Positions 1 through 64,000 of a stretch of DNA of 64,000 nt are shown piece by piece (positions within the stretch are counted from its first letter, which is position 1; each line of letters opens with the position of its first letter). The notes below the pieces were generated by a model. That model was not told the DNA's origin, ran no database searches, and was given only the letters and a program-made list of their open reading frames with translations. This DNA comes from a bacterium. Lineage in GTDB: Bacteria > Patescibacteriota > Minisyncoccia > Phycocordibacterales > UBA5272. The DNA lies in NCBI GenBank assembly GCA_027482685.1, contig JAIXVU010000001.1:64910-128909 (forward strand). The letters are read 5' to 3'. The position numbers and the translations under genes were made by a program.

Positions 1-427
1 CCAGAATCCTCAAGTCTACAATGGTGCAGGACATAATGGTGTTGACTTTGGTGTTCCAAGCGGAACTCCATTATATTCAGCAGCTGCAGGTACTGTCCTT
101 GGCACTGGAGATACTGATCTTGCCTGTAGCGGTGTGTCATACGGTAAGTGGGTTTTAATTAAGCATCCAAATGGACTAACCACGCTTTACGCACATCTAT
201 CTGTTATACAGGTGTCTACTGGTCAAGCTGTAACATCCGGGCAAAAAATAGGACTCTCTGGAAATACAGGTTATAGTACTGGACCGCATTTACATTTTAC
301 AGTATTTGCATCTGATGCAGTACGTATCTCGGGGCCAACAGAGTATAAGAGTAGAGTATGCGGTACGTATATGATATTGCCACTTTCTCCGCGATCGGGC
401 TACCTCAACCCACTTACGTACTTTTAG
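1..427 (+). CDS. M23 family metallopeptidase (LytM-like), C-terminal part; 5' end truncated by the window edge
   Basis: The frame is open from position 2. The translation HNGVDFGVPSGTPLYSAAAGTV...GNTGYSTGPHLHF matches the M23 HxxxD / HxH zinc-binding motifs. A TAG stop lies at 428-430. Confidence 0.7.
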   Translation, partial: QNPQVYNGAGHNGVDFGVPSGTPLYSAAAGTVLGTGDTDLACSGVSYGKWVLIKHPNGLTTLYAHLSVIQVSTGQAVTSGQKIGLSGNTGYSTGPHLHFTVFASDAVRISGPTEYKSRVCGTYMILPLSPRSGYLNPLTYF

Positions 428-885
428 TTTTTATGCTGGCTTTTTTTAGTTCTTTACACTAGAATACATCCACGTATGATAGTTATCTCCATCTCCGGTT
501 TCTTAGGATTACTACTTCTTGTTTTGATAATTGGTGTGATACTAGGTTCTAGCTACATTTTATTTAAGTAAGCATAATACTAAGAATAGCCTTTATTCTA
601 GGATATATAGTCGTAAAAGATATATTGTGCGACATTAACATTATACTAAACCCCTATCAAATATAGCTTTGTAAGAGCTAAGCTGATTCATCTACGTTTT
701 TTCTCAAACTCTGTTATATTATTCTTTAATAGAGTTATTAATAACTCCCCTTACGTACCCGCTTTACTTGTATATCTACCTACTATTGTTTATTCATGAT
801 ACGTCATAGTAATAGTTAGCTTGCTAACTATTACATACTTTGCTATACTTGTGGATAACTAGATCTTGCTAGTTGTAGATATCCT

Positions 886-1419
886 ATGCCATCTGTTACA
901 CCTAAAAAAGTAAAACCCCTTAGAGCGCAACCTTCACAGCTCATAGATACAGATGTCGTATCTTGCTCGTCTGATAATTCCAGGGATTTCTCACAGAGCT
1001 TCATGTATAACTTACATCAGATTTTCTTTCTCCTTGAGAAACATCTTGAGTCTACCCTTCTTCGAGATAAGAATATTTCTTTTTCTCAGTTCATGATTCT
1101 TGTAGGGTTTGATTGCCGAAAGGAGAAAAGCATTTCTCAAAAAATGATAGCTGAAAAGTTATATCTTACAGAAGCAACTGTAAGTCGCCATATAAATACT
1201 CTTGTTAAACTCGGCCATCTTGTCCAAACTATTGATAAAGAAAATCGTCGCAAGAAAACGATCGATATAACCCTGTCAGGAAAAAAGGCTTTTGAGAAAG
1301 CTAGAAACAGCATCGATAAAGAACTTAATGTAATTTTTGCTTCTATTTTAGTATCTGACCGAGCATCCATCCTTAAAAATTTTACAAACGTACGTAAACA
1401 ACTTCTTACCAAGAAGTGA
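886..1419 (+). CDS. MarR-family transcriptional regulator; the likely true start is internal, at about 1003 (MYNLHQ...)
   Basis: A winged-HTH-like segment SISQKMIAEKLYLTEATVSRHINTLVKLGHLV is present, the size is about 140 aa from the internal Met, and the gene sits directly upstream of an efflux operon. Confidence 0.6.
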   Translation: MPSVTPKKVKPLRAQPSQLIDTDVVSCSSDNSRDFSQSFMYNLHQIFFLLEKHLESTLLRDKNISFSQFMILVGFDCRKEKSISQKMIAEKLYLTEATVSRHINTLVKLGHLVQTIDKENRRKKTIDITLSGKKAFEKARNSIDKELNVIFASILVSDRASILKNFTNVRKQLLTKK

Positions 1420-1440
1420 TTATTATAAACACATCTATAT

Positions 1441-3072
1441 ATGAACAAACATCTGTCTAGAATCCTAACCTATATCAAACTCATATCACAGCAACTCAAA
1501 GAATGGTTCATGGAGCTAACAATACGTAACAAAGTCCTAGTCATAGTTACCCTTCTTGTCGCTATCTTTATAGTTAGCAATCTCTTTGGTGGTAAAACAA
1601 TCACAGAAGAGGTTGTAAATGCTCCACGTGCGGTTACTCTTGTTACACTTAATGATCTTGCAAACGGTGAGGCGGGTCTTCCTCTTTTAGGAACAGTAAC
1701 ATCAGTGAGTGAGGCAACTATTAGATCAGAATCTTCTGGTAAGCTAACTCGCGTATACAGAAAGTTAGGTGATTTTGTATCTGCTGGACAAGTAATTGCA
1801 GAGTTTGAGAATAGTGCTGAACGAGCTTCGGTTCTTCAAGCGGAAGGTGCGTATGACGCTGCAAAAGCAGCACGTGATATTGCACGTATAAACAGCGGAA
1901 CAACAAATACTTCACTAACTGATACTAAGCAGAGCGCTCTTAATGCTATCTCTAACGCGTATGTAACTATGGATGATAGTATTCGTGTAAAGACCGATGC
2001 CGCATATAAAAATCCTCGTAATGACGACCTGCGGTTCATTGTTTCTGTTCCAGATTCTGCTCTTGTGCTCTCTCTTGAAACAAAAAGAAAGTTGATAGAA
2101 AAAACTCTTCTTGCTCGTGAAGCTCGTAACAAAACCCTAACAACAAGTAGCGATCTTCAATCAGAACTACAACAAGTCCAGAACGAAGTACAAACAGTGA
2201 AGCTTTATCTTGATGATTTAGCTACTGCATATGCCAAAGCAATACCAGATAACACATTCACTCAAGTAGCTCTTGATGGTAATAAAGTAACAGTTGGAGG
2301 AGTACGGTCAGTAATTTCAGGAACAATTAACTCTTTAGTTGGTGCTAAAACCGCTCTCTCTAATAGCTCCGCTGCACAAGAAATTGCCGGTAAGACTAGT
2401 GGTCAAGGAGATACAGGAGTTACAACGGCAGATGCTGGTGTAAAACAAGCACTCGGCGTGTACCAAGGAGCTCTTTCTAGATTAGAAAAGACAGTTATTC
2501 GTAGTCCAATTAGCGGTACCCTTAACTCTCTTTCAATCGAAACAGGAGATTTTATACAAAGTTTTACTGAGATAGGTGTTGTGTCTAATAACGGATCACT
2601 TGAGGTTGTAACCTACGTAACAGAGGATAATAAAAACCGCGCAATTGTAGGAACCCCAGTAGTTATTGATGGTAATGTTAAAGGTGTTATTACACGTGTT
2701 GCAGGAGCGCTTGATCCTCGTACTAAAAAAATTGAGGTTCGTATAGGTATTACAGATAAACAGACAAAACTTATCAATGGTCAATCTGTTCGTATAGAAG
2801 TAACAACTCCAGTCAGTAAAAATACTACTTCAAAAACTCAAGTGAAAAAAGATACCCCAGCTAATGTCCCTCTCTCAGCACTCAAGATAACACCAAAAGG
2901 CAATTTAGTATTTACCGTAGATGCTTCAAGTACTCTTGTTGCAATTCCTGTAACTATTGGAGCATTACTTGGAGATGAGATTCAGATTCTTGATGGACTG
3001 GATGCAAATGTTCAAATTGTAAAAGATGCTCGTGGGTTAAAGGAAGGTCAATCAGTAACAATAAGCGAGTAA
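1441..3072 (+). CDS. Efflux RND periplasmic adaptor subunit (membrane fusion protein, HlyD family)
   Basis: It has an N-terminal TM helix, long coiled-coil segments, a lipoyl/beta-barrel-like motif (VIRSPISGTLNSLSIETGDFI), and lies directly upstream of an RND permease. Confidence 0.7.
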   Translation: MNKHLSRILTYIKLISQQLKEWFMELTIRNKVLVIVTLLVAIFIVSNLFGGKTITEEVVNAPRAVTLVTLNDLANGEAGLPLLGTVTSVSEATIRSESSGKLTRVYRKLGDFVSAGQVIAEFENSAERASVLQAEGAYDAAKAARDIARINSGTTNTSLTDTKQSALNAISNAYVTMDDSIRVKTDAAYKNPRNDDLRFIVSVPDSALVLSLETKRKLIEKTLLAREARNKTLTTSSDLQSELQQVQNEVQTVKLYLDDLATAYAKAIPDNTFTQVALDGNKVTVGGVRSVISGTINSLVGAKTALSNSSAAQEIAGKTSGQGDTGVTTADAGVKQALGVYQGALSRLEKTVIRSPISGTLNSLSIETGDFIQSFTEIGVVSNNGSLEVVTYVTEDNKNRAIVGTPVVIDGNVKGVITRVAGALDPRTKKIEVRIGITDKQTKLINGQSVRIEVTTPVSKNTTSKTQVKKDTPANVPLSALKITPKGNLVFTVDASSTLVAIPVTIGALLGDEIQILDGLDANVQIVKDARGLKEGQSVTISE

Positions 3073-3102
3073 TAATTAGCAACACCTTAACTTTCTACAT
3101 CT

Positions 3103-6100
3103 ATGCACTCACTCTGGATATTTTTTCTAAAAAAACGAGCTTTTACCTATATGGTAATGTTCGCTCTTGTTACTGTTGGGTTATACTCGCTTGTCGCAAT
3201 TCCTAAAGAATCATCACCCGAAGTCATCATTCCTGTTGGGGTTGTATCAACTGTTCTCCGTGGAGCATCCGCTGAAGATACAGAAAAGCTCATCACTAAT
3301 AAGATTGAAGAAGAAGTTGGCAACATTGAAAATATAGATACAGTAACCTCGTCATCTCGTGAAGGTGTGTCTGTTGTTACAGCACAGTTTAACGCGTCTG
3401 CTGATATAGATAAATCTATTCAAGATCTGAAAGACGCTGTAGATAGAGCAAAGCCTGATTTACCATCTGATGCTCTTGAGCCAGTTGTGACTAAGATAAA
3501 CTTCTCTGACCAGCCTATAGTTATTGTGTCTATCTCACAAGATGTATCCCCTGCTACTCTTACTGCTCTTGGAGATGAGCTTGAAAGTGAGATGAAGAAA
3601 ATAAAAGGAGTATCTAAAGTAGAAGTTGCCGGCACAAGGAAACGCGAAGTACAAGTTGTTATTCGAAAGGATCAACTTGCAAAGTATGGTCTCTCGATAT
3701 CGCAAGTCATAGGTGCTGTATCGTCGGCTAATGCATCATTACCTATTGGTCGTATTACTGTAGCTGATGTTGACTATCCGATTACGTTTGCTGGAGATAT
3801 TACAGAAGGCTCTCAAGTGTCTGATATTACTATCACCTCAAATAATGGTGTGCCTATTTATCTTCGTGATGTTGCTTTTGTGTCTGATGGTTTGCAATCT
3901 CCTACAACATTCTCTCGTGTATCTGTTAACGGAGCTCCAGCTGAACAAGCACTCACGCTTAATATTTACAAAAAATCAGGTGGAGATGTTACAAAGATTG
4001 CGTCTGATGTTCGTGCAAAACTTGATGAGCTTAAAAAAACTACACTCGCTTCATCTCAAGTTGTAATTTCTTTTGATAGAGGCTCACTTGTTGAGAAGGA
4101 TCTCAAAGACCTTACTCGTGTGGGGTTAGAAACGGTTGCTCTTGTGATGCTAGTACTATTTCTAACTATCGGGTGGCGTGAGTCTATTGTAGCTGGACTT
4201 TCTATTCCCCTCTCGTTTGTTATTGCGTTTATTGGACTATACGCCTCAGGGAATACGATTAACTTTGTGTCACTCTTTTCGTTGATTCTTGCTATTGGTA
4301 TTTTGGTGGATTCGGGTATTGTGGTAGCCGAAGGGATACATACACGTATGAAAAAATTCGGCAACTCAGAGACTGCTGCACTAGCAACCATAAAAGAATA
4401 TGCATGGCCTCTCATTGCTGGAACAATGACTACTGTTGCTGTGTTTGCACCACTTTTCTTTATTTCAGGGACAACAGGTAAGTTTATTGCATCTATTCCC
4501 TTTACCATTATATTCGTATTGATTGCCTCAATCTTCGTAGCCCTTGGTATGGTTCCCCTTCTTGCTATTTTACTTACAAAGCCTCACAGTGAAGGTCGTC
4601 TTGAAAAGATGCAAGAACATCTCTCAGTATCTGCTCGTGCATGGTATAAGAAATTATTAGGTATTATTTTTGCGAGTCGGAAGCTTCAAAATAGGTTCTT
4701 TCTTGCTCTTGGTGTTGGTTTTGTTATTTCACTGTTGCTTCCTGTGCTTGGGCTAGTAAAAGTACAGTTCTTCCCACAGGATAACCAAGACTTCGTATAC
4801 ATCACTCTTGAAAAGCCACAAGGTACACCACTTTCTGTTACCGATCTTGGTATTCGTCAGGTGGAAGAGAGTCTCTATACAAGTTCGCTTGTAGATTCTT
4901 TCGTAACGACAGTTGGTGCTGGATCTGCATTTGCTGATAACGGAGGCGGAGTAAATACTAAGATTGCAAACATCACTGTTATTCTAAAGAAAGATAGAGA
5001 GCTAACATCTACTGAAGCCATAGAAGTATTCCGTAAAGACTTTTCTCTTATTACATCCGCTGATGTTCGTGTCTCACAAGGTAATAATGGCCCACCATCT
5101 GGTGCTCCTGTCGTTATAAAATTCTTAGGAGATGACTTAGATGCACTGTCCCTCACAGCTGATAACGCAGAGAGAATACTAAAAACAGTTGATGGCACTC
5201 TTGATGTACAGACCTCTCTTCGCGATGATGGTACACAGTTTGAAATTAAGATAGACAGAGCAAAAGCAGCCCAAGTAGGCCTAACTGCAGCATCTGTTGC
5301 TCAGACACTTCGCGCTTCGGTCTCAGGCGTTACCGCAACAACTATCAAGAAACAATCAGATGATATCGATGTCGTTGTAAAGTCTGACCTTAACGGTAAC
5401 TTTATCAACCCAGAAGATACCATTAAAACAACAATAGATAGTATCACTGAACTCCCTATCACAACACCAACGGGTACTATATTACTAGGCTCTCTTGTAG
5501 ATGTTTCTGTTGTTCCTTCACGCGCTGTTATTAATCATGAAGATATGAAGCGTCTCGCAAGTGTCTCCAGCCAGCTCAAGCCTGACGCAACAGCTGTTGA
5601 AGTAGTATCCGCATTTAAAAAACGAGAGAAAGAACTCAATCTCCCAGAAGGTGTATCCATAAATTATGGTGGAGAAAATGAAGAAGTAAATAATTCATTC
5701 CGTGACATGTTCCTCGCTCTCATTGCCGGTATGGTCGGTATGCTTGCAATACTTGTTCTTGAGTTCAATTCATTCCGATTTGCACTGTATCTACTTTTCA
5801 CCGTACCGTTATCGCTTATTGGAGTGTTGGGAGGACTCGCAATCACAGGTAAAACACTATCGTTCTCATCCATGCTTGGATTTATCGCACTCGCCGGAGT
5901 TATCATTAACCATGCTATTATCTTGCTTGATTCTATCTTACATAGACTAGAAGCAGAAAAGATAGCAAAGAGCGGGCTTAAACTATATGACATTGTTATC
6001 GACTCTGCATCTATTCGTCTACGTCCTATCATCCTCACTACCGTTACCACTGTTGTGGGAATGATACCACTAGCAGGAGCATCAGCTCTTTGGGGACCAC

Positions 6101-6210
6101 TTGCGTTTGCCATTATGTTCGGACTGACATTTGCAATGATACTAACACTTATTCTTGTTCCCCTCCTCTTCTATAGATATCCAGGGAAGAAGTATGAAGA
6201 TATGAAGTAG
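3103..6210 (+). CDS. RND efflux transporter permease (AcrB/AcrD/AcrF family)
   Basis: The 1035-aa protein has two 12-TM-like hydrophobic blocks separated by large periplasmic loops, the typical AcrB architecture and size. Confidence 0.85.
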   Translation: MHSLWIFFLKKRAFTYMVMFALVTVGLYSLVAIPKESSPEVIIPVGVVSTVLRGASAEDTEKLITNKIEEEVGNIENIDTVTSSSREGVSVVTAQFNASADIDKSIQDLKDAVDRAKPDLPSDALEPVVTKINFSDQPIVIVSISQDVSPATLTALGDELESEMKKIKGVSKVEVAGTRKREVQVVIRKDQLAKYGLSISQVIGAVSSANASLPIGRITVADVDYPITFAGDITEGSQVSDITITSNNGVPIYLRDVAFVSDGLQSPTTFSRVSVNGAPAEQALTLNIYKKSGGDVTKIASDVRAKLDELKKTTLASSQVVISFDRGSLVEKDLKDLTRVGLETVALVMLVLFLTIGWRESIVAGLSIPLSFVIAFIGLYASGNTINFVSLFSLILAIGILVDSGIVVAEGIHTRMKKFGNSETAALATIKEYAWPLIAGTMTTVAVFAPLFFISGTTGKFIASIPFTIIFVLIASIFVALGMVPLLAILLTKPHSEGRLEKMQEHLSVSARAWYKKLLGIIFASRKLQNRFFLALGVGFVISLLLPVLGLVKVQFFPQDNQDFVYITLEKPQGTPLSVTDLGIRQVEESLYTSSLVDSFVTTVGAGSAFADNGGGVNTKIANITVILKKDRELTSTEAIEVFRKDFSLITSADVRVSQGNNGPPSGAPVVIKFLGDDLDALSLTADNAERILKTVDGTLDVQTSLRDDGTQFEIKIDRAKAAQVGLTAASVAQTLRASVSGVTATTIKKQSDDIDVVVKSDLNGNFINPEDTIKTTIDSITELPITTPTGTILLGSLVDVSVVPSRAVINHEDMKRLASVSSQLKPDATAVEVVSAFKKREKELNLPEGVSINYGGENEEVNNSFRDMFLALIAGMVGMLAILVLEFNSFRFALYLLFTVPLSLIGVLGGLAITGKTLSFSSMLGFIALAGVIINHAIILLDSILHRLEAEKIAKSGLKLYDIVIDSASIRLRPIILTTVTTVVGMIPLAGASALWGPLAFAIMFGLTFAMILTLILVPLLFYRYPGKKYEDMK

Positions 6211-6295
6211 GGTACATTTGTGTTCTTGATAAGAAGGTATTAGGTGATTCGATACGTCGCAAACTCATTGTAAAAGTTTTGTTGTCTTTCTTTGT

Positions 6296-6387
6296 AACCC
6301 CACTATTTCAAAGCACGACAATTTCTTGCTAGAAATTGTCTCTGTTCCGCGCCGTCGCGCTACACAAGGCTTTGAAATAGTGGGGTT
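6296..6387. repeat. Nested inverted-repeat element: 19-bp arms AACCCCACTATTTCAAAGC (6296-6314) and GCTTTGAAATAGTGGGGTT (6369-6387) enclose an inner 9-bp-stem palindrome GACAATTTC-TTGCTA-GAAATTGTC
   Basis: Both arms are exact reverse complements when read directly from the sequence. The element lies at the junction between the AT-rich backbone and the GC-rich cassette. Confidence 0.6.
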
Positions 6388-6404
6388 GGGTGTGGTGGAA
6401 TACA

Positions 6405-6456
6405 ATACAAAAAAGCCCCTCACTCACGTCGTCACGACATTAGTATTGAGGGGCTT
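6405..6456 (-). terminator. Intrinsic terminator for the GC-rich minus-strand gene
   Basis: An inverted repeat AAGCCCCTCA (6413-6422) / TGAGGGGCTT (6447-6456) is followed on the minus strand by a U-tract (plus-strand AAAAAA at 6408-6414), about 40 nt after the stop at 6497. Confidence 0.55.
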
Positions 6457-6496
6457 GGTCATCCATGGGCCTTCACAGGCGGTGGATGACGAGAGT

Positions 6497-7675
6497 TCAC
6501 TTCTGCTTCACATCCACGACTGCATTGGCGCGGTTCGGGATGTAGGCGCAACGTTCGTCCGGTTTCAGCTTCACTCCACCGCAGGTTGTTTGCGGAACGT
6601 TCTTGACGACTTTCGGAGTGAAGGACTGAATGAATGGCGCCTTGGGGGCCTCGATCCTGGGTGCAGGGTCGATGGCGACCGGTGGGGTGAACACCGCTGG
6701 CGGGCGCGGAGTACGGAAGACCTGTGTCTCCGTATATCCACATGGGAGCTTCTGAATGTTGTTTCCGAAGCTCTGGACACCGCCTTGATTGCTCACACCC
6801 AGGGCTCCATTCTGACCGTTTGCGGCAATACCGCTGCCGGCTGAACTGCCAACAATGAAGTTTGTGATCACGGCCTGATAGCCGCTCACACGACGTTGCA
6901 TTGTTACAAGATCCCCATCAATCCCGACAACTTCCCAGTTGTGGAAGACGTGAGAGGATCCGGGCACGGGCACGATCTTGGAGACTGTGCCATTTGACCT
7001 GGTCTTGGTGACCAATCCAAGGAAGGTGGCATGAGTTGCCACGACTTCACGGTCTACCTCGACTGTGAAGTCTCCTCCACAGCTCGTGATGATGCTCATC
7101 CCGAGCTGGCTCGCAGACATGATCTGCGGAGGGAGGCCTACCACTGCCGACTGCACTGGCGCGCGCACTGCTTGGTACACAGTGCCGCCGATCGTAGTGG
7201 TGGTCGTGTTGCCCGCAGCGCCGTTCGCTGAAGCTTGACCGAAACCGCCAGCACCCCCAGTTGCACGAACGTTGTTCGTGATCTGGTTGATGTTCTCGTT
7301 CGCGCTTGTGATGCGCGACTGGAGCTCTGTCCGTTGCTGATTGCGTTGTTCCGCAGTCAGTGTCTGATTCGACTCGAGCGAGGTCATCTGGGTCTGGAGG
7401 CTGTTGAGCTCCGCCCGAGCCGCTGCTAGAGCAGCTTGCTGTTGTGCAGCCGTTGCAGCTGCAGCAGTGTTCAATTCCGACGGAGCCGGTTGCGGGGTTG
7501 CGGGTGTTGTCGGCGGATGGTTGGTCTTCGGGCAGACGGGGTCTGCACTGTGAGCCGAACCAGGTCCGTTCGCACGATCCCAGTCAACGCACTCTTGCTG
7601 AGTCCACGCGAAGGCGGGGCTCGCAAAGAGCATGGCCATGACTGCCGCCGCGATGGCGCTGATGATCTTTTCCAT
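6497..7675 (-). CDS. Secreted Pro/Thr/Ala/Gln-rich coiled-coil protein of foreign (high-GC) composition; function unknown
   Basis: There is a signal peptide MEKIISAIAAAVMAMLFASPAFA, a Shine-Dalgarno GGAGAG (plus-strand CTCTCC, 7682-7687) 6 nt upstream of the ATG, and its own promoter and terminator. The gene is about 58-60% GC against a backbone of about 35%. The overlapping antisense ORFs are artefacts of the high GC content. Confidence 0.6.
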   Translation of the reverse strand: MEKIISAIAAAVMAMLFASPAFAWTQQECVDWDRANGPGSAHSADPVCPKTNHPPTTPATPQPAPSELNTAAAATAAQQQAALAAARAELNSLQTQMTSLESNQTLTAEQRNQQRTELQSRITSANENINQITNNVRATGGAGGFGQASANGAAGNTTTTTIGGTVYQAVRAPVQSAVVGLPPQIMSASQLGMSIITSCGGDFTVEVDREVVATHATFLGLVTKTRSNGTVSKIVPVPGSSHVFHNWEVVGIDGDLVTMQRRVSGYQAVITNFIVGSSAGSGIAANGQNGALGVSNQGGVQSFGNNIQKLPCGYTETQVFRTPRPPAVFTPPVAIDPAPRIEAPKAPFIQSFTPKVVKNVPQTTCGGVKLKPDERCAYIPNRANAVVDVKQK

Positions 7676-7767
7676 TTCGTTCTCTCCGTGGTTGCACGCG
7701 GTCTTTTTTAAATAACCAACGTGCAGGTTGAAATATGAACCTTAAACTTCAAGGTACAGCTGATAAG

Positions 7768-7796
7768 ATTATAGCAGATAAAAGTGCTTTTGTCAA
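7768..7796 (-). promoter_or_regulatory. Consensus sigma70 promoter (TTGACA-N17-TATAAT) reading leftward into the GC-rich gene
   Basis: On the minus strand, TTGACA lies at 7796-7791, followed by a 17-nt spacer and TATAAT at 7773-7768. This is about 85 nt upstream of the start codon at 7675. Confidence 0.55.
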
Positions 7797-7878
7797 TAGT
7801 TATCTTGACAAAATTGAGTATGCTATTTTATATATAAAAATTGCAAAAAAGTATTGTAAAATATAGCTATTAATGAAT

Positions 7879-9156
7879 CTAGCAATGAGTTCCTGCTACG
7901 TAGCCAGTAGTCCAACAGAGTTGGAGACTGTAGCCACCGGATGGTCTATCTATATTAAGCACGTCTCCTGTTATGTAGAGATTCTTTATAATTCGTGACT
8001 CCATAGTTCTAAAATCTACTTCTTTGAGTGCTACTCCGCCGGAAGAGACAACCGCTTTATCTTTTCCAAGTAGTTCTTTTACGTGAAGTGGTACTGCTTT
8101 CAAGAGTTTTACTATCGTTACCCTATCCTCACTACGTACACTGTGGCAAAATGTCTGCCCGTCAATCCCGGACAGTTCTAATATTGTAGCAATAAGTGTA
8201 CTTGGGATTAATTGGCTTAGGATGTTTTTTATTTTTTTATTGCTCTCATTTACTAAAAGAGTCTGAAGACGTTGTTTAAGAGCATTTGTATCGAGCTGTG
8301 GGAAGAGATCAAGCATAACAGTAACATCACCATACTTACATAACTCCCCTACGTCTTTGCTCATGTTAAGGACTGTTGGTCCGCTTATTCCGAAATGTGT
8401 GAAAAGGACTTTACCTTTGTAACTTTCCTGTTTGACGAGAGTTTCGTTATGGCTTTGATAGGTAGTGAGTTTGATATCTGTGAGTGTTAGCCCACTTACT
8501 TTCTTTACCCATGAGTCATGAAGGGCAATAGGTACAAGTGCCGCATCATCAACTGATATTGTATGTCCGAGCTTCTTTAACCAATTGAACCCTTCCCCTG
8601 TTGACCCAGTTTCTGGACGTGATGTTCCTCCAGTTGCGAGAATACACGATGTCGCATCAAATGTATTACCACTTTTGGTGCGTATAGTTATGAGCTCTCC
8701 TCCTTTTTTAATAGATATGCTATCCACTATGGTGCTTTTACGGACAGTTACGTTGTGTTCTTTCATATAAATATCTAGTACATCGTAGACTGATTGTGCA
8801 GAGTCCGATATTGGGAACAGTCTCCCCTCGTTCTCCTCTTTCATTTTCATACCACGGGATTCAAAAAAATCAATTGTACTCTGTACATTAAACTGTGAAA
8901 AAGCAGAGAAAAGAAATTGATCGTTCCCTTTATATTTTGCGAGCATGGTGCGATTATCAGGTTTGTTATTTGTGACATTACATCTGCCTCCTCCTGTGAT
9001 GAGTAGCTTTTTACCAAGAGACGAATTTTTCTCAAGCAGAAGCACACGCTTACCACGAGATGCAGCTGTACCTGCTGCCATCATACCGCTTGCTCCTCCG
9101 CCAATAACTATAACGTCCCAGACTGAGTTAGTATTTATTTTGTTTGTACCATTCAT
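7879..9156 (-). CDS. HI0933/BaiN-like NAD(P)/FAD-dependent oxidoreductase (aminoacetone oxidase family flavoprotein)
   Basis: The N-terminal Rossmann motif VIVIGGGASGMMAAGTAA and the hallmark LLITGGGRCNVTN are present, and the size is about 425 aa. Confidence 0.75.
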   Translation of the reverse strand: MNGTNKINTNSVWDVIVIGGGASGMMAAGTAASRGKRVLLLEKNSSLGKKLLITGGGRCNVTNNKPDNRTMLAKYKGNDQFLFSAFSQFNVQSTIDFFESRGMKMKEENEGRLFPISDSAQSVYDVLDIYMKEHNVTVRKSTIVDSISIKKGGELITIRTKSGNTFDATSCILATGGTSRPETGSTGEGFNWLKKLGHTISVDDAALVPIALHDSWVKKVSGLTLTDIKLTTYQSHNETLVKQESYKGKVLFTHFGISGPTVLNMSKDVGELCKYGDVTVMLDLFPQLDTNALKQRLQTLLVNESNKKIKNILSQLIPSTLIATILELSGIDGQTFCHSVRSEDRVTIVKLLKAVPLHVKELLGKDKAVVSSGGVALKEVDFRTMESRIIKNLYITGDVLNIDRPSGGYSLQLCWTTGYVAGTHC

Positions 9157-9898
9157 AAAGAGTTATTGCTACCGCATTTGATGCGTTTAAGGATTCTGCG
9201 CGTTTACTTATCGGAATAGAGAGACGAAAATCACACAACTCCTCTGTCATCTTTTGCAAACCTCTACCTTCATTGCCAATAACAATTACTGTATCAGTAT
9301 CAAATTTTGTGGTGTGGAGATTGGTCTCACCAGTCCCTGTTAGTCCATAAATCCAGAAGCTGTCTTTCTTAAGTTTCTCAAGTGTTGTATTAACATTACC
9401 AATTTTTATAATTGGAATAGAGAAGTTCATACCGGATGCACTTTTGATTACACTTCCAGTGAGAGCAACTTGCCCATGGGTTGGCATGAGAATAGCGGAA
9501 GCACCGAATGACACTGCGCTACGAATAATAGCTCCAACATTGTGAGGATCCTCTAATTCATCAAGTACTACGAGGAGTCTAGGAGATGCTGATTTTTTAC
9601 CTAGAATTTTTTCTAGTGAGGTGTAGAGCGTATCAGGAATAAGTGTCGCGCATATCCCTTGATGTACAGTGTCTTTACCGACCATACTCTCTATCTCATG
9701 TATTGTACTTAGTGTGTAAGGTTGGTTATAGGTCTGTAACAGGCTCATTGTGTCAGGATTATCAAGCTCACGTTTAGTGATATAGAGAACATCAATGATT
9801 TGACGAGCTTCACGACGTTGTGCAAGAAGGGCTTCTTTGAGTGGATTTTTACCGTAGAGATATGTATGAGATGACATAGATACTTGCCAGTATAGCAA
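9128..9898 (-). CDS. SpoU/TrmH-family RNA 2'-O-methyltransferase (RlmB-like)
   Basis: A SPOUT C-terminal domain (LVVLDELEDPHNVGAIIRSA...GNEGRGL) follows an N-terminal substrate-binding domain. Confidence 0.75.
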   Translation of the reverse strand: MLYWQVSMSSHTYLYGKNPLKEALLAQRREARQIIDVLYITKRELDNPDTMSLLQTYNQPYTLSTIHEIESMVGKDTVHQGICATLIPDTLYTSLEKILGKKSASPRLLVVLDELEDPHNVGAIIRSAVSFGASAILMPTHGQVALTGSVIKSASGMNFSIPIIKIGNVNTTLEKLKKDSFWIYGLTGTGETNLHTTKFDTDTVIVIGNEGRGLQKMTEELCDFRLSIPISKRAESLNASNAVAITLYEWYKQNKY

Positions 9899-9942
9899 AT
9901 ATATGATGTTTTGAGAAGGTATCTATCTATGGAGTTGGTATC

Positions 9943-9981
9943 TAAGAAACACGCGACGCCGTAGGCGTCGCGTGTTTCTTA
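9943..9981. terminator. GC-rich perfect hairpin (15-18 bp stem, 3-nt loop) acting as a putative bidirectional terminator
   Basis: GAAACACGCGACGCC-GTA-GGCGTCGCGTGTTTC was read directly. It lies downstream of the 10016..10582 gene and upstream of the methyltransferase gene. Confidence 0.5.
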
Positions 9982-10015
9982 TAAACTAGATATCTCACTT
10001 CTCGTGTAACAAATC

Positions 10016-10582
10016 TTAGTATGCTGTAAAGTTAACTGTAGATGGAGGGACGAAGTCCTTTTCACTAACAGTAGCGACTTCACAGTCATAATCCCCTATT
10101 TGTTCTGGGTTCCATATGTTACCTTTTACACTAGTATCTCCAGTTGGTTGACCTTCCGCATTATTTTTAAATTTAAAGCCCATCGTTGGCATAACCGATG
10201 TCCATGTGTAGGTAAATCCACCTGTAACAATGAAGTTTACTATTACTGATTTTCCTTCTGCTTGAGTTGCTATTTCACCTTTTACATTATCACCACGTAT
10301 GTATACGATACCCTTAGTTGATGTGGTGCCTGAGTTTTCGTTAATAGTACATTTATATGCTCCGCCTTGCTTAATAAACTGAGCAAACGACATCTTTTTC
10401 TCAGCAGGCACTGCTTGGGATGTTGTTGATGATAACGTAGTAGTGCTTGTATTTATACTAGGATTGGTAGTCACTTGCTCTACTTCTTCGTTAGTATTGT
10501 TAGAATTTGTATAATAATATCCGCCGAACGCAATTATTCCAATAATGATAATTCCTACGATTGATTTTCCTAGTGTTGTCAT
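10016..10582 (-). CDS. Hypothetical secreted/membrane-anchored protein
   Basis: An N-terminal TM helix (IVGIIIIGIIAFGGYYY) is followed by a Thr/Ser-rich linker and a beta-rich C-terminal domain. No recognisable family. Confidence 0.5.
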   Translation of the reverse strand: MTTLGKSIVGIIIIGIIAFGGYYYTNSNNTNEEVEQVTTNPSINTSTTTLSSTTSQAVPAEKKMSFAQFIKQGGAYKCTINENSGTTSTKGIVYIRGDNVKGEIATQAEGKSVIVNFIVTGGFTYTWTSVMPTMGFKFKNNAEGQPTGDTSVKGNIWNPEQIGDYDCEVATVSEKDFVPPSTVNFTAY

Positions 10583-10770
10583 ACGTATAAGTATACTCTT
10601 TTTAGAAAAAATTATGCAATACCCGTGTGCACGTCTGTATGACCGAGAGATTCTAACTCCGTATCATCTGGTGGTACAAGAGTTGTCATTCCCATGTACA
10701 CAATAAGAATTGCAGTTGCAATAAACGCTAGAATTTTAAGTACACGAAAGATCATAGAATTATAATAAAA

Positions 10771-11079
10771 TTATTTTTTAATAAGCACCTCGACGCTAGT
10801 TGTTGCAATATCTCCGCGTATATTCATAAATCTTATACCAGACGGTGTGATACATACTTCACGTCCTTCATATACCAATTGATATCCCTTTTGTTTACAG
10901 CTATCAAAGTTAGTAACAGTATTTTGTATCGGCAAGCTGACATCTTGAAGTGCGTTACCGCTTGCATAAAGTATCAAAAGCCCACCTATGAGTAGACCTG
11001 CAACGAGACTGTATCCAATAGTTCTAAAAAAATTATTCATAGTGTTACTAGAAATTATTTCAGCATATAAATAGCACAC
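10771..11079 (-). CDS. Hypothetical small membrane protein
   Basis: A single TM helix (LVAGLLIGGLLILYA) is present, and the ORF is in tandem with its neighbours. Confidence 0.4.
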   Translation of the reverse strand: MCYLYAEIISSNTMNNFFRTIGYSLVAGLLIGGLLILYASGNALQDVSLPIQNTVTNFDSCKQKGYQLVYEGREVCITPSGIRFMNIRGDIATTSVEVLIKK

Positions 11080-11513
11080 TTGGTAAATAATTCACTTTCT
11101 TGAAAAGAAATAACATCTGCATATTTTTTGCTGAATACTTCACAATATGCGTTTACTTCGCCATTTTCTTCAACTAGTGCATTATTGCGCAAAGCATCTA
11201 ACCAATCTGATAAACACTCCCTATACACAACACCATTTGGTTCATAAAAAGGACAACGTTTATCAATAACATCTGTTGCATAGGTTACGAACGTAGCATC
11301 TGTTATACCATCGTACAGAGAATTGCCTTTTGTTGTCGTTGCATTTGGGATTGTAGCGGGTGGATTCTTTTTTACTTCCTTTTTGGTTACTGTTGGTGGT
11401 TGTGGGGACTTCTCAGTAGTAAAGTTAATAGTATAAAGTTGCAACCCAAGGATCGCAATCAAAAGAAGTGCGATAAAAGAAAGCAATACCTTAACTGATC
11501 TTTGTGTTCTCAT
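11055..11513 (-). CDS. Hypothetical membrane-anchored protein
   Basis: An N-terminal TM helix (LLSFIALLLIAILGL) and a Cys-containing extracytoplasmic domain are present. The ORF overlaps its neighbour by 25 nt, consistent with an operon. Confidence 0.45.
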   Translation of the reverse strand: MRTQRSVKVLLSFIALLLIAILGLQLYTINFTTEKSPQPPTVTKKEVKKNPPATIPNATTTKGNSLYDGITDATFVTYATDVIDKRCPFYEPNGVVYRECLSDWLDALRNNALVEENGEVNAYCEVFSKKYADVISFQESELFTKCAIYMLK

Positions 11514-11560
11514 AAGCTAATACTATTAGTATACAACTAATAACATTCATCTCTACTATG

Positions 11561-12286
11561 CTACTTTCCTTCAAAGGATACTTCCTTGAAATACCCTTGC
11601 AAAAAAAGTCCTTTTGCAATGTCTGCAGGTTTATTCCTATAGAGTACTAGATAGGTGGCTGGTAGCTCTTCTGCGACTTTTAGAACTCTATGGATATAAC
11701 TTACTGAGGTATCTTTCTCTGCATACATCATATGATGAGTATGTGCTACTGTATAGGCGAGGTCGTTTTCTACATCATCGTACTCCCTTGCATAAAGTCT
11801 AGTAATACTGTGATCGGTTGTAGCTAAAGTAAATGTTTCATCATCAAGGTATGGTGTAATAGTTGTGATGTTAGACTTTTGAAATATAGAAAGTAATGTA
11901 AGAAACTCTTTGTCAGAAAGAGTGTTCTCTAGTATGAAGAAGATTCGTATGTTGTAATCATAGAGCTTTTGAAATAGATGCGACATAACAATTTCATGAT
12001 ATCTAAATATCATTTCACTATCATCATCACTTTCATCTAGCGCGTGAAGGTAGAGCTCATTTATTCCAACTAGTACATCTTGTTTAAGGACAGCCTTATC
12101 AATATGAGTAGTTGCAAAGTACTCATCTATCTCGTCAGTGTGTGATGTTAGATATGTTTCTATTACCTGATCTTTTTCTTCATCTGTAATTTCTAGTAGG
12201 TTCAGTTTTGCTATTTGATCTTTGTATGTATAGAAGTGATTGATACACACAAGGAAGATATTAGGATTTGTATGATCTGATTGCAT
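11561..12286 (-). CDS. Hypothetical acidic cytoplasmic protein
   Basis: A 241-aa ORF with good coding appearance and no recognisable motif. Confidence 0.45.
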   Translation of the reverse strand: MQSDHTNPNIFLVCINHFYTYKDQIAKLNLLEITDEEKDQVIETYLTSHTDEIDEYFATTHIDKAVLKQDVLVGINELYLHALDESDDDSEMIFRYHEIVMSHLFQKLYDYNIRIFFILENTLSDKEFLTLLSIFQKSNITTITPYLDDETFTLATTDHSITRLYAREYDDVENDLAYTVAHTHHMMYAEKDTSVSYIHRVLKVAEELPATYLVLYRNKPADIAKGLFLQGYFKEVSFEGK

Positions 12287-12331
12287 GTGTACGTAGTATA
12301 CTATGCACTATTTTGTTAGATAGGTTTTGTT

Positions 12332-13258
12332 CTACTTTTCTTTATAGAGGTCTTGGTTGAATCCTCCTACCCCCACGTGCTCCATCTGACCATCATCATA
12401 GATAATGTGTTCGTATGGCATACAGTGGATACACCCCCCTGCCTTTGTATCATCATTATATGTTCCTTTTGGACAGGCAAATGTTTGTTCACCTTCACGC
12501 TTAGCTTGTACCCGCATTTCTTTTACTTGTAATGCGACATCAAATACAGCATTAAATGCTTCGTCTTTATTTGGTAGTGTAACTTCTACCATCTTGTCAC
12601 TCTCTAGATACCAGTAACTTGCTTTTGTTACAGTTCGACCTTGAAGAGCATTACAGAGAAGGAGATAGATCGGAAGCTGTAGCGATCCATCCCTCTCCTC
12701 ATGCTTTCCGGTTTTGAAATCTACAATATGGAGTGAGTCAGTATCTGGCAGATATTCTATCCAGTCAACAAGGCCGTTGAGAATGATGTTGTGATCTTCG
12801 CTTAGATAAAAGTTCGGTGCCATCGTCTCACGCTTGAGCTTGATGCATTTGTTCGGTAAGAATCGTGGATTCTTGATAACATTGTTGATCATCTCTTTGC
12901 CACGCATTTTGAATTGTTCTTCTTCATCTAATGATGAGAAGCCACCGATAGGACCAGAGACTTTGAGCCACGCTTCTTCAAAGCGTGCACGCAAGTCTCT
13001 GTCCATACGCTCGTGTGATGGGTAGTTAGCAAGATCTTCCAAGACTTCATGGGCCGCAATACCAAGCGACATATGTGGAGATATGATAGATATTTTCCTC
13101 CCGTTTTTATTTTTATAGACATTGTGCAGGTAGTAGAGTCGCGGACATTTGAGAAAGTCTCCCATAGATGAATGCGACACCCACACAGCTGAGTACTTAT
13201 CAGGCATAGTAAGTAGAGTATAGCAAAAACCTCTACATACTATGAACAATAGCCACAT
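12332..13258 (-). CDS. PD-(D/E)XK nuclease with a C-terminal Cys cluster (Cas4 / AddB-nuclease-domain-like); the likely start is internal (MPDKYS...)
   Basis: The RecB-family motif IVDFKTGKHEE and the Cys set FACPKG...GGCIHC (an Fe-S ligand pattern as in AddB/Cas4) are present. The same DFKTGK motif occurs in the neighbouring helicase-nuclease. Confidence 0.7.
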   Translation of the reverse strand: MWLLFIVCRGFCYTLLTMPDKYSAVWVSHSSMGDFLKCPRLYYLHNVYKNKNGRKISIISPHMSLGIAAHEVLEDLANYPSHERMDRDLRARFEEAWLKVSGPIGGFSSLDEEEQFKMRGKEMINNVIKNPRFLPNKCIKLKRETMAPNFYLSEDHNIILNGLVDWIEYLPDTDSLHIVDFKTGKHEERDGSLQLPIYLLLCNALQGRTVTKASYWYLESDKMVEVTLPNKDEAFNAVFDVALQVKEMRVQAKREGEQTFACPKGTYNDDTKAGGCIHCMPYEHIIYDDGQMEHVGVGGFNQDLYKEK

Positions 13259-13340
13259 AACCTTGACAAAATGCGATTATATATACTGTTTTCGTCTTTC
13301 AAGACAAGACGTTCATTAACAAATGCTCAAGGAGAGCAAT

Positions 13341-13955
13341 ATGCAAAAGCAGATCAAGGAAGTTTCCATCTGGGGCGGTCTGATCATCGAGTGCCTCAAG
13401 AAGATGAAAGCTGTTGCCCTTCAAGGCAATGTCATCGCCAAGCAGGAGCTGAACGGTGTCATCGTTCTCGTCGAAGGCAACTCCGACGTGGACCTGCTGT
13501 TCCGCGACCAACAACGTGCGCAGTCGGGTTACATCGACGGCCTCGTTGGCCCTCATTCGAAAGCAGAACTTTCTGCCGACGACATCGCCAACGATCAGCG
13601 TATCCGTGAAGCCAACGAAGCACGTTGGGCGAAGGAAAGCGCTGAACGGAAAGTGATCCAAGACCAGAAGGAACGTGAATTCTTCGCCGAAATCAGTACC
13701 TGCCCTACGATGGATCGCGACGAAGCCAAGTGGCAAGAAGGCATCAAGGCGCAGAAAGGCGACGGCTACGGCCTCGCGGTCTACACCTACGCCGAGTACT
13801 TGGCACGTCTGATGCAGAAGAAAATGGCCGAGGGCTACAAGCTCGAAGCTGTCGCCGACGAGTGCTCCAACAAGGCCGACATCCCGTGTGGCATCTCGGG
13901 ATTTATGTACGGCTGTGCTGTGTCCTCTCTGGCGAACTGCTGGAAGCACGGCTAA
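13341..13955 (+). CDS. Hypothetical protein of foreign (GC-rich) composition, inserted between the AddA-like gene and its nuclease partner
   Basis: The Shine-Dalgarno AAGGAGAG lies 5 nt before the ATG at 13341, a TTGACA box sits at 13262-13267, and there is a strong terminator at 14091-14123. GC is about 57%. The antisense 252-aa ORF is rejected. Confidence 0.6.
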   Translation: MQKQIKEVSIWGGLIIECLKKMKAVALQGNVIAKQELNGVIVLVEGNSDVDLLFRDQQRAQSGYIDGLVGPHSKAELSADDIANDQRIREANEARWAKESAERKVIQDQKEREFFAEISTCPTMDRDEAKWQEGIKAQKGDGYGLAVYTYAEYLARLMQKKMAEGYKLEAVADECSNKADIPCGISGFMYGCAVSSLANCWKHG

Positions 13956-14090
13956 GAACTCCGTGTCTGGCACAACAAGAAGTACCAACTCAAGGACGAA
14001 GGTGACAAGGCAAACGCCTCTGGCGGTGTCCTGAACCCTGCGCTCCTTTCTTATCAATTGATTTCTTAAGAAATCTCGTCACTGACGAAT

Positions 14091-14123
14091 ACCGCTCGCA
14101 ATATCTTGCGAGCGGTTCTTTTA
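14091..14123 (+). terminator. Intrinsic terminator (CCGCTCGCAA-TATC-TTGCGAGCGG followed by TTCTTTT)
   Basis: Read directly from the sequence, 135 nt downstream of the stop at 13955. Confidence 0.6.
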
Positions 14124-14278
14124 TGTCCTACTACTCACACAACTTTTCTATGAGAATTGCCTTGCACAGTGCGACGGCGCGAGCAGAGCAAAAAGCTAGC
14201 AAGCTTTTATGCGTGCAATTCGATGGAAAAGTTAAAAAAGAATTTCACGAAATGTTCATTGTATCGAATCACTTAAAT

Positions 14279-14593
14279 CTATTTCGAAATATCCAAAACA
14301 TCTTGCACGTTCCAGTTATTTTTCTTTAGTTCATTTATCGCATCTATGATCTCTTGCTGATTGCTACCATATACCTTAAACGTCTGCTTGCTACTATTTA
14401 CTACTACAACCATTTCAAAAGTTTCGTTATTTAGTTTTTTTAACTTCACGCTTTTCCCACGCGCCTTTACGTTAGCTTCTATAACACCAGGAGAAACGTA
14501 GGCCTGTATTTTTTTAAGAATCTTAAGGATATCTTTCGCACCTTCTATTGTCGTTGTGTGCGTTCCTCGTTCGTTGATGTGCATCTTTTCCAT
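14279..14593 (-). CDS. Hypothetical small protein (104 aa), likely co-transcribed with the helicase-nuclease
   Basis: It starts 6 nt after the upstream gene's stop, and its composition is like that of the backbone genome. Confidence 0.45.
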   Translation of the reverse strand: MEKMHINERGTHTTTIEGAKDILKILKKIQAYVSPGVIEANVKARGKSVKLKKLNNETFEMVVVVNSSKQTFKVYGSNQQEIIDAINELKKNNWNVQDVLDISK

Positions 14594-14598
14594 AATAC

Positions 14599-17500
14599 TT
14601 ATATTCTACCCTCTATCAAATCATCTTCAAACTGTAACAACCCCTTATAACTTTCGCCATAGGCACTGAGATCAGGCACGATATCAAGGGTTACTATTTT
14701 TTTGTATACGGCTTGTACTAGTTTCTTAGTACGTTCTATTTCTGCTTCGTCAGCATCAAGTACTAGTTCTGTGAACTTCTTCTCTTCTACGAACCAAAGT
14801 GAGAGTTTACCAACGGGGTAGTCTCTGTAATGAATAGAATTCTCAAGGAGAAGTTTGTATACAATGAGCTGTTGGCGATACTTATGAAGCTTGATTTTGT
14901 CACTATCAGTTTTTCCTTCATCCCACCGAGTAAATGCTTTACCGGTTTTAAAATCTACAACATGGTATCGCTTATCTCGTAGTTGTAGTAAATCAAGTTT
15001 TCCGATGATATGAGCTTCCCCTATCATCACACCTTCATCACGCATATCTACCTCTATCTTGTCGTCTTGTGTGAACATACCATCAGTCATCTGATAGAGA
15101 CTTGCTAGCACTTCTTCTCCACGAGAGGATTGCTTGGTGACTTCATACGACGGCAATCTACCACGCGAGAGCTCTTTCTTAAAAATTATCATGAGATGTT
15201 CCATAGATGGATGCTTGCCATCGTTATACTTTGGATACATAACTAACTCTTCAAGTGCTTTGTGTATTGCGGATCCATACACACCGGACGGGTTCATCGG
15301 TTGAGGAAATCGTAAAAGATTCTGCTCAATGAAGTATAACGGCCCTCCGTCTTTGATATTAGTGAAGTTATTAAGGTGAGTAACTGGCATCTTGTAATTC
15401 TGTACGAGACGCTTAAGAAGAGCCCACTCATTCTCCTTAAATGGTGTTTTATAAAGCGAAAGCGCACTCTCATGAGCCTCAACCGGCATATCAGATGTTG
15501 CAAGTAACTCACCAGCTGGCAGATATCTCACAGGAGTATCATGGCTCGTTAGATGAAGTGTATGCTTAGCGCGAGTTATCGCAACATAGAGCAATCGGAT
15601 GAAGTCGTCCTCAGTATCTCCAGCTGGTTGCATGAGTGGTACAAGAGGTGATGGGAGTGGGGCGATGTTGGTCTTTGGAGCTCGTGTCCATGAGCTATCG
15701 TGGACTGATATCAGATACACCACCTCAAATTCTAAACCCTTTGACGCATGTGCAGTCATCAGTTGTACGGAGTTCTCATGCTTCATAAATGGTGACTCAC
15801 TAACAAGAGCAATCTCATGATCTATATGCATCTGAACGAATGGTTCTACATCAGTCACATAAAGCGTCTCCCCTTCTTTCCAGACACGAAGAGATTCGAT
15901 AAATGTCTTAAGTGATGCAAGGAATGCGACGTACGTCGTCGGACTCTTCTGTATAAGTTCTCTAGAAAAATAATAATTCTTGAAACCGCTTCCTTCCATG
16001 AATTTTTCTAAAATATGTTCAAGTGGTGTGGATTCACTTTCAATTGTTAACTGAGCAAAGAGTTTGCCGAGAGTTTGTAGTTTAGTATCTGTTGTTGTTA
16101 TGAGCATCTCAGTCCATGTCATATGTGACTCTTTAGCAGTAACAGCAAGAGTAAACAATGTCTCACGGTCAATCTCGAAGCATGTATGCGATAGAAGATG
16201 TGGCAAAATGTGATCCTTGGTACTTTCATTACGAAGAACTGATGAGATGTATGATGAGAACTCTATGAGAATCTTCACATGAGGCTCATCAAACACATTT
16301 GCCTTCTTTATATACTCATACGGAATGTCTGCTCTATCTAAGTATGGGAGTATCGCACGTAGCTCTTTATGTCCACGACTAAGTATCGCTATCTCCTGTG
16401 CTGGAATACCGGCATCTAGTTGTGCGCGGATACTACGAGCAATATGTGTGTATTCTTCTACATCAGAGGATGATTGTAGTATGTGTATACCCCCACCTTT
16501 TAATGAACTATTTTTTGCGGTTAGAATTTTTTGGATATCATCATATTTGTTTTCTAGCCTTCCTTTACCTTGTGTGATGAGTGTACGAGCAAGATCAAGG
16601 ATAGGCTGTGTTGAGCGATAGTTTTTATCAAGCACTATGGTTGTTACGTCTTTGTAGAGAGCATCTCGGAAGCGCATTATATGTGAAATCTCCGCACCTT
16701 GGAACTTGTATATCGCCTGATCATCATCTCCTACTACACAGACATTTGGTCGCCCTTCGTGTACTCTGTTACTGCTAATGTGACGCACTAGTAACATCTG
16801 AGCCTCATTGGTATCTTGGAACTCATCTATCATAATGTACTGATATTGTTCTTCAAGACTATTACGAAGTATCTCGTTATCGGCAAGTGCATGTACCACC
16901 TCAATTATCATATCGTCGTAGTCATAGAGTGCACGTTTATACATCTCCTCGCTGTATTTTGTATAGAGCTCTGCAACCGCGAATATCTTTTCTTTGTTAT
17001 GACCATCTTTGAGTATCCATACACTATCTACTTTTACCATAAACTTGTCTCTCCAGTCAGCAAGCGGCTCAGTCTTTTCTAACACTTCAGATGCTTCTAT
17101 CGCAGAAGTAAGCGTTGAAGCTAGGTAGAGTGATGTAGTACCTGCGAGATATTGTAATGAGTTGGCAATTTCGGTTAATACGTGTAGGTTTTTTATTGAT
17201 AATCTTTCTGGCCAAGTGGTAAGAATAGTATTTATGCTCTCATATTCCTCAGGAAGTTTACGTATAACTGCAAGGTATTCTTCTGCTGTATATCCGTAAC
17301 TTTTGATATGTTTTATTCTATCCTTTACATGACTTAGATATGAGTAGCCCATCTCTGGGTGAAAGCTCGCGAGCGGATGTCCGTGTGGAAGCGTGGCAAA
17401 AATCGACTGGAGTATCTCTGCGCGTGCTACGTCATTTGCCTGTGAGAAGTGTGATGCTTTCCAAAAATATTCTGGGAATCTCGCTATAATATGATTACAA

Positions 17501-17796
17501 AATCCATGAAAGGTAAATATTGAAACTCTATACGCATCCGCTCCAATTAACCCATGCAATCGTTCTCGCATATTAGTAGCGCCATTATCTGTAAAAGTAA
17601 GACATAGAATATTCTTAGGCGACACGTCACGAGAGCGTAAGATATTACCAACGCGGAGTGATAACAGCTCTGTTTTACCACTTCCTGGACCTGCTATTAC
17701 CATCACAGGACCATCTATTGTCTCAACAGCTAATCGTTGTTCGTTGTTAAGTGTGGCGAGACGTGCATCAAATGATTGTGGTTTACTTTTTTCCAT
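14599..17796 (-). CDS. UvrD/PcrA-like superfamily-1 helicase fused to a C-terminal PD-(D/E)XK nuclease (AddA-like helicase-nuclease)
   Basis: Walker A is AGPGSGKTELL, helicase motifs run through the protein, and the C-terminal nuclease motif is HVVDFKTGKA. The length is 1065 aa. Confidence 0.8.
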   Translation of the reverse strand: MEKSKPQSFDARLATLNNEQRLAVETIDGPVMVIAGPGSGKTELLSLRVGNILRSRDVSPKNILCLTFTDNGATNMRERLHGLIGADAYRVSIFTFHGFCNHIIARFPEYFWKASHFSQANDVARAEILQSIFATLPHGHPLASFHPEMGYSYLSHVKDRIKHIKSYGYTAEEYLAVIRKLPEEYESINTILTTWPERLSIKNLHVLTEIANSLQYLAGTTSLYLASTLTSAIEASEVLEKTEPLADWRDKFMVKVDSVWILKDGHNKEKIFAVAELYTKYSEEMYKRALYDYDDMIIEVVHALADNEILRNSLEEQYQYIMIDEFQDTNEAQMLLVRHISSNRVHEGRPNVCVVGDDDQAIYKFQGAEISHIMRFRDALYKDVTTIVLDKNYRSTQPILDLARTLITQGKGRLENKYDDIQKILTAKNSSLKGGGIHILQSSSDVEEYTHIARSIRAQLDAGIPAQEIAILSRGHKELRAILPYLDRADIPYEYIKKANVFDEPHVKILIEFSSYISSVLRNESTKDHILPHLLSHTCFEIDRETLFTLAVTAKESHMTWTEMLITTTDTKLQTLGKLFAQLTIESESTPLEHILEKFMEGSGFKNYYFSRELIQKSPTTYVAFLASLKTFIESLRVWKEGETLYVTDVEPFVQMHIDHEIALVSESPFMKHENSVQLMTAHASKGLEFEVVYLISVHDSSWTRAPKTNIAPLPSPLVPLMQPAGDTEDDFIRLLYVAITRAKHTLHLTSHDTPVRYLPAGELLATSDMPVEAHESALSLYKTPFKENEWALLKRLVQNYKMPVTHLNNFTNIKDGGPLYFIEQNLLRFPQPMNPSGVYGSAIHKALEELVMYPKYNDGKHPSMEHLMIIFKKELSRGRLPSYEVTKQSSRGEEVLASLYQMTDGMFTQDDKIEVDMRDEGVMIGEAHIIGKLDLLQLRDKRYHVVDFKTGKAFTRWDEGKTDSDKIKLHKYRQQLIVYKLLLENSIHYRDYPVGKLSLWFVEEKKFTELVLDADEAEIERTKKLVQAVYKKIVTLDIVPDLSAYGESYKGLLQFEDDLIEGRI

Positions 17797-18385
17797 GAAT
17801 AGAAGCGAGATTTTCTAGTTCTTCAATGCCTGTCATTAGACGAGAAATTAAAAGATGATCATCACCTAACTTTTTACGGACGATACTGTGAACTTCTTTG
17901 TGATACCATATAGTGCTATCTAGCCCAGACGCAAATGTTTTTAGAAAAACATCATTATCATGGACTGCGCCATGGATAATACTCTCTGTATTGTGAATTT
18001 TATCTGCGAGTGATACTAACGCACTTTCGGTTGTTCCACCTTCTAGTTTTTTTAGATACACTTGTTTACGTGTAAGCCACGGAAGCTGTTCATTTTTGGT
18101 CTTATTAGCATCAAGAGGTTCTGTTACGTTATAAACAATATCCGCAACACGCTTGCCGCAATCTTGTACGAGATTATCATACGTGTAATTAGGCACATCT
18201 TCTAGTGCGTCGTGCATGAGCCCTGCGATGATAACATCTTCATCAGTTGTCACTTCACGTAGCAACATTGCAACAGCAACCAGATGACTGATGTATGGAG
18301 TATTGTGGCTGTCTTTTCGTGATTGGGTGTGATGGAGACGAGATGCAAGTTTGATTGCTTGATTAATTCGTGGAGTAAAATGCAT
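17783..18385 (-). CDS. HD-domain protein resembling the RelA/SpoT (p)ppGpp hydrolase domain (small alarmone hydrolase-like)
   Basis: HLVAVAMLL...IIAGLMHDALEDV matches the SpoT hydrolase HD motif. It overlaps the start of the AddA-like gene by 14 nt. Confidence 0.55.
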   Translation of the reverse strand: MHFTPRINQAIKLASRLHHTQSRKDSHNTPYISHLVAVAMLLREVTTDEDVIIAGLMHDALEDVPNYTYDNLVQDCGKRVADIVYNVTEPLDANKTKNEQLPWLTRKQVYLKKLEGGTTESALVSLADKIHNTESIIHGAVHDNDVFLKTFASGLDSTIWYHKEVHSIVRKKLGDDHLLISRLMTGIEELENLASIHGKK

Positions 18386-18596
18386 ATAGTCTTAGTATAC
18401 CAAATATACAGGTAAGATGTCAGAGTGGGATAGTATACTTTTAATAAACGTCTCCACTATTGATAAAAATGGTAAGTTATAGTAGTATAGAAATGGATTT
18501 TGTAAAGATTGACTTTTCTAAGCGATGTTTTGTTACAACGCCTTATGAGGCAAAGGAGATGACGCATGCAAGATACTTCACTACCCCCCCTACATC

Positions 18597-19040
18597 ATGT
18601 CATGGGGCAAGTTCCAAAGCACGGGTGATCAAGTAGAAGCTCTTGTTTCTCGAAAGCAAGAGAACAGTCTGTGGGCAAGTTTAGACGGCATAACAAAGGT
18701 GCTTCTTGTACTCTATGTTGCCTTGCTGACGGTTCTCTTTGCTGGTATAAGTATGTACATGCTCTACCTCCTGAGCATCTCAAGAGTTTTCGGGGTTAGT
18801 GCGCTTCAAGTCACATCGCTCGTTGCTGTACCTCTTGTTGTGATAGGTCTCTGGCGTATCATCAGGAATAATAAGAGAGTTCTTCACCCAAAGGTGATCG
18901 GACTTGTCTCCGTCGTTTGCCTGTTCAATACATACATCTTGTATGTCAATAACTGGGTACCGATGTGGGCATATCTTGTACTATGTGCAATCTGCATTGC
19001 ATGTATGCTAGTGGCTGCTTACTTCAACAAACGGGCATAA
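18597..19040 (+). CDS. Hypothetical polytopic small membrane protein
   Basis: Three or four hydrophobic helices are present. GC is higher than the backbone, and a GC-rich terminator follows. Confidence 0.45.
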   Translation: MSWGKFQSTGDQVEALVSRKQENSLWASLDGITKVLLVLYVALLTVLFAGISMYMLYLLSISRVFGVSALQVTSLVAVPLVVIGLWRIIRNNKRVLHPKVIGLVSVVCLFNTYILYVNNWVPMWAYLVLCAICIACMLVAAYFNKRA

Positions 19041-19078
19041 CAATATATGCCACCACTGGTTAAGGAGATGACCATAGA

Positions 19079-19110
19079 CCCCCTACAGCGTAATGCTGAG
19101 GGGGTTTCTT
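19079..19110 (+). terminator. Intrinsic terminator (CCCCCTACAGC...GCTGAGGGGG followed by TTTCTT)
   Basis: Read directly. There is one bulged base in the stem. Confidence 0.45.
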
Positions 19111-19265
19111 ATTGATATCTAAAATTTGCAAAGCCATGGCCCTGTACAAGCGTATTTGGTACAAATAATATAGAACTTGACAGAATAAATATAGTAAGTA
19201 TAATATATATCGGATTGTGTCAAGTTCTATGTTTTTCAACCAACGATCACGAAAGGATCCTAACC

Positions 19266-19784
19266 ATGCGCTCACCGACTCAATGGCTGGCCGACCTCAT
19301 CGAGCCCCTCCTCCGTCGCATTGGCAGCTCAAGTCCGCTAAATGCAATCGCGACAAGCGAAAACTTCAAAGGCGTCGACAAAAAAACCAAAAGTCTTGAG
19401 AAGGGCTTCGCCACTTTTGTGAATGGCTTCGAAATCTGGTCTTTTGTCCTCGGATGGATCATCCTGTTAGTGGGGGTCGTCGCTTTTGTGATGAACATCA
19501 CCGGCGTCGTCCCTATCTATGCGGTAGGACTCTCAGGACTTTTCCTGATGATCCTTGGTTCGCTTCCTGTGATGACAGTGAACTTCTGCCGGTTCATGTT
19601 TGCGGGAATGAAATGGCACTTACTGTCTTTTATTCCAGCAGCTTGTATGTTCGCTTATGCGTTGCAGTTCATCCAGACTAAGGGAATTGCTGATATCAAT
19701 GCTGTGCAGAGCATTGTCATGTTCAACGCCTTCCTCGGTGCGCTGTGGACACTGAGATGGTTCTATAACTTCATCAGAAAGTGA
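19266..19784 (+). CDS. Hypothetical polytopic membrane protein (start chosen at the internal Met, MRSPTQ...)
   Basis: AAAGGATCC lies 5 nt upstream of the ATG at 19266. Four hydrophobic helices are present, GC is about 52%, and a GC-rich terminator follows. Confidence 0.5.
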   Translation: MRSPTQWLADLIEPLLRRIGSSSPLNAIATSENFKGVDKKTKSLEKGFATFVNGFEIWSFVLGWIILLVGVVAFVMNITGVVPIYAVGLSGLFLMILGSLPVMTVNFCRFMFAGMKWHLLSFIPAACMFAYALQFIQTKGIADINAVQSIVMFNAFLGALWTLRWFYNFIRK

Positions 19785-19793
19785 TGAAGACAA

Positions 19794-19824
19794 GGCCCGA
19801 GCGCGTACGCGCTCGGGCCTTTCG
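19794..19824 (+). terminator. Intrinsic terminator (GGCCCGAGCGCG-TA-CGCGCTCGGGCC followed by TTTCG)
   Basis: A perfect 12-bp stem was read directly. Confidence 0.5.
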
Positions 19825-19977
19825 CAAGACACACTACTTTGTCTTTACCTTCTTTGGTTTCTTTAACTCTTTTTTGTGATATTTTTCTTCTTTTGCCATA
19901 TGATACTAGTATACGACCTTCTTACATAAATTATGTGTTAGACCTGTGTACAATGCTAATTAAAGTTAAACTTCTAA

Positions 19978-20355
19978 TTATTTATGACAGAGTTTAGATA
20001 ATGTACGACCAGTAGCAATAGCCTCTGCCTCAGTCTTGAAATATATTTTATTTTTAGTGGATATTTTACTTGACCCACTACACCACGTAAATGTATATGT
20101 CTTGCCTTTACTGCTAGCAAATGGAAGATTTGCATCGGGTATACTCCCAGATGCTTCCTGTGGGACTCTCTCTCCTTCTCTATAGCTAACATCGGATGCT
20201 GAGACAGTAATGGTAAGGATATATAGTGTTGTTCCCGTAAGAATAAGACTTGTCGAAGAAACCCCTATTACGTCTAGAATAGATAGCCTGCTATTGATTT
20301 TCTTTGCATAATCTTGTATACTATGTAGCACATTAGGTAGATTAAATCGGTTCAT
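19978..20355 (-). CDS. Hypothetical membrane-anchored protein
   Basis: An internal TM helix (LILTGTTLYILTITV) and a small Cys-containing C-terminal domain are present. It is divergent from rpmA. Confidence 0.4.
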   Translation of the reverse strand: MNRFNLPNVLHSIQDYAKKINSRLSILDVIGVSSTSLILTGTTLYILTITVSASDVSYREGERVPQEASGSIPDANLPFASSKGKTYTFTWCSGSSKISTKNKIYFKTEAEAIATGRTLSKLCHK

Positions 20356-20376
20356 CCGAGTATTATAATATAAGCT

Positions 20377-20649
20377 ATGGCAACAAGAAAAGCCGCAGGT
20401 TCGGCAAAAAACCTAACAGATAGTAAGCCAAAGTACTTAGGTACCAAGCTTTATGCTGGCGAGATAGCATCAGCTGGGGCTATTATCGTGCGTCAGCGCG
20501 GAACTAAGATCCTCCCTGGAAAGAATGTTGGACTTGGAAAAGATCATACACTCTTTGCTCTCAAAGAAGGTAAAGTAAACTTTTCAGAAAAGAAGATGAA
20601 ACATCTGGACGGAAGTATGAAGCGCAAGAAAATTGCAAACGTTGAGTAA
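20377..20649 (+). CDS. rpmA: 50S ribosomal protein L27
   Basis: [12 protein letters not shown]...[25 protein letters not shown] is a typical L27 sequence, and the size is 90 aa. Confidence 0.85.
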
Positions 20650-20659
20650 GAGATTATAG

Positions 20660-20708
20660 ATAGAGATGCAAAGAGCGCGACCGAAGGTCGCGCTCTTTGC
20701 ATCTCTAT
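20660..20708. terminator. Perfect 23-bp-stem hairpin (loop GAA) serving as a bidirectional terminator between rpmA (+) and rplI (-)
   Basis: ATAGAGATGCAAAGAGCGCGACC-GAA-GGTCGCGCTCTTTGCATCTCTAT was read directly, flanked by convergent gene ends at 20649 and 20731. Confidence 0.6.
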
Positions 20709-20730
20709 ATCCAATCAACAATATCAGAAA

Positions 20731-21171
20731 TTATTTCACACTAATTGTAAACGGCTCTCTTTTGCCTGATTGTTTGAGATACACCGTGTGGTTGCCTAGT
20801 GCTTTGATAGGCTTATCAATTTCTAATTGTTTCGGATCAACTGACAAAGATGTAACACTAAAAATTGCATCCACAACATCTTCACTTTTTATTTGAGCAA
20901 AAAGCTGCCCTTTCTCATCATGTTTCTTGCCTGTTACGATAACCTCTTTCCTTCGTAGTTCATCTAGTAATTTAGCAAACACACTCGTTGCTAGTTCTTT
21001 TTTGTGAAGGATCGATTCTTCTTTTTGTTTCCACTTAGCAAGCTCACTAGGGGTTGCTAGGATTGCTTTTTTCTTTGCTAGTAATACATTGATAGCATAT
21101 CCGTCTGCAACCTCCTTCACCTCGCCTCGTTTACCAACTTTTGCAATATCAAGTAATAGAATGACTTTCAT
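20731..21171 (-). CDS. rplI: 50S ribosomal protein L9
   Basis: MKVILLLDIAKVGKRGEVKEVADGYAINVLL matches the L9 N-terminal consensus, and the size is 146 aa. Confidence 0.85.
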   Translation of the reverse strand: MKVILLLDIAKVGKRGEVKEVADGYAINVLLAKKKAILATPSELAKWKQKEESILHKKELATSVFAKLLDELRRKEVIVTGKKHDEKGQLFAQIKSEDVVDAIFSVTSLSVDPKQLEIDKPIKALGNHTVYLKQSGKREPFTISVK

Positions 21172-21180
21172 TCCCTTATA

Positions 21181-22410
21181 CTACTTGATTTGTTTAACAA
21201 CTTCAATAGCTTTTTTCATTTGAATATCTATGAGAGTACCGTCTTTGTTTTTAGGTGATGAAGTTCCGAAACTAACTGGAAAATCTGGCACAATACCGTG
21301 CTCTGAGATAGATACTCCGTTTGGTGTATACCATTTCGCGATAGTTACCTTAAGCGATGAACCGTCTGGTAAATTGATAAGTTCTTGTACAGAACCTTTC
21401 CCAAACGATTTCTCTCCAACGACTTTTGCAATACCGTGGTCACGTAATGCTCCTGCTAATATCTCAGAAGCTGATGCGGAACCATTATCTACAAGAACAA
21501 CCACTTGTATATCGCGAGGAAGACCTGTTATTGCTGTACTTCTGTGATTCACTACTTTTGCATCCTTGCCTTGCTTTTCACTTACAACAACAGTTCCTTC
21601 AGGTAAGAAGTAGCTAGCCATGTTAACAGCAGCTTCTAGATAACCTCCTGGGTTACCTCGAACATCTATGATGAGCTTTTTACTTCCTGATTGTATAAAT
21701 GAAGTTAGTGCGTCACGGAAAGCATCAGGCGCCTCTGCTGAGAAGTTATAGAGATGAATAATGAATACCCCTTCTTTTGTCTCTGTATCTATTGTTGGGA
21801 TCTTAATCTCCTTTCGAATTATTGTAATATCTGTCGTAACTTTTGTTCCTGGGTGGATAACAGTAATTTTAACCGATGTGTCTATTTCACCACGAATAAG
21901 GTTAACGGCTTTATCAGATGATTCCCCTACTACACTTTTACCATCAACAGCAGTTATGATATCTCCTGCCTTTATACCAGCTTTCATTGCTGGTGAATCC
22001 TTAAGTGGAGCAATAACAACAATATTGCCATCCTTCATACCAACAGTCATACCAACTCCACCAAAAGAGCCCTTTACATTCTGTGCGAAACTCTTAGCTT
22101 CAACTGGTGGGAAAAATACAGTATAAGGATCCTTGTAGCTATTTACATAGCCTTGTATCATACCATATTCTAGTTCCTTTGCAGTTGGTGCGGTTGACGA
22201 TGCCTTCCAGAAAATAAACTTCTCATCGATTGTTGCTTTTACTTGACTTAAAAGTGGGCTTTCTATTTTTCCATTTGCTGCGTAGTTGCTATCGTTTGTT
22301 ATTTGCGCCCCAACAAGTACCCCAACCCCAAAAAGTGTTGAGATAATAATAATCCCGCCTAATAACCTAATTGCTCGTTTGTGTAATAGTGTATGTAATG
22401 ATGCTTTCAT
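21181..22410 (-). CDS. S41-family carboxyl-terminal processing peptidase (CtpA-like)
   Basis: A PDZ segment and the S41 catalytic region IDVRGNPGGYL...KSFGKGSVQ are present. There is an N-terminal TM/signal sequence. Confidence 0.8.
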   Translation of the reverse strand: MKASLHTLLHKRAIRLLGGIIIISTLFGVGVLVGAQITNDSNYAANGKIESPLLSQVKATIDEKFIFWKASSTAPTAKELEYGMIQGYVNSYKDPYTVFFPPVEAKSFAQNVKGSFGGVGMTVGMKDGNIVVIAPLKDSPAMKAGIKAGDIITAVDGKSVVGESSDKAVNLIRGEIDTSVKITVIHPGTKVTTDITIIRKEIKIPTIDTETKEGVFIIHLYNFSAEAPDAFRDALTSFIQSGSKKLIIDVRGNPGGYLEAAVNMASYFLPEGTVVVSEKQGKDAKVVNHRSTAITGLPRDIQVVVLVDNGSASASEILAGALRDHGIAKVVGEKSFGKGSVQELINLPDGSSLKVTIAKWYTPNGVSISEHGIVPDFPVSFGTSSPKNKDGTLIDIQMKKAIEVVKQIK

Positions 22411-22456
22411 ACATAAGAGTATATACTAATGGTGTGATAGAATAAAAGGATAACTA

Positions 22457-23872
22457 ATGGTTCCGTGGTGTATGTCAAAAACAATAATTCTCTACAATAC
22501 AGCATCAAAGAAAGAAGAAGTTTTCACGCCGATAGAAACAGATAAAGTAGCAATATACTCCTGTGGGCCTACGGTGTATCATTATCCTCATTTAGGAAAC
22601 CTTCGTGCTGTAGTTTTTGCAGATACTCTTAGGAGAATGTTCATGTTTGCTGGTTACTCTGTTACTCATATTATTAATATCACAGATGTCGGACATCTTA
22701 CATCAGATAGTGATGATGGTGATGATAAGATGGAAAAAGGCGCAGCTCGTGAAGGTAAAAGTGTCTGGGATATTGCAAAGTTCTATACTGATGATTATTT
22801 CAACTCATTAAAGTTACTTAATATTCCGCTAGATGCGTATACATTTCCTCGCGCAACAGACACTATTCCTGAGCAGATAGCACTCATTCAATCTCTCGTT
22901 GATAAGGGATATACGTATACGATTACCGATGGTATATATTTTGATACATCTAAGTTCCCATCATATGCGGATTTTGCTCATCTTGATATCAAAGGCCTTC
23001 AGTCAGGTGCTCGAGTAACAGAAAATGCAAAAAAGAAAAATATTACAGATTTCGCATTATGGAAATTTTCTCCAAAAGATGAACAACGGCAGATGGAGTG
23101 GGATTCTCCGTGGGGTAAAGGTTTCCCTGGGTGGCATATAGAGTGTTCTGCAATGTCCAAGAAAATTCTCGGGCCTCATTTTGATATCCATACTGGTGGA
23201 ATAGATCACATCCCTGTGCATCATACCAATGAGATAGCACAAAGTGTTTGTGCGAATGATGAAAAATATGTAAATTACTGGATGCATGTAAATTTTCTAA
23301 ATGATGCAAGCGGTAAAATGTCAAAATCTAATGGCGATTTCCTGCGTCTTCAGACATTACTTGAGATGAATATTGATCCACTTGTGTATCGTTACTATCT
23401 TCTTATGACTCACTATCGTGCAGAGATAGCCTTTTCTTTCGAATCGCTTCATGCCGCAGAGACTGCATACAATAAACTAATCGCGTATCTGCATGAACAT
23501 AGAGATAGTGAAGGTGTGGTAATTGAAAGCTATAAAAATGCTTTTGAAGATGCTATGTATAACGATCTGGGTACCCCTACTGCTATAGCGCTTATATGGA
23601 AACTTATAAAAGATACCACATGCAATGATGCTGACAAAGTTAGTACTATTTTTGATTTTGATAGTACTCTTGGGCTAGGACTTAAAGAGCAATCAGAAAA
23701 AAAAGATGAGATTGTAATAATCCCTGACGAAATTCAAAAGCTTCTTAATGAAAGAAAGACTGCGAAAGAAAATAAGGACTATAATCACTCTGATCAATTA
23801 CGTACAGAAATAGAAAAGCGTGGCTACATAATCACAGATACTCAAGGAGAACAAAAAGTCACTAAAATATAA
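22457..23872 (+). CDS. cysS: Cysteine--tRNA ligase (the likely start is the internal MSKTIILYN at about 22472)
   Basis: The class I motifs CGPTVYHYPHLGN (HIGH-like) and KMSKSNGD (KMSKS) are present, with a zinc-binding Cys context. The size is 471 aa. Confidence 0.9.
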   Translation: MVPWCMSKTIILYNTASKKEEVFTPIETDKVAIYSCGPTVYHYPHLGNLRAVVFADTLRRMFMFAGYSVTHIINITDVGHLTSDSDDGDDKMEKGAAREGKSVWDIAKFYTDDYFNSLKLLNIPLDAYTFPRATDTIPEQIALIQSLVDKGYTYTITDGIYFDTSKFPSYADFAHLDIKGLQSGARVTENAKKKNITDFALWKFSPKDEQRQMEWDSPWGKGFPGWHIECSAMSKKILGPHFDIHTGGIDHIPVHHTNEIAQSVCANDEKYVNYWMHVNFLNDASGKMSKSNGDFLRLQTLLEMNIDPLVYRYYLLMTHYRAEIAFSFESLHAAETAYNKLIAYLHEHRDSEGVVIESYKNAFEDAMYNDLGTPTAIALIWKLIKDTTCNDADKVSTIFDFDSTLGLGLKEQSEKKDEIVIIPDEIQKLLNERKTAKENKDYNHSDQLRTEIEKRGYIITDTQGEQKVTKI

Positions 23873-23876
23873 AAAA

Positions 23877-23899
23877 AGCTGTCTCACAAAGAGACAGCT
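23877..23899. terminator. Hairpin AGCTGTCTC-ACAAA-GAGACAGCT with the U-tract on the minus-strand side
   Basis: The plus strand has AAAAAAA immediately 5' of the hairpin, so it terminates the minus-strand small gene 23922..24167 and is possibly bidirectional. Confidence 0.45.
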
Positions 23900-23921
23900 T
23901 GCTGAAAAAAGAACAGCGGTG

Positions 23922-24167
23922 TTACCAGCCAACTTCGAATGTGTGGTAAGCTTTCTTGTTTCCAGGCAGACGCCTATACTGGTGAAAAGCATCCCATGGA
24001 CCGAATCGAAGAACTTCAATCCAGTCAAAATAAACCTTGATTGGGACACCCTCTGCGTTTACAACAAACACTGGGAGTACTACAAACTTTCTTGTCCAGT
24101 TCCTGGAATCAGGTGCGTCCACGACAGTATCTGATTTGTTAGGCAGTGTGACACAAATTGAGCACAT
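23922..24167 (-). CDS. Hypothetical small protein (81 aa)
   Basis: AAGGA lies 6 nt upstream of the ATG (minus strand), a terminator with U-tract follows, and GC is higher than in the surroundings. The overlapping plus-strand ORF is judged spurious. Confidence 0.4.
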   Translation of the reverse strand: MCSICVTLPNKSDTVVDAPDSRNWTRKFVVLPVFVVNAEGVPIKVYFDWIEVLRFGPWDAFHQYRRLPGNKKAYHTFEVGW

Positions 24168-24331
24168 AGATTGTCCTTATAAAAAGGTTGTTTATCGGAG
24201 AACATTCCCAAAAATATTATAAAGTAAATAACTATTTTGTCAAATATTACTTTTGCGTTTTCCAAACGCATATTATCCCCACTATCCACCTGAAACCACA
24301 TCCTTTTGATTGGCACAAGTAACACCCCCTC

Positions 24332-25819
24332 GTGTACAATACTTATATGATTCCCCTCGATCAACTTTCCGCACAGTCTAAGAGCCCTTCTAGAAAAAAG
24401 AGTGGTTACGATAAGTATGATAAACGTGGGGAAAAAGCCGATGACCCCCTTCGTGGTCCGCGTATTCCTCCACAGGATTTAGAATCTGAGAAAGCTTTGC
24501 TCGGATCCTTACTCCTTTCATCTGATGCTCTTTTTGAAATATCAGATATTGTTACTTCAGAGAGTTTCTACGCTGCAAAGCATCAGATTATTTTCGAAGC
24601 AATTGATATTTTAGTTAATAAAAAAGAGCCAGTAGATGTGCTCACAGTATCAGCGTTACTTCGTGAACGTAAAGAGTTTGATCAGATAGGAGGTGCGCCC
24701 TATCTTGGTGAATTACTCGGCCTTGTTGGCTCTGCTGCGAATGTTAAGTATTATGCACACATTGTTCGTAAGAAAGAGCTTCTCCGTCGTCTCATTGAGG
24801 CCAGTACTCATATTTCAGAGATTTCGTATGATGAATCTGAACCACTTGAGACCATATTAGAAGATGCAGAACGTCGGGTGTATGAAATAACGACAAAAGG
24901 TAGTTCTTCACAACGTCTTATCGCCTTCCAAGAAATGATAGAAGAAACGTGGGAACGTATCGAAAAATTATCAGAAAATACAGGCGAACTTCGTGGTGTC
25001 CCAAGTGGATTCAAAGCACTTGATAATAAATTATCAGGATTCCAAAAGTCTGACCTTATTATTCTTGCAGCCCGACCATCGGTTGGTAAGACTTCTCTTG
25101 CACTAGACTTTGCACGTCACGCGGCGGTTAAACATAACATCCCTGTTGCAATTTTTTCTCTTGAAATGAGTAAGGAACAGCTAGTTGACCGTATGTTATC
25201 TGCCCAGTCGCAAGTAGACAGCTGGAAACTACGTACAGGCCTCAATAAACATGCCTTAGATGAGGAATTTGCAAGATTAAATCAAGGTATGCATGAGCTT
25301 ATGAAAGCTCCTATCTATGTTGATGACAAAGCAGCAAACTCAATACTTAATATGCGAAGTGTACTACGTAGATTAAGTACTGATAAACCTATAGGTCTTA
25401 TAATTGTGGATTACTTACAGCTCATGAGTACTGCAAAAAATTACGATAACATGGTTAACCAAGTAACCGAAATTTCTCGTTCACTTAAAGCATTGGCAAA
25501 AGAGTTTAATGCTCCTGTTATTGCCCTCTCTCAATTATCTCGTGCAGTTGAAGCGCGTGGTGGCAAACCCAGACTCTCTGATCTTCGTGATTCTGGGTCT
25601 ATCGAACAAGATGCCGATATAGTAATGTTCATTCACCGTGAGAAGGATGAAGCAGGTGATAAAAAAAACATGGTAGAAATTTTGATAGAGAAGCATCGTA
25701 ATGGACCAACGGGGATGGTAGAACTCTACTTTGATGACAAGAAGACATCATTTGTGTCAGTTGAAAAAAGCGAGTTCGGGGATTTTGTACTGCCTTCAAT
25801 GAATATCCCCGATTTCTAA
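24332..25819 (+). CDS. dnaB: Replicative DNA helicase DnaB
   Basis: The DnaB N-terminal domain (DLESEKALLGSLLL), Walker A ARPSVGKTSLAL and the RecA-like C-terminal domain are present. The size is 495 aa. Confidence 0.85.
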   Translation: MYNTYMIPLDQLSAQSKSPSRKKSGYDKYDKRGEKADDPLRGPRIPPQDLESEKALLGSLLLSSDALFEISDIVTSESFYAAKHQIIFEAIDILVNKKEPVDVLTVSALLRERKEFDQIGGAPYLGELLGLVGSAANVKYYAHIVRKKELLRRLIEASTHISEISYDESEPLETILEDAERRVYEITTKGSSSQRLIAFQEMIEETWERIEKLSENTGELRGVPSGFKALDNKLSGFQKSDLIILAARPSVGKTSLALDFARHAAVKHNIPVAIFSLEMSKEQLVDRMLSAQSQVDSWKLRTGLNKHALDEEFARLNQGMHELMKAPIYVDDKAANSILNMRSVLRRLSTDKPIGLIIVDYLQLMSTAKNYDNMVNQVTEISRSLKALAKEFNAPVIALSQLSRAVEARGGKPRLSDLRDSGSIEQDADIVMFIHREKDEAGDKKNMVEILIEKHRNGPTGMVELYFDDKKTSFVSVEKSEFGDFVLPSMNIPDF

Positions 25820-25860
25820 CTCGTGTCTAACCATATGCATTCTCTGGTATACTATGCTTC

Positions 25861-26490
25861 ATGAATTCCATAGACAGGCTGACAGAACTTTTCATGCGCT
25901 TCCCCGGTATTGGACCAAAACAAGCTAGACGTTTTGTATATTTTCTCTTACGTGAGCATTCTCATTATAAGGAGCAACTCATAAAAGCACTTGAAGAGCT
26001 TAAGTTCACAGGCAAGCAATGTGAACTGTGCTTTAGATTTTTTGGTGATAAGTATGCTCAAGCTGAGGATATTACTATGTGTGATATTTGTAGATCAGAT
26101 GCACGCGATACCACAATTCTCATGATTGTTGAGAAAGAGCTCGATATGGATGCAATCGAAAAGACTGGGTCATATAACGGACTTTATTTTATTCTAGGTG
26201 GACTTGTCCCTCCACTTACAGAGAAACCATCTGAGCTTATCCGCATCAGAGAACTTACTTCACGAATTCATGCATCAATCAAAGATAGTGAGCTTAAGGA
26301 AATTATTTTTGCACTTCCTGTGACTGATTTTGGTGATGTAACAACAGAGTATATTGAAAAAACAATCAAACAAATAGTTGGCATAGAAAATATTACCCTC
26401 ACTAAGCTTGCACGCGGATTATCATCTGGTCTTGAACTTGAGTATGTAGACAAGAACACGTTTGATAGCGCTCTCTTACGGAGAAATTAA
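25861..26490 (+). CDS. recR: Recombination protein RecR
   Basis: The HhH motif FPGIGPKQARR, the C4 zinc finger CELCFRF...CDIC and a Toprim domain are present. The size is 209 aa. Confidence 0.85.
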   Translation: MNSIDRLTELFMRFPGIGPKQARRFVYFLLREHSHYKEQLIKALEELKFTGKQCELCFRFFGDKYAQAEDITMCDICRSDARDTTILMIVEKELDMDAIEKTGSYNGLYFILGGLVPPLTEKPSELIRIRELTSRIHASIKDSELKEIIFALPVTDFGDVTTEYIEKTIKQIVGIENITLTKLARGLSSGLELEYVDKNTFDSALLRRN

Positions 26491-26611
26491 TTTTTATATT
26501 GTTAAAATTTTACAGTTGATAGCAGTATTGACTACTCATATAAATCGGAGTAGTCTTACTGAAGAAACATACAAGATGTCTACTCTTTTTTACTTAGAGA
26601 AGGAGACTCAT

Positions 26612-26794
26612 ATGGTATCCAAGATCTTTACTTTCGGGGTGCTTGCATGCTCACTTGTCTTGGTTGCAGTCTACATCATCAGACATCCCTTGTTTGCTGA
26701 TGTGGCACGTTTCATACTCCTACTTGCCGTATTTGGGGTGCTTCTTTTGATATTGCGTGCTCGCAACACACACAAGAATACACCTCTACGATGA
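26612..26794 (+). CDS. Hypothetical small two-helix membrane protein (60 aa)
   Basis: A strong Shine-Dalgarno GAAGGAGA lies 6 nt before the ATG at 26612. The longer annotated ORF from 26462 is probably an upstream extension. Confidence 0.4.
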   Translation: MVSKIFTFGVLACSLVLVAVYIIRHPLFADVARFILLLAVFGVLLLILRARNTHKNTPLR

Positions 26795-26883
26795 GAGCAG
26801 GTAACTCTTTTTATAGCTTCAAAGTTGTCACTCTGCTAAGGTGACAAAATCCCGTTAAGTGGTTTGCTTAACGGGGTTCTTGT

Positions 26884-27201
26884 TTATGCGATAGAATCAA
26901 TTTTGAGACTCATATACGGCTGGCGGTGGCCGTTACGCTTGTGGTATCGTGACTTCTGACGGTAACGTACAATCATAACTTTATCAAGCTTACCTGATTC
27001 CGTAATTGTTGCTCCAACTTTACTTCCTGTGATGTATGGAGCACCAAGAGTGGTAACTTTTCCGTCATCTTTAAGAACGACAGATTCAATAGTGATCTTG
27101 TCTCCTATTTTATAATCTCCAAGTATTTTCTCTACAGCAATTTCATCGCCTACTGCGACTTTATACTGCTTTCCCCCTGTTTGAATAACTGCAAATGACA
27201 T
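26884..27201 (-). CDS. rplU: 50S ribosomal protein L21
   Basis: MSFAVIQTGGKQYKVAVGDEIAVEKI is the canonical L21 N-terminus. Confidence 0.85.
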   Translation of the reverse strand: MSFAVIQTGGKQYKVAVGDEIAVEKILGDYKIGDKITIESVVLKDDGKVTTLGAPYITGSKVGATITESGKLDKVMIVRYRQKSRYHKRNGHRQPYMSLKIDSIA

Positions 27202-27366
27202 AGTTGAATAATTATACAGTATTTTGGTAGTTTCTGCAAGTTAACAAAAGGAGAGGTATTACGTGATTTACGATAGTATTTGACTTCTTTTTGAAAGATC
27301 GTAGCATTATCAATAGTTGCCGTTCTTTACAGCTGTGTATCCTTATCTAGCCAAAGGGAGGTAAAT

Positions 27367-27609
27367 ATGGAGGTTCTCCGTGATTTACTCAAGGAATCTG
27401 TTGGATTCTTAGCCTATTTGATGAATGAAGTTCTTGGTGTTAACAGTGCGTCTTTCATCTTCGCTGTAGTCTTAGTACTAGTTGTTTTTTGTGCGGTACT
27501 AGCTCTGGCGTGGCTCCTCACACGTCTTCGTGGGACAGGCATGAGCGGGGGCACTACTTTTGGAGATGAGGAAATTTTCATCTCGAAGAATCCACAGAAA
27601 TCACTCTAA
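27367..27609 (+). CDS. Hypothetical small membrane protein (80 aa)
   Basis: The Shine-Dalgarno AAGGGAGGT precedes the ATG, one TM helix is present, and the terminator hairpin AAAAAACTGCTTCA...TGAAGCAGTTTTTCG follows at about 27627-27665. Confidence 0.45.
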   Translation: MEVLRDLLKESVGFLAYLMNEVLGVNSASFIFAVVLVLVVFCAVLALAWLLTRLRGTGMSGGTTFGDEEIFISKNPQKSL

Positions 27610-27679
27610 AGCAGGTCAATAAGTAAAAAACTGCTTCACTTATTACAAATGAAGCAGTTTTTCGTTATTATATTTTCAC

Positions 27680-28765
27680 CTAATCCTCATTAATCGAAGG
27701 TTTATCAAGAAGTGGTGGGTCAATACCGACAACATCACCAGTTATCCGCGTAACGTCCTTATCCACTTTTTTAAGTTCTTTGCTTGCATTGTTGTAATGA
27801 TTGGTTGCGGTACTGAGTGTATTACCTAGTTTGTTATGGTACTCCTCATAAGCTTTTAAGTGTTTACCAAGTTCCCCCACTCGTTTTACTATATCTTTTG
27901 CAGATTCTTCAATTTGCATCGCCTTCAAACCCTGTAGAACAGTTTGTAGATAGGCAAGAAATGACGTTGGTGAAACAATTATCACTTTGTATTTTGATGC
28001 TGCGCGCTGTATCAGATTTTCTGTTTCTTCTGTTACAGTTCCGATTTTGTTAATGATTAAATCATAGTAAATTGCTTCATGAGGAATAAACATAAACGCA
28101 AAGTCCATAGTGTTTTGTTCAGGCTGAATATATTTTGCTGTTTCAACGATACGATTCTTTAAATCATTAACAAATATCTTCTCGAACTTTTCCTTTTCTG
28201 CACGGTCAGATGTTTCTGATATTCTATTGTAGTTCTCAAGTGAAAATTTTGAATCAATTGGTATAACTTTATCTTTAACAAAAACAACTGCGTCAACAAT
28301 CGTTCCATCAGGAAATCCATACTGCATCTGATAAGAATTTGACGGCATTACGTTTTTTAATAAAGTCTCTAGGTAGTACTCGCCGAGCACTCCACGTTGC
28401 TTTGGATTCTTGAGAATATCTTGGAGATTTTGTAGTTGTTCTGCCATTGAAAATACCTGCTTACTCCCTTCTTTTACTTCAGTTAGTTCACGAACTATTT
28501 CATTCATGATACGACTTGCCTCTGATGTTTGGCGACTGGATTCTAGCTTTTGGCGATCTAGTACTTCATGCAGGTTGAATGCCGAACGTTCTAGTTTATC
28601 TTCTACCGTCCCACGTAATCTCTCTAGTTGATCTTGGAGAATAAGGAATGTTTGATCATCTTTTTCGTCAACTACTGGTTTCTTAACAATAAGCACAATA
28701 AGTAGTAAGATTATTACGATACCGATAATGACGAGGACAATTTCTACAGGTGACATAATAGGCAA
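27680..28765 (-). CDS. rmuC: DNA recombination protein RmuC
   Basis: An N-terminal TM helix, a long coiled-coil and the RmuC C-terminal nuclease-like domain are present. The size is 361 aa. Confidence 0.7.
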   Translation of the reverse strand: MPIMSPVEIVLVIIGIVIILLLIVLIVKKPVVDEKDDQTFLILQDQLERLRGTVEDKLERSAFNLHEVLDRQKLESSRQTSEASRIMNEIVRELTEVKEGSKQVFSMAEQLQNLQDILKNPKQRGVLGEYYLETLLKNVMPSNSYQMQYGFPDGTIVDAVVFVKDKVIPIDSKFSLENYNRISETSDRAEKEKFEKIFVNDLKNRIVETAKYIQPEQNTMDFAFMFIPHEAIYYDLIINKIGTVTEETENLIQRAASKYKVIIVSPTSFLAYLQTVLQGLKAMQIEESAKDIVKRVGELGKHLKAYEEYHNKLGNTLSTATNHYNNASKELKKVDKDVTRITGDVVGIDPPLLDKPSINED

Positions 28766-28830
28766 AGTATACCATGTACGACATGAGGCAATTACTCACA
28801 TTTATTTTCTAATGCTATACTAGTATAACT

Positions 28831-29277
28831 ATGCAAGAAACAATAAAAGCAGCAATCAAGCCAGCAATGATAGCAAAGGATACCGTTCGCCTCGGTACCC
28901 TTCGCCTCATTTTAGCGGCATTTACTAATGAACTCGTTACTCAAGGTCGCCCACCAACAGATCCACTATCAGATGAGGACTGCATGAAAGTTATCAAAAG
29001 ACTTTCAAAACAACGTAAAGACTCTATCGATCAGTTCGTAGCTGGTGGCCGCCCAGAACTAGCAGAAGATGAAAAAGCAGAACTTGCAATCATTGAAGAG
29101 TTCCTCCCTGCAGCAATGTCAGAAGCAGACATCGAAGCGAAGGTGAAAGCTAAGCTAGCAGAATCTCCACTTGATTCAACTAAGAAAGGTCAGTTCATCG
29201 GTCAGATGATGAAAGAGCTCGGCGATACTGCAGATGGTGCGACAGTGAAAGCTGTTATTGATAGATTAACCGCGTAA
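28831..29277 (+). CDS. GatB/YqeY domain-containing protein
   Basis: MQETIKAAIKPAMIAKDTVRLGTLRLILAA is the canonical YqeY N-terminus. The size is 148 aa. Confidence 0.7.
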   Translation: MQETIKAAIKPAMIAKDTVRLGTLRLILAAFTNELVTQGRPPTDPLSDEDCMKVIKRLSKQRKDSIDQFVAGGRPELAEDEKAELAIIEEFLPAAMSEADIEAKVKAKLAESPLDSTKKGQFIGQMMKELGDTADGATVKAVIDRLTA

Positions 29278-29351
29278 TTTCTTGGTATTGATCCGCCGCA
29301 ATAATTAGATTATAGTAAGAATGGATATCCTAAATTAAACAAGGAGAAATT

Positions 29352-29696
29352 ATGCCACCGAAAGATCCAAGCAAACCACTGACTCCGACTCAACAAGCAA
29401 TTAAGCGACTGAAAGATAAAGTACCAGCTGCAAAAGTCGCTATTGATGAGTATGATGCCAGAAGAGCGCTTGAAGCAAGCCAAGTCGGAGCAGATAAGAT
29501 CAAAGTAAATCAAAGTCCGAAACCCGTGCTTCGCGCGCAACCACATCCTAACGCTAGAGGTAGTTCGATGCGAACTCCGGTTGATGCTATTGAGATTGTC
29601 CCCGATGGCGAAGAGCTAGTACCAGATAAAAAAAATGGCGGCTGGATTATGAAAAAATTCGCCGATGAGAGTTCCAATGATGAAAACGGCGCCTAG
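29352..29696 (+). CDS. Hypothetical protein
   Basis: A strong Shine-Dalgarno AAGGAGA precedes the ATG. The terminator AAAACGGCGCCTAGCGCCGTTTTTTC overlaps the stop codon. Confidence 0.45.
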   Translation: MPPKDPSKPLTPTQQAIKRLKDKVPAAKVAIDEYDARRALEASQVGADKIKVNQSPKPVLRAQPHPNARGSSMRTPVDAIEIVPDGEELVPDKKNGGWIMKKFADESSNDENGA

Positions 29697-29718
29697 CGCC
29701 GTTTTTTCTTTTAGTTAT

Positions 29719-30525
29719 TTACTGGTCACACATTACACGATATGGGAAACGTAGTGGTTGTCTGGTCTGTACGTTTATTGTACCTGACTCAAAGACTAGT
29801 GAACACGGAACATTATTAGGTAGTTGAGCGCCGATAGTTGCTGTGAAGCGTGTCCACCCAGCAATAGTCCAATCAGCAGTTGCAACAGCTTCCCCTATTA
29901 CACCTGAACGGCTTTTGTTATCTATGATAATTAACTTGAACTTCCCACCTTTATCATACATAACATTGCGCGCTTCCCCAGTGAACGTCATGCCTTTTTT
30001 GATGGTAATGCCTTCATAGAGTGAGAGATTACGAACATAAAGACGGCGGACTTCTTCTATTGTTGGTTCGCGTTTCTCTGGTGGTGTAGCAGTTGCTACA
30101 ACTGCTGCGGCTCTTGATGTTGTTCCTTGTACAATAATATAAGGCGAGCCAAAGCCATACGGGTTACTACCACTTGTACCTTGTCGCGCGTTTATGTCGT
30201 AGTATCCCGATGCGATATTAGTACGACCAGTGTCAATGTTATAGTACCCGCTCTCTATATTCGTTGATGTTGCAGTATAGGCTGGCGGTTTTTGTCGAGC
30301 GAGGTTAAGGCTTCCTGGTGCAGGCAACCAGTCAAAATCTAAGATACTGCCTTTTTTAGTCGAGGTAGCAGAAGTGGTGTTGTTTGATTGAAATATTTTT
30401 CCGACAGTGTTACTAAACGATATCTCTGGATAGATAGTAGAGATAAGGAACCAGATGAACGACACAATAGCAAGCGCAACACCGAGACGGAAGAGATACT
30501 TTAGTAATAATTGTATTGTATCCAT
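29719..30525 (-). CDS. Hypothetical membrane-anchored extracytoplasmic protein
   Basis: An N-terminal TM helix (LGVALAIVSFIWFLIS) and a Gly/Tyr-rich region are present. It is tandem with the nuclease gene. Confidence 0.45.
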   Translation of the reverse strand: MDTIQLLLKYLFRLGVALAIVSFIWFLISTIYPEISFSNTVGKIFQSNNTTSATSTKKGSILDFDWLPAPGSLNLARQKPPAYTATSTNIESGYYNIDTGRTNIASGYYDINARQGTSGSNPYGFGSPYIIVQGTTSRAAAVVATATPPEKREPTIEEVRRLYVRNLSLYEGITIKKGMTFTGEARNVMYDKGGKFKLIIIDNKSRSGVIGEAVATADWTIAGWTRFTATIGAQLPNNVPCSLVFESGTINVQTRQPLRFPYRVMCDQ

Positions 30526-30543
30526 GTTACGAGATAGTGTACC

Positions 30544-31104
30544 TTATCTTTGAGCAATACAGGCATCATCATTCCACAGTCCGCGCGTAGATGCTTGTGC
30601 GATGTTCTGTAAACTTTTGAACTCTTGTTGATACTTGTGAGGTTTGAGATATGTATATTCATACGCGTATCCATCAGCTATCATTTTGCGGTTAGCCATC
30701 TGTCCATCTTGTAGATACACATATGCAAGGATATTATTATAGGTATCTCGAGGTTCTTGGCTTAGATCGTACTCAAGGTGTACATCTTTGCCATCTACAA
30801 TATCCGCTAAGCGCTCTGTGGCGACTTTGGTAAAACAGTCTGGTGTGTTAATACCAAGTAACCTTATACGTTCATTTACTCCGTCTATTCCTACCGTGAT
30901 AGTGTCAGCATCAATGACACTACTTACTCTGTATAGAAGTGTTTGTGTAGAATCTTGCTCCTTCGAACCGTCCTTTGATACAACATACGTATCAGAAAGA
31001 AATGTCCATCCATAGAACTGATACGCAAACGCGACAGCGAGAATCACAACTCCCGCCATTGCAAGCTTAGTAACTGTAGGATTATCGGTGCCATGAGCAG
31101 ACAT
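30544..31104 (-). CDS. Thermonuclease (staphylococcal-nuclease SNase-like), membrane-anchored
   Basis: The SNase fold motifs IRLLGINTPDC...AYVYL...MIADGYAY are present after an N-terminal TM anchor. Confidence 0.7.
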   Translation of the reverse strand: MSAHGTDNPTVTKLAMAGVVILAVAFAYQFYGWTFLSDTYVVSKDGSKEQDSTQTLLYRVSSVIDADTITVGIDGVNERIRLLGINTPDCFTKVATERLADIVDGKDVHLEYDLSQEPRDTYNNILAYVYLQDGQMANRKMIADGYAYEYTYLKPHKYQQEFKSLQNIAQASTRGLWNDDACIAQR

Positions 31105-31116
31105 GATATCAAAAGT

Positions 31117-31740
31117 TTAACACACGTTAGGGGTGAGGACTTTACCTGCAAGGCTGTATGTTGCTATACACAGGAAGATGAGGCCGATATAGCCTATTTC
31201 TAGCCCTTGGTACGGCAAGACGTTTAACATAGTAGAAAAGCCCAAGAAGCCTAGCATGACACTAAGAAGGGCAGTTCCGCACGCTGCACAGCCTATTCCA
31301 AAGAATGCTGCAACAAGCCCTAGTCCGCTATAGAGACCGCTACGCACGATAACTTCTCCGCGGATCTTTACATACGTATATGCAAGTGAGAGATTAATGC
31401 CACCGATTAGTGAACCAAGGAACGCTAGCAAGAATGCTCCAAGGGTAAATGTATTAGATATATCAAAAAGCGTAGTTATAAAAAGTGATAGCTTCGTATG
31501 AAGAGCGAGTGTGGTAAAACCAAAGACCGCATGTGCATCTTTGCCATTTTGTGTGATAAGAAGCAAGAGGAAAAAGATAACCGTAGAGATAAGAAGTACA
31601 AGAAGGCTATCCTTTCTTTGCAAAACAACCTGAAGGGCATTACTTAATCGCTTCATACTAATAAAGGGTAGTGTAACAGAATGTGTGCAAGTGTGCTCGG
31701 GGAAATCTGTAGTACAGAAAATGACGTCATATGACGTCAT
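31117..31740 (-). CDS. Hypothetical polytopic membrane protein; the annotated start lies inside the palindrome, and the true start is probably the internal MKRLSN...
   Basis: Five hydrophobic helices are present. A membrane-embedded CAAC pair hints at a thiol-disulfide function, but this is weak. Confidence 0.4.
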   Translation of the reverse strand: MTSYDVIFCTTDFPEHTCTHSVTLPFISMKRLSNALQVVLQRKDSLLVLLISTVIFFLLLLITQNGKDAHAVFGFTTLALHTKLSLFITTLFDISNTFTLGAFLLAFLGSLIGGINLSLAYTYVKIRGEVIVRSGLYSGLGLVAAFFGIGCAACGTALLSVMLGFLGFSTMLNVLPYQGLEIGYIGLIFLCIATYSLAGKVLTPNVC

Positions 31741-31762
31741 TTTCTGTACTACAGATTTCCCC
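31699..31762. repeat. 64-bp perfect palindrome (32-bp arms, no spacer) whose centre is two tandem self-complementary ATGACGTCAT units
   Basis: GGGGAAATCTGTAGTACAGAAAATGACGTCAT|ATGACGTCATTTTCTGTACTACAGATTTCCCC was verified base by base. Confidence 0.85.
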
Positions 31763-31764
31763 TC

Positions 31765-32055
31765 TTACCGTATCTCCCCTCCTACACGTTTCTTGGTTAA
31801 GTAGTCTTCTAACTCTATTATTTCATTTTCTACTGCATCCATCCATTCTTTTTCTGTACCATGAGCTGCGTGTAGCTTCGCCTTGAAGTTAATATAGAGA
31901 GGATAGATAAGGCCTGGGTCATCTCGCAGGATTTTATAAAAATCAAACTGTTCCTCTTCTGTAAGCATCATAAGTCCAGTTGTAAAAGCCCTCATTTCTT
32001 CAAATGATAGCTCTGACTCTTCTATAATTGCTTGGAGGTCTTTTCGTAGTGCCAT
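31765..32055 (-). CDS. Hypothetical acidic protein (96 aa)
   Basis: The ORF has good coding appearance, and its stop abuts the palindrome. Confidence 0.45.
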   Translation of the reverse strand: MALRKDLQAIIEESELSFEEMRAFTTGLMMLTEEEQFDFYKILRDDPGLIYPLYINFKAKLHAAHGTEKEWMDAVENEIIELEDYLTKKRVGGEIR

Positions 32056-32165
32056 GTAAAGTTAAGTATACAACCCTGTATAGCCTTTATAATCAAAGGT
32101 TATTCACAGCCTTACTCTCGCATATGTAGAAATGTATGTCAAGGAATAGGAATATCGTGTATTTA

Positions 32166-32453
32166 TTAGTGGATAGTTACTTTTACCTCTGCACGCATTG
32201 CAGCTATATCTAGTAGCCCGCAAGCATCTGCAATATCGTTAGGTAATTTTGCTTCTTCACGTGCTACTACAGCATTTCTTAACCAAGCAACGGAGTGCTC
32301 AGGTAGTTTTGTATTTTCAACATTACTAAGACCTCCTTCTGTATGAATTTCTTTTGGTACAGATATGTTGTGTGGCTGAGATTCCATAGAGATATAATAG
32401 TGATGTTTTAAAACAAAGTGAGTAATGGATACGAGTATACCCCCACAACTCAC
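32166..32453 (-). CDS. Hypothetical protein (start probably the internal MESQPH...)
   Basis: ORF only; the overlapping alternative ORF 32326..32631 was judged less likely. Confidence 0.3.
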   Translation of the reverse strand: MSCGGILVSITHFVLKHHYYISMESQPHNISVPKEIHTEGGLSNVENTKLPEHSVAWLRNAVVAREEAKLPNDIADACGLLDIAAMRAEVKVTIH

Positions 32454-32648
32454 TATCGCGCAAGTAAAATTTTTGTGGTAGAATTGTGGACAAGTTATTA
32501 AGGTAGTTTCTAGTTAAAAGTTTCAAGTTTTTAGTGAAAATACATACGCTATTTAGATAGCTTATAGTATCCACTTCTTTAATTCTTGAAAAGAATTCTC
32601 CGTATTTGTACCAACTAGAAACTAACAACAAATAACTAGCAACTAATT

Positions 32649-32720
32649 TTGGGTATCGTCTAACGGTAGGACATCAGCTAGCGGAGTTTACGGAGCGATA
32701 AAATAATGCGGTCCTGAGTA
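32649..32720 (+). pseudogene. Degenerate tRNA-Gln-like copy: the 5' half (acceptor/D-arm/anticodon-stem) plus a 32-nt insertion at the anticodon loop, with no T-arm or 3' acceptor
   Basis: TTGGGTATCGTCTAACGGTAGGACATCAG matches 27 of 29 positions of the real tRNA-Gln downstream. GGTCCTGAGTA resumes after the insertion. Confidence 0.45.
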
Positions 32721-32820
32721 CGAAGGACAATAAAGATTTGAAACGTACTTGTATGAATTAAAGTATTTTTGTAATTATGTATTTCACTCATAACTAATTA
32801 CTAAAAACTACTAACTATCT

Positions 32821-32862
32821 TTGGGTATCGTCTAATGGTAGGACATCAGCAAAGCGTAACAA
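32821..32862 (+). pseudogene. Second degenerate tRNA-Gln-like 5'-half copy with a 34-nt insertion at the same position
   Basis: TTGGGTATCGTCTAATGGTAGGACATCAG, then an insertion, then GGTACTGAGCAGG. The insertion is related to the one in copy 1 (both end in ..AATAA(T/A)GC). Confidence 0.45.
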
Positions 32863-32937
32863 CGTGAAGCGGTGGAATAAAGCGGTACTGAGCAGGACCA
32901 GAACAAATCTAAACTGCTCACAGAAGTTAAAAAATAT

Positions 32938-33008
32938 TGGGGTATCGTCTAATGGTAGGACATCAGGTTTTGGTCCTGAGTATCGAGGTTCGAGTCCTTG
33001 TACCCCAG
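32938..33008 (+). tRNA. tRNA-Gln (anticodon TTG)
   Basis: A manual cloverleaf gives acceptor TGGGGTA/TACCCCA, D-arm GTCT..GGAC, anticodon stem TCAGG/CCTGA with loop TTTTGGT, T-arm CGAGG-TTCGAGT-CCTTG and discriminator G. CC follows but is not counted. Confidence 0.8.
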
Positions 33009-33029
33009 CCAACTCGTGCGGAGTTCTGA

Positions 33030-33048
33030 CGCTCGGAGAGCGTCGAAA
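33030..33048 (+). repeat. Left copy of the exact 19-bp direct repeat CGCTCGGAGAGCGTCGAAA (contains the hairpin GACGCTC-GGA-GAGCGTC); putative island boundary
   Basis: It is identical to 48283..48301 and lies 22 nt 3' of tRNA-Gln. Confidence 0.6.
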
Positions 33049-33213
33049 CGTATGAGAGCTCTATACAGTTAATGCATAGCTACTGAGTGTAGCCAGCCAA
33101 ATCTAAAAAGTACCCCAAAAGGGTACTTTTTAGATTTTCCCATTATTACACTTCTTGCACTAAACTAATGACATTAGAGTTAAATTCAATGTTAAAACCT
33201 TCTGCGAGTTTGC

Positions 33214-33600
33214 ATGCAAAATTATGATAGAATAAATAATATGTCAGTAAAAAAAATACCTACAAAAAAGAAAAAAGTGGTAAATGTCTTATTTATTGTT
33301 TCAAAAAGTGGAAGTAATCCTCCACGAATAGACTTTTATGATAAAGGTAAATCTGTTCCAAAAGACAAAATTAAAGTAGTATTCAGAAACTCAAATACTG
33401 GACGTTTTGTTACTGAAAAGTATTCTCACACTCCCCCTATAGATAAAGACCACCCGAGAACTCATCATGTAAATAGAGACTCAAGATCTGGTGCGTTTAT
33501 AACAACAAAATCAGAATCAAGACATCCTTCAACCACCATTACTGAACGCATCTCAAAGGACTCTCCTATACATTTTAGAAAAGATAGCTCTAAAAAATAA
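33214..33600 (+). CDS. Hypothetical basic protein (128 aa), translationally coupled to the RusA-like gene
   Basis: The ORF's stop overlaps the ATG of the next gene (TAATGG). Confidence 0.4.
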   Translation: MQNYDRINNMSVKKIPTKKKKVVNVLFIVSKSGSNPPRIDFYDKGKSVPKDKIKVVFRNSNTGRFVTEKYSHTPPIDKDHPRTHHVNRDSRSGAFITTKSESRHPSTTITERISKDSPIHFRKDSSKK

Positions 33601-34088
33601 TGGAAAATTCATATCAATTTATTATTGATGGTATCATTCCTGCTACACAGCAGGCTTTTAAGAAAGTCACTGGGTTTGACCACTATGTTCGCAAGAATGA
33701 ATCAGCAGCAGTGGCTACATTCAAAAGTGTGGTCACTGAGCAAATTACAAGGGAAAGACCTCCTGCGACTTTCCCAACAACTAACTCTGTTTATGTTGCA
33801 ATTATTCAATTTTTTACATCCAACAGAGATAACTATCAAACTCGTGATGTAGACAACATGGCTAAAACCGTTTTAGATGCATTACAACAGAGTAATCTTT
33901 ACACAAACGATAGCCAAGTAAGAACACTTCTTGTAAGTAAGAGAGTGGACCTTGTGAGAGTTCCTCAAGATTTAGGGTACGTATATATAAAAGTATTAGA
34001 AGACGGAGAAGACATTGATGTTATTGATGACGCACTTGAACAAGCTCTTCAACTTTATGACAGTCTTAAGGCTGGAGAGGTAGAATAA
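33600..34088 (+). CDS. RusA-family Holliday-junction resolvase-like endodeoxyribonuclease
   Basis: RDVDNMAKTVLDAL matches the RusA catalytic D-x-D-N-x-x-K-x-x-x-D-A-L signature. The gene sits in a phage-like context. Confidence 0.6.
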   Translation: MENSYQFIIDGIIPATQQAFKKVTGFDHYVRKNESAAVATFKSVVTEQITRERPPATFPTTNSVYVAIIQFFTSNRDNYQTRDVDNMAKTVLDALQQSNLYTNDSQVRTLLVSKRVDLVRVPQDLGYVYIKVLEDGEDIDVIDDALEQALQLYDSLKAGEVE

Positions 34089-34558
34089 AAAATAATCACC
34101 CTCCTTCCTAGGGTGATTATTTTGTTATTGTCTAACGAGTACTAATTACTTAGTGTCGCCGTGACCTGTTTTCGGGATGCGTTCTACCGTAGTTGTATTC
34201 GGTCTTCGCTGTGCTTCTTTAACTGGAATAAAATGTCCAGTCTTAGAATCTCTCCCGAGAGGAAATGTCTTAGCCATATAGGTTATTAACATATTCGGTT
34301 GATAAATGGTCACTTAATATGTTAGGCTGGGATTACAACATCTTAACTTTACATGCTTAAGCACTGTGAATAAACGACCGGATTTCTGGAAGGAATCCTA
34401 ATCACATAACCTAAGGAACATTGTTTTAGAACAAATGTTCCTATATCTCTACCGTATCAAACTATTTTAATATTGTATAGTGTTATTTTAAACAATTAGA
34501 CAACTTTTTTTATAACTGTCTATATTAATCAAATTGTTGTAGTATTAGGTCATTTAAA

Positions 34559-35758
34559 ATGACAGATTTTACAATAAAAATTAAACGAGGTGGCATAAAA
34601 ATCGACAAACGAGTCTTTCTTTCTCTGTTAGACCTTTCCCCTATAAAAGACTACACAGATTATATTAAAGCTGTAGAGTCAAATGAGATTACTGTAAGTG
34701 ATTTAAAAATACTTGCTCAACGAGCAGATGTTCCATACCCATTATTTTTTGCACCAAAAGAAAAAGTTGACGCTCAACTTAAAGATACCCGAAAAAATCT
34801 ATTTGAAAAACTACCAACCAAGTCTGAAATGCAACTTGCTCTTCGCGGAGAAGCTAGTGTCGCTGATATAGAAATAATAGTGAAAGACATAGGAAGAAAA
34901 CAGGAGTTCTTAAAAAGAAGAGTACTCCCAGCAAGTGGTGACAACCCTTATATAGGATCAATTTCTAAGTTAATTAAGAAAGGTTTACCAAAAAAAGAAA
35001 TAGCTGAGCAAGTTAGATCTTATTTTGGAATCAATCTAGTAGAAATGCGGAAATTATCTAAAGATGATGTTCTTAGTTACATATGTAAAAAAGCTGAAGA
35101 AAAAGAAATCTTCATATCCATGAGTTCTTACAACTACATGCCTCAAAATCTGGATTCAAACCTTGGATTAAGTGGATTGTGTGTTAAAGATAAAAAAGTT
35201 CCTTACATTTTTGTAAACACTAGAGATGGCGATGATAAACCAAAGATATTAGAAACTTCAGGTAGACAAATACTTACAGTCATATCCATGCTTGTGTGCA
35301 TAGGAATAAATAAATTTCTATTAAGCACAAAAACAGGTAAATCCTCAAATACTGACTATAAAAGAATATACTCTATTGCTTCAGAAATTCTAATTCCTAC
35401 CAGCGAACTTAATGTAATAAAAATAAATAGTCTTTCTGATCTAACTAGTTGGGCACGTGTACTTAAAGTAACTCCAAGTATGCTTTTAATCTGTCTTGTA
35501 AATGCAGGTAAAATATCGAGAAAATTAGCTAACTCTTATCTTGAAAACCTGAGAGACGCTATAAAAGAAGTCCAACCAAAACGTAGGCAAGCTTTACCAA
35601 TTAATGGGTACAAAAAATACAACGGTGAAAGATTTTCAAAAGAAATAATTAGTGCATATAAAAATAACAAGATAACCGAAGGAGAAACAAAAAATCTATT
35701 ATTTAGAAAAGGAAAAATGGATAATAATTTATTCCAAGAGTATCTCTCAAAATACTAA
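34559..35758 (+). CDS. Hypothetical 399-aa protein, the upstream partner of the PIN gene. It has a possible HTH-like segment (LTSWARVLKVTPSML) and no recognised family
   Basis: The ORF is separated from the PIN gene by only 2 nt. Confidence 0.5.
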   Translation: MTDFTIKIKRGGIKIDKRVFLSLLDLSPIKDYTDYIKAVESNEITVSDLKILAQRADVPYPLFFAPKEKVDAQLKDTRKNLFEKLPTKSEMQLALRGEASVADIEIIVKDIGRKQEFLKRRVLPASGDNPYIGSISKLIKKGLPKKEIAEQVRSYFGINLVEMRKLSKDDVLSYICKKAEEKEIFISMSSYNYMPQNLDSNLGLSGLCVKDKKVPYIFVNTRDGDDKPKILETSGRQILTVISMLVCIGINKFLLSTKTGKSSNTDYKRIYSIASEILIPTSELNVIKINSLSDLTSWARVLKVTPSMLLICLVNAGKISRKLANSYLENLRDAIKEVQPKRRQALPINGYKKYNGERFSKEIISAYKNNKITEGETKNLLFRKGKMDNNLFQEYLSKY

Positions 35759-35760
35759 TT

Positions 35761-36159
35761 ATGAAATACTTATTAGACACAAACTCTCTATCAAAAAATA
35801 TCATTAACAAAGCCTCAAAAAGAAGTGATGTGTTTATCATTCGAGATGTTTTAGATGAGTACGTTTATTCACCAGAAGAAGAAACAAAATTTAAAAGTAC
35901 AGGTATTGATGTGATAGATCTTGAACAAAAACATTTTGAAAAATTAATAGAGGTCATGAAAAAACATGGTGATAATTTTTCTTTAATAAGGCTCTACACA
36001 GGAAAAGGCACAGCTGATGTTTTAATGTTGGCTTATATACTGGCTGAAACTGAAGTACAAGACACTCTTTTCCCTGAAGAATATACAATAGTCACCCAAG
36101 ACGGAGAACTTATCTCTGTATCAAAAGAATACGGAATAAATTGTATAAATCAATTTTAA
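35761..36159 (+). CDS. PIN-domain protein (VapC-like putative ribonuclease)
   Basis: The N-terminus MKYLLDTNSL carries the PIN first acidic residue, further D/E positions (DVLDEY, TQDGE) follow, and the size is 132 aa. Confidence 0.6.
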   Translation: MKYLLDTNSLSKNIINKASKRSDVFIIRDVLDEYVYSPEEETKFKSTGIDVIDLEQKHFEKLIEVMKKHGDNFSLIRLYTGKGTADVLMLAYILAETEVQDTLFPEEYTIVTQDGELISVSKEYGINCINQF

Positions 36160-36170
36160 TAACCTTAATT

Positions 36171-38492
36171 TTATACTTTTGCGTACAGTTTCTCTTGGAA
36201 TTTGAAGAAAATTGAACGAATCAAATCAATATCACCAAGTACATCTTTTGCATCCTCAAGTGACTGATATTTGTTTGTGAGCAATATAGGTAATTTCTCT
36301 TGGTCTAATTCTTCTACACCTGTTTCGATATACTTACTTAATACGAACTCAATAAACTCTTTTTGTTTATCATTAAGAGATTCAAAAATAGTTTCCTGAG
36401 ATGTTTCCACTCTTATATCTCTTGGTATTGGTTTAATATCACTATTAAATACATATTCCAACACATCAAAAAGATCACTATTCTCAGCATCAATCAATTT
36501 CTGTAATGTAGTTAATTCGTCTTTTCCATATCCTGCTTCGTCTAGTTTTTCTAGTAAACTTTTTCTAGTTATTGGATTACTCCAAATTTCTCGTAATTCT
36601 TCTTCACTTGTAAAGAATTTAGGTAATGTCCCAAACAAGTTTTGTAAAAACTCTTCCACAGAAATAGGTTTACCGTCTGCACCCCAAAATGAAGTTGCAA
36701 TCATGTGCTGTATTTCACGCTCTTTCCCATCTCGTAACTTAATCTTAAGTTTCTTATTCGGTTCAGTTGGTGGTTCTGGTGGAAAAGGTGGTTCACCCTC
36801 TACTCCTTTTGGTGGTTTAGGTTCCGTAGGTTCGTCATCTACTGGACTGATTGGTTCACCATCCCACTCAGGATCTGCAAAATGATGATAGGCATCTACA
36901 AAGTCATAAATAGTGAAGAACTCCTTACCGTCAAATAAACGTGTACCACGCCCCACAATTTGCTTAAACTCAATCATAGAGTTCACTGGTCGCATTAGAA
37001 CAATATTACGAATATTTCTAGCATCTACTCCAGTTGAAAGTTTCTGTGAAGTGGTGAGTATGGTCGGTATAGTTTTTTCGTTATCTTGGAACTCTCTCAA
37101 GAACTGTTCTCCTATTTCTCCGTCGTTAGCAGTAACACGCACACAATAATTTGGATCAGTGCTTTTCTTGTACTGATTAATCAAATCTCGAACAGCAGCC
37201 GCATGATCTTGAGTAGCACAGAAAACAATAGCTTTTTCATTTTGATCAGCTTCATCCATAAATACTTTCACACGCTTTTCCTCTCTCGCTTTAATTTCGA
37301 TTATCTTATTAAAATCAGGTTCGGTATAAAGTTTTCCTTCCTCGATTTCCCCTTCGATGATTTGGTCATCACTTGTATAAATATAATCGTCTAATGTTGT
37401 CTTAATACGCTTAACCTTAAAAGGAGTAAGGAAACCATCATTTATGCCTTCTTTTAGAGAATAAATATATACTGGCTCACCAAAGTATTTATACGTATCT
37501 ACATTGTCCTTACGTTTTGGTGTGGCTGTTAAACCTAATTGCACAGCAGGAGAAAAATATTCCAAGATTCCTCTCCAGTTTCCTTCGTCGTTTGCACCAC
37601 CACGATGACATTCGTCTATAATAATAAAATCAAAGTAATCAGGTGAGTATTCTCCGAAGTATGGGGCAGGATTACCATCTACATCTTTACCACTCATAAA
37701 GGTTTGAAAGATAGTAAAGAATATAGAGCCATTAGTAGGTACACTTCCTTTTTTACTTATCTCTTTTGGATTGATACGTACAAGAGAGTCTTCTGGAAAT
37801 GAAGAGAATGAGTTATATGCTTGGTCAGCTAGTATGTTTCTATCTGCTAAAAATAGAATACGAGGACGACGAGAACCATCACGCTTTAAGTTCCATCTTG
37901 TCTGAAAAAGTTTCCATGCAATCTGAAAAGCAATAGCTGTTTTACCTGTACCAGTGGCTAATGTTAGTAAGATACGATCCTTATTATTTGCAACAGATTC
38001 AAGAACATTTTTTACTGCTATTTCTTGATAGTAACGTAATTGCCAAGATCCACTCTTATCTTCAAATGGAACAGAACTAAACTTTTCCCTCCATTCATTT
38101 TGAACTGCAAAAGTTTTATTCCAAAGTTCGTCAGGAGAAAGATACTCAGAAACTAAACCCTCAATACCTGTTTTCATACAGATACTGTATATTTCTTTTC
38201 CATTTGTGGAATAGGTTGTTTCTATGTTTAATTTCTCTGCGTACTGCTTGGCTTGTGCAACACCTTCACCAACCCCTATGTTTGCACTCTTTGCCTCAAC
38301 CACAGCCAATTTTATGCCTTTGTAGACCAATACATAATCAGCAGTAAGTAACTTTCCTCTTATACCTCCAGTTTGAATTTTACCAGCAGTAATATTGTAT
38401 TCACGGAGTATTTTAGATCCTTCAATAACACCCCAACCACAATCTTTTAGCTTTGGATCAATTAGCTCTGCCCTTGTTTCAGATTCGTTCAT
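36171..38492 (-). CDS. hsdR: Type I restriction enzyme R subunit (HsdR), compact form
   Basis: The N-terminal HsdR nuclease domain (AVVEAKS), the SF2 motifs LATGTGKT and IIIDECHRG, and a position at the end of the hsdM-hsdS operon all fit HsdR. Confidence 0.8.
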   Translation of the reverse strand: MNESETRAELIDPKLKDCGWGVIEGSKILREYNITAGKIQTGGIRGKLLTADYVLVYKGIKLAVVEAKSANIGVGEGVAQAKQYAEKLNIETTYSTNGKEIYSICMKTGIEGLVSEYLSPDELWNKTFAVQNEWREKFSSVPFEDKSGSWQLRYYQEIAVKNVLESVANNKDRILLTLATGTGKTAIAFQIAWKLFQTRWNLKRDGSRRPRILFLADRNILADQAYNSFSSFPEDSLVRINPKEISKKGSVPTNGSIFFTIFQTFMSGKDVDGNPAPYFGEYSPDYFDFIIIDECHRGGANDEGNWRGILEYFSPAVQLGLTATPKRKDNVDTYKYFGEPVYIYSLKEGINDGFLTPFKVKRIKTTLDDYIYTSDDQIIEGEIEEGKLYTEPDFNKIIEIKAREEKRVKVFMDEADQNEKAIVFCATQDHAAAVRDLINQYKKSTDPNYCVRVTANDGEIGEQFLREFQDNEKTIPTILTTSQKLSTGVDARNIRNIVLMRPVNSMIEFKQIVGRGTRLFDGKEFFTIYDFVDAYHHFADPEWDGEPISPVDDEPTEPKPPKGVEGEPPFPPEPPTEPNKKLKIKLRDGKEREIQHMIATSFWGADGKPISVEEFLQNLFGTLPKFFTSEEELREIWSNPITRKSLLEKLDEAGYGKDELTTLQKLIDAENSDLFDVLEYVFNSDIKPIPRDIRVETSQETIFESLNDKQKEFIEFVLSKYIETGVEELDQEKLPILLTNKYQSLEDAKDVLGDIDLIRSIFFKFQEKLYAKV

Positions 38493-38513
38493 AATCTTGA
38501 CATTATAGCACTT

Positions 38514-39680
38514 TTATAGTTCGCCGTTAAATGCTTTTTGAAGAATACTTTTCTTAAGCTCTTCTAAGTCATTTAATTTTTGTTCGTAGATTGATTCAAG
38601 TCTTTTTGTTTCATTTGAAAGTGATTCGAGTTTTTTAACAATAAGTTCTTGCTCCTTTATTGATTTTGGAAAGCTTATTCTAATAAGTTTTAAATTTTTA
38701 AGAATAATTCTTCTTATTGCAACTCCTGTTTTCATCCCCACGGCCTCTTGTAAAAATTCAGGATTTTTCAAAACATATTTCAAAAAAGACGAATCAATGA
38801 TTTTTCTTTTAGGTCTTATGATTGCCAACGAAGACAACACTACAAAATCTTTTTCAAAATCAACAAGGGACACTTTTCCCACAGTCCCATCTTTTGAAAA
38901 AAGAAGATCCCCTTGATTTGGTTTACATCCATTTTTAAGTAAGGATTCATAATCTTTTTTATTTATAAACTTACACCTTTCAAAATTAATTATATCGTTA
39001 TCAATATCTCTTACTGTTATATACGGATATTCATCTTCATTAGATGAATCTGGGGAAAAATGACTTCCGTCCGTAATTTGTTCACAAACATCCATAAGCT
39101 CAACATTTTCCCAATCGCCTCCTTTATTTGTAAACACACTCTGTAAATAACTCTCAAAAAGCTCCTTAGCATTTTTTAGATTTTGTTCAGCATTATCTTT
39201 TACTTTAGATATGTTAGTAAAAGATTCCTCTAAAATAGATACAATGCGTTGTTGTTCTTTAAGTGGAGGAAGTACGATTGGATATTCTTTAATCATCGGC
39301 ACAGTTAATTGTGGTATTGATGACCCACTATGGGTAAAATCAATACCACTAATTACAAACTTAAGAAAAGTTAAACTAACAACATCTGTTTTAGGTATTA
39401 TAACTATGAGTCGCACCACTGGATAAAAAGGTTCCTGTCTTATTTCAGAGTAACCAATTGTACCTCTTGCTGAAATAGTTATGCTTGGTTTTGTTACTCT
39501 TGCGACATTTGTGTAACCATATAATCCCTTATTTTTCTCACCATTTGAAAAGATGGGGATATTATAAAAATCTGTTTTAACTTTAAATGTGTTATTTTTG
39601 TCTACATCACCACCAGCAAAAAGCTCTTCACAAACATCTCCTAACTTTTTTATTTCCCAGTTAGTTTTCATAATCGCCAT
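38514..39680 (-). CDS. hsdS: Type I restriction-modification specificity subunit (HsdS)
   Basis: Two target-recognition-domain halves are separated by the conserved coiled-coil repeats (LKEQQRIVSILE...; KEQELIVKKLESL). Confidence 0.75.
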   Translation of the reverse strand: MAIMKTNWEIKKLGDVCEELFAGGDVDKNNTFKVKTDFYNIPIFSNGEKNKGLYGYTNVARVTKPSITISARGTIGYSEIRQEPFYPVVRLIVIIPKTDVVSLTFLKFVISGIDFTHSGSSIPQLTVPMIKEYPIVLPPLKEQQRIVSILEESFTNISKVKDNAEQNLKNAKELFESYLQSVFTNKGGDWENVELMDVCEQITDGSHFSPDSSNEDEYPYITVRDIDNDIINFERCKFINKKDYESLLKNGCKPNQGDLLFSKDGTVGKVSLVDFEKDFVVLSSLAIIRPKRKIIDSSFLKYVLKNPEFLQEAVGMKTGVAIRRIILKNLKLIRISFPKSIKEQELIVKKLESLSNETKRLESIYEQKLNDLEELKKSILQKAFNGEL

Positions 39681-41106
39681 AGTTACTCTTTATATACTTT
39701 CTCTGCTTCACATATTCAATTAAAAGATTGTAAAACATCTCCTCTTCCTTGTCCTCAGCAACTTTAATAGAGTCACGACCGCTCTCGTCTTTAGTAATTA
39801 AGTACTTCCCCCAGTAAACATTAGAAGTTGTATTATCTGGTACCTTAATACCAAAAGACTTCAGCATGGTTACTGAGTATCTCCCGTAGGGCATTCTTTG
39901 GTCCATTTTTATAGTAGCGTTTTTTATAATTTCTAGCTTCCTTAAGAAAACATCAGTATTTGAAAAACTGTGTATAGTAACCTTTACCGCTATATCGAAT
40001 ATCTTTTGAAAACTATCCGCAAAATGGTCTTCATGATAACTACCTTTTTTTAACTCAAGTAGCTGAAATCTCGTTGCTTTTAGTAATGACCTCAAATTCA
40101 TAATTTCACTATTTATTGCTCTTGAAAAGATATGCCAGAGAAAAAGCTTAATGTACCCACTATTCCCAATAGAAGAACTTAAATTTGGTTCTTCATTCTT
40201 AATACTCATAGCAATTTGCTCAACTGTAGCGAGAATTGCTTTTTTATTATCAAAATAAAATGGACTAACAGTAAAAAACTTGTCCATGTACCCAGAGAAA
40301 TCTGTCTCTGCTCCATACTTATGGTGAAAAAAGTTTTTTAGGTTTGTGTAATCTGCAACAATAACTATTAAATCAAAACCAAATTTATTTTCATGCTCCT
40401 TTTCAAAGTAGGCGGATAATATATTTAATATCCTAAATACGTGCTCAGGGTCTATTCTGTCTAAGTCATCTAAAACAAGAATACTTTTTTTGGTATCTTT
40501 TTGAAGAGTGATTTTTTCTTTCAAGAGATGACTTAGAAAATCTGTTTCAGAAATGTTTTTTGCTTTAATCTGCTCAACATATTTTTCTACTAATGCTTTT
40601 TCTCCGCCTTTATATTCATGCTTAAATTCTTGAAATTCTTTATCTAATTCGAGTAAGTCCTTTAGTGGTCTACCGAGTTTAGTAAGAGAGGATGAAATTG
40701 GGTCTGGAATTGCATCTCCATAGTTTTCTGCAATAGAAAGAGTTGACTGTAAGACAGAATTTACAGTAAATCTATTTCTTGCCCAAGAATAAAAAAGAAG
40801 TGCTGATTCTTTTATTCCATCAACTTTATTACCTTGTAAAATATCCTTATTCTTTTTTAGTAACTCCACAAGAATGTCATATTTTATAAGCTCTAAAATA
40901 TCCTCATTACTGTTAATCTGATAGTTAATAGGATATAAATGAAACACATCATACTTATCTTTTCTGGATTCAAAGAATTCATTTAAGAAAAAAGTCTTTC
41001 CAATGCCGAAAGGTCCAGAGAAAAAAACTCTTGAATTATTTTCCATAACTAAAAAATCTTCAAAAACTTTTTCTACTGTATCAATTGGTATTTTAATATC
41101 TGCCAT
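39661..41106 (-). CDS. KAP-family P-loop NTPase embedded in the Type I R-M operon
   Basis: Walker A is SGPFGIGKT. The KAP-type Walker B is ILVLDDLDRIDPEHVF. The gene overlaps hsdS by 20 nt and starts 6 nt after hsdM. Confidence 0.65.
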   Translation of the reverse strand: MADIKIPIDTVEKVFEDFLVMENNSRVFFSGPFGIGKTFFLNEFFESRKDKYDVFHLYPINYQINSNEDILELIKYDILVELLKKNKDILQGNKVDGIKESALLFYSWARNRFTVNSVLQSTLSIAENYGDAIPDPISSSLTKLGRPLKDLLELDKEFQEFKHEYKGGEKALVEKYVEQIKAKNISETDFLSHLLKEKITLQKDTKKSILVLDDLDRIDPEHVFRILNILSAYFEKEHENKFGFDLIVIVADYTNLKNFFHHKYGAETDFSGYMDKFFTVSPFYFDNKKAILATVEQIAMSIKNEEPNLSSSIGNSGYIKLFLWHIFSRAINSEIMNLRSLLKATRFQLLELKKGSYHEDHFADSFQKIFDIAVKVTIHSFSNTDVFLRKLEIIKNATIKMDQRMPYGRYSVTMLKSFGIKVPDNTTSNVYWGKYLITKDESGRDSIKVAEDKEEEMFYNLLIEYVKQRKYIKSNYGDYEN

Positions 41107-41111
41107 AGAAA

Positions 41112-42578
41112 CTAAATAATCTTTTTAATTAAATTAAGGATATCTTCACTCTCTTTATCTAAAGCTTTCATTTCTTTCAAAATATCTTCAGGTGTTCGTA
41201 GTACTGTTTCCTCTTTTTTATTTGGGTTCTTAGCACTCAAATCAAAAGTTTTTTGGTCTATATCTTTCACGTTTACACTCCATGAGTTTTCACTCTCAGC
41301 TTTTGTTTTTTGAAGCTTAATAAAATCTTCTAAATCTTTTTCACTAAGTGAGTTTGTTTTACCTAAATTTCTATCTAAGTTAAGGTGGTAGAACCAAACC
41401 TTCTTTGTGGATGATCCTTTTTCAAAAAATAACACAACTGTTTTTACTCCTGCTCCAGTAAAAGTTCCAGCAGGTAAATCAAGTACAGTATGCAGGTTGC
41501 AATTTTCTAACAATAACTTTCTTAAGCTAACAGTTGCATTATCTGTATTACTTAGGAATGTATTTTTAATAACGACGCCACCTTTACCTCCAGCTTTTAA
41601 TATCTTGATAAAATGCTGTAAGAAAAGAGATGCTGTTTCTCCTGTTTTAATTGGAAAATTTTGTTGTACTTCTGCTCGTTCTTTTCCGCCAAATGGAGGG
41701 TTTGCTAATACGATATTATAACGGTCTTTCTCTTGTATGTCTGCAAGATTTTCAGCAAGGGTATTGGTATGGATAATATTCGGAGCTTCTATACCATGTA
41801 AAATCATATTCATCGTACCGATGATATAAGCAAGAGATTTCTTTTCCTTTCCATAGAAAGTTTTCTTTTGTAAAATTTCTACATCTTTTGTTGTGAGGTT
41901 TTTACTCTTCTTTAAATAATCAAAAGCTTCACATAAAAACCCAGCACTACCTACTGCACCATCATAAATAGTGTCACCAATTTTTGGAGCAACTACTTTA
42001 ACAATAGTAGTAATGAGTGGTCGTGGAGTATAGTACTCACCACCATTACGCCCAGCGTTCCCCATGTTCTGTATTTTAGATTCATACAAATGACTCATCT
42101 CATGCTTTTCAGCGTGGGTACGGAAACGAAGTTCGTCTATACGATTAATAACTTCACGTAAGTTGTAACCACTATGAATTCTATTTTTTAATTCAGAAAA
42201 AATCTCACCAATCTTATATTCAATAGTATCTGGACTTTCAGCACTTGTTTTAAATTTCTTAAGATAAGGGAAGAGCTTATGATCAACAAAATCTTTCAGA
42301 TCATCTCCTGTTAATTCTTTATGATGATCAAGTTTCCCTGTCTTATCCTTTGGGGTAGCCCACGTAGTCCAACTATATTCAGGAGATATAATATTAGTAT
42401 ATTTTTTTCCTGCAAGTTCAGCCGCTGTTTTCTTGTCTTTCTCTAAATCGTCTAGATACTTCAAAAACAAGACCCATGAGGTTTGTTCAACATAATCAAG
42501 CTCACTTCCGCATCCTGCATCTTTGTGTAAGATGTCGTCTATATTCTTAAAAGTTTGTTCAAACATAAATTTACTCAT
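41112..42578 (-). CDS. hsdM: Type I restriction-modification N6-adenine methyltransferase subunit (HsdM)
   Basis: The HsdM N-terminal domain, AdoMet motif I (DGAVGSAGFL) and the catalytic VLANPPFGG are present. Confidence 0.85.
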   Translation of the reverse strand: MSKFMFEQTFKNIDDILHKDAGCGSELDYVEQTSWVLFLKYLDDLEKDKKTAAELAGKKYTNIISPEYSWTTWATPKDKTGKLDHHKELTGDDLKDFVDHKLFPYLKKFKTSAESPDTIEYKIGEIFSELKNRIHSGYNLREVINRIDELRFRTHAEKHEMSHLYESKIQNMGNAGRNGGEYYTPRPLITTIVKVVAPKIGDTIYDGAVGSAGFLCEAFDYLKKSKNLTTKDVEILQKKTFYGKEKKSLAYIIGTMNMILHGIEAPNIIHTNTLAENLADIQEKDRYNIVLANPPFGGKERAEVQQNFPIKTGETASLFLQHFIKILKAGGKGGVVIKNTFLSNTDNATVSLRKLLLENCNLHTVLDLPAGTFTGAGVKTVVLFFEKGSSTKKVWFYHLNLDRNLGKTNSLSEKDLEDFIKLQKTKAESENSWSVNVKDIDQKTFDLSAKNPNKKEETVLRTPEDILKEMKALDKESEDILNLIKKII

Positions 42579-42591
42579 AATTATATCACTT

Positions 42592-44004
42592 TTAACTAGC
42601 TCGGACTAACTCAATTTCGCTTATATAAATCTTTTTATCTGATAGCAAAATTTTGCTTTTCAAACACCCTAACAACTCTCGTTTCTCTATATCCTTTCCA
42701 TCTCTCAAAATATACTTCGCATAATTTCGTATATCTACATCACCTACACTAGTACTATCCTTAACCCCTAAAACACCTATCTGAAAGCGTTTGAATCTAT
42801 TAACCTCATCTTTTATCTTCTCTTTCATTCCTATCTCGTCTAGGTCAATTTTATCGAACACCTCTTCTAACTGTTTAATAAGATCATCTTCATTAAGGTA
42901 TCCACTTTTACAATGTCTATCCCTCACCTTATTACACCCATAATAGACATATCTATGAATATTCCCATTCTTCTGTTTCTTTAACTTTTCATCGGCACAT
43001 ACTCCTGAACCACATAAACCACAGGTCATAAGTTTAGTGAAAGCAAATTCTTTACTTCCGAATTCTGTTTTTGTAATCTGTCGTGTTATCTGTACTTGGA
43101 CAAGATCAAAGAGTTCTTTTGTGATTAATGGCTCATGTGATCCTTTATACCAGTTACCACTCTTTTTAGGATATTCAAATTCTCCGTAATAGAAAGTATT
43201 TCTTAAGAGGATATGTATCGTACTTAACGTAAGCCCTTTATTACTACTTACCGATCTAAAATTAAGATCAAACTTTAACCAATGATACACTTTTCTACCA
43301 CTCCATTTTTCGTAAGCAACTTTCTCAAACATTTGTTTCATTATATGACCTCTCTCTGGATCAATATATGTCTGACATTTTCTATCTATTCTTTTTTCTT
43401 TAAGATAACCAGTAGGAGCAGGTGCTGGCCATAAACCCATTTCTACTCTTGTCTTTAAACCTCTCTTAACATTAATACTTTTATTATCATTTTCTAACTT
43501 CGCTTGAGAACAAAGAATCATTAATAAAAACTTTTCATTTGGGGAATTAGAAAATGTTTGTCCATAAGTTCTAATTTGAAGAAGTAACTTTTGATCCATT
43601 AAATCAACAAGCGACCCTAGGTCGCCTGCATTTCTACTTAATCTATCTGGTGCCCATGTCAGCACTCCGTTATATCTACCAATTCGTATATCTTCTAAAA
43701 TTTCTTTAAACACTGGTCGCTGTCCTGATTCTTTCGCTGAATGAGATTCTCGTCTAATATCAATAATTTCTAAACCTTCTCTTTCTGCTAACGAAAGCAT
43801 TTCTTTAATTTGTGAATCAATAGAAAGAATTTGTCTTTCTTCTGATTCAGTACTTTTTCTACTATATAAAACATATTTGATTTTTGTTGTTGGAATAACA
43901 GCCATATTACCTATTAGTCCAAATGGTGCTTGTTGTTGCATATATATATTAATGACAGAACCATAATCCCTGCATAGTCTATGCAGAACTAAAAAAGGCG
44001 ACAT
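42592..44004 (-). CDS. Large serine recombinase (resolvase/invertase catalytic domain + recombinase domain + zinc ribbon); the likely start is the internal MAVIPTT...
   Basis: The catalytic Ser context is YVLYSRKSTESEE. The Cys-rich ribbon CGLCGSG...C is present. The size is about 440-470 aa. Confidence 0.8.
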   Translation of the reverse strand: MSPFLVLHRLCRDYGSVINIYMQQQAPFGLIGNMAVIPTTKIKYVLYSRKSTESEERQILSIDSQIKEMLSLAEREGLEIIDIRRESHSAKESGQRPVFKEILEDIRIGRYNGVLTWAPDRLSRNAGDLGSLVDLMDQKLLLQIRTYGQTFSNSPNEKFLLMILCSQAKLENDNKSINVKRGLKTRVEMGLWPAPAPTGYLKEKRIDRKCQTYIDPERGHIMKQMFEKVAYEKWSGRKVYHWLKFDLNFRSVSSNKGLTLSTIHILLRNTFYYGEFEYPKKSGNWYKGSHEPLITKELFDLVQVQITRQITKTEFGSKEFAFTKLMTCGLCGSGVCADEKLKKQKNGNIHRYVYYGCNKVRDRHCKSGYLNEDDLIKQLEEVFDKIDLDEIGMKEKIKDEVNRFKRFQIGVLGVKDSTSVGDVDIRNYAKYILRDGKDIEKRELLGCLKSKILLSDKKIYISEIELVRAS

Positions 44005-44209
44005 TGTGAGAGATTTATTTGTCTACAAAAATGCCTTAGCAAAAGACCTTTTATGCGATATAATCAATAGATTAATACAAGAGTATTAAGAGAAAAAATT
44101 TGCAGTAGCCTAACCCTTTAAGTAATTAAAGGTATGGTGAAAAAGTCCTATCAGATCAAAAACCCCATCATGTGGGCTTTGCTCTGATAGGCCATATCTG
44201 GAAACGGAT

Positions 44210-45040
44210 ATGAAGGTCGCAAGACCTTACTCACGTGGTGGGATTTTTGCTTCCCAACGAGAGATTACTAAGTCCTATCAGACATATATGAACCAATCAG
44301 CATCTCCTTTTGGAGATAATTTTAGATATTTAGTAGAAGAACGAATCAAAAACTTTTGGGGATATGGTAACTTTAAAAGTGATATATGGTTTGTCGGAAT
44401 GGAAGAAGGTCACAGTGGAGATATTGAAAGTTTAGTTAAAAGATTAGAAGCTACGAAAGACAAAGAGACTCTGGATATCTATGATGACATGAAGCATGAT
44501 GTTGCTCATATGAAGTGGTTTGAAGAAGGAGCGAAAACTCAAGCAACGTATCGTCGACTAATTTATATATTACTCTATCTTAAAAACAAGGTAGAGCCGA
44601 CATTAGAGGAGATAAGACAATTTCAAATAAAAGAATTTGGTAGAAAAACATCAAATCATACAGCTCTTGAATTAATGCCACTTCCTGCAAAATCTATTAA
44701 TGCAAAAGATTGGGTATATAAGGAAGCGAATATAGAAGGATTGAATACTCGAAAAGAATATTTAGCAACATATAGACCAAGACGTATAGCACGACTTCGT
44801 GAATTAATTTCTATACATAAACCAAAGATTGTTATTTTCTACTCAAGGGTATATTTACCAGAATGGAGAGAAACGATACCTGTACCTTTAGAAGAAATTA
44901 AGGATACTAAACTTCATATAGCAAAAGACCACAACACGTTATATGTTGTAGTCCCTCACTCAACCTCTTACGGCATATCACTTAGTGATTGGAAGAAGAT
45001 TGCAGAAACATTAGTTAGTCACCATAGTCATCATCATTAA
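44210..45040 (+). CDS. Hypothetical protein (the likely start is internal). It has weak uracil-DNA-glycosylase-superfamily-like motifs (VGMEEGHSG; VVPHSTSYG), which are speculative
   Basis: ORF only; the motif resemblance is by eye. Confidence 0.35.
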   Translation: MKVARPYSRGGIFASQREITKSYQTYMNQSASPFGDNFRYLVEERIKNFWGYGNFKSDIWFVGMEEGHSGDIESLVKRLEATKDKETLDIYDDMKHDVAHMKWFEEGAKTQATYRRLIYILLYLKNKVEPTLEEIRQFQIKEFGRKTSNHTALELMPLPAKSINAKDWVYKEANIEGLNTRKEYLATYRPRRIARLRELISIHKPKIVIFYSRVYLPEWRETIPVPLEEIKDTKLHIAKDHNTLYVVVPHSTSYGISLSDWKKIAETLVSHHSHHH

Positions 45041-45422
45041 TATCGCCAACTACATTTGACGGCATATTTAATGGATCAACGGTATCAATAGTAATTGAAG
45101 TAATTGGTACAAACGGTTTCTTCCAAAAATCTTTTGGTCGTGGTCGCATGTACTCTTTTTTTTGGTTATCAAGATAATACTGGATAGCTCTCAAACTTCC
45201 ATTATTGATATGAGAGATAAGTTTACTCTCTGCAAGATCTATAATAGAGTCAGTCCCACACAAAAGAGCAAGATCTACACTTTCTTGAAACTCTGGATCA
45301 TCTTTACACCAACGATAGATTGTATTCCTCGCTAATCCTACTTTCTCGCAGGCGAGAGAAATATTGGGAACGGTGTTAAGTTGTTCAAGAAAAGCTTTTA
45401 CCTTTTTATCCTTTTTCGCCAT
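45015..45422 (-). CDS. HTH-domain protein, possibly a terminase-small-subunit-like or regulatory protein
   Basis: The N-terminal HTH is NISLACEKVGLARNTIYRWCKDD. The gene overlaps the ParB-MTase gene by 17 nt. Confidence 0.45.
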   Translation of the reverse strand: MAKKDKKVKAFLEQLNTVPNISLACEKVGLARNTIYRWCKDDPEFQESVDLALLCGTDSIIDLAESKLISHINNGSLRAIQYYLDNQKKEYMRPRPKDFWKKPFVPITSITIDTVDPLNMPSNVVGDINDDDYGD

Positions 45423-46692
45423 TTCGGATAACCTTTGCCTTTTTGCCTGTTAATGCTTCGTAACGTCGTATTGTTAAGTCACAAAATATTGGTTCAATCT
45501 CTACAGCATATACTCTACGCTTAAGATTTAGACCAGCCATAATTGTACTTCCTGAACCAGAGAAACTATCGAGAATGATGTCTGTCATTTTTGTACAACG
45601 GCGGATTGCCTTTTCGTATACTTCAGGTGGCTTCATTGTACTGTGTTCGTATTCGTTGCCAGAGAGACGCTTTTCCATCCATACAGTTAGATAATCGTGT
45701 GCTTGTTGTAACAAATCGTTACCTGTTGTCGTGTCGTTATTCATGACTTCATTTAGATCATTCACACCCTTTACGATATATGGCTTACCACGAGTGCCGT
45801 AGGTACAAGGTTCGTAACACTTGTTGAAAGCGACAGATGGGACGGGGTTCTGGGAATTTTTAAGCCATAAACATACTCGACGATTAATAATGCCAAATTC
45901 ACGATACAAAGTTTGTATGAGCCATATATACGCTTGATCGGACCAATAAAATATATGAGCATTTTCCTTGGTTACAGAAAGTGCAGCGACCATGCTCTTT
46001 CTTAAGAAGTCTGAGTATTCCTTGTCTGTCTTGTTGTCATCGACGGTACCACCGTAATTCTGCTTGCCACCAATTCCACTGTTATAGTTTACAGATATAT
46101 TGTAAATTGGATCTGAGATTATCATAGAAGCACGTTCGTCACCAAAGAGCTTTTGAAGTGTCTCTGGAAGAGTGGAATCTCCACATATCAATCGGCAGTC
46201 CCCAAGTTCTATGATATCGCCAACTTGGGTTGTTGCTTTCTTAAGCTTAATCTTCTCAAGTTCGACCTCTGGAGAAAACTTTCCTTGATCGAGTGTTCTG
46301 TTCCAAATATCGTCGAGTTGTTGTTGGTCAAAGCCGATATCAAGAAGTAGATCAAAATCTAATCGTTGGAGCTTGTCGATATCAAACTCACCAGTATTTT
46401 TGCTGAGTCGGACATTCAATTCCTTTTCTTTTTCAAGATCTGAAATATTTACGAAGACAACTGGAACTTCTACCATCTTGAGTTCCTTTGCTACTTCAAG
46501 ACGGAAGTCTCCTCCGATAACGGTATTCTCTCGACCTTTAGCACTGTTACAGATTATCGGATCCACGAATCCGAATCGCTTGATACTCTCTTTAAGCTGA
46601 TTTGCTTGTTCCGTTGTATGTTTGCGAGGATTGTACTCAGATGGATTAAGATTGGTAATCGGGAGATAAACGACTTTAATGTTGTTAGTCAT
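45406..46692 (-). CDS. ParB-like nuclease domain fused to a beta-class N6-adenine/N4-cytosine DNA methyltransferase
   Basis: The N-terminal ParB/Srx motif (PSEYNPRK; VIGGDFRL), MTase motif IV (SDPIYNI) and motif I (DSFSGSGST) are present. Confidence 0.75.
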   Translation of the reverse strand: MTNNIKVVYLPITNLNPSEYNPRKHTTEQANQLKESIKRFGFVDPIICNSAKGRENTVIGGDFRLEVAKELKMVEVPVVFVNISDLEKEKELNVRLSKNTGEFDIDKLQRLDFDLLLDIGFDQQQLDDIWNRTLDQGKFSPEVELEKIKLKKATTQVGDIIELGDCRLICGDSTLPETLQKLFGDERASMIISDPIYNISVNYNSGIGGKQNYGGTVDDNKTDKEYSDFLRKSMVAALSVTKENAHIFYWSDQAYIWLIQTLYREFGIINRRVCLWLKNSQNPVPSVAFNKCYEPCTYGTRGKPYIVKGVNDLNEVMNNDTTTGNDLLQQAHDYLTVWMEKRLSGNEYEHSTMKPPEVYEKAIRRCTKMTDIILDSFSGSGSTIMAGLNLKRRVYAVEIEPIFCDLTIRRYEALTGKKAKVIRNGEKG

Positions 46693-46696
46693 AAAA

Positions 46697-47113
46697 TTAT
46701 TTGTTTAGATCTACTCCACCTAGCTGTAAGAACATTTTTATGTGTCCAATTTTACCATCGCCAGTTGCTTGCTCATAAAGTGAATTAATGACTTCAGGAA
46801 TTCTATCCTTAATCCATCCAGAGATGTTCTTTTGAACAAAGAACGCAAACTTTGGGTGATGCTTCCAGTCTGTTAAGGTGTCTTCGCAAACTCCGACTGA
46901 TGAAGCAAATTCTTTCTGAGTTTTCATCTCGCGAAAATCTCGTGGAGTTGAGTACCACTCAGTGAATTTTAGGAATTCAGGCACATTGTAAATATCTGAG
47001 ATAACTATCGAAATATCGGAGTAAATCGGATTTGTTTCTGTAACCTTTGCACTGTCTGTATGAATTTCTTTCATATGTTTATTAGAATTAACTTTGAATA
47101 AACAAAAGCTCAC
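46697..47113 (-). CDS. Hypothetical protein with a possible HTH (KEFASSVGVCEDTLTDW)
   Basis: ORF only, in tandem with the methyltransferase gene. Confidence 0.4.
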   Translation of the reverse strand: MSFCLFKVNSNKHMKEIHTDSAKVTETNPIYSDISIVISDIYNVPEFLKFTEWYSTPRDFREMKTQKEFASSVGVCEDTLTDWKHHPKFAFFVQKNISGWIKDRIPEVINSLYEQATGDGKIGHIKMFLQLGGVDLNK

Positions 47114-47279
47114 GCACCTTGGGTAAGGTTGCGCGAGCTTTTAGTTAAAAAATCACTCGAGATATTGCTTTTGTATACTCATTATATCACACTAATTTTT
47201 CATGCAAGTTTCTTATTTTCAAAGGGTTTTTTAGAATTTTCGCATTAAAAATTCTGTTTGAGAATAGTTTTAAAAAGAT

Positions 47280-47903
47280 CTATACCTGTTCCTTTTCTTG
47301 TTCGTATCTTCGTCTTCTTTCGTCGAGAGTTTCTTCTTCAAATTCCCAATAAACTGGACCTTGTGCAGGATAAGCAACACCTAACGCCATTTGAGCTGCT
47401 TTAGATAGACTCATTGTTACATCATTAAATAGAACATTGGAACCTTCTGTTAAAGTACACGTAACTTCTGGATTTCTTGTGAAAGTAAATACACTGCCAA
47501 CAGGTAATTCATAAGCTTCAAAATCGTATCTCTTTGTGTACCGTCTTGCTTTGATAAGCGCTTTCTTGTCCTCCTCATATTCAACGATATCTCCTTGTGG
47601 AGTAACTTCTCTAACTTCAGCTAATTTAAGTGCAGCAACAACTCGTTCAGGTGTTTCAGTAAAGAACTCTCTGTTCTCAGCAACTCTTGTTCTTCCAAAA
47701 GCTTCATGTAATTTTCTTTCAACGAAATCCATATCATTTACTTCCGAAGCATAGAAAACTTCAAAAGGAAGAGGTACACCTGAAGCTCTAGAAAGCTCCT
47801 TTACTCTTCTATCGAGGTCATTAGTCTTTCCAATCTTTATGTACCCAGGCATTGCCACGTTAGTTAAAATATAGATGATATTCATATTCAGTAATACTAC
47901 CAT
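47280..47903 (-). CDS. GIY-YIG nuclease-family protein (T5orf172/DUF4357-like)
   Basis: NIIYILTN...GYIKIGKTNDLDRRVKEL is the GIY-YIG core. The likely start is at MNIIYIL. Confidence 0.6.
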   Translation of the reverse strand: MVVLLNMNIIYILTNVAMPGYIKIGKTNDLDRRVKELSRASGVPLPFEVFYASEVNDMDFVERKLHEAFGRTRVAENREFFTETPERVVAALKLAEVREVTPQGDIVEYEEDKKALIKARRYTKRYDFEAYELPVGSVFTFTRNPEVTCTLTEGSNVLFNDVTMSLSKAAQMALGVAYPAQGPVYWEFEEETLDERRRRYEQEKEQV

Positions 47904-48282
47904 AAAAACCCTTCCATATAGTTATACTTATATCTATATGGAACAATATATACATACAAGAAAAGAAGAAGATGAATTAGACTATTTAGCAGAGATATAC
48001 GTGTCAGTATATTTAGAAAATGAAAAAAGTAGATCTTTAGCGAAATTGAATTCTAACGTAGCTAAAAAGCAAGAATCTAATAGTTACCTTACCCAAAATA
48101 GTGACACTAAGCCGTAAATTAATTTTATGTAAAAAGTGTCACTTTTGTCACTTTTTATGAACAACAAAGATAAAAGAAATCCAAATAACTGGACTAAAGA
48201 AGAAACAGATAACATTGTTAATGCCTTCAAATGGCTTATTGAACAAGACAAAATACAGAACCCAAATCTATATAAAAATAAG

Positions 48283-48301
48283 CGCTCGGAGAGCGTCGAA
48301 A
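48283..48301 (+). repeat. Right copy of the 19-bp direct repeat CGCTCGGAGAGCGTCGAAA
   Basis: Identical to 33030..33048. Confidence 0.6.
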
Positions 48302-48388
48302 AGTTAAGTTAATAATTAACAAAAAAGCATTACAGGTCTTGACCGTACTTTTTCTGAGCACGTGCCTCTCAGCTGGTATACTTAAATA

Positions 48389-49033
48389 ATGAAACTAACA
48401 TTTGCATACGAAAGAAGTCGTGATATTTGGTGTATCTTGAATTATGGAAAGACTTCCATGAATTCTCCGACACCAACAAAAGTCTACAAAAATTTGATAC
48501 AACAATACGGAAACAACCCATCAGAAAGTGACATAAGTAATTTTGTCGTATCATACATGCCCCTAAATCAGATTAATACTGATGAAATGATAACTGTACT
48601 ACAAAGACAATGGGATACCATTTCATCTGAGTACCAGAATCGTGCAGAAGAAATATTTGGAATCACGTTACCAGATGATGTGACAGCATACATAACAATT
48701 AACGATCGCCGTCCGTACAGTATCCAAGATAATATGTTTTATGTCACTACTGCATATCCTAATGCGACAAATAAAGCCGCAATGCATGAACTCTGGCATT
48801 TCTATACGTAGTATAAATACGGCATGGAATGGGAACAAAAATTAGGTGCTGAAAAATATAATGAACTAAAAGAAGCATTAACAGTTCTCTTGAATGTGGA
48901 GTGTAGAGATTTACTTCCTAGTGGGATTATAGATAGAGGTTATCCTCAGCATCAAGAACTCCGACAAAGGATTCTCGAACTATGGTCTAAAGATAGGAAT
49001 ATGGATAATTTGTGGCAAGTTCTTATGGCATAG
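48389..49033 (+). pseudogene. HExxH putative metallopeptidase-like gene interrupted by a single in-frame TAG at 48809-48811 (either a pseudogene or a readthrough candidate)
   Basis: ORF 48389..48811 ends ...MHELWHFYT*, and ORF 48824..49033 continues in the same frame (the offset is divisible by 3). The 12 nt between them are also in frame (YKYG). Confidence 0.5.
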
Positions 49034-49094
49034 CCGTTCGAATCAAGCTCCAATATCAGAAAAGTTATAACGATCAACACAATCTGGTACACTA

Positions 49095-50531
49095 GTGGTT
49101 ATGAAAAAGAATTCCTCTCCATGGTTACACCAACTCAATAGAACACGAGAGCCCGTAGTGATAGACAAGAATATCTCCACAGATATCACTATTGTTGGTG
49201 GAGGTATCGCAGGCGTTACTACTGCATACACTCTACTTCGAGATACAAAATATGACGTTGTGCTAATTGATAGCAATCTCATCGGTCACGGTGCAACTGG
49301 ACATAACGCTGGGCAACTTACTACCTATTTCGAAAGACCGTTGTCTGATATTGCGTCACAGTTCGGCGTAGAACTAACCTGTGAAGCTCAAAAAAATGTA
49401 GAATCTGCGTGGCTAGAATTAGATACTATTCAGCGAGAGGTAGGACTAAAAACCCCAATATACAAATTCACTGGTTATGCAGGCATGACGAAGCTCTCTC
49501 ATGTGTTGTTACGTCTTGCTGATAACATGATACGGTATGATGGAGGAATTCCTATAGAAAAAATGCTAATCGCGGATGATTTTGAATTTTTAGATCAGAT
49601 ACCTACTGTTTTTTCTCACCTCTATGAGATAACCAGCAAGCAAAATATACAAAAGATGTTAGAAACAGACAATGACGACTATGTTGCCCTACTTGTCTAT
49701 CCAAAAGGAGCAACTAACAGCGCTAAGATATGTGAAGAGCTGATTGAATATATGCTCACAACATACAAAGACAGATTCCATGTGTATGAAAGAACTCCAG
49801 CTAATACTATTATTCTAGAAAAAGAACATACTCTTATTGAGATTAATTTGAAGAAAGATGAGATGTTGGTTAATGACGCTACTCCAGACTTTACAATGCT
49901 AGCAAAGAAAATCATTTTATGTACGAATGGGTTTGAAGGTTTTAAGATTATCAATAACTTCGGTAAAGACATAGATGGTAAATTCCATCATCAGCTGCAT
50001 GGCCGTGTTAACTTCATGTCTGCATACTTAGACACTCTAGAAAAAGACCCTGTTGCTATAAGTTACTTTCCAAAGAACTCATCAATTGATGCACCTAAGG
50101 ACACTATAACTGGAGAGCAGTATTTCTATATCACCAGGAGACCTCACATGCACGATGGAGTTGAGATGGGGCTCATATCTACCGGTGGACCAGAAAGAAT
50201 TCTGCGAGATGATGAGAAGTACGACAGGAATAATCTGTGTGAAGTATGGGCCGAGCATGATATCGACACCTTTCTAAAAAAGAATTATAAAAAGTATCCT
50301 GGTGAAAAAGTACAATATCAATTTTGCTGGCATGGCCTTCTTGGGTATACCACTACTGGACTACGTCTCATTGGTGAAGAACCTTTAAATAGAACATTAC
50401 TCTATAACCTAGGGTGTAATGGTATAGGAATAATGCCTTCCATTTATGGCGCAAAAAGAATATCGCAAATACTACTAGGAATACCACAACCTCCGAGTAT
50501 CTTCGATCCAAAAATGAATACAGAGGAATAA
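49095..50531 (+). CDS. FAD-dependent oxidoreductase (DAO/glycine-oxidase-like family)
   Basis: The N-terminal dinucleotide-binding motif is ITIVGGGIAGVTTAYTL. The size is 478 aa. Confidence 0.65.
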   Translation: MVMKKNSSPWLHQLNRTREPVVIDKNISTDITIVGGGIAGVTTAYTLLRDTKYDVVLIDSNLIGHGATGHNAGQLTTYFERPLSDIASQFGVELTCEAQKNVESAWLELDTIQREVGLKTPIYKFTGYAGMTKLSHVLLRLADNMIRYDGGIPIEKMLIADDFEFLDQIPTVFSHLYEITSKQNIQKMLETDNDDYVALLVYPKGATNSAKICEELIEYMLTTYKDRFHVYERTPANTIILEKEHTLIEINLKKDEMLVNDATPDFTMLAKKIILCTNGFEGFKIINNFGKDIDGKFHHQLHGRVNFMSAYLDTLEKDPVAISYFPKNSSIDAPKDTITGEQYFYITRRPHMHDGVEMGLISTGGPERILRDDEKYDRNNLCEVWAEHDIDTFLKKNYKKYPGEKVQYQFCWHGLLGYTTTGLRLIGEEPLNRTLLYNLGCNGIGIMPSIYGAKRISQILLGIPQPPSIFDPKMNTEE

Positions 50532-50651
50532 TTCTTTTTATAATAATGCCTATTTCTATACCTTCATTGCAATGATTGTTATGTAGATATTATGCGACAA
50601 AGCAACCTCGTGAGAGGTGCTTTGTAACATACGTATAGAACTTATAATATT

Positions 50652-50891
50652 CTATATTGTCGAGATCTTTGGATTGTATGAGTCTTCCATTGTTGCCTTT
50701 GTTGAAAGGACAACAACACTATACAAAGCAGATAGTCCAACAATACCATAGACAAGTCTAGTGAGCATCGTCGCTTCACCAAAGATGTAACTTACAATAT
50801 CAGTACTGAAGATACTGATAATCCCCCAGTTAATACCACCAACTACAAGTAAAGCAAAAGCTACCCAATCAAACATATTAAGATTTTTCAT
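50652..50891 (-). CDS. DUF378-family small membrane protein
   Basis: MKNLNMFDWVAFALLVVGGINWGIISIF is the DUF378 signature. Two TM helices are present. Confidence 0.55.
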   Translation of the reverse strand: MKNLNMFDWVAFALLVVGGINWGIISIFSTDIVSYIFGEATMLTRLVYGIVGLSALYSVVVLSTKATMEDSYNPKISTI

Positions 50892-51114
50892 GTATGTTTT
50901 TTTAGTTTATTTTTAATAGATATCAAACCAGATACAAGAGTCATTTTATATTAACCACAAAAACTTTTTTGTTTCGTTCTATACACTACCTCAAATGCAG
51001 GTTATGTCGACCGATATTGTATCGATTTGTTAAAGAGATCTAATAAGCTATAACCCTATAAGTAACTATATACCTTTCACAGAAAATAGATAGTACAAGT
51101 AGCATACTAAAATT

Positions 51115-52074
51115 TTGAAGATCAGCTTTAAGAAGTCACATTGTGATGTCTGGTCTTTGCTATACTTACTCTACATGGACACATCTAAGAACAACTCTCA
51201 TATAACACAGACACTTGTTATCTGTATTATTTTTGCATGTGGTGGATATCTCTATTATCAGACACATAGTGTATGCAACTTCCCGATACAATATTCAGTT
51301 GGTGAAGTAGATAGCCGTTTCAAAATTTCTCGCACAGAAGTACTTGAAGTTATAGATACTGCAACTAAAATCTGGGAGACACCAACTGGCAGTAATCTTT
51401 TCGAATATAATCCAGAGGGTAAGCTTAAGATAACTATGATCTACGACGAGAGACAAGAAGCAACAGAAAAAAGAAAAACACTCGAAGAGAATACAGAGAT
51501 ACTCAAAAATCAAGCAAAAAGTGTTCAAGATAGATATAAAAAGTTAGAAGCTGATTTTGATAACGAGCAAGCAGAGTACGAAGCTCTTCTTGTGGAGTAT
51601 AAACGTAATGAAGCGACCTATAATCAAACAGTGCAGTATTGGAATACACGCGGTGGTGCACCAGAAGCAATTTATGAAAGTCTACAACAACAAAAACAAT
51701 CACTTTCAAATACCTATGAAGCTGTTGAGTCAAAGCGTCAATCTGTTAATGCTAAAGTAAATGAGATTAATGCTTTTATGTCAGAATATAATAATATAGC
51801 AGAAAAAGTAAATACAACAATTGATGTAATAAATGAAGACGCGGGTCGAGAGTTTCAAGAAGGAACGTATACACCAAAGACTAAAATAATAACAATCTAT
51901 GAGTTCAGTGATAGGACTAAACTCTTGCGTGTCCTTGCCCATGAACTAGGTCACGCTCTTTCTCTTGATCATAACCCGAACCCAGAGTCCATTATGTACG
52001 AGTTAAATAAAAGCAATACTCTAACCGCATCGAAAGAAGACATAGACTCCCTAAAAGCACTATGCAAACTATAG
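51115..52074 (+). CDS. Matrixin-like zinc metalloprotease with a central coiled-coil (the likely start is the internal MDTSKN...)
   Basis: HELGHALSLDHNPNPESIMY has the form HExxHxxxxxH...M (zincin/metzincin-like). A TM/signal sequence is present at the N-terminus. Confidence 0.6.
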   Translation: MKISFKKSHCDVWSLLYLLYMDTSKNNSHITQTLVICIIFACGGYLYYQTHSVCNFPIQYSVGEVDSRFKISRTEVLEVIDTATKIWETPTGSNLFEYNPEGKLKITMIYDERQEATEKRKTLEENTEILKNQAKSVQDRYKKLEADFDNEQAEYEALLVEYKRNEATYNQTVQYWNTRGGAPEAIYESLQQQKQSLSNTYEAVESKRQSVNAKVNEINAFMSEYNNIAEKVNTTIDVINEDAGREFQEGTYTPKTKIITIYEFSDRTKLLRVLAHELGHALSLDHNPNPESIMYELNKSNTLTASKEDIDSLKALCKL

Positions 52075-53151
52075 TCGCACCGTCTCTTGTAAAACTGGTT
52101 CTTCTACACGCACAATGGTAAATGTAAGCCGTCCAACAATACGCTTGCTATCAGCTTTTATTGTTACCCGCCATAGACCTTCTGCGACATTATTTTTGTA
52201 TGAATACGCTCTATACCCTCCCACTCTCCCTCCTTCACTTATATATGGTATAACTGTGTTTGATACCCATTTTTTCTTATCCTCATCGTAATATTCCCAA
52301 ACCTGAGTAAGTGGAGCGGTGACCTTAGTTGGAGCTTTGACAGTAGCCAGGAAATATACACCTGTGTCATCGCTACTCATATGATACACAGGCCGAGACC
52401 AAAAACGCGGGATGAAATGTTTCTTGGCAACCTCACGCTCAACTATAAAGTCTGCCCCATCGCGTACAACAGAGTGGTATACCCCAGAACTTCCAAGTGA
52501 GAGCGGTACAGCAGGTAGGACATTCAAAAAGTAGAGCATACCTACAAACATAGGTATACCTATTGCAAGAGCATATCCCCTACCGGCTTCATGAGTTGCA
52601 ACTTCTGATCTATTCTTAAGAATGGATATGTATATAAGTCCTATTACTACACTAAGTATCATGCTACCTAAAAATACGAGATCATTTTGAATACTAAGTA
52701 ATATTGGTAATGTGAAAATAATATAAAATAAAAGTGCAACGAAAAGTACAGCAATATCTAATGTAAAACGATATTTATGAGACCCTATCATTTCATTTGA
52801 AATACTACAGATGAGCAATATGACAAGAAATGGCCATGACACTGAAAATGCTGCTCCGCGTATAGCATAGACAAACACAAATGAAAGCGCGGACCCTGAG
52901 AGATATGCAATACAAAATGTAAGCGTGGAGTATACCCTCTGTTCAAGAGCACTTGCTGTGTTACGTGAAGCAACCCATTCACGCACCACGATAAGTACAG
53001 CAATTGACGATATGTATGCAAGCCCAATATAGCGAGTGAGAGCATCGCCAATATCAGGAAGCAGTATCATGTCGATAGTGAACCCTATAACAAAAAGTAT
53101 CGTCGTAGCATGCTTAGTATATGTTGAAAGTGAAAAGAGCTTACGATACAT
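52069..53151 (-). CDS. Hypothetical polytopic membrane protein with a C-terminal soluble beta-rich domain
   Basis: Seven or eight hydrophobic helices are followed by a domain of about 120 aa. Confidence 0.5.
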   Translation of the reverse strand: MYRKLFSLSTYTKHATTILFVIGFTIDMILLPDIGDALTRYIGLAYISSIAVLIVVREWVASRNTASALEQRVYSTLTFCIAYLSGSALSFVFVYAIRGAAFSVSWPFLVILLICSISNEMIGSHKYRFTLDIAVLFVALLFYIIFTLPILLSIQNDLVFLGSMILSVVIGLIYISILKNRSEVATHEAGRGYALAIGIPMFVGMLYFLNVLPAVPLSLGSSGVYHSVVRDGADFIVEREVAKKHFIPRFWSRPVYHMSSDDTGVYFLATVKAPTKVTAPLTQVWEYYDEDKKKWVSNTVIPYISEGGRVGGYRAYSYKNNVAEGLWRVTIKADSKRIVGRLTFTIVRVEEPVLQETVRL

Positions 53152-53160
53152 ACACGTTAA

Positions 53161-54168
53161 TTACTCTATAGTACCTACATATATTGCAATTACTGCGGTC
53201 CATCCATGTACATGTGATATATCAATAAGGTAGCGCTTAGCGAGAAGAAGCTCAATATGCTTTGATGTAAAAAACAAAGGATATTCTTTTGTCAGCCCCT
53301 CAATGAATACTTGCTCTTTTGATGTAGTATGAATACCTGTGGCTTTAATAAGCAACCCTTGGCGGATAATCTCAAGAATATCATCATACAATGCTTGAGC
53401 ATCAATACCTCTGTGTTCAATATCAGCAAGAATTGTGACAAGCGATGAAGTGTCTTTTTTGCATAATGCTGTTATGACTTCAAAAAGCTTCGCCTTGTGT
53501 GAAGTTCCTAAGAAATTCTCAACTAGCTCAGGATCGATTTTCTTTTCTGAAATGCGAAGAACTTGTTCTAGTACCCCAAGAGCATCACGATATGATCCAT
53601 TACCACGACGTGCAATTAAGGTAGCCGATGATTCATCAAGCGTGTATCCTTCTTGCTTTGCAACGTAGATGAGTTGATTACGAAGGACCTCTACTGTTGG
53701 CTGGTTGAATACAATTTTTTGACATCGAGAAACAATAGTCTCTGGAAGTTTATCAGGATCAGTAGTAGCAAGAATAAAAATGACATGTGCAGGCGGTTCT
53801 TCAAGAGTTTTAAGAAAAGCATTTGCTGCTTCTTTTGTGAGCATGTGCGCTTCATCAATGATATATACTTTGTAACGGCTAGAGAAAGGTTGGGTACGCA
53901 CAGCTTCGCGTAAATCACGAATGTTATCAATTAGACGATTACTTGCCGCATCAATTTCAATGATATCTTCATCATTTGAGCCAACACTTTTAGCGAAAAT
54001 TCTTGCAACAGAGGTCTTCCCTGTTCCACGACCACCACAGAAAAGGTATGCATGAGCTATTTTATCCTGCTCAATGCTTTTCTTAAGTAACGATACGAGA
54101 GCATCCTGCCCAACAACACTATCAAAACTCTGCGGACGGTATTTACGATACAGGGCGAGATGATTCAT
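53161..54168 (-). CDS. dnaX: DNA polymerase III clamp-loader subunit (gamma/tau-like, short form)
   Basis: The N-terminus LYRKYRPQSFDSVVGQ, Walker A GGRGTGKTS, and the IDEAH and SRC motifs of AAA+ clamp loaders are present. Confidence 0.7.
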   Translation of the reverse strand: MNHLALYRKYRPQSFDSVVGQDALVSLLKKSIEQDKIAHAYLFCGGRGTGKTSVARIFAKSVGSNDEDIIEIDAASNRLIDNIRDLREAVRTQPFSSRYKVYIIDEAHMLTKEAANAFLKTLEEPPAHVIFILATTDPDKLPETIVSRCQKIVFNQPTVEVLRNQLIYVAKQEGYTLDESSATLIARRGNGSYRDALGVLEQVLRISEKKIDPELVENFLGTSHKAKLFEVITALCKKDTSSLVTILADIEHRGIDAQALYDDILEIIRQGLLIKATGIHTTSKEQVFIEGLTKEYPLFFTSKHIELLLAKRYLIDISHVHGWTAVIAIYVGTIE

Positions 54169-54227
54169 GGGAAAAGTATATCATGTTTACTTTTGTTGGT
54201 GTTGGAAACGGAAACAATCGTAGTGTT

Positions 54228-54257
54228 GTTGACATATACTACTACAGTATGTATAAT
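54228..54257 (+). promoter_or_regulatory. Sigma70-like promoter TTGACA-N18-TATAAT
   Basis: TTGACA lies at 54228-54233 and TATAAT at 54252-54257, about 30 nt upstream of an RBS-bearing small ORF. Confidence 0.45.
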
Positions 54258-54284
54258 GCAATTCCACTTTTGAAGGAGTTTGCA

Positions 54285-54566
54285 ATGATTCACAAAGACG
54301 GAAATCTTGGCATCTCTTTTGAAAGCCAAGAACTTGTTGTTCATGAGTTCGTTCCAGATGTGCCATGGTGGCCAGAACATGGTTCGTGGCGTGAAGTTGC
54401 TCGGTGTACGGAAGTGAAACAATGGGATGAATGTAGTTATTCCAAGCTACTCACTGACCAGTACCTTCAAGATATGATTACGTGGCACTTTATTGACCAG
54501 GTAACTCCTACCCTCACCGGGCAGGAGTTTTTTTATACTTACTCTATATTTGACGTTAACCATTGA
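54285..54566 (+). CDS. Hypothetical small protein (94 aa)
   Basis: The Shine-Dalgarno GAAGGAG lies 7 nt upstream of the ATG at 54285. The longer annotated ORF from 54183 is probably an extension. Confidence 0.4.
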   Translation: MIHKDGNLGISFESQELVVHEFVPDVPWWPEHGSWREVARCTEVKQWDECSYSKLLTDQYLQDMITWHFIDQVTPTLTGQEFFYTYSIFDVNH

Positions 54567-55645
54567 GAAACTTTTTCTTCTACTTCTTTTGCGTTAGTAC
54601 ATTCCATGAGTTCCATACGAAGTTCTTTTGCACCATCAAAACCATTAACATATGCTTTGTAGTGTTTCTTCATAATAGCGAAGCTCTTGATGTCTCCTAA
54701 CTTCTCTTCGTATAATTTTGTATGCTCCACAAGTATCTCTAGTCTTTCCTTCACACTCTTACCTTTGTTATACGCCTCTTCATCAAAGAACCATGGAGTA
54801 CCAAATACTCCACGTCCGATCATTACACCGTTGCAACCTGTCTCGTTAGCAAGCTTTTTACCTTGTGTTACAGAAGTAACATCGCCATTACCTAGAAGTA
54901 TCGTCCCCCCATCTTGTACTTCTCCTGTCATTTGACGAACAAGCGCTACAACTTCGGGCATAAGCTCCCAGTGAGCTGGGACTTTTGACATTTCTTTTCT
55001 CGTACGTAGATGAACAGTAAGAGCTGGGATATTACATTCAAGAATCTTAGGTAGCCATTCCATGAATTCTACTTTGTTGTATCCGATACGGGTCTTAACT
55101 GATACGGGAATATCGCCTGCTCCTTCTTGAGCGGCTCGGATTACCTTTTGTGCCTGTCGCCAGTCTTTGATGTGCGCTGCTCCTGCTCCTTGTTTTTCTA
55201 TACTCTTATCTGGGCATCCCATGTTAATATCTATTCCATCAAAACCAAGTTCACGACATAATGCCGCAGCCTTCTTCATATTCTCAGGAGTAGAGGTAAA
55301 TAATTGCGCAATGATTGGTCTCTCTTTATCAGTAAAAACAAGATCACGCTTAAGAATTTCACGACCGGCACTTGTTAGTCCATCAGCTGATACAAACTCT
55401 GTCCATATAACATCTGGTCCACCACCTTGTTCTCCCATGCGACTATGACGAGCTATCATATCACGGAATACACAGTCTGTAACATCCGCCATAGGAGCAA
55501 GAACGGTAAGCGTCTCACCTTTTGTTAATTTTTCATCTATTAACCTTTGCCAAAAACCACGAACTGGGTTCATGGGAACTTTTTTAATTGTTGTAGGCCT
55601 AACGAGATCTAGTAGATGTCGAATTAGTACGTGTAGAACTTGCAT
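54539..55645 (-). CDS. dus: tRNA-dihydrouridine synthase (DusB-like); the likely start is internal (MNPVRGF...)
   Basis: The TIM-barrel FMN motifs DINMGCP and VHLRTRKEM, and the catalytic Cys context, are present. Confidence 0.8.
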   Translation of the reverse strand: MQVLHVLIRHLLDLVRPTTIKKVPMNPVRGFWQRLIDEKLTKGETLTVLAPMADVTDCVFRDMIARHSRMGEQGGGPDVIWTEFVSADGLTSAGREILKRDLVFTDKERPIIAQLFTSTPENMKKAAALCRELGFDGIDINMGCPDKSIEKQGAGAAHIKDWRQAQKVIRAAQEGAGDIPVSVKTRIGYNKVEFMEWLPKILECNIPALTVHLRTRKEMSKVPAHWELMPEVVALVRQMTGEVQDGGTILLGNGDVTSVTQGKKLANETGCNGVMIGRGVFGTPWFFDEEAYNKGKSVKERLEILVEHTKLYEEKLGDIKSFAIMKKHYKAYVNGFDGAKELRMELMECTNAKEVEEKVSQWLTSNIE

Positions 55646-56438
55646 ATGATGTAGTATCGTCCCCGATTATAGCTTTCTCTGTACCATTTGTAAAACGATA
55701 AAATACTTTGTTTCCAAAACGTGCGTCTAAATATAGTAGTTTTTCTTTTTGAAGTTTACTCTTAAGCGGTTCAGTATCTATAGCACTTACTATTGTTGAC
55801 CAGACAAGCGAAGCATCTGATGATGACGCGACTCTAATCTCAGATTTTGTTTGTTTTGAACGTAGGTATGCATCTCCACGTTCATCAATATAAATCTCAG
55901 TAATAGGAAAAAGCGCTGAACTGATCTTAGTGTGTAAAGTAAAGAGTGCTTGTAGCACTTCAGGTGAAGGTAGAGTTGAAGTACTTGTAATGAGAATTGG
56001 AAGAGTGCTAATATCGTATATTTCCTTGTAAACTACTCCATTAGCACTGATAGCTTGAACATCGTTCTTACGAAATAATGGCGTGTATGGAGTTACGGTT
56101 ATCCGGAGTGTCTGAGGGGTAGGCGGGTAGATGGTTATTGTATCCGTGTTTGGAAGGACTTCACGAATAAGATTTTTTATATCAGTTCTATGATAGGTGA
56201 AAATACTATTCCCAGGGAGAAAGAAAAGAATCTTACGTGTAGAAAGTTCTTGTAAGGTTAAGATAAGATTTTCTTTATAGATATCATCTACTCCTACTAA
56301 GTCATATGTTTTGATAGAGAAAATCGTTGTAAAAAAATAACAAAAAAGAAATGCTATACCTAGAAGTATAATAATAATCCGCGGGAGTAACCTCTTCCAA
56401 AGTAATGCAGAGCGTTTTTTCATCAAATAGATATACAA
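55599..56438 (-). CDS. Membrane-anchored protein with FtsQ/DivIB-like POTRA architecture (tentative)
   Basis: An N-terminal TM helix is followed by a YDLVGVDDIY... beta-rich domain. It sits between dus and serS. Confidence 0.35.
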   Translation of the reverse strand: MYIYLMKKRSALLWKRLLPRIIIILLGIAFLFCYFFTTIFSIKTYDLVGVDDIYKENLILTLQELSTRKILFFLPGNSIFTYHRTDIKNLIREVLPNTDTITIYPPTPQTLRITVTPYTPLFRKNDVQAISANGVVYKEIYDISTLPILITSTSTLPSPEVLQALFTLHTKISSALFPITEIYIDERGDAYLRSKQTKSEIRVASSSDASLVWSTIVSAIDTEPLKSKLQKEKLLYLDARFGNKVFYRFTNGTEKAIIGDDTTSYASSTRTNSTSTRSR

Positions 56439-57710
56439 TTAACTACGAAATGGGGATCCAAGCACTGTTTTACCGTTCATGAATGGTACAAGCACATCTG
56501 GAACACGTATTGTGCCATCAGCCTGCTGATAATTTTCAATAATCGCTGTTAGAAGACGCGGAGTTGCTGCAGCAGTGTTATTAAGGGAATGAGTATATTG
56601 GAGCTTGTCATTATCCTTATATCGAATATTAAGCCGTCGTGTTTGATAATCGTGGAAATAGCTCGCTGAGTGTGTTTCGCGATACTTATTTTGTGATGGC
56701 ATCCATGCCTCTATATCATATTTTTTTACTTGACCCTGTCCAAGATCTCCACCACAATTAATAACAGTGTGATATGGAATGCCTAGCTCTTCCATCATCT
56801 CTTCTGCATGAGCGCGAATCTCTTCATGGAACTTTACTGATGTCTCGTGACTTGCTTCGCAGAGTATAACTTGCTCACACTTATAGAATTCATGTACACG
56901 AACCAGGCCTTTTACATCCTTGCCGTGACTACCTGCTTCTTTTCGAAAACACGGACTCCAAACAATGTATTTTTTTGGAAGAGATGCCTTATCTAACACC
57001 TCATCACTGTGATAGAACATTGTCGCAACCTCTCCAGTGCCTGCCATGTAGTCGTTACCATCTTTATACAAATCATCTTCTCCTTGTGGTAGATATCCAG
57101 TGCCTAGGAGGGCTTCACGTTTAACCAATGATGGGACAAGCATAGGTTCAAAACCCTTTGCCTGCCATCTCTGCATGACGTAGCTCCATATCGCCATCTC
57201 AAGCATTGCTCCATCATTCTTGAGAAAATACCCTCTGAATCCAGCAGTTTTTGTACCACGTTCAAAGTCCACCATAGCATGAGCTTCCATCAGCTCTATG
57301 TGATCAAGTGGAGTAAATGACTTTCCTTCAATATCACCCCAACGCTTGACTTCAACATTATCAGCATCACTTGCTCCTTCAGGGACAGACATATCTGGAA
57401 TGTTAGGCACTGCAAGCATGAGTATACGCCATGACTTCATCACTTCTTCTAATTCTTCTTCTTTTGCTTTTAAGCTCTCTTTTACATTTCGCATCTCATC
57501 GATTAGAGTTGTACGCTCTAATGCCTGTGCTTTTGTGATAGCGTCACTTGCAGCGTTTTGCTTTGCACGGAGATCTTCTACAACTTTTAGGAGTTCTAAC
57601 CGTTTAGAGTCAGCTGCGATGAGATCGTCAACATTGAAAGACATGTGCTTTTTCGTTGCTGCAAGTTTGATGAGGTCACTATTCTCACGAATGAATTTAA
57701 TATCTAACAT
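56439..57710 (-). CDS. serS: Serine--tRNA ligase
   Basis: An N-terminal coiled-coil arm and class II aaRS motifs are present, together with the SerRS-typical sequences (FRKEAGS...; GQGQVKKYDIEAW). The size is 423 aa. Confidence 0.9.
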   Translation of the reverse strand: MLDIKFIRENSDLIKLAATKKHMSFNVDDLIAADSKRLELLKVVEDLRAKQNAASDAITKAQALERTTLIDEMRNVKESLKAKEEELEEVMKSWRILMLAVPNIPDMSVPEGASDADNVEVKRWGDIEGKSFTPLDHIELMEAHAMVDFERGTKTAGFRGYFLKNDGAMLEMAIWSYVMQRWQAKGFEPMLVPSLVKREALLGTGYLPQGEDDLYKDGNDYMAGTGEVATMFYHSDEVLDKASLPKKYIVWSPCFRKEAGSHGKDVKGLVRVHEFYKCEQVILCEASHETSVKFHEEIRAHAEEMMEELGIPYHTVINCGGDLGQGQVKKYDIEAWMPSQNKYRETHSASYFHDYQTRRLNIRYKDNDKLQYTHSLNNTAAATPRLLTAIIENYQQADGTIRVPDVLVPFMNGKTVLGSPFRS

Positions 57711-57778
57711 AATGTGTATAAGTGTAGCATGTTTATAATACCTTATAAAAGTGCACTAGGCACGGTATACTAGGTGAT

Positions 57779-58447
57779 ATGATTATTGACGAAAAAGACG
57801 AAACAATGTATAAAAACATGTCATATGTTACCCCGCATGTATACCGTCATGATACAAGTTACAAACGAATACCTAAAACACTAAGAGAAAAAACTGCTAA
57901 ATGTATTGTGCACTTGCTTGCACTTTTTTTTAATATTGTATTTAAATTTCGATATGGACATCGCGCAATTGTCTTAGAAACAATTGCAGCAGTCCCAGGA
58001 ATGGTTGGGGCGCTCTTCCAACACCTAAAATCACTTCGTCGTATCCAAAAAGATCACGGACGTATACGAGCATTGCTTGATGAGGCTGAAAATGAGCGCG
58101 TACACCTTCTTGTTTATAACCAGATAGCTAAACCAACGACTTTCGAGCGACTACTTATTATCGGAGCACAAATGTTTTTCTTTATATTTTATTTTTGTTT
58201 GTATGCTGTCTCATCGAAAACAGCACACTGCGTCGTTGGATATCTAGAAGAAGAAGCAATTCACAGCTATACAAGATATCATGAACTTGTTGTTATGGGT
58301 ATGCATAAAAATGTACCAGCTACAGAGCTTGCAAAGATGTATTGGAATCTCCCAGATGATGCGCGGTTAACGGACATAATAGATGCAACGATTAAAGATG
58401 AGACACTTCATCGTGATGTAAATCACAAGTTTGCTGATGTACTCTAG
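57779..58447 (+). CDS. Alternative oxidase (AOX; di-iron ubiquinol oxidase)
   Basis: All four AOX di-iron motifs are present: LETIAAVPGMVGA, NERVHL, LEEEAIHSYT and DETLHRDVNH. Confidence 0.8.
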   Translation: MIIDEKDETMYKNMSYVTPHVYRHDTSYKRIPKTLREKTAKCIVHLLALFFNIVFKFRYGHRAIVLETIAAVPGMVGALFQHLKSLRRIQKDHGRIRALLDEAENERVHLLVYNQIAKPTTFERLLIIGAQMFFFIFYFCLYAVSSKTAHCVVGYLEEEAIHSYTRYHELVVMGMHKNVPATELAKMYWNLPDDARLTDIIDATIKDETLHRDVNHKFADVL

Positions 58448-58517
58448 TGTATGCAAATAATGCCCACATCCGATGGATGTGGGCATTTGAAAGATGGACT
58501 TTTCTACTGTGCTATTA

Positions 58518-59171
58518 CTACACACGCATAGTCCAGTTTGTGTTATAACGTTCGGGGTATCGTGGCGTAACCCCGCTATAGAATGCGCGGATATGTTCCA
58601 TGACACTTGCATGATCTTCTGTCGGAGTGATATATCCTCCGATACCTACGTAGCGACAACGGTAGTCGACATATCCGTAGGCAATCGGCACATGTGCCAT
58701 CCGTGCAATATGGTAGAAACCGCTCCTCCATACAGGGGTAAAAGATCTTGTTCCTTCTGGTGCAACCATGACCATCAATGGTCCATCATGTGTTGCAATA
58801 TAATCTGCCATACAGAGAACCTTATCCCCTCGTACATTGCGATTGACGGGAATCATTCCAAGTTTTGTCATGATCGCATGAAATGGGAACCGTGCCAACT
58901 GCTTCTTGCCCATCCAGCGCATTGGTAGACCCAGTTGCAGTCCAGCCAAAAGCATGATCACCACATCGATGTTGCTCGTATGCGGAGCGGCGATCACAAC
59001 GCACTTCTCGATAGATGATGGGAGAATGTTCCTAGCTTCCCATCCCATGATCGACAAGATACGATGAGCGATCCACCCAAGAATGGTGTTGACCCGAGAT
59101 GATTCAAAGATTGTTTTCATCGTACAAAAACCCTTATGATTGAACGTAGGACTTTGCCTACAAAAGAACAA
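58518..59171 (-). CDS. Lysophospholipid (1-acyl-sn-glycerol-3-phosphate) acyltransferase, PlsC family
   Basis: The HxxxxD motif (AAPHTSNIDVV) and the PEGTR motif (APEGTRS) are present. Confidence 0.7.
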   Translation of the reverse strand: MFFCRQSPTFNHKGFCTMKTIFESSRVNTILGWIAHRILSIMGWEARNILPSSIEKCVVIAAPHTSNIDVVIMLLAGLQLGLPMRWMGKKQLARFPFHAIMTKLGMIPVNRNVRGDKVLCMADYIATHDGPLMVMVAPEGTRSFTPVWRSGFYHIARMAHVPIAYGYVDYRCRYVGIGGYITPTEDHASVMEHIRAFYSGVTPRYPERYNTNWTMRV

Positions 59172-59235
59172 CGGAGTATAAGTATGCCTGATAATGAAGA
59201 TATTTACAACGTTTACAGAAAAAGAAGCATATTAG

Positions 59236-59922
59236 TTATGCGTCAGGTGCGTCTATATCTGCACTTATCATGTAGTGGTCTATGTGTCCTATACGATGAG
59301 ATGTTATCTTTGCGTGACTATAGCGCAAATCCTTCGTCACAAAGATTTTATCAAGTGACAAGAACATTCTACATGTAGGCCCTAGATGCTCTAAGATATC
59401 AACATGGTCTTCACAGATAGCATCATATGACTGCTTATCTCGTGTTGAGAGAAACTTCTTGTATAGTATCCAAAAGTTAGTATCCCCAAGAATAACCCCC
59501 TTCTTTCCTGGCAGGTCAGGTAGCAGGTTGCGTGTTTGCATATGTCTCACACGCGGAGAAAATGCGTACAAGTGTATAGGGAAAAAGGTAACACCATTGA
59601 TACGATAATCATGACTATGTGTATGCTCTATATCTTCTATAGGGAATCTACTTATAAAGAGTGATACTGACTCTCGCTCACCTGTATGGATAGAGAGACG
59701 ATACTTGTGATCTTCGAAGTGCTCCGCGATAAGATCACAATCTTCAGGAAGCACCTCTTGCAAGAACATTACATCAGCATTTGCATGCTTGAGAACAGGA
59801 ATCACTTCGTCAATATTATCCCTCTGAAATGCATAATGATCCCTCCCTGGGAAATGTTTGATCCAGATGAAGTTACCTATATTCCACGATACTACTTTCA
59901 TATCATCTAACGATAGCGTCAA
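59236..59922 (-). CDS. Endonuclease/exonuclease/phosphatase (EEP) family protein
   Basis: VVSWNIGNF...DVMFLQEV and the C-terminal SDHYMISADI are typical EEP motifs. Confidence 0.65.
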   Translation of the reverse strand: MTLSLDDMKVVSWNIGNFIWIKHFPGRDHYAFQRDNIDEVIPVLKHANADVMFLQEVLPEDCDLIAEHFEDHKYRLSIHTGERESVSLFISRFPIEDIEHTHSHDYRINGVTFFPIHLYAFSPRVRHMQTRNLLPDLPGKKGVILGDTNFWILYKKFLSTRDKQSYDAICEDHVDILEHLGPTCRMFLSLDKIFVTKDLRYSHAKITSHRIGHIDHYMISADIDAPDA

Positions 59923-60015
59923 AGGTATTTGCTGTCAATGGATATACTATATGTTGGAAATGAGTACAACTTATTAAAATAAAGACCATGTCGTATAACA
60001 TGATTTTTATTACTG

Positions 60016-60088
60016 TGGACCCTAGCGGATTCGAACCGCTCGCCTCTGGAGTGCAAAACCAGTGCTCTACCAAATGAGCTAAGGGCCC
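60016..60088 (-). tRNA. tRNA-Ala (anticodon TGC)
   Basis: The reverse complement folds to acceptor GGGCCCT/AGGGTCC with the G3:U70 Ala identity pair, D-arm GCTC/GAGC, anticodon loop TTTGCAC and T-loop TTCGAAT. CCA is not encoded. Confidence 0.8.
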
Positions 60089-60140
60089 GTATTTAATTGT
60101 GTGATGAGCTTATATTTCGTTTGACAATAATAGTGGTTTT

Positions 60141-60208
60141 GCAGAACCAGTGTCTATTTTTATTTTGCCAAATGAGCTAAGGGCCCATATTTAATCGTCT
60201 GATGAACT
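60141..60208 (-). repeat. Degenerate tandem copy of the tRNA-Ala 5' portion plus about 22 bp of its upstream flank, with a short insertion in the D-arm
   Basis: GCCAAATGAGCTAAGGGCCCATATTTAATCGTCTGATGAACT matches the region 60069..60110 with 5 mismatches in 42. GCAGAACCAGTG matches the anticodon region. Confidence 0.5.
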
Positions 60209-60286
60209 AAAACCTCTTTATTTAAGGTCTCAATATTCTACCAAAAAACCACCTTTTAGGCAAGGTAGTTTTTGTACAGAACTAGG

Positions 60287-62062
60287 TTAGCCTATTTGTT
60301 CGAGCTTCTTCTCTATCTCTTTTTCGGTAATATCGAGGCGTTTCTTGAATTTTTTTAGTATCATGAGCTCTTCTTTTGTAAGTTCACGCTTCTTCTCAGC
60401 TTTTACAAGGAGTGTATGGAACTCTTCAGTGTCTCGACGAAGTGCAAGTACATTAGTCTTAAGAGTTGTCTCCGCATCAAGCATGGTACGTCTCACTTTA
60501 CGTTTGAATCGTGAGAACTGTACAAACGAATACCAGAGTGTGGCAACTACAAGTGTAGACGCAACAATAATAACAAGTAGTACTGATAGCCAATTCATAA
60601 TAAATACACCGAACCTAAGAATAGGTATACTTTCAAATGTTACGACCTTGCTACTTGTGTAATCACTGACTGCACCTTGTGTTGTTATTGCGCGAACTTT
60701 CATCTCGTATGACCCAGATTTCATACGCGCGAGTAACGCAAGCGAATAGTTACCTTGTACATCTGCATTTGTAGTTTCTGTTATACTGTTGCTATCTTTA
60801 TCAATAAGAGTAACCTCAACTGTTGCAGATGGATATGTCACTCCGGTAATGAGTAATGTATTAGTTAACTCTATATTTTTTGTATAGCTTGTTATTGTTG
60901 GAGGATCAATACCTTCTATTGTATATGTTAGTTCTGTTGAAACTTTGTTACGTGCTTTATCATATGCATTTACAATAACGGTATGTTTACCTACCCCTTT
61001 CTTAGGAAGTGAATATAAGTTAGTTGGTACGTAAGGATATACTACCTCCTTGTCACCATTGATTACAAGACCGATACTTCCAATACCTGAGAGTGTATCT
61101 GTTGCTACAACTTGTATAATTGGTTTCGGATTATATGTCGTAGAACCGTCAGGAAATGTTGCTGTTATCTTTTCAGGATTAACTGTGTCTATTTGAAAAC
61201 GATAGTGCGATACAGGTCCCCAGCCAAGCTGATTCTTAAACTGCACATGCATAAACTGAACGCCGTCATCAGAAACTGTAAACGAACGATTAGAGACTGG
61301 AGGATCATATACTCTCGTTGGGATGTCTTTTTCTTCTTCGCCGTATGAGGTTCGAACTGCTGTAACATCAACTGGAAGATTCCAGTCAAACACTATATCG
61401 CGAGAGCGATACCATGCAGTACTATCTGGGTGGGTTGATGATTTAATAACCGGAACGGCGATATCTGTTTCTACAGCATCAGTACTGTTATTAATATCTG
61501 CAATACCATCTAGAATAAATGTTGCGTTTCCAAGAGTCCTTAGAACATTTGTCGCTTCTCCATCATTTGCTAGAACTTCACCCTTTGATAACGTAACAAT
61601 TCCTTGTCCTTTTTTCTTAACTCTAAAATGTAAACTAACAATCTTACCTTGCGAACCACTAAACCCTGGATTAAGGATTGCGCCTTCTAGGGTTGCTCTA
61701 CCGGACGTATTAGAAAAAGTTGGGTCTTCGGTCCATAGTGTAATGATGGAGCCAATTTTTTTAATAGAAGTAAGTTCAAGTGTCTCAGTAGAAAAAGTAA
61801 TACCAGCTGAAACTGCGTTTATCGGATCTTGGTTACTACTCACGTAGAGGTTAACAGAAAATGTCTCCCCTATCTTATACGATCCTGTCGATGGAGAAAT
61901 GATTAGATTAGCAGCATAGACAGATGTACTTGAATATACAGCAACAATACAAAATAAAATAAACAAGTTCTTACAGAAAAGTCTATGTATACTGCTATGA
62001 AAAAAACTTTTTTGTAAGAAATGTTTTAGTTCGAGTAAGAATGTGTGAACTACAGAATACAT
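60287..62062 (-). CDS. Secreted/membrane-anchored cohesin-domain protein with a C-terminal TM helix and coiled-coil tail
   Basis: A signal peptide, a cohesin-like module (NLIISPSTGSYKIGETFSVNLYVSS...), Ig-like repeats, and a C-terminal TM helix plus a KE-rich tail are present. Confidence 0.5.
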   Translation of the reverse strand: MYSVVHTFLLELKHFLQKSFFHSSIHRLFCKNLFILFCIVAVYSSTSVYAANLIISPSTGSYKIGETFSVNLYVSSNQDPINAVSAGITFSTETLELTSIKKIGSIITLWTEDPTFSNTSGRATLEGAILNPGFSGSQGKIVSLHFRVKKKGQGIVTLSKGEVLANDGEATNVLRTLGNATFILDGIADINNSTDAVETDIAVPVIKSSTHPDSTAWYRSRDIVFDWNLPVDVTAVRTSYGEEEKDIPTRVYDPPVSNRSFTVSDDGVQFMHVQFKNQLGWGPVSHYRFQIDTVNPEKITATFPDGSTTYNPKPIIQVVATDTLSGIGSIGLVINGDKEVVYPYVPTNLYSLPKKGVGKHTVIVNAYDKARNKVSTELTYTIEGIDPPTITSYTKNIELTNTLLITGVTYPSATVEVTLIDKDSNSITETTNADVQGNYSLALLARMKSGSYEMKVRAITTQGAVSDYTSSKVVTFESIPILRFGVFIMNWLSVLLVIIVASTLVVATLWYSFVQFSRFKRKVRRTMLDAETTLKTNVLALRRDTEEFHTLLVKAEKKRELTKEELMILKKFKKRLDITEKEIEKKLEQIG

Positions 62063-63023
62063 AAATAAAAGACAATAAAATAATTATACTTATACCTATC
62101 AGTATACGTGATGAACTTGTTTTTATAGGAAGGTTGTCAACAGGAAGTATCGTCCATGTTGTATACGTATTATTTTCGTAAAAGATTTTTATATGTGTAT
62201 ATGTTGTTCGAGATTGATTATCTAGAATATACAACATAGTATTAACCTCCTTCCATTCGGAATTCTTTACGCGAGTAATATCGTATTCTCCTGTTTCAGC
62301 AACTTCTATTTTTGATACCGGGCGAACTGATTGATCTTCGATGATTGATATATACCATTTATTATCACCAATATATGGATCACGACTTGTAACAACCTGA
62401 AGAGTGTTACTATCTCGATATGATAATTCGTTTTGTACACGAGAATACTCGATAGACTGAGTAGGAACTTCTATGTTACGTGTTTGAGTTGATATAGTAA
62501 GCGGTGTTCCTTTATCATTAAAAAGATACGCACGTGCTTCTGATATGCTAATTGGTGTCATTGTTGAGCCAGCGCGATTAATTGGAATTAAAGTAACGAT
62601 AAACAATAATCCTGGGCGCACTCCGTCATAATACGGACTTCGTACACCTTTGTACCCTCCGGGCATGACGCCTTCAAAAACAAGAGTACTTGTCGTACCG
62701 CTCGTGATTATATTTGAACGTTTTGGTTGAGAGAGCCACAGTGACACAACACTACTACGTGTAGTAATACTCTCAACCTTAAATAAGGTCGCGTCGTATG
62801 TAAACTTCCCTTCAATTGCACCAAGAGCACTATCCTCAGCGTCTAATGAAACAACTACATCAAAGGGCTCACTGTTAGATGCAGACATTTTCGGAACGTC
62901 TAAGATAATAGAAGCTGCACTCCCGCTACTAAAAAGCATAAAGACAAGTAGTAGAGCTATAAAAATAGTAAGTGTTGTTTTTTTCATACGAAATATGTAC
63001 TTAACCTGTCCAGCAGTATGCAA
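61995..63023 (-). CDS. Secreted cohesin-like domain protein with a C-terminal membrane anchor
   Basis: A signal peptide, a cohesin-like beta-sandwich segment (IILDVPKMSASNSEPFDVVVSL) and a C-terminal TM helix are present. It overlaps the next gene, consistent with an operon. Confidence 0.4.
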   Translation of the reverse strand: MHTAGQVKYIFRMKKTTLTIFIALLLVFMLFSSGSAASIILDVPKMSASNSEPFDVVVSLDAEDSALGAIEGKFTYDATLFKVESITTRSSVVSLWLSQPKRSNIITSGTTSTLVFEGVMPGGYKGVRSPYYDGVRPGLLFIVTLIPINRAGSTMTPISISEARAYLFNDKGTPLTISTQTRNIEVPTQSIEYSRVQNELSYRDSNTLQVVTSRDPYIGDNKWYISIIEDQSVRPVSKIEVAETGEYDITRVKNSEWKEVNTMLYILDNQSRTTYTHIKIFYENNTYTTWTILPVDNLPIKTSSSRILIGISIIILLSFIYVFCSSHILTRTKTFLTKKFFS

Positions 63024-63993
63024 GAATACTAAAATCTACTAGATCAATAGACTCATCACGACTTAAATCAACGTTTGGAGGAAACCCGTATCTCTTATAC
63101 CAAAATGCCATGATACTAAAATCAAAAAGATTAACAAAAGAGTCATTATTGATGTCACAATAATATGTACTTATCTTACGAATTCCTATATATACATTTT
63201 TATCACCAACACGAAACTTTTGCACAGAAGAACGAGGTGAGGATAGTGCCATATTTTCTGAACGTACATGAACAGTGTAATCACCAAGTGAAATATCTGT
63301 TGATTTAAGAGTATACGACCATTCACCAGACCCAGAAAGCTTAGTAGTGAAGTGAAGGACAGTATCTATATCTTCAGAAGATATAATGTAAAGTTGAAGA
63401 ACTTGATTAGGCGCCCCTTTCCCACTAAGAGTTATGTAATCTCCGAAACGAACTTCACTTTTATCAATAGCAAGTGTTGGTGCAATAAGGATGTTATCGA
63501 TAACCGTTGTTATTCCCGTAGTAACAACAACAGAAAAAGATTGTAGATCCGTACTTCCACTACCAGGAATTTCTGCACGAACAGAAAAGGTATACGTTCC
63601 TGTGTTTAGATCACGTAATGATGAGGAAAAAAATCCTTCGTTGTTAGTTAGAACCCTGTCTACAACGATACCATTCTTAAGAATAGATACTATGCTATTA
63701 GGGTATGAAGTTCCTCTTAGGAGGACGACTTCAGATCCCGCCTCAATTGTTATGGGAACACCGCTTAGAGGATTAGTTGGTTTGTCATAGAGCGGATACG
63801 ACGGGGCAAGCGTGAGAAGAACCTGAGCAGATACAGTTACACTAGTTTCGAGAGACTCTGGGAGAGCGTGAGTAATCAGAGATTGGCTTACAAGAAGTGA
63901 AAACAGGAGAAAATATGTACGTAGTGAGAAACTACTCATCTGAGCGAGACTTTCTTTGCATTCTACGAAGTCTTTCAATGATAGCTTTATCAT
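63001..63993 (-). CDS. Secreted Ig-like repeat protein with a C-terminal dockerin domain
   Basis: Duplicated Ca-binding dockerin segments DINNDSFVNLFDFSIMA and DLSRDESIDLVDFSILA are present, with an N-terminal signal peptide (the start is possibly internal). Confidence 0.5.
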   Translation of the reverse strand: MIKLSLKDFVECKESLAQMSSFSLRTYFLLFSLLVSQSLITHALPESLETSVTVSAQVLLTLAPSYPLYDKPTNPLSGVPITIEAGSEVVLLRGTSYPNSIVSILKNGIVVDRVLTNNEGFFSSSLRDLNTGTYTFSVRAEIPGSGSTDLQSFSVVVTTGITTVIDNILIAPTLAIDKSEVRFGDYITLSGKGAPNQVLQLYIISSEDIDTVLHFTTKLSGSGEWSYTLKSTDISLGDYTVHVRSENMALSSPRSSVQKFRVGDKNVYIGIRKISTYYCDINNDSFVNLFDFSIMAFWYKRYGFPPNVDLSRDESIDLVDFSILAYCWTG

Positions 63994-64000
63994 GTCTCTT

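Follow-up and report, generated by a model that had tools for sequence, protein, structure and literature searches.

Organization of the locus

The window, i.e. the whole 64,000-nucleotide stretch analyzed here, carries a Type I R-M operon in which a gene for a KAP-family P-loop NTPase is embedded. Read along the minus strand, the gene order is serine recombinase, hsdM, KAP NTPase, hsdS and hsdR, with ORFs at the positions given in an earlier note on this DNA, which had placed the NTPase gene between hsdM and hsdS. The features of the locus are as follows.

44107-44228, plus strand: LOOT RNA motif (Rfam RF03000), divergent from the recombinase gene
42592-44004, minus strand: large serine recombinase, 470 aa, 13 nt upstream of hsdM, with Resolvase, Recombinase and Zn_ribbon_recom domains
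41112-42578, minus strand: hsdM, Type I methyltransferase, 488 aa
39661-41106, minus strand: KAP-family P-loop NTPase, 481 aa, soluble, an embedded cargo gene
38514-39680, minus strand: hsdS, specificity subunit, given as the longest ORF
36171-38492, minus strand: hsdR, restriction and translocase subunit, EcoAI/FtnUII (Type IB), 773 aa

Domain profile searches assigned N6_Mtase (2.8e-62) and HsdM_N to HsdM, which also matched the PADLOC MTase_I model (6.1e-161) over its full length (model positions 2-489 of 491). HsdS contains two stretches of Methylase_S (4.9e-45) and two target-recognition domains. HsdR comprises ResIII, EcoEI_R_C and HSDR_N domains and matched PADLOC REase_I (1.5e-127). 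Furthermore, HsdR matched NCBIfam NF046051 (EcoAI/FtnUII R subunit) with 799.8 bits (cutoff 550) over positions 1-767 of 768. Its 773 aa are the full length of its family model, and the previous description of this subunit as unusually compact was wrong. Judged by these matches, the host operon is a complete Type I R-M system of the EcoAI/FtnUII (Type IB) kind, with intact HsdM, HsdS and HsdR.

The junctions within the operon are tight and overlapping, as had been noted before, and the hsdM stop and the KAP ATG are separated by 5 nt rather than the 6 nt counted previously. The KAP gene overlaps the longest hsdS ORF by 20 nt; measured from a conserved ATG at 39671, the overlap with the KAP stop is 11 nt (ATGAAAACTAA). 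This ATG (MKTNWEIKK) is the probable true start of hsdS, and in the alignment with L162, a related locus, homology picks up again exactly at this position. A gap of 21 nt separates hsdS from hsdR. From hsdM through KAP to hsdS, the minus strand contains no terminator-like site. The close spacing to hsdM (5 nt), the 11-nt overlap with hsdS and the lack of an internal terminator make it probable that the KAP gene is co-expressed with the Type I R-M operon, in line with the co-transcription proposed earlier.

The KAP-family NTPase

The predicted protein matched Pfam PF07693 (KAP_NTPase) with 50.7 bits (cutoff 20, E 2e-13) over residues 27-302, and most of its homologues also matched this family. 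Its motifs and C-terminal region were located as follows.

40993-41016, minus strand: Walker A, GPFGIGKT, residues 31-38
40456-40479, minus strand: Walker B, LVLDDLDR, residues 210-217 (LDDLDR at 212-217), followed by conserved IDPEHxFRxxN
39664-40260, minus strand: C-terminal region, residues 283-481, a helical bundle and a small three-strand/helix unit

Both Walker motifs had been recognized before, and both are intact. Across 75 family members G34, G36 and K37 of Walker A were invariant, as were L210, D214, R217, P220, F224, R225 and N228 in the Walker B region, with D213 at least 90% conserved. The protein contains the KAP motifs GxxGxGK[ST] and hhhhDDxDR, which were invariant or near-invariant in sets of 43 and 75 sequences, and the NTPase active site is intact and conserved.

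The protein is a soluble KAP-family (STAND/ORC-like) P-loop NTPase. Membrane helices inside the NTPase domain are typical of many prokaryotic KAP proteins and are not obligatory; none was found in this protein, in which the highest Kyte-Doolittle mean over 19 residues was 0.93, compared with a usual threshold of about 1.6. Residues 90-190 form a polar, helical insert that was modelled with low confidence. The C-terminal 200 residues were modelled confidently, and the predicted structure matches no known fold. Structural neighbours of KAP include the DNA-loading AAA+ proteins TnsC, MuB and ORC/Cdc6, and in the viral structure library the only match was a marginal one to a giant-virus KAP protein. 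Searched against PDB sequences, the family profile had a single match at E<=1, a de novo protein (0.14). The C-terminal half had been put forward as a place to look for a fused effector domain; no nuclease or other effector domain was recognized there, and neither a HEPN or anticodon-nuclease domain nor an ABC/Rad50-type ATPase was found in the protein. Likewise, C-terminal sensor repeats or an effector domain such as those of STAND/Avs NLR-like defence proteins were not found.

Distribution and genomic neighbourhoods of the KAP family

This small, discrete family comprised 1,762 clusters at 50% identity when a threshold of E<=1e-3 was applied, and 1,278 with E<=1e-30. Its members are uniformly about 480 aa in length and are common in Patescibacteria-like and DPANN metagenome-assembled genomes. 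Phage records yielded no match, and plasmid records yielded only two distant partial matches, from Segatella and Prevotella, at 29-32% identity.

Neighbourhoods were counted in 160 related loci using crude ORF calls and purpose-built HMMs on the best 80 hits per collection, with many short contigs among them. Counted in this way, a Type I gene lay within 4 genes of KAP in 47 of the 160 loci, including 22 with Type I genes on both sides and 14 with the direct order hsdM-KAP-hsdS. HsdM, a label that also picks up some large non-Type I methylases, peaked at position -1 (18 of 144 loci) and HsdS peaked at +1 (16 of 133), and Type I genes made up 0-6% of the genes at distances 4-9. The family is strongly enriched in R-M contexts and therefore does not behave as a housekeeping NTPase without defence enrichment, the alternative named in the earlier note. 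No conserved or recurrent partner gene was found across the 160 loci, and PADLOC scans of the KAP neighbours returned Type I models only and nothing further.

Linkage to Type I genes was observed in 42 of the 101 informative loci, and the remaining 59 (~58%) had no Type I gene within 3 genes; on a rough tree, this distribution requires at least 21 gains or losses. The Type I systems with which KAP is paired belong to at least three divergent families. In L102 it stands between the Type III genes Mod and Res, in L025, L111, L121 and L159 it follows Type III Mod, and at other sites it comes after SNF2 together with an MmeI-like or another large methylase. Given these several Type I families and other R-M types, a specific protein partner for KAP is unlikely.

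In related loci, gaps of 1-15 nt flank KAP between the methylase and specificity genes. Furthermore, the 11-nt overlap of KAP with hsdS recurs in at least 11 related loci, among KAP proteins only 38-65% identical. Its recurrence across such divergent proteins shows long-term integration into the operon, which may stem from a functional link to R-M and not from hitch-hiking.

An exchangeable slot in sister islands

Comparison with closely related islands placed the KAP gene in a segment of variable content.

39672-41144, minus strand: exchangeable cargo slot, without counterpart in an island otherwise 86-92% identical (blastn against L162, boundary alignments)

DNA homology with L162 breaks exactly at the cargo. 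Where HsdM identity reaches 90% or more, the islands differ in what lies in this slot: KAP, a gene for a 285-aa trypsin-like (protease-like) protein (8484-9341 in L162), a 131-aa gene, or no gene at all, as in L163, with hsdS directly after hsdM. KAP is one of a number of cargo genes that can replace one another between hsdM and hsdS. The backbone of recombinase, hsdM, slot, hsdS and hsdR forms a natural allelic series (KAP, protease-like gene, small gene and empty), permitting a direct test of whether R-M-embedded genes depend on their host system.

Probable mobility of the island

The 470-aa large serine recombinase beside hsdM was absent from the earlier note. It is the probable mobility gene of the island. 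Its cluster at 90% contains 30 members, one of them a Parcubacteria metagenome-assembled genome, and the gene is found again next to the R-M/KAP cassette in L009, L033, L084, L088 and L162-L165. Relatives of the island genes suggest a Patescibacteria-like host. The LOOT RNA motif scored 93.2 bits (gathering score 46.4), and its pairing with the recombinase was also observed in L162, L165, L088, L020, L163, L003 and L008. No second LOOT copy was detected within the window at E<=1, and a literature search returned no paper on the motif.

The island is low in GC and contains the phage-like genes RusA, a terminase-small-like gene, ParB-methylase and T5orf172. Direct repeats of 22 nt at 33030 and 48283 are at most candidate ends of the island, because a serine recombinase would not normally leave long direct repeats behind and because their core is a small hairpin.

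Proposed function and alternative explanations

The explanation favored here, with moderate confidence, is that KAP is an autonomous single-gene candidate for anti-phage or anti-mobile-element defence, carried as exchangeable cargo of a mobile Type I R-M island. The N-terminal NTPase module would serve as an NTP-dependent switch or oligomerization engine, and the C-terminal domain of ~200 residues would sense an invader cue, carry out the response, or both. From its place in the operon KAP would gain co-transcription, translational coupling to hsdS and co-mobilization with R-M, and not a mechanistic dependence on restriction, so that KAP would presumably act independently of the R-M enzymes. 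A role in defence is suggested by the genomic context and by the precedent of other KAP proteins. If KAP does defend its host, it would add a soluble, anchor-free subfamily to the few KAP NTPases known to block phage, and it would represent a new mechanism, as its C-terminal domain matches no known fold.

The earlier note had instead proposed a secondary defence in the manner of PrrC or RloC, fired when restriction is blocked. The R-M complex would hold KAP inactive, and a phage anti-restriction protein disabling the complex (e.g. a DNA mimic) would cause KAP to fire as a second line of defence. PrrC is the classical precedent for such a guard, and Tmn synergizes with PrrC-type sensory ATPases (bioRxiv 10.1101/2022.08.21.504612). 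The position of KAP inside the operon, with predicted translational coupling to hsdS, is conserved across many loci and extends to Type III R-M. However, PrrC is almost exclusively embedded in R-M (bioRxiv 10.1101/2024.01.29.577857), whereas more than half of the informative KAP loci have no Type I gene close by. Since the Type I families paired with KAP are divergent and further R-M types occur with it, a conserved physical interface is unlikely; near-identical islands carry an empty slot or unrelated genes in it, and KAP has neither the HEPN/anticodon-nuclease domain nor the ABC/Rad50-type ATPase. A backup triggered when restriction is blocked is not supported by these observations and is considered unlikely.

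A broader form of this idea, also considered unlikely, makes the KAP family a guard or co-factor common to ATP-dependent R-M enzymes of Type I and Type III. KAP would sense a disabled or stalled complex or an anti-restriction protein and respond by NTP-driven oligomerization, and its stoichiometry relative to the R-M complex would be fixed by the conserved 11-nt overlap with hsdS. If true, this would be a KAP-based counterpart of PrrC whose effector logic is entirely different.

Alternatively, KAP could be an accessory factor that modulates the R-M enzyme (assembly, DNA loading, complex protection, or restriction alleviation following transfer to a new host) and not an independent defence. The favored position between methylase and specificity genes, together with the short flanking gaps and the 11-nt overlap, would tie its dosage to HsdS, and such a role is consistent with the resemblance of KAP to TnsC, MuB and ORC/Cdc6 and with its association with several ATP-dependent R-M types. 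It is nevertheless judged improbable, as closely related Type I operons work without KAP (hsdM leading directly to hsdS, or to other cargo) and most KAP homologues are not beside any R-M gene. No known Type I or Type III system requires such a factor.

A function for the mobile element itself, with KAP as a TnsC/MuB-like target selector or a maintenance/addiction ATPase for the serine-recombinase island, is very improbable: the recombinase adjoins the cassette in several loci, TnsC and MuB are structural neighbours and the low-GC island carries the phage-like genes named above, but the recombinase was found in only 12 ORFs across the 160 loci, no transposase partner recurs, sister islands contain the recombinase without KAP, and matches in phage and plasmid records were limited to the two distant plasmid ones.

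Comparison with known systems

As autonomous defence cargo, the window KAP most likely joins two kinds already described, i.e. KAP anti-phage NTPases and R-M-embedded defence candidates. KAP NTPases with uncharacterised C-terminal regions protect against phage, for which Walker B and the C-terminal region are required (Andersen et al., PLoS Biol 2026, PMC13552941). EF_KAP and three metagenomic KAPs tested in that study resemble the window KAP in being single genes with an N-terminal KAP domain and a DD Walker B, in having a C-terminal region of ~200-320 residues without sequence or structural match, and in having serine recombinases nearby (small there, large here). In contrast to these proteins, which lie beside small serine recombinases, the window KAP lies inside an R-M operon. 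Furthermore, EF_KAP, to which the window KAP is likened by description only, was modelled with two membrane helices, whereas the window KAP has none.

The defence protein Tmn (Gao et al. 2020) has been described as a transmembrane NTPase of the KAP or YobI type (bioRxiv 10.1101/2022.08.21.504612, PMC13001434). Like the window KAP, Tmn is a single gene encoding a KAP-like P-loop NTPase, and it needs its NTPase motifs. However, Tmn works via membrane helices lying within its NTPase domain (Mg2+ export, plasmolysis), whereas the window KAP is soluble, and neither the window KAP nor 74 relatives matched the PADLOC Tmn model.

Defence candidates have been proposed from among genes that lie inside Type I R-M, BREX and DISARM systems (Payne et al. 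2024, bioRxiv 10.1101/2024.01.29.577857). Within this 'guilt-by-embedding' set, PDC-S20 is, like the window KAP, a candidate single-gene defence. The window KAP matched PDC-S20 weakly and partially (E 9.4e-9, no curated cutoff) at profile positions 133-327 of 450, covering the NTPase core only, and 62 of 75 family members weakly matched PDC-S20 models (best 3.3e-12). By these profile matches, the window KAP family may be a sister subfamily of the candidate PDC-S20 and not a clear member. A literature search for PDC-S20 by name found no mention.

PrrC and RloC share with the window KAP a place within a Type I R-M operon and an NTPase domain. PrrC combines an ABC-type ATPase with a HEPN-like anticodon nuclease and lies between hsdS and hsdR, whereas the window KAP is KAP/STAND-like, has no nuclease domain, lies between hsdM and hsdS, and in its family is often found away from R-M. 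Compared with RADAR RdrA, the window KAP has no RdrB adenosine deaminase partner, its neighbours being hsdM and hsdS. RdrA and the STAND/NLR NB-ARC modules (Avs, NRC2, ZAR1) span 730-2,000 aa, well beyond the 481 aa of the window KAP, which also has neither the C-terminal sensor repeats nor the N-terminal effector of the STAND/NLR proteins.

TgvAB provides a parallel in genomic position. It is a two-gene DUF262/DUF1524 Type IV restriction system whose proteins are unrelated to the window KAP, and the shared feature is embedding in Type I R-M. These TgvAB/GmrSD-like genes within the Vibrio cholerae VPI-2 Type I R-M cluster were shown experimentally to be an independent defence that complements restriction (PMC11411939).

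Organization of the operon

The gene coordinates of the earlier note were reproduced exactly on the minus strand by the ORF list, and its identification of hsdM, a KAP NTPase, hsdS and hsdR was confirmed for all four genes by profile searches. The large serine recombinase beside hsdM was missing from that account.

Genes of the operon (ORF list and profile search) and adjoining recombinase
42592-44004 (-): large serine recombinase, 470 aa, on the strand of hsdM and 13 nt upstream of it
41112-42578 (-): hsdM, 488 aa
39661-41106 (-): KAP NTPase, 481 aa
38514-39680 (-): hsdS, 388 aa (longest ORF)
36171-38492 (-): hsdR, 773 aa

In profile searches, HsdM contained N6_Mtase and HsdM_N domains and gave an end-to-end match to a PADLOC model for Type I methylases, while HsdS contained two Methylase_S stretches. 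The middle gene matched Pfam KAP_NTPase (50.7 bits, cutoff 20) and carries both motifs first reported for it, Walker A GPFGIGKT (residues 31-38) and Walker B LDDLDR (residues 212-217). HsdR scored 799.8 bits (cutoff 550) against the NCBIfam equivalog 'EcoAI/FtnUII family type I restriction enzyme subunit R', covering model positions 1-767 of 768. HsdR had been described as unusually compact, which it is not: at 773 aa it is full-length for its family model.

The junctions are tight and the overlap is real, as previously read, but the gap between the hsdM stop and the KAP ATG is 5 nt rather than 6. The overlap between KAP and the longest hsdS ORF is 20 nt, and 21 nt separate hsdS from hsdR. No terminator-like site was found on the coding strand of the hsdM-KAP-hsdS interval. 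The hsdS-hsdR gap contains a promoter-like site (38502-38530, minus strand) whose -10 is extended (TGcTATAAT). It lies approximately 10 nt before the hsdR ATG and may be an hsdR promoter of its own, nearly leaderless.

An exchangeable site between hsdM and hsdS

The 90%-identity cluster of the window HsdM comprises five proteins. Their contigs share a common backbone of recombinase, hsdM, a variable slot, hsdS and hsdR, and most of those with enough flank run on into the same 132-aa, 399-aa and RusA genes.

Content of the slot in the window and in related loci (L-numbers)
Window: KAP (481 aa)
L162 8484-9341, L164 1735-2592, L165 3179-4036: 285-aa protein, weakly matching Trypsin_2 (E 0.0047), GLSGSP motif present
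Contig from sample ERZ1426853: 131-aa protein, no match found
L163: empty, hsdM overlapping hsdS
L163 9653-10072: 139-aa gene, between hsdS and hsdR

The GLSGSP motif is serine-protease-like, and the 285-aa, 131-aa and 139-aa genes are candidate defence genes. By blastn, the window and L162 are 86-92% identical on both sides of the slot gene, and the break in homology falls exactly at the cargo (window 41144 down to 39672). The true start of hsdS is probably 39671, because homology with L162 resumes at the ATG of MKTNWEIKK; the KAP and L162 slot ORFs both terminate in the same ATGAAAACTAA overlap. The slot variants and the homology break thus identify KAP as a separable, exchangeable module of an R-M system that also exists without it.

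In the sister island on the ERZ1426853 contig, a 538-aa reverse transcriptase-Trypsin_2 fusion directly follows hsdR (locus coordinates 12385-14001) and is likely another defence gene at the island edge.

Genomic island setting

The GC content of the operon region is 0.31-0.36 versus approximately 0.38-0.42 on both flanks, the low-GC stretch starting just past tRNA-Gln (32938-33011).

Features surrounding the operon
33600-34088: RusA resolvase, in the low-GC stretch on the side of the operon opposite the recombinase
44107-44228 (+): LOOT RNA motif (Rfam RF03000), 93 bits, divergent, beside the recombinase gene
within 45015-47903 (-): two terminase-small-like ORFs, 135 and 138 aa, beyond the recombinase
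within 45015-47903 (-): ParB_N and N6_N4 methyltransferase fusion, 428 aa
within 45015-47903 (-): T5orf172 protein, 207 aa

The low-GC stretch with the operon is a mobile or phage-derived island, and the phage-like genes on both sides of the operon suggest a degraded prophage or phage-derived island. The 90% cluster of the recombinase includes a Parcubacteria MAG.

The LOOT motif was found in eight loci including the window (71-93 bits): L162 (5337-5455), L165 (24-150), L088 (31-158), L020 (3272-3407), L163 (2928-3056), L008 (4133-4249) and, in two copies, L003 (7801-7925 and 15450-15572). It adjoins a large serine recombinase gene in five of the eight, divergently where both strands are known, and in those five a same-strand variable gene follows it. 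LOOT may be a marker, a regulator or a site of these islands. In L003 an inverted LOOT pair flanks a 7.5-kb segment with KAP and recombinase, and an inserted SMODS (CBASS-like) gene block separates LOOT from the recombinase in L163.

A 22-nt direct repeat (21/22 identical), whose core CGCTCGGAGAGCGTCGAAA is a small hairpin in its own right, has two copies, at 33030-33051, 19 nt after tRNA-Gln, and 15.25 kb away at 48283-48304. The pair brackets the whole low-GC island and may represent its boundaries, although direct repeats this long would be unusual for serine recombinases. A 33-nt copy of the tRNA-Gln 5' part (32817-32849 versus 32934-32966, 94% identical), 117 nt upstream of the gene, may be the scar of an earlier integration event. 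Several microRNA-precursor models match a strong hairpin at 31699-31762 below threshold (best score 38 bits, E 8e-5), and this hairpin is probably an intergenic palindrome such as a terminator.

The KAP protein family

Searching 1.84 billion cluster representatives with the family profile gave 1,762 KAP family clusters at E<=1e-3; the stricter E<=1e-30 left 1,278. The family is discrete and uniform, with nearly all members approximately 480 aa and conservation from end to end; little or no variation occurs in Walker A, Walker B, the DPEHxFRxxN motif after Walker B, R339 or a C-terminal F/Y pair. The closest relatives are mostly from Patescibacteria and DPANN MAGs. In contrast to Tmn and many prokaryotic KAPs, no membrane helix was found in KAP of the window (top 19-residue hydropathy 0.93). 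The solved folds closest to its AlphaFold model (pLDDT 73, pTM 0.64) are those of immune and DNA-loading switch ATPases: NRC2 (12.0), ZAR1 (11.4), TnsC (11.3), RADAR RdrA (11.2; deposited as 'KAP NTPase domain-containing protein'), Cdc6/ORC (about 10.5), BrxC (9.8) and Avs3 (9.1).

Linkage to restriction-modification and the proposed role of KAP

Loci were sampled from species-representative genomes (79) and metagenomes (80), as the best 80 hits per collection. With crude, heuristic ORF calling on many short contigs, and with labels from HMMs iterated from the window HsdM, HsdS and HsdR (that for HsdM also catching some large non-Type I methylases), a Type I gene lay at most four genes from the KAP homologue in 47 of 160 loci among these best hits, on both flanks in 22/160 and in direct hsdM-KAP-hsdS order in 14/160. 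HsdM occupied position -1 in 18/144 loci and HsdS position +1 in 16/133, nearly all on the KAP strand. The positional profile is sharp, Type I genes being 0-6% of genes at distances 4-9. Among loci with enough context, 42/101 were Type I-linked within three genes and 59/101 were not. On a rough, quick neighbour-joining tree, linkage required at least 21 state changes and the strict hsdM-KAP-hsdS order at least nine; the association has therefore been gained or lost many times.

The HsdM/HsdR proteins of L013, L033, L061 and L065 are distant from those of the window (E 1e-6 to 1e-47), versus E 0 for L004, L006 and L009. KAP follows a Type III Mod by 3-4 nt in L025, L111, L121 and L159, SNF2 and MmeI-like methylases in L115 and L123, and a large methylase and SMC-like ATPase in L078, L079 and L153. 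Its R-M partners are diverse, and no recurring non-R-M partner was found in the neighbourhoods of the sampled loci. Type III arrangements include L102 (2-3908), with KAP 4 nt after Mod and Res 3 nt after KAP; L025 (6071-10380), in the order Mod, KAP, Abi_2 protein; and L111 (3864-7401), with an embedded KAP homologue.

An 11-nt KAP/hsdS overlap of the form ATGnnnnnTAA is kept in at least 11 related loci where KAP precedes hsdS. Because these KAP proteins are 38-65% identical, the overlap argues for long-standing translational coupling. This conserved overlap, with the recurrent placement of KAP inside ATP-dependent R-M systems of two classes, would be consistent with a PrrC-style guard of restriction, the restriction-linked backup put forward in the earlier note. 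However, most KAP homologues lie away from R-M genes, a single conserved interface could hardly suit such diverse partners, and the slot can be empty, making a guard improbable. An accessory role for R-M is less likely than a guard, and a role in island mobility is very doubtful.

Most economically, KAP is interpreted as a defence candidate that is driven by NTP and acts autonomously. Its carriage by R-M operons would be due to the co-expression and co-transfer that embedding brings. By analogy with its structural neighbours, KAP would undergo nucleotide-dependent oligomerisation, triggered via the C-terminal domain.

Comparison with known systems

Payne et al. (bioRxiv 10.1101/2024.01.29.577857) demonstrated phage defence by genes that Hma systems harbour and, applying 'guilt by embedding' to Type I R-M, BREX and DISARM, nominated 145 candidates that entered PADLOC. 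One of the 145, PDC-S20, is matched by KAP of the window and 62/75 relatives, weakly and over the NTPase core only. In experiments, Enterococcus was protected from phage by four KAP NTPases whose C-terminal regions lack a known function and whose genes adjoin serine recombinases; in EF_KAP, the one dissected, protection required Walker B and the C-terminal region (Andersen et al., PMC13552941). Tmn is a membrane-anchored KAP-type defence (bioRxiv 10.1101/2022.08.21.504612), and TgvAB provides a case of an independent system inside a Type I operon (PMC11411939). KAP of the window fits this known picture as a soluble, candidate subfamily.

Follow-up and report, generated by a model that had tools for sequence, protein, structure and literature searches.

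Alternative oxidase (AOX) is a monotopic-membrane di-iron enzyme that transfers electrons from quinol to O2, forming water, and pumps no protons. The family is mainly proteobacterial and uncommon elsewhere (PMC9540462). Proteobacterial AOXs (alpha-, beta- and gammaproteobacteria) are about 210-230 aa long and belong to hosts with full respiratory chains and ubiquinone biosynthesis. The trypanosome AOX (TAO) works without complexes III and IV, fed by one dehydrogenase and used for redox balance only, and a mitosomal AOX is retained in drastically reduced microsporidian parasites without oxidative phosphorylation; AOX thus serves redox balance in respiratory-chain-less microsporidia as well as in bloodstream trypanosomes (PMC2820529). 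Within CPR, orphan cyo operons have been described in soil members (Saccharibacteria, Parcubacteria and Doudnabacteria), whose genomes combine this acquired quinol oxidase with a lack of quinone-biosynthesis genes, and they were read as an adaptation to oxic habitats (PMC8407418); cyo and qNOR are also reported in PMC12931201.

The AOX gene described here comes from a CPR genome and can be compared with each of these systems. It shares with the proteobacterial AOXs the Pfam family, a similar length, 53-59 % identity and identical iron-ligand motifs, and these sequences are also its nearest outgroup. The CPR genes differ from them in their serS-linked locus in sub-megabase genomes and in two features of the clade that most proteobacterial matches lack, an N-terminal extension (about 20-30 residues) and, conserved at the C-terminus, a DDKxGTxxW tail; the tail is missing from the copy studied here. 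TAO differs in being mitochondrial, in its long N-terminal arm and in having a known quinone and a known G3P dehydrogenase partner. The microsporidian AOX is likewise eukaryotic and mitochondrion-derived, with a proposed coupling to a glycerol-3-phosphate shuttle, for which no partner was recognised in the ~74 kb covered here. With cyo it would share the character of a quinol-dependent terminal oxidase that CPR acquired from other bacteria; cyo itself is an unrelated heme-copper, proton-pumping oxidase encoded by a multi-subunit operon, whereas AOX is a single-subunit, non-pumping di-iron protein. Our main reading, to which we give a probability of roughly 60 %, is that the gene encodes a genuine AOX that derives from an old proteobacterial transfer, has since descended vertically and has a role in O2 and redox metabolism, with the present copy altered.

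The coding sequence lies at positions 57779..58447 on the forward strand of the 64-kb window, by which we mean the whole stretch of DNA analysed, and comprises 222 aa plus stop with an ATG start; the assignment is based on the ORF list, Pfam, homology to TAO and the fold. In the profile search, the Pfam family PF01786 (AOX) was matched with an E-value of 5.8e-63 and 212.8 bits against a cutoff of 22.7, covering positions 12-216 of the 216 in the profile, and the same family is the precomputed match for all 120 homologues listed. No model was matched in the NCBIfam profile search of the protein. A phmmer search against PDB sequences matched only TAO (3vv9/9kun), with an E-value of ~1e-35 and an identity of 36-37 %. 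An AlphaFold2 model calculated from a 30-sequence alignment has a mean pLDDT of 80.7 and six long helices, and Foldseek superposed it on TAO (5zdp, 3vv9 and 9kun) with query-normalised TM scores of 0.79-0.80 and an rmsd of 2.2 Å over ~204 columns, the next non-AOX ferritin-like folds all having E-values > 0.5. Judged by sequence and model together, the ORF is a genuine AOX-family member with the four-helix-bundle di-iron carboxylate fold. GenBank already labels relatives of this protein 'alternative oxidase', and the enzyme family is well known.

All six iron ligands are present (E67, E106, H109, E157, E208 and H211) and are invariant in the 30-sequence clade alignment. The first motif, LETIAAVPGMVGA (57974..58012, forward strand), contributes E67, the equivalent of TAO E123. 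It is followed by NERVHL (58091..58108, forward) with E106 and H109 (TAO E162/H165), LEEEAIHSYT (58244..58273, forward) with E157 (TAO E213) and DETLHRDVNH (58397..58426, forward) with E208 and H211 (TAO E266/H269). According to the alignment, the third motif also holds the catalytic tyrosine Y164 (TAO Y220, plant Tyr-275) and S163, which corresponds to TAO T219 and is Ser throughout the clade. The hydrogen-bond network residue TAO N161 is matched by N105 in the second motif, and TAO D265 by D207 in the fourth. Just upstream of the first motif, the codon at 57962-57964 (forward) specifies R62, the counterpart of the TAO quinol-pocket residue R118.

The second-sphere network compared consisted of TAO N161, Y246, W247 and D265, the equivalent of TAO W65 being outside the aligned region. 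Together with the six Fe ligands, Y220 and R118, all of these TAO residues have equivalents in the window AOX, and Y164, N105, Y188, W189, D207 and R62 are invariant across the 30 clade members. Throughout the clade, the quinol pocket is conserved at R62, H150, E159, A160 and S163, in agreement with AOXs that oxidise quinol. In the clade alignment, whose sequences are on average 67 % identical, 63 columns do not vary at all, a sign of purifying selection acting on the CPR AOX clade. The first-pass annotation of this DNA had proposed an AOX with four di-iron motifs in a 222-aa protein and had named a failed AOX profile search as evidence to the contrary; the ORF, the motif coordinates and the Pfam score bear its proposal out, and the profile was matched far above its cutoff. 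Its description of the genome as reduced and AT-rich also holds, the latter in a moderate sense, with a GC content of about 0.31-0.45 along the window and mostly of 0.36-0.42.

By sequence relationship, the host is a CPR/Patescibacteria bacterium. Homologues of the AOX are named 'alternative oxidase [Candidatus Paceibacterota/Pacebacteria]' and 'Candidatus Parcubacteria', and the relatives of the seryl-tRNA synthetase (SerRS) at 80-85 % identity form a dense group named Paceibacterota, which NCBI treats as a synonym of the phylum Minisyncoccota, equivalent to the entire CPR. The public labels of near-identical lineages disagree at class level (Saccharibacteria, Parcubacteria, Pacebacteria and Gracilibacteria), so the placement is given as CPR/Patescibacteria. 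Since contigs of these relatives reach 559-775 kb, sub-megabase genomes fit. Several related MAGs originate from river surface water.

The AOX gene is divergent from serS (56439..57710, reverse strand, identified by Pfam), from which it is separated by an intergenic region of 68 bp (57711..57778). Reading this region by eye revealed a TATAAT sequence at 57734-57739 and a Shine-Dalgarno-like AGGTGA at 57772-57777, 1 nt before the AOX ATG; a strict sigma-70 scan of the region returned no two-hexamer match. On the other side, a perfect 13-bp hairpin (58459..58487) lies between the AOX gene and the acyltransferase gene convergent with it. Its RNA fold has a dG of -26.2 kcal/mol and a z-score of -5.35, with 0 of 200 shuffles as stable, and it is a probable bidirectional terminator. 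Next to serS, a block at 51115..56438 contains genes for an M10 peptidase (forward) and for a DUF2914 protein, DnaX, Dus and a 279-aa hypothetical protein (all reverse).

The order of this block is conserved. Divergent serS and AOX, followed by a hypothetical protein of ~280 aa, Dus, DnaX, DUF2914 and the M10 peptidase, were found in 12/12 related genomes. These comprise five GTDB species representatives (L003-L007), four long contigs found via AOX matches (L083, L085, L087 and L089) and three long contigs picked by SerRS alone, without reference to AOX (L099, L100 and L101). For 25 further SerRS matches, the longest contigs are equal in size to those of the AOX matches, which suggests that they share the serS-AOX linkage. 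In global alignments with the window proteins, the orthologues show identities of 67-84 % for SerRS, 72-76 % for Dus, 50-59 % for DnaX and 55-64 % for AOX, so the AOX diverges in step with the housekeeping genes. The most distant CPR AOX (55 %, L012) is located on a short contig without serS.

An NJ tree of 122 sequences was calculated over 175 columns, using the TAO core as outgroup to 47 CPR AOXs, the window AOX among them, and 74 AOXs from other bacteria. All CPR AOXs fall into a single clade with a bootstrap support of 90/100, and their sisters are alphaproteobacterial or other Pseudomonadota sequences. The closest proteobacterial AOXs share their 53-59 % identity with the window protein over residues of about 30-222. 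The composition of the AOX gene is typical of the genomic backbone, with a GC content of 0.375 and a GC3 of 0.275, and its codon usage lies at a distance of 0.114 from that of the housekeeping genes. Compositional outliers in the window are the PlsC-like acyltransferase gene beside AOX (GC3 0.48), an ORF for a secreted protein with 59 % GC and a low-GC restriction-modification island. The backbone composition, the monophyly and the conserved synteny together show that the AOX gene is an old resident of this lineage and not a recent import. This fits one ancient transfer from a proteobacterium, followed by vertical descent at a fixed locus, as far as can be judged from sequence comparison.

A recent horizontal transfer, a proteobacterial contamination or a chimeric assembly could be suspected for a mainly proteobacterial enzyme (PMC9540462) whose adjoining acyltransferase gene is a compositional outlier. 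However, two independent assemblies (SRR16126875 and SRR16126878) contain the AOX DNA without a single difference, and an assembly error in AOX is excluded by this identity between independent read sets. With the same locus in all 12 related genomes, a backbone-like composition and a best proteobacterial identity of only 53-59 %, such an origin is effectively refuted and scarcely deserves consideration, synteny and composition being decisive. The earlier suggestion that the gene was horizontally acquired can thus be upheld for the distant past but has to be dropped for recent times. The phylogeny and the comparison of GC content and codon usage with the backbone, which the first-pass annotation had proposed as checks, gave the CPR clade with its proteobacterial neighbours and the backbone match described above.

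At least 578 loci with AOX relatives were found among the GTDB species representatives, and the best 80 of them are mostly from Proteobacteria, with six from CPR. This agrees with the earlier statement that AOX is sporadic in bacteria, as it is uncommon outside Proteobacteria in these best matches and in the literature (PMC9540462). In a metagenome protein collection, CPR-type AOXs form more than 120 distinct clusters at 90 % identity. A literature search for AOX in Patescibacteria, Saccharibacteria and Parcubacteria found no dedicated study and a single mention, in a broad survey that reads one CPR AOX as a transfer from Proteobacteria (PMC9540462), in line with our tree. Three points therefore appear to be undescribed in the searchable literature: a sizeable monophyletic clade of CPR AOXs, its locus fixed beside serS, and the presence of AOX in CPR as another type of orphan quinol oxidase besides cyo.

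The window AOX is the most divergent copy of its clade. Two of its substitutions affect the quinol site or the membrane face, where R62, H150 and S163 are kept. The first is R95, encoded by CGT at 58061..58063 (forward), at the position of plant Trp-206 and TAO W151, which is Trp in TAO, in 46/46 other CPR AOXs and in 72/74 other bacterial AOXs. The second is C151, encoded by TGC at 58229..58231 (forward), at the position of plant Arg-262 and TAO R207, which is Arg in TAO and in 120/120 other bacterial AOXs. The offset between plant and TAO numbering is 55, as confirmed by the equivalence of Tyr-275 and Tyr-220. According to a review on plant AOX, the mutations W206F and W206Y abolish activity, Trp-206 is required for membrane fixation, and ubiquinone binding depends critically on residues that include His-261 and Arg-262 (PMC10955580). 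It is probable from this comparison that either the quinol affinity or the membrane anchoring of the window AOX is altered, and its activity may be reduced. The first-pass annotation had overlooked W95R and R151C, which concern functionally characterised and otherwise invariant residues.

Further peculiarities concern conserved positions, the C-terminus and the evolutionary rate. Compared with the 120 other bacterial AOXs, the window AOX departs at five positions that are conserved in at least 95 % of them (D37E, A51F, W95R, R151C and L168H), while these others depart at a median of 1 and a maximum of 4 such positions. All syntenic orthologues inspected retain W95, R151 and the C-terminal DDKxGTxxW tail, whereas the window AOX ends in ...FADVL; the clade-type N-terminal extension (MIQE...PH) is present as MIIDEKDETMYKNM..PHV. 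In NJ trees of ten syntenic genomes, its terminal branch has a length of 0.325, which is 2.0x the median of 0.162, and the corresponding ratios for the window's housekeeping genes are 1.03x for SerRS, 1.00x for Dus and 1.68x for DnaX. No SNPs for an estimate of selection were found between the window and two other assemblies, the DNA being 100 % identical. Synonymous sites are saturated between the orthologues at ~60 % protein identity.

These features could mean that the window copy is a decaying or crippled relic under relaxed selection, following the loss of its electron-input partners in a lineage where the AOX is otherwise functional. The two unique substitutions at otherwise invariant and experimentally important positions, the number of departures, the missing tail and a branch twice the clade median next to SerRS and Dus at 1.0x are what such a decay would leave behind, and the cyt-b5, FAD_binding_4 oxidase and glycogen genes of sister loci are missing from the window locus. 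However, the ORF is intact and of full length, none of the six iron ligands has been lost, and the catalytic Tyr, R62 and the hydrogen-bond network are likewise in place, as are 67/72 family-wide conserved positions. Arg at position 95 also occurs in two proteobacterial AOXs, and W95R has a direct precedent in microsporidian AOXs, which naturally lack the Trp-206 equivalent yet are active (PMC2820529). As DnaX is essential and also accelerated, the acceleration of AOX is partly genome-wide. A search downstream of the stop codon found nothing left of the ancestral tail, and this, together with the well-formed terminator past it, argues for a settled gene structure and not for a fresh lesion. 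On balance, we consider a relic unlikely, and an altered but settled AOX remains our preferred reading of the window copy.

A source of electrons for this enzyme would most likely be encoded elsewhere in the genome. Neither respiratory complexes nor quinone biosynthesis or classical quinone reductases were recognised in the 64-kb window and the 10 kb beyond its left edge, the flank that was covered, as contigs end at the right window edge. A scan of 10 small gap ORFs for redox proteins gave nothing relevant, and no respiratory or quinone genes were found in neighbourhoods of ~20 kb in the 12 relatives. It could be argued that a complete aerobic chain with its own quinones is encoded at another site and that AOX is an ordinary branch oxidase, because the ~74 kb seen are part of a genome of presumably several hundred kb and substantial respiratory capacity is on record for a few CPR (PMC5220378). 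This is very improbable given the empty neighbourhoods in the window and its relatives, the very small genomes indicated by the relatives' contigs and the typical lack of electron transport chains in CPR (PMC8407418, PMC5220378).

Two flavoproteins in the window, an HI0933-like protein (7882-9156) and a DAO-family protein (49095-50528), are without a demonstrated link to quinones. For the latter FAD oxidoreductase, encoded 7 kb upstream of AOX, NCBIfam matched the FAD-binding N-terminus only. It was rejected as a specific partner of AOX for lack of synteny with it: its homologues are spread through CPR far beyond the AOX clade, and in its closest relatives, the gene has a different neighbourhood without AOX.

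Sister loci offer other candidates. A FAD_binding_4/FAD-oxidase_C (D-lactate-dehydrogenase-like) protein of 550-590 aa is encoded near AOX in four genomes (L085, L087, L089 and L099). A cytochrome-b5-domain protein with an N-terminal membrane anchor, accompanied by a 142-aa partner, is encoded within 6 kb of AOX, again in four (L085, L087, L099 and L101). None of the cyt-b5, FAD_binding_4 oxidase, DoxX, MFS and glycogen genes of these loci was detected in the window by tblastn. The recurrence of the FAD oxidase and cyt-b5 genes near sister AOXs may be mere shared synteny.

The nature of the donor itself could also be different, either in the whole CPR clade or in the window copy, with menaquinol from a Gram-positive host or a protein such as the cyt-b5-like one in place of ubiquinol. 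A general lack of quinone-biosynthesis genes in CPR (PMC8407418) would fit this, as would the anchored cyt-b5 proteins close to AOX in four sister genomes, the clade-specific N-terminal extension and conserved C-terminal tail, and the change by R151C of a reported ubiquinol-binding residue. However, the quinol pocket is conserved clade-wide, and the cyt-b5 gene is absent from the window, its linkage to AOX possibly being general synteny. To our knowledge, no AOX uses a protein donor. A changed donor is therefore improbable in our judgement.

The most likely function of the CPR AOX, in the light of the whole analysis, is to scavenge O2 and keep the redox state in balance, as a quinol:O2 oxidase that does not pump protons. 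We envisage that the gene passed from a proteobacterium to an ancestor of the CPR lineage and was then inherited vertically in its position divergent from serS. In an otherwise fermentative episymbiont with a reduced genome in oxic water, AOX would serve on its own as terminal oxidase, eliminating O2 and returning a lipid-soluble carrier to its oxidised state. This carrier would most likely be a quinone scavenged with the membrane lipids of the host, because CPR with quinol oxidases were reported to lack quinone biosynthesis (PMC8407418) and none was seen here. A flavoprotein dehydrogenase encoded elsewhere would reduce the quinone. The outcome would be protection from O2 and redox balance by re-oxidation of NAD(P)+/flavin, without energy conservation. 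An equivalent rationale has been put forward for AOX in microsporidia and bloodstream trypanosomes (PMC2820529) and for the cyo operons of soil CPR (PMC8407418). Against this reading weigh the failure to recognise a quinone source or a quinone-reducing dehydrogenase in the ~74 kb covered, and the two substitutions and the long terminal branch of the window copy. A role in O2 detoxification is plausible; like the substrate of the window AOX, where its quinone would come from, what it does for the cell and whether it is active, this role is something that we infer.

A bolder and tentative proposal, which we hold with low confidence, is that a CPR lineage unable to make quinones keeps AOX as a core gene. 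AOX would then form a minimal O2-reducing chain, without energy conservation, that runs on host quinone or on a non-quinol donor of the cyt-b5-like or D-lactate-dehydrogenase-like kind, and R151C and W95R would represent a retuning to the quinone of a different host. If this were true, AOX would be a previously unrecognised route by which CPR colonised oxic waters.

CPR are usually described as living by fermentation only and as lacking electron transport, which raises the question of how some of them cope with oxygen. Besides the cyo operons of soil CPR as the known examples, AOX would provide a second, unrelated quinol oxidase, with a locus that is fixed across a CPR lineage occurring in surface-water and other metagenomes. 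CPR may accordingly deal with oxygen through borrowed quinones more often than thought. As a single gene, the CPR AOX is moreover a very simple system in which to ask whether CPR use host quinones. The advance is incremental, as the family is known and the proteins are already annotated, and it would be greater if the use of host quinones or of a non-quinol donor were demonstrated.

The remainder of the window consists of housekeeping, DNA-repair, envelope and mobile-element genes. A search for literature on the LOOT RNA found nothing relevant. Besides the genes discussed above, the window encodes MarR, an HlyD/AcrB efflux pair, the HI0933-like flavoprotein, a SpoU methylase, an AddAB-like helicase-nuclease, an S41 protease, CysRS, DnaB, RecR, RmuC, SNase and RusA, together with a type I restriction-modification island with a serine recombinase, a ParB-methylase and T5orf172. 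The DAO-family flavoprotein, the M10 peptidase, DUF2914, DnaX, Dus and SerRS follow in this order up to AOX, beyond which the PlsC-like acyltransferase, an EEP-family protein and tandem Ig-domain surface proteins are encoded. The 10 kb past the left edge contain genes for GH18, ScpAB, a D-Ala-D-Ala carboxypeptidase, MraY, FtsW, MurG, a GluRS-type synthetase and an M23 peptidase. Inspection by eye showed that the small ORFs of the window include the ribosomal proteins L27, L9 and L21.

In the sister CPR genomes, the interval between the DUF2914 and DnaX genes of the conserved block that accompanies serS and the alternative oxidase (AOX) gene is occupied by a gene pair that was not found in the window. 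It encodes a membrane-anchored cytochrome-b5-domain protein with an HPGG motif and, as its partner, a conserved multi-pass membrane protein of 142-145 AA. The pair was located at 4795-5623 in L085 and 3817-4749 in L087, two long contigs reached via AOX hits, and at 15640-16473 in L099 and 15228-16173 in L101, which were selected via SerRS only. Cytochrome-b5 domains are seldom found in bacteria, and the pair could belong to a redox module in these sister genomes. The AOX orthologue of L101, a 494-kb contig, was called at only 183 AA (9373-9924). Since its reading frame extends upstream through homologous sequence as far as a GTG codon, the gene has probably been called from the wrong start codon rather than being truncated.

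A flavoenzyme gene also recurs less than 10 kb from the AOX gene in the sister genomes, adjoining genes for surface proteins with Big_13 matches. Its product, of 550-590 AA, carries FAD_binding_4 and FAD-oxidase_C domains and resembles D-lactate dehydrogenase or glycolate oxidase (L085, 18861-20546; L087, 16113-17771; L089, another contig reached via AOX hits, 19189-20687; L099, 3798-5465). This gene is missing from the window, although the Big_13 genes are retained there. The window does encode a DAO-family FAD oxidoreductase of 478 AA on the forward strand (49095-50528), for which no equivalog was found in NCBIfam. This uncharacterised flavoenzyme is widespread in CPR, with 80-84% identity in close relatives and about 48% identity across many CPR groups (Paceibacterota, Kerfeldbacteria and the Parcubacteria group), and it has a further match in Nitrososphaera.

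The stretch downstream of the AOX gene is a variable spot in all genomes examined. In the window, it holds two compositional outliers on the reverse strand, a PlsC-like acyltransferase gene just downstream of the AOX gene (58518-59171, GC3 0.48) and a gene for an EEP-family protein (59236-59922). Neither is present at this position in the sister genomes, and the EEP-family protein has a 62% match at another place in L005, one of the five GTDB species representatives sharing the serS-AOX locus. Beyond these genes, paralogous surface-protein genes that match the Big_13 Ig domain weakly are arranged in tandem (60287-63993, reverse strand; L096, 59-4696). The array opens with one gene of 559-591 AA, followed by three or more that each encode exactly 330 AA and overlap at their ends, and it runs on to the contig end. 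The strongest compositional outlier within the window is a reverse-strand ORF of 392 AA at 6497-7675, with 59% GC and a GC3 of 0.65 compared to about 39% GC for the genome. It has a signal-peptide-like N-terminus and low-complexity sequence rich in Ala, Gln and Thr, and no match was found in Pfam.

Upstream of the AOX block, the gene order is unlike that of the relatives due to the presence of an island of about 15.25 kb (33030-48304) with a GC content of 0.31-0.36 and a strong GC skew. It is directly preceded by a tRNA-Gln gene (32938-33011), and a 22-nt direct repeat marks its two ends: CGCTCGGAGAGCGTCGAAACGT occupies 33030-33051, and a second copy with one mismatch lies at 48283-48304. Its gene content comprises RusA, a PIN-like ORF, a type I R-M system (HsdR/S/M) within which a KAP NTPase is inserted, a large serine recombinase, a ParB-N6/N4 methylase and T5orf172. 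The island probably represents a mobile element that has integrated here and is bordered by att sites. Inside it lies a LOOT RNA (RF03000; 44107-44228, forward strand), a full-length Rfam match that scores 93.2 bits where the gathering score is 46.4. It sits between the gene for the serine recombinase and an ORF of 276 AA that matched no family; nothing useful on this RNA was found in the searchable literature. At 32817-32849, 117 bp ahead of the intact tRNA-Gln gene on its upstream side, 33 nt nearly repeat (94%) the gene's 5' half and may be a tRNA fragment from an earlier integration event.
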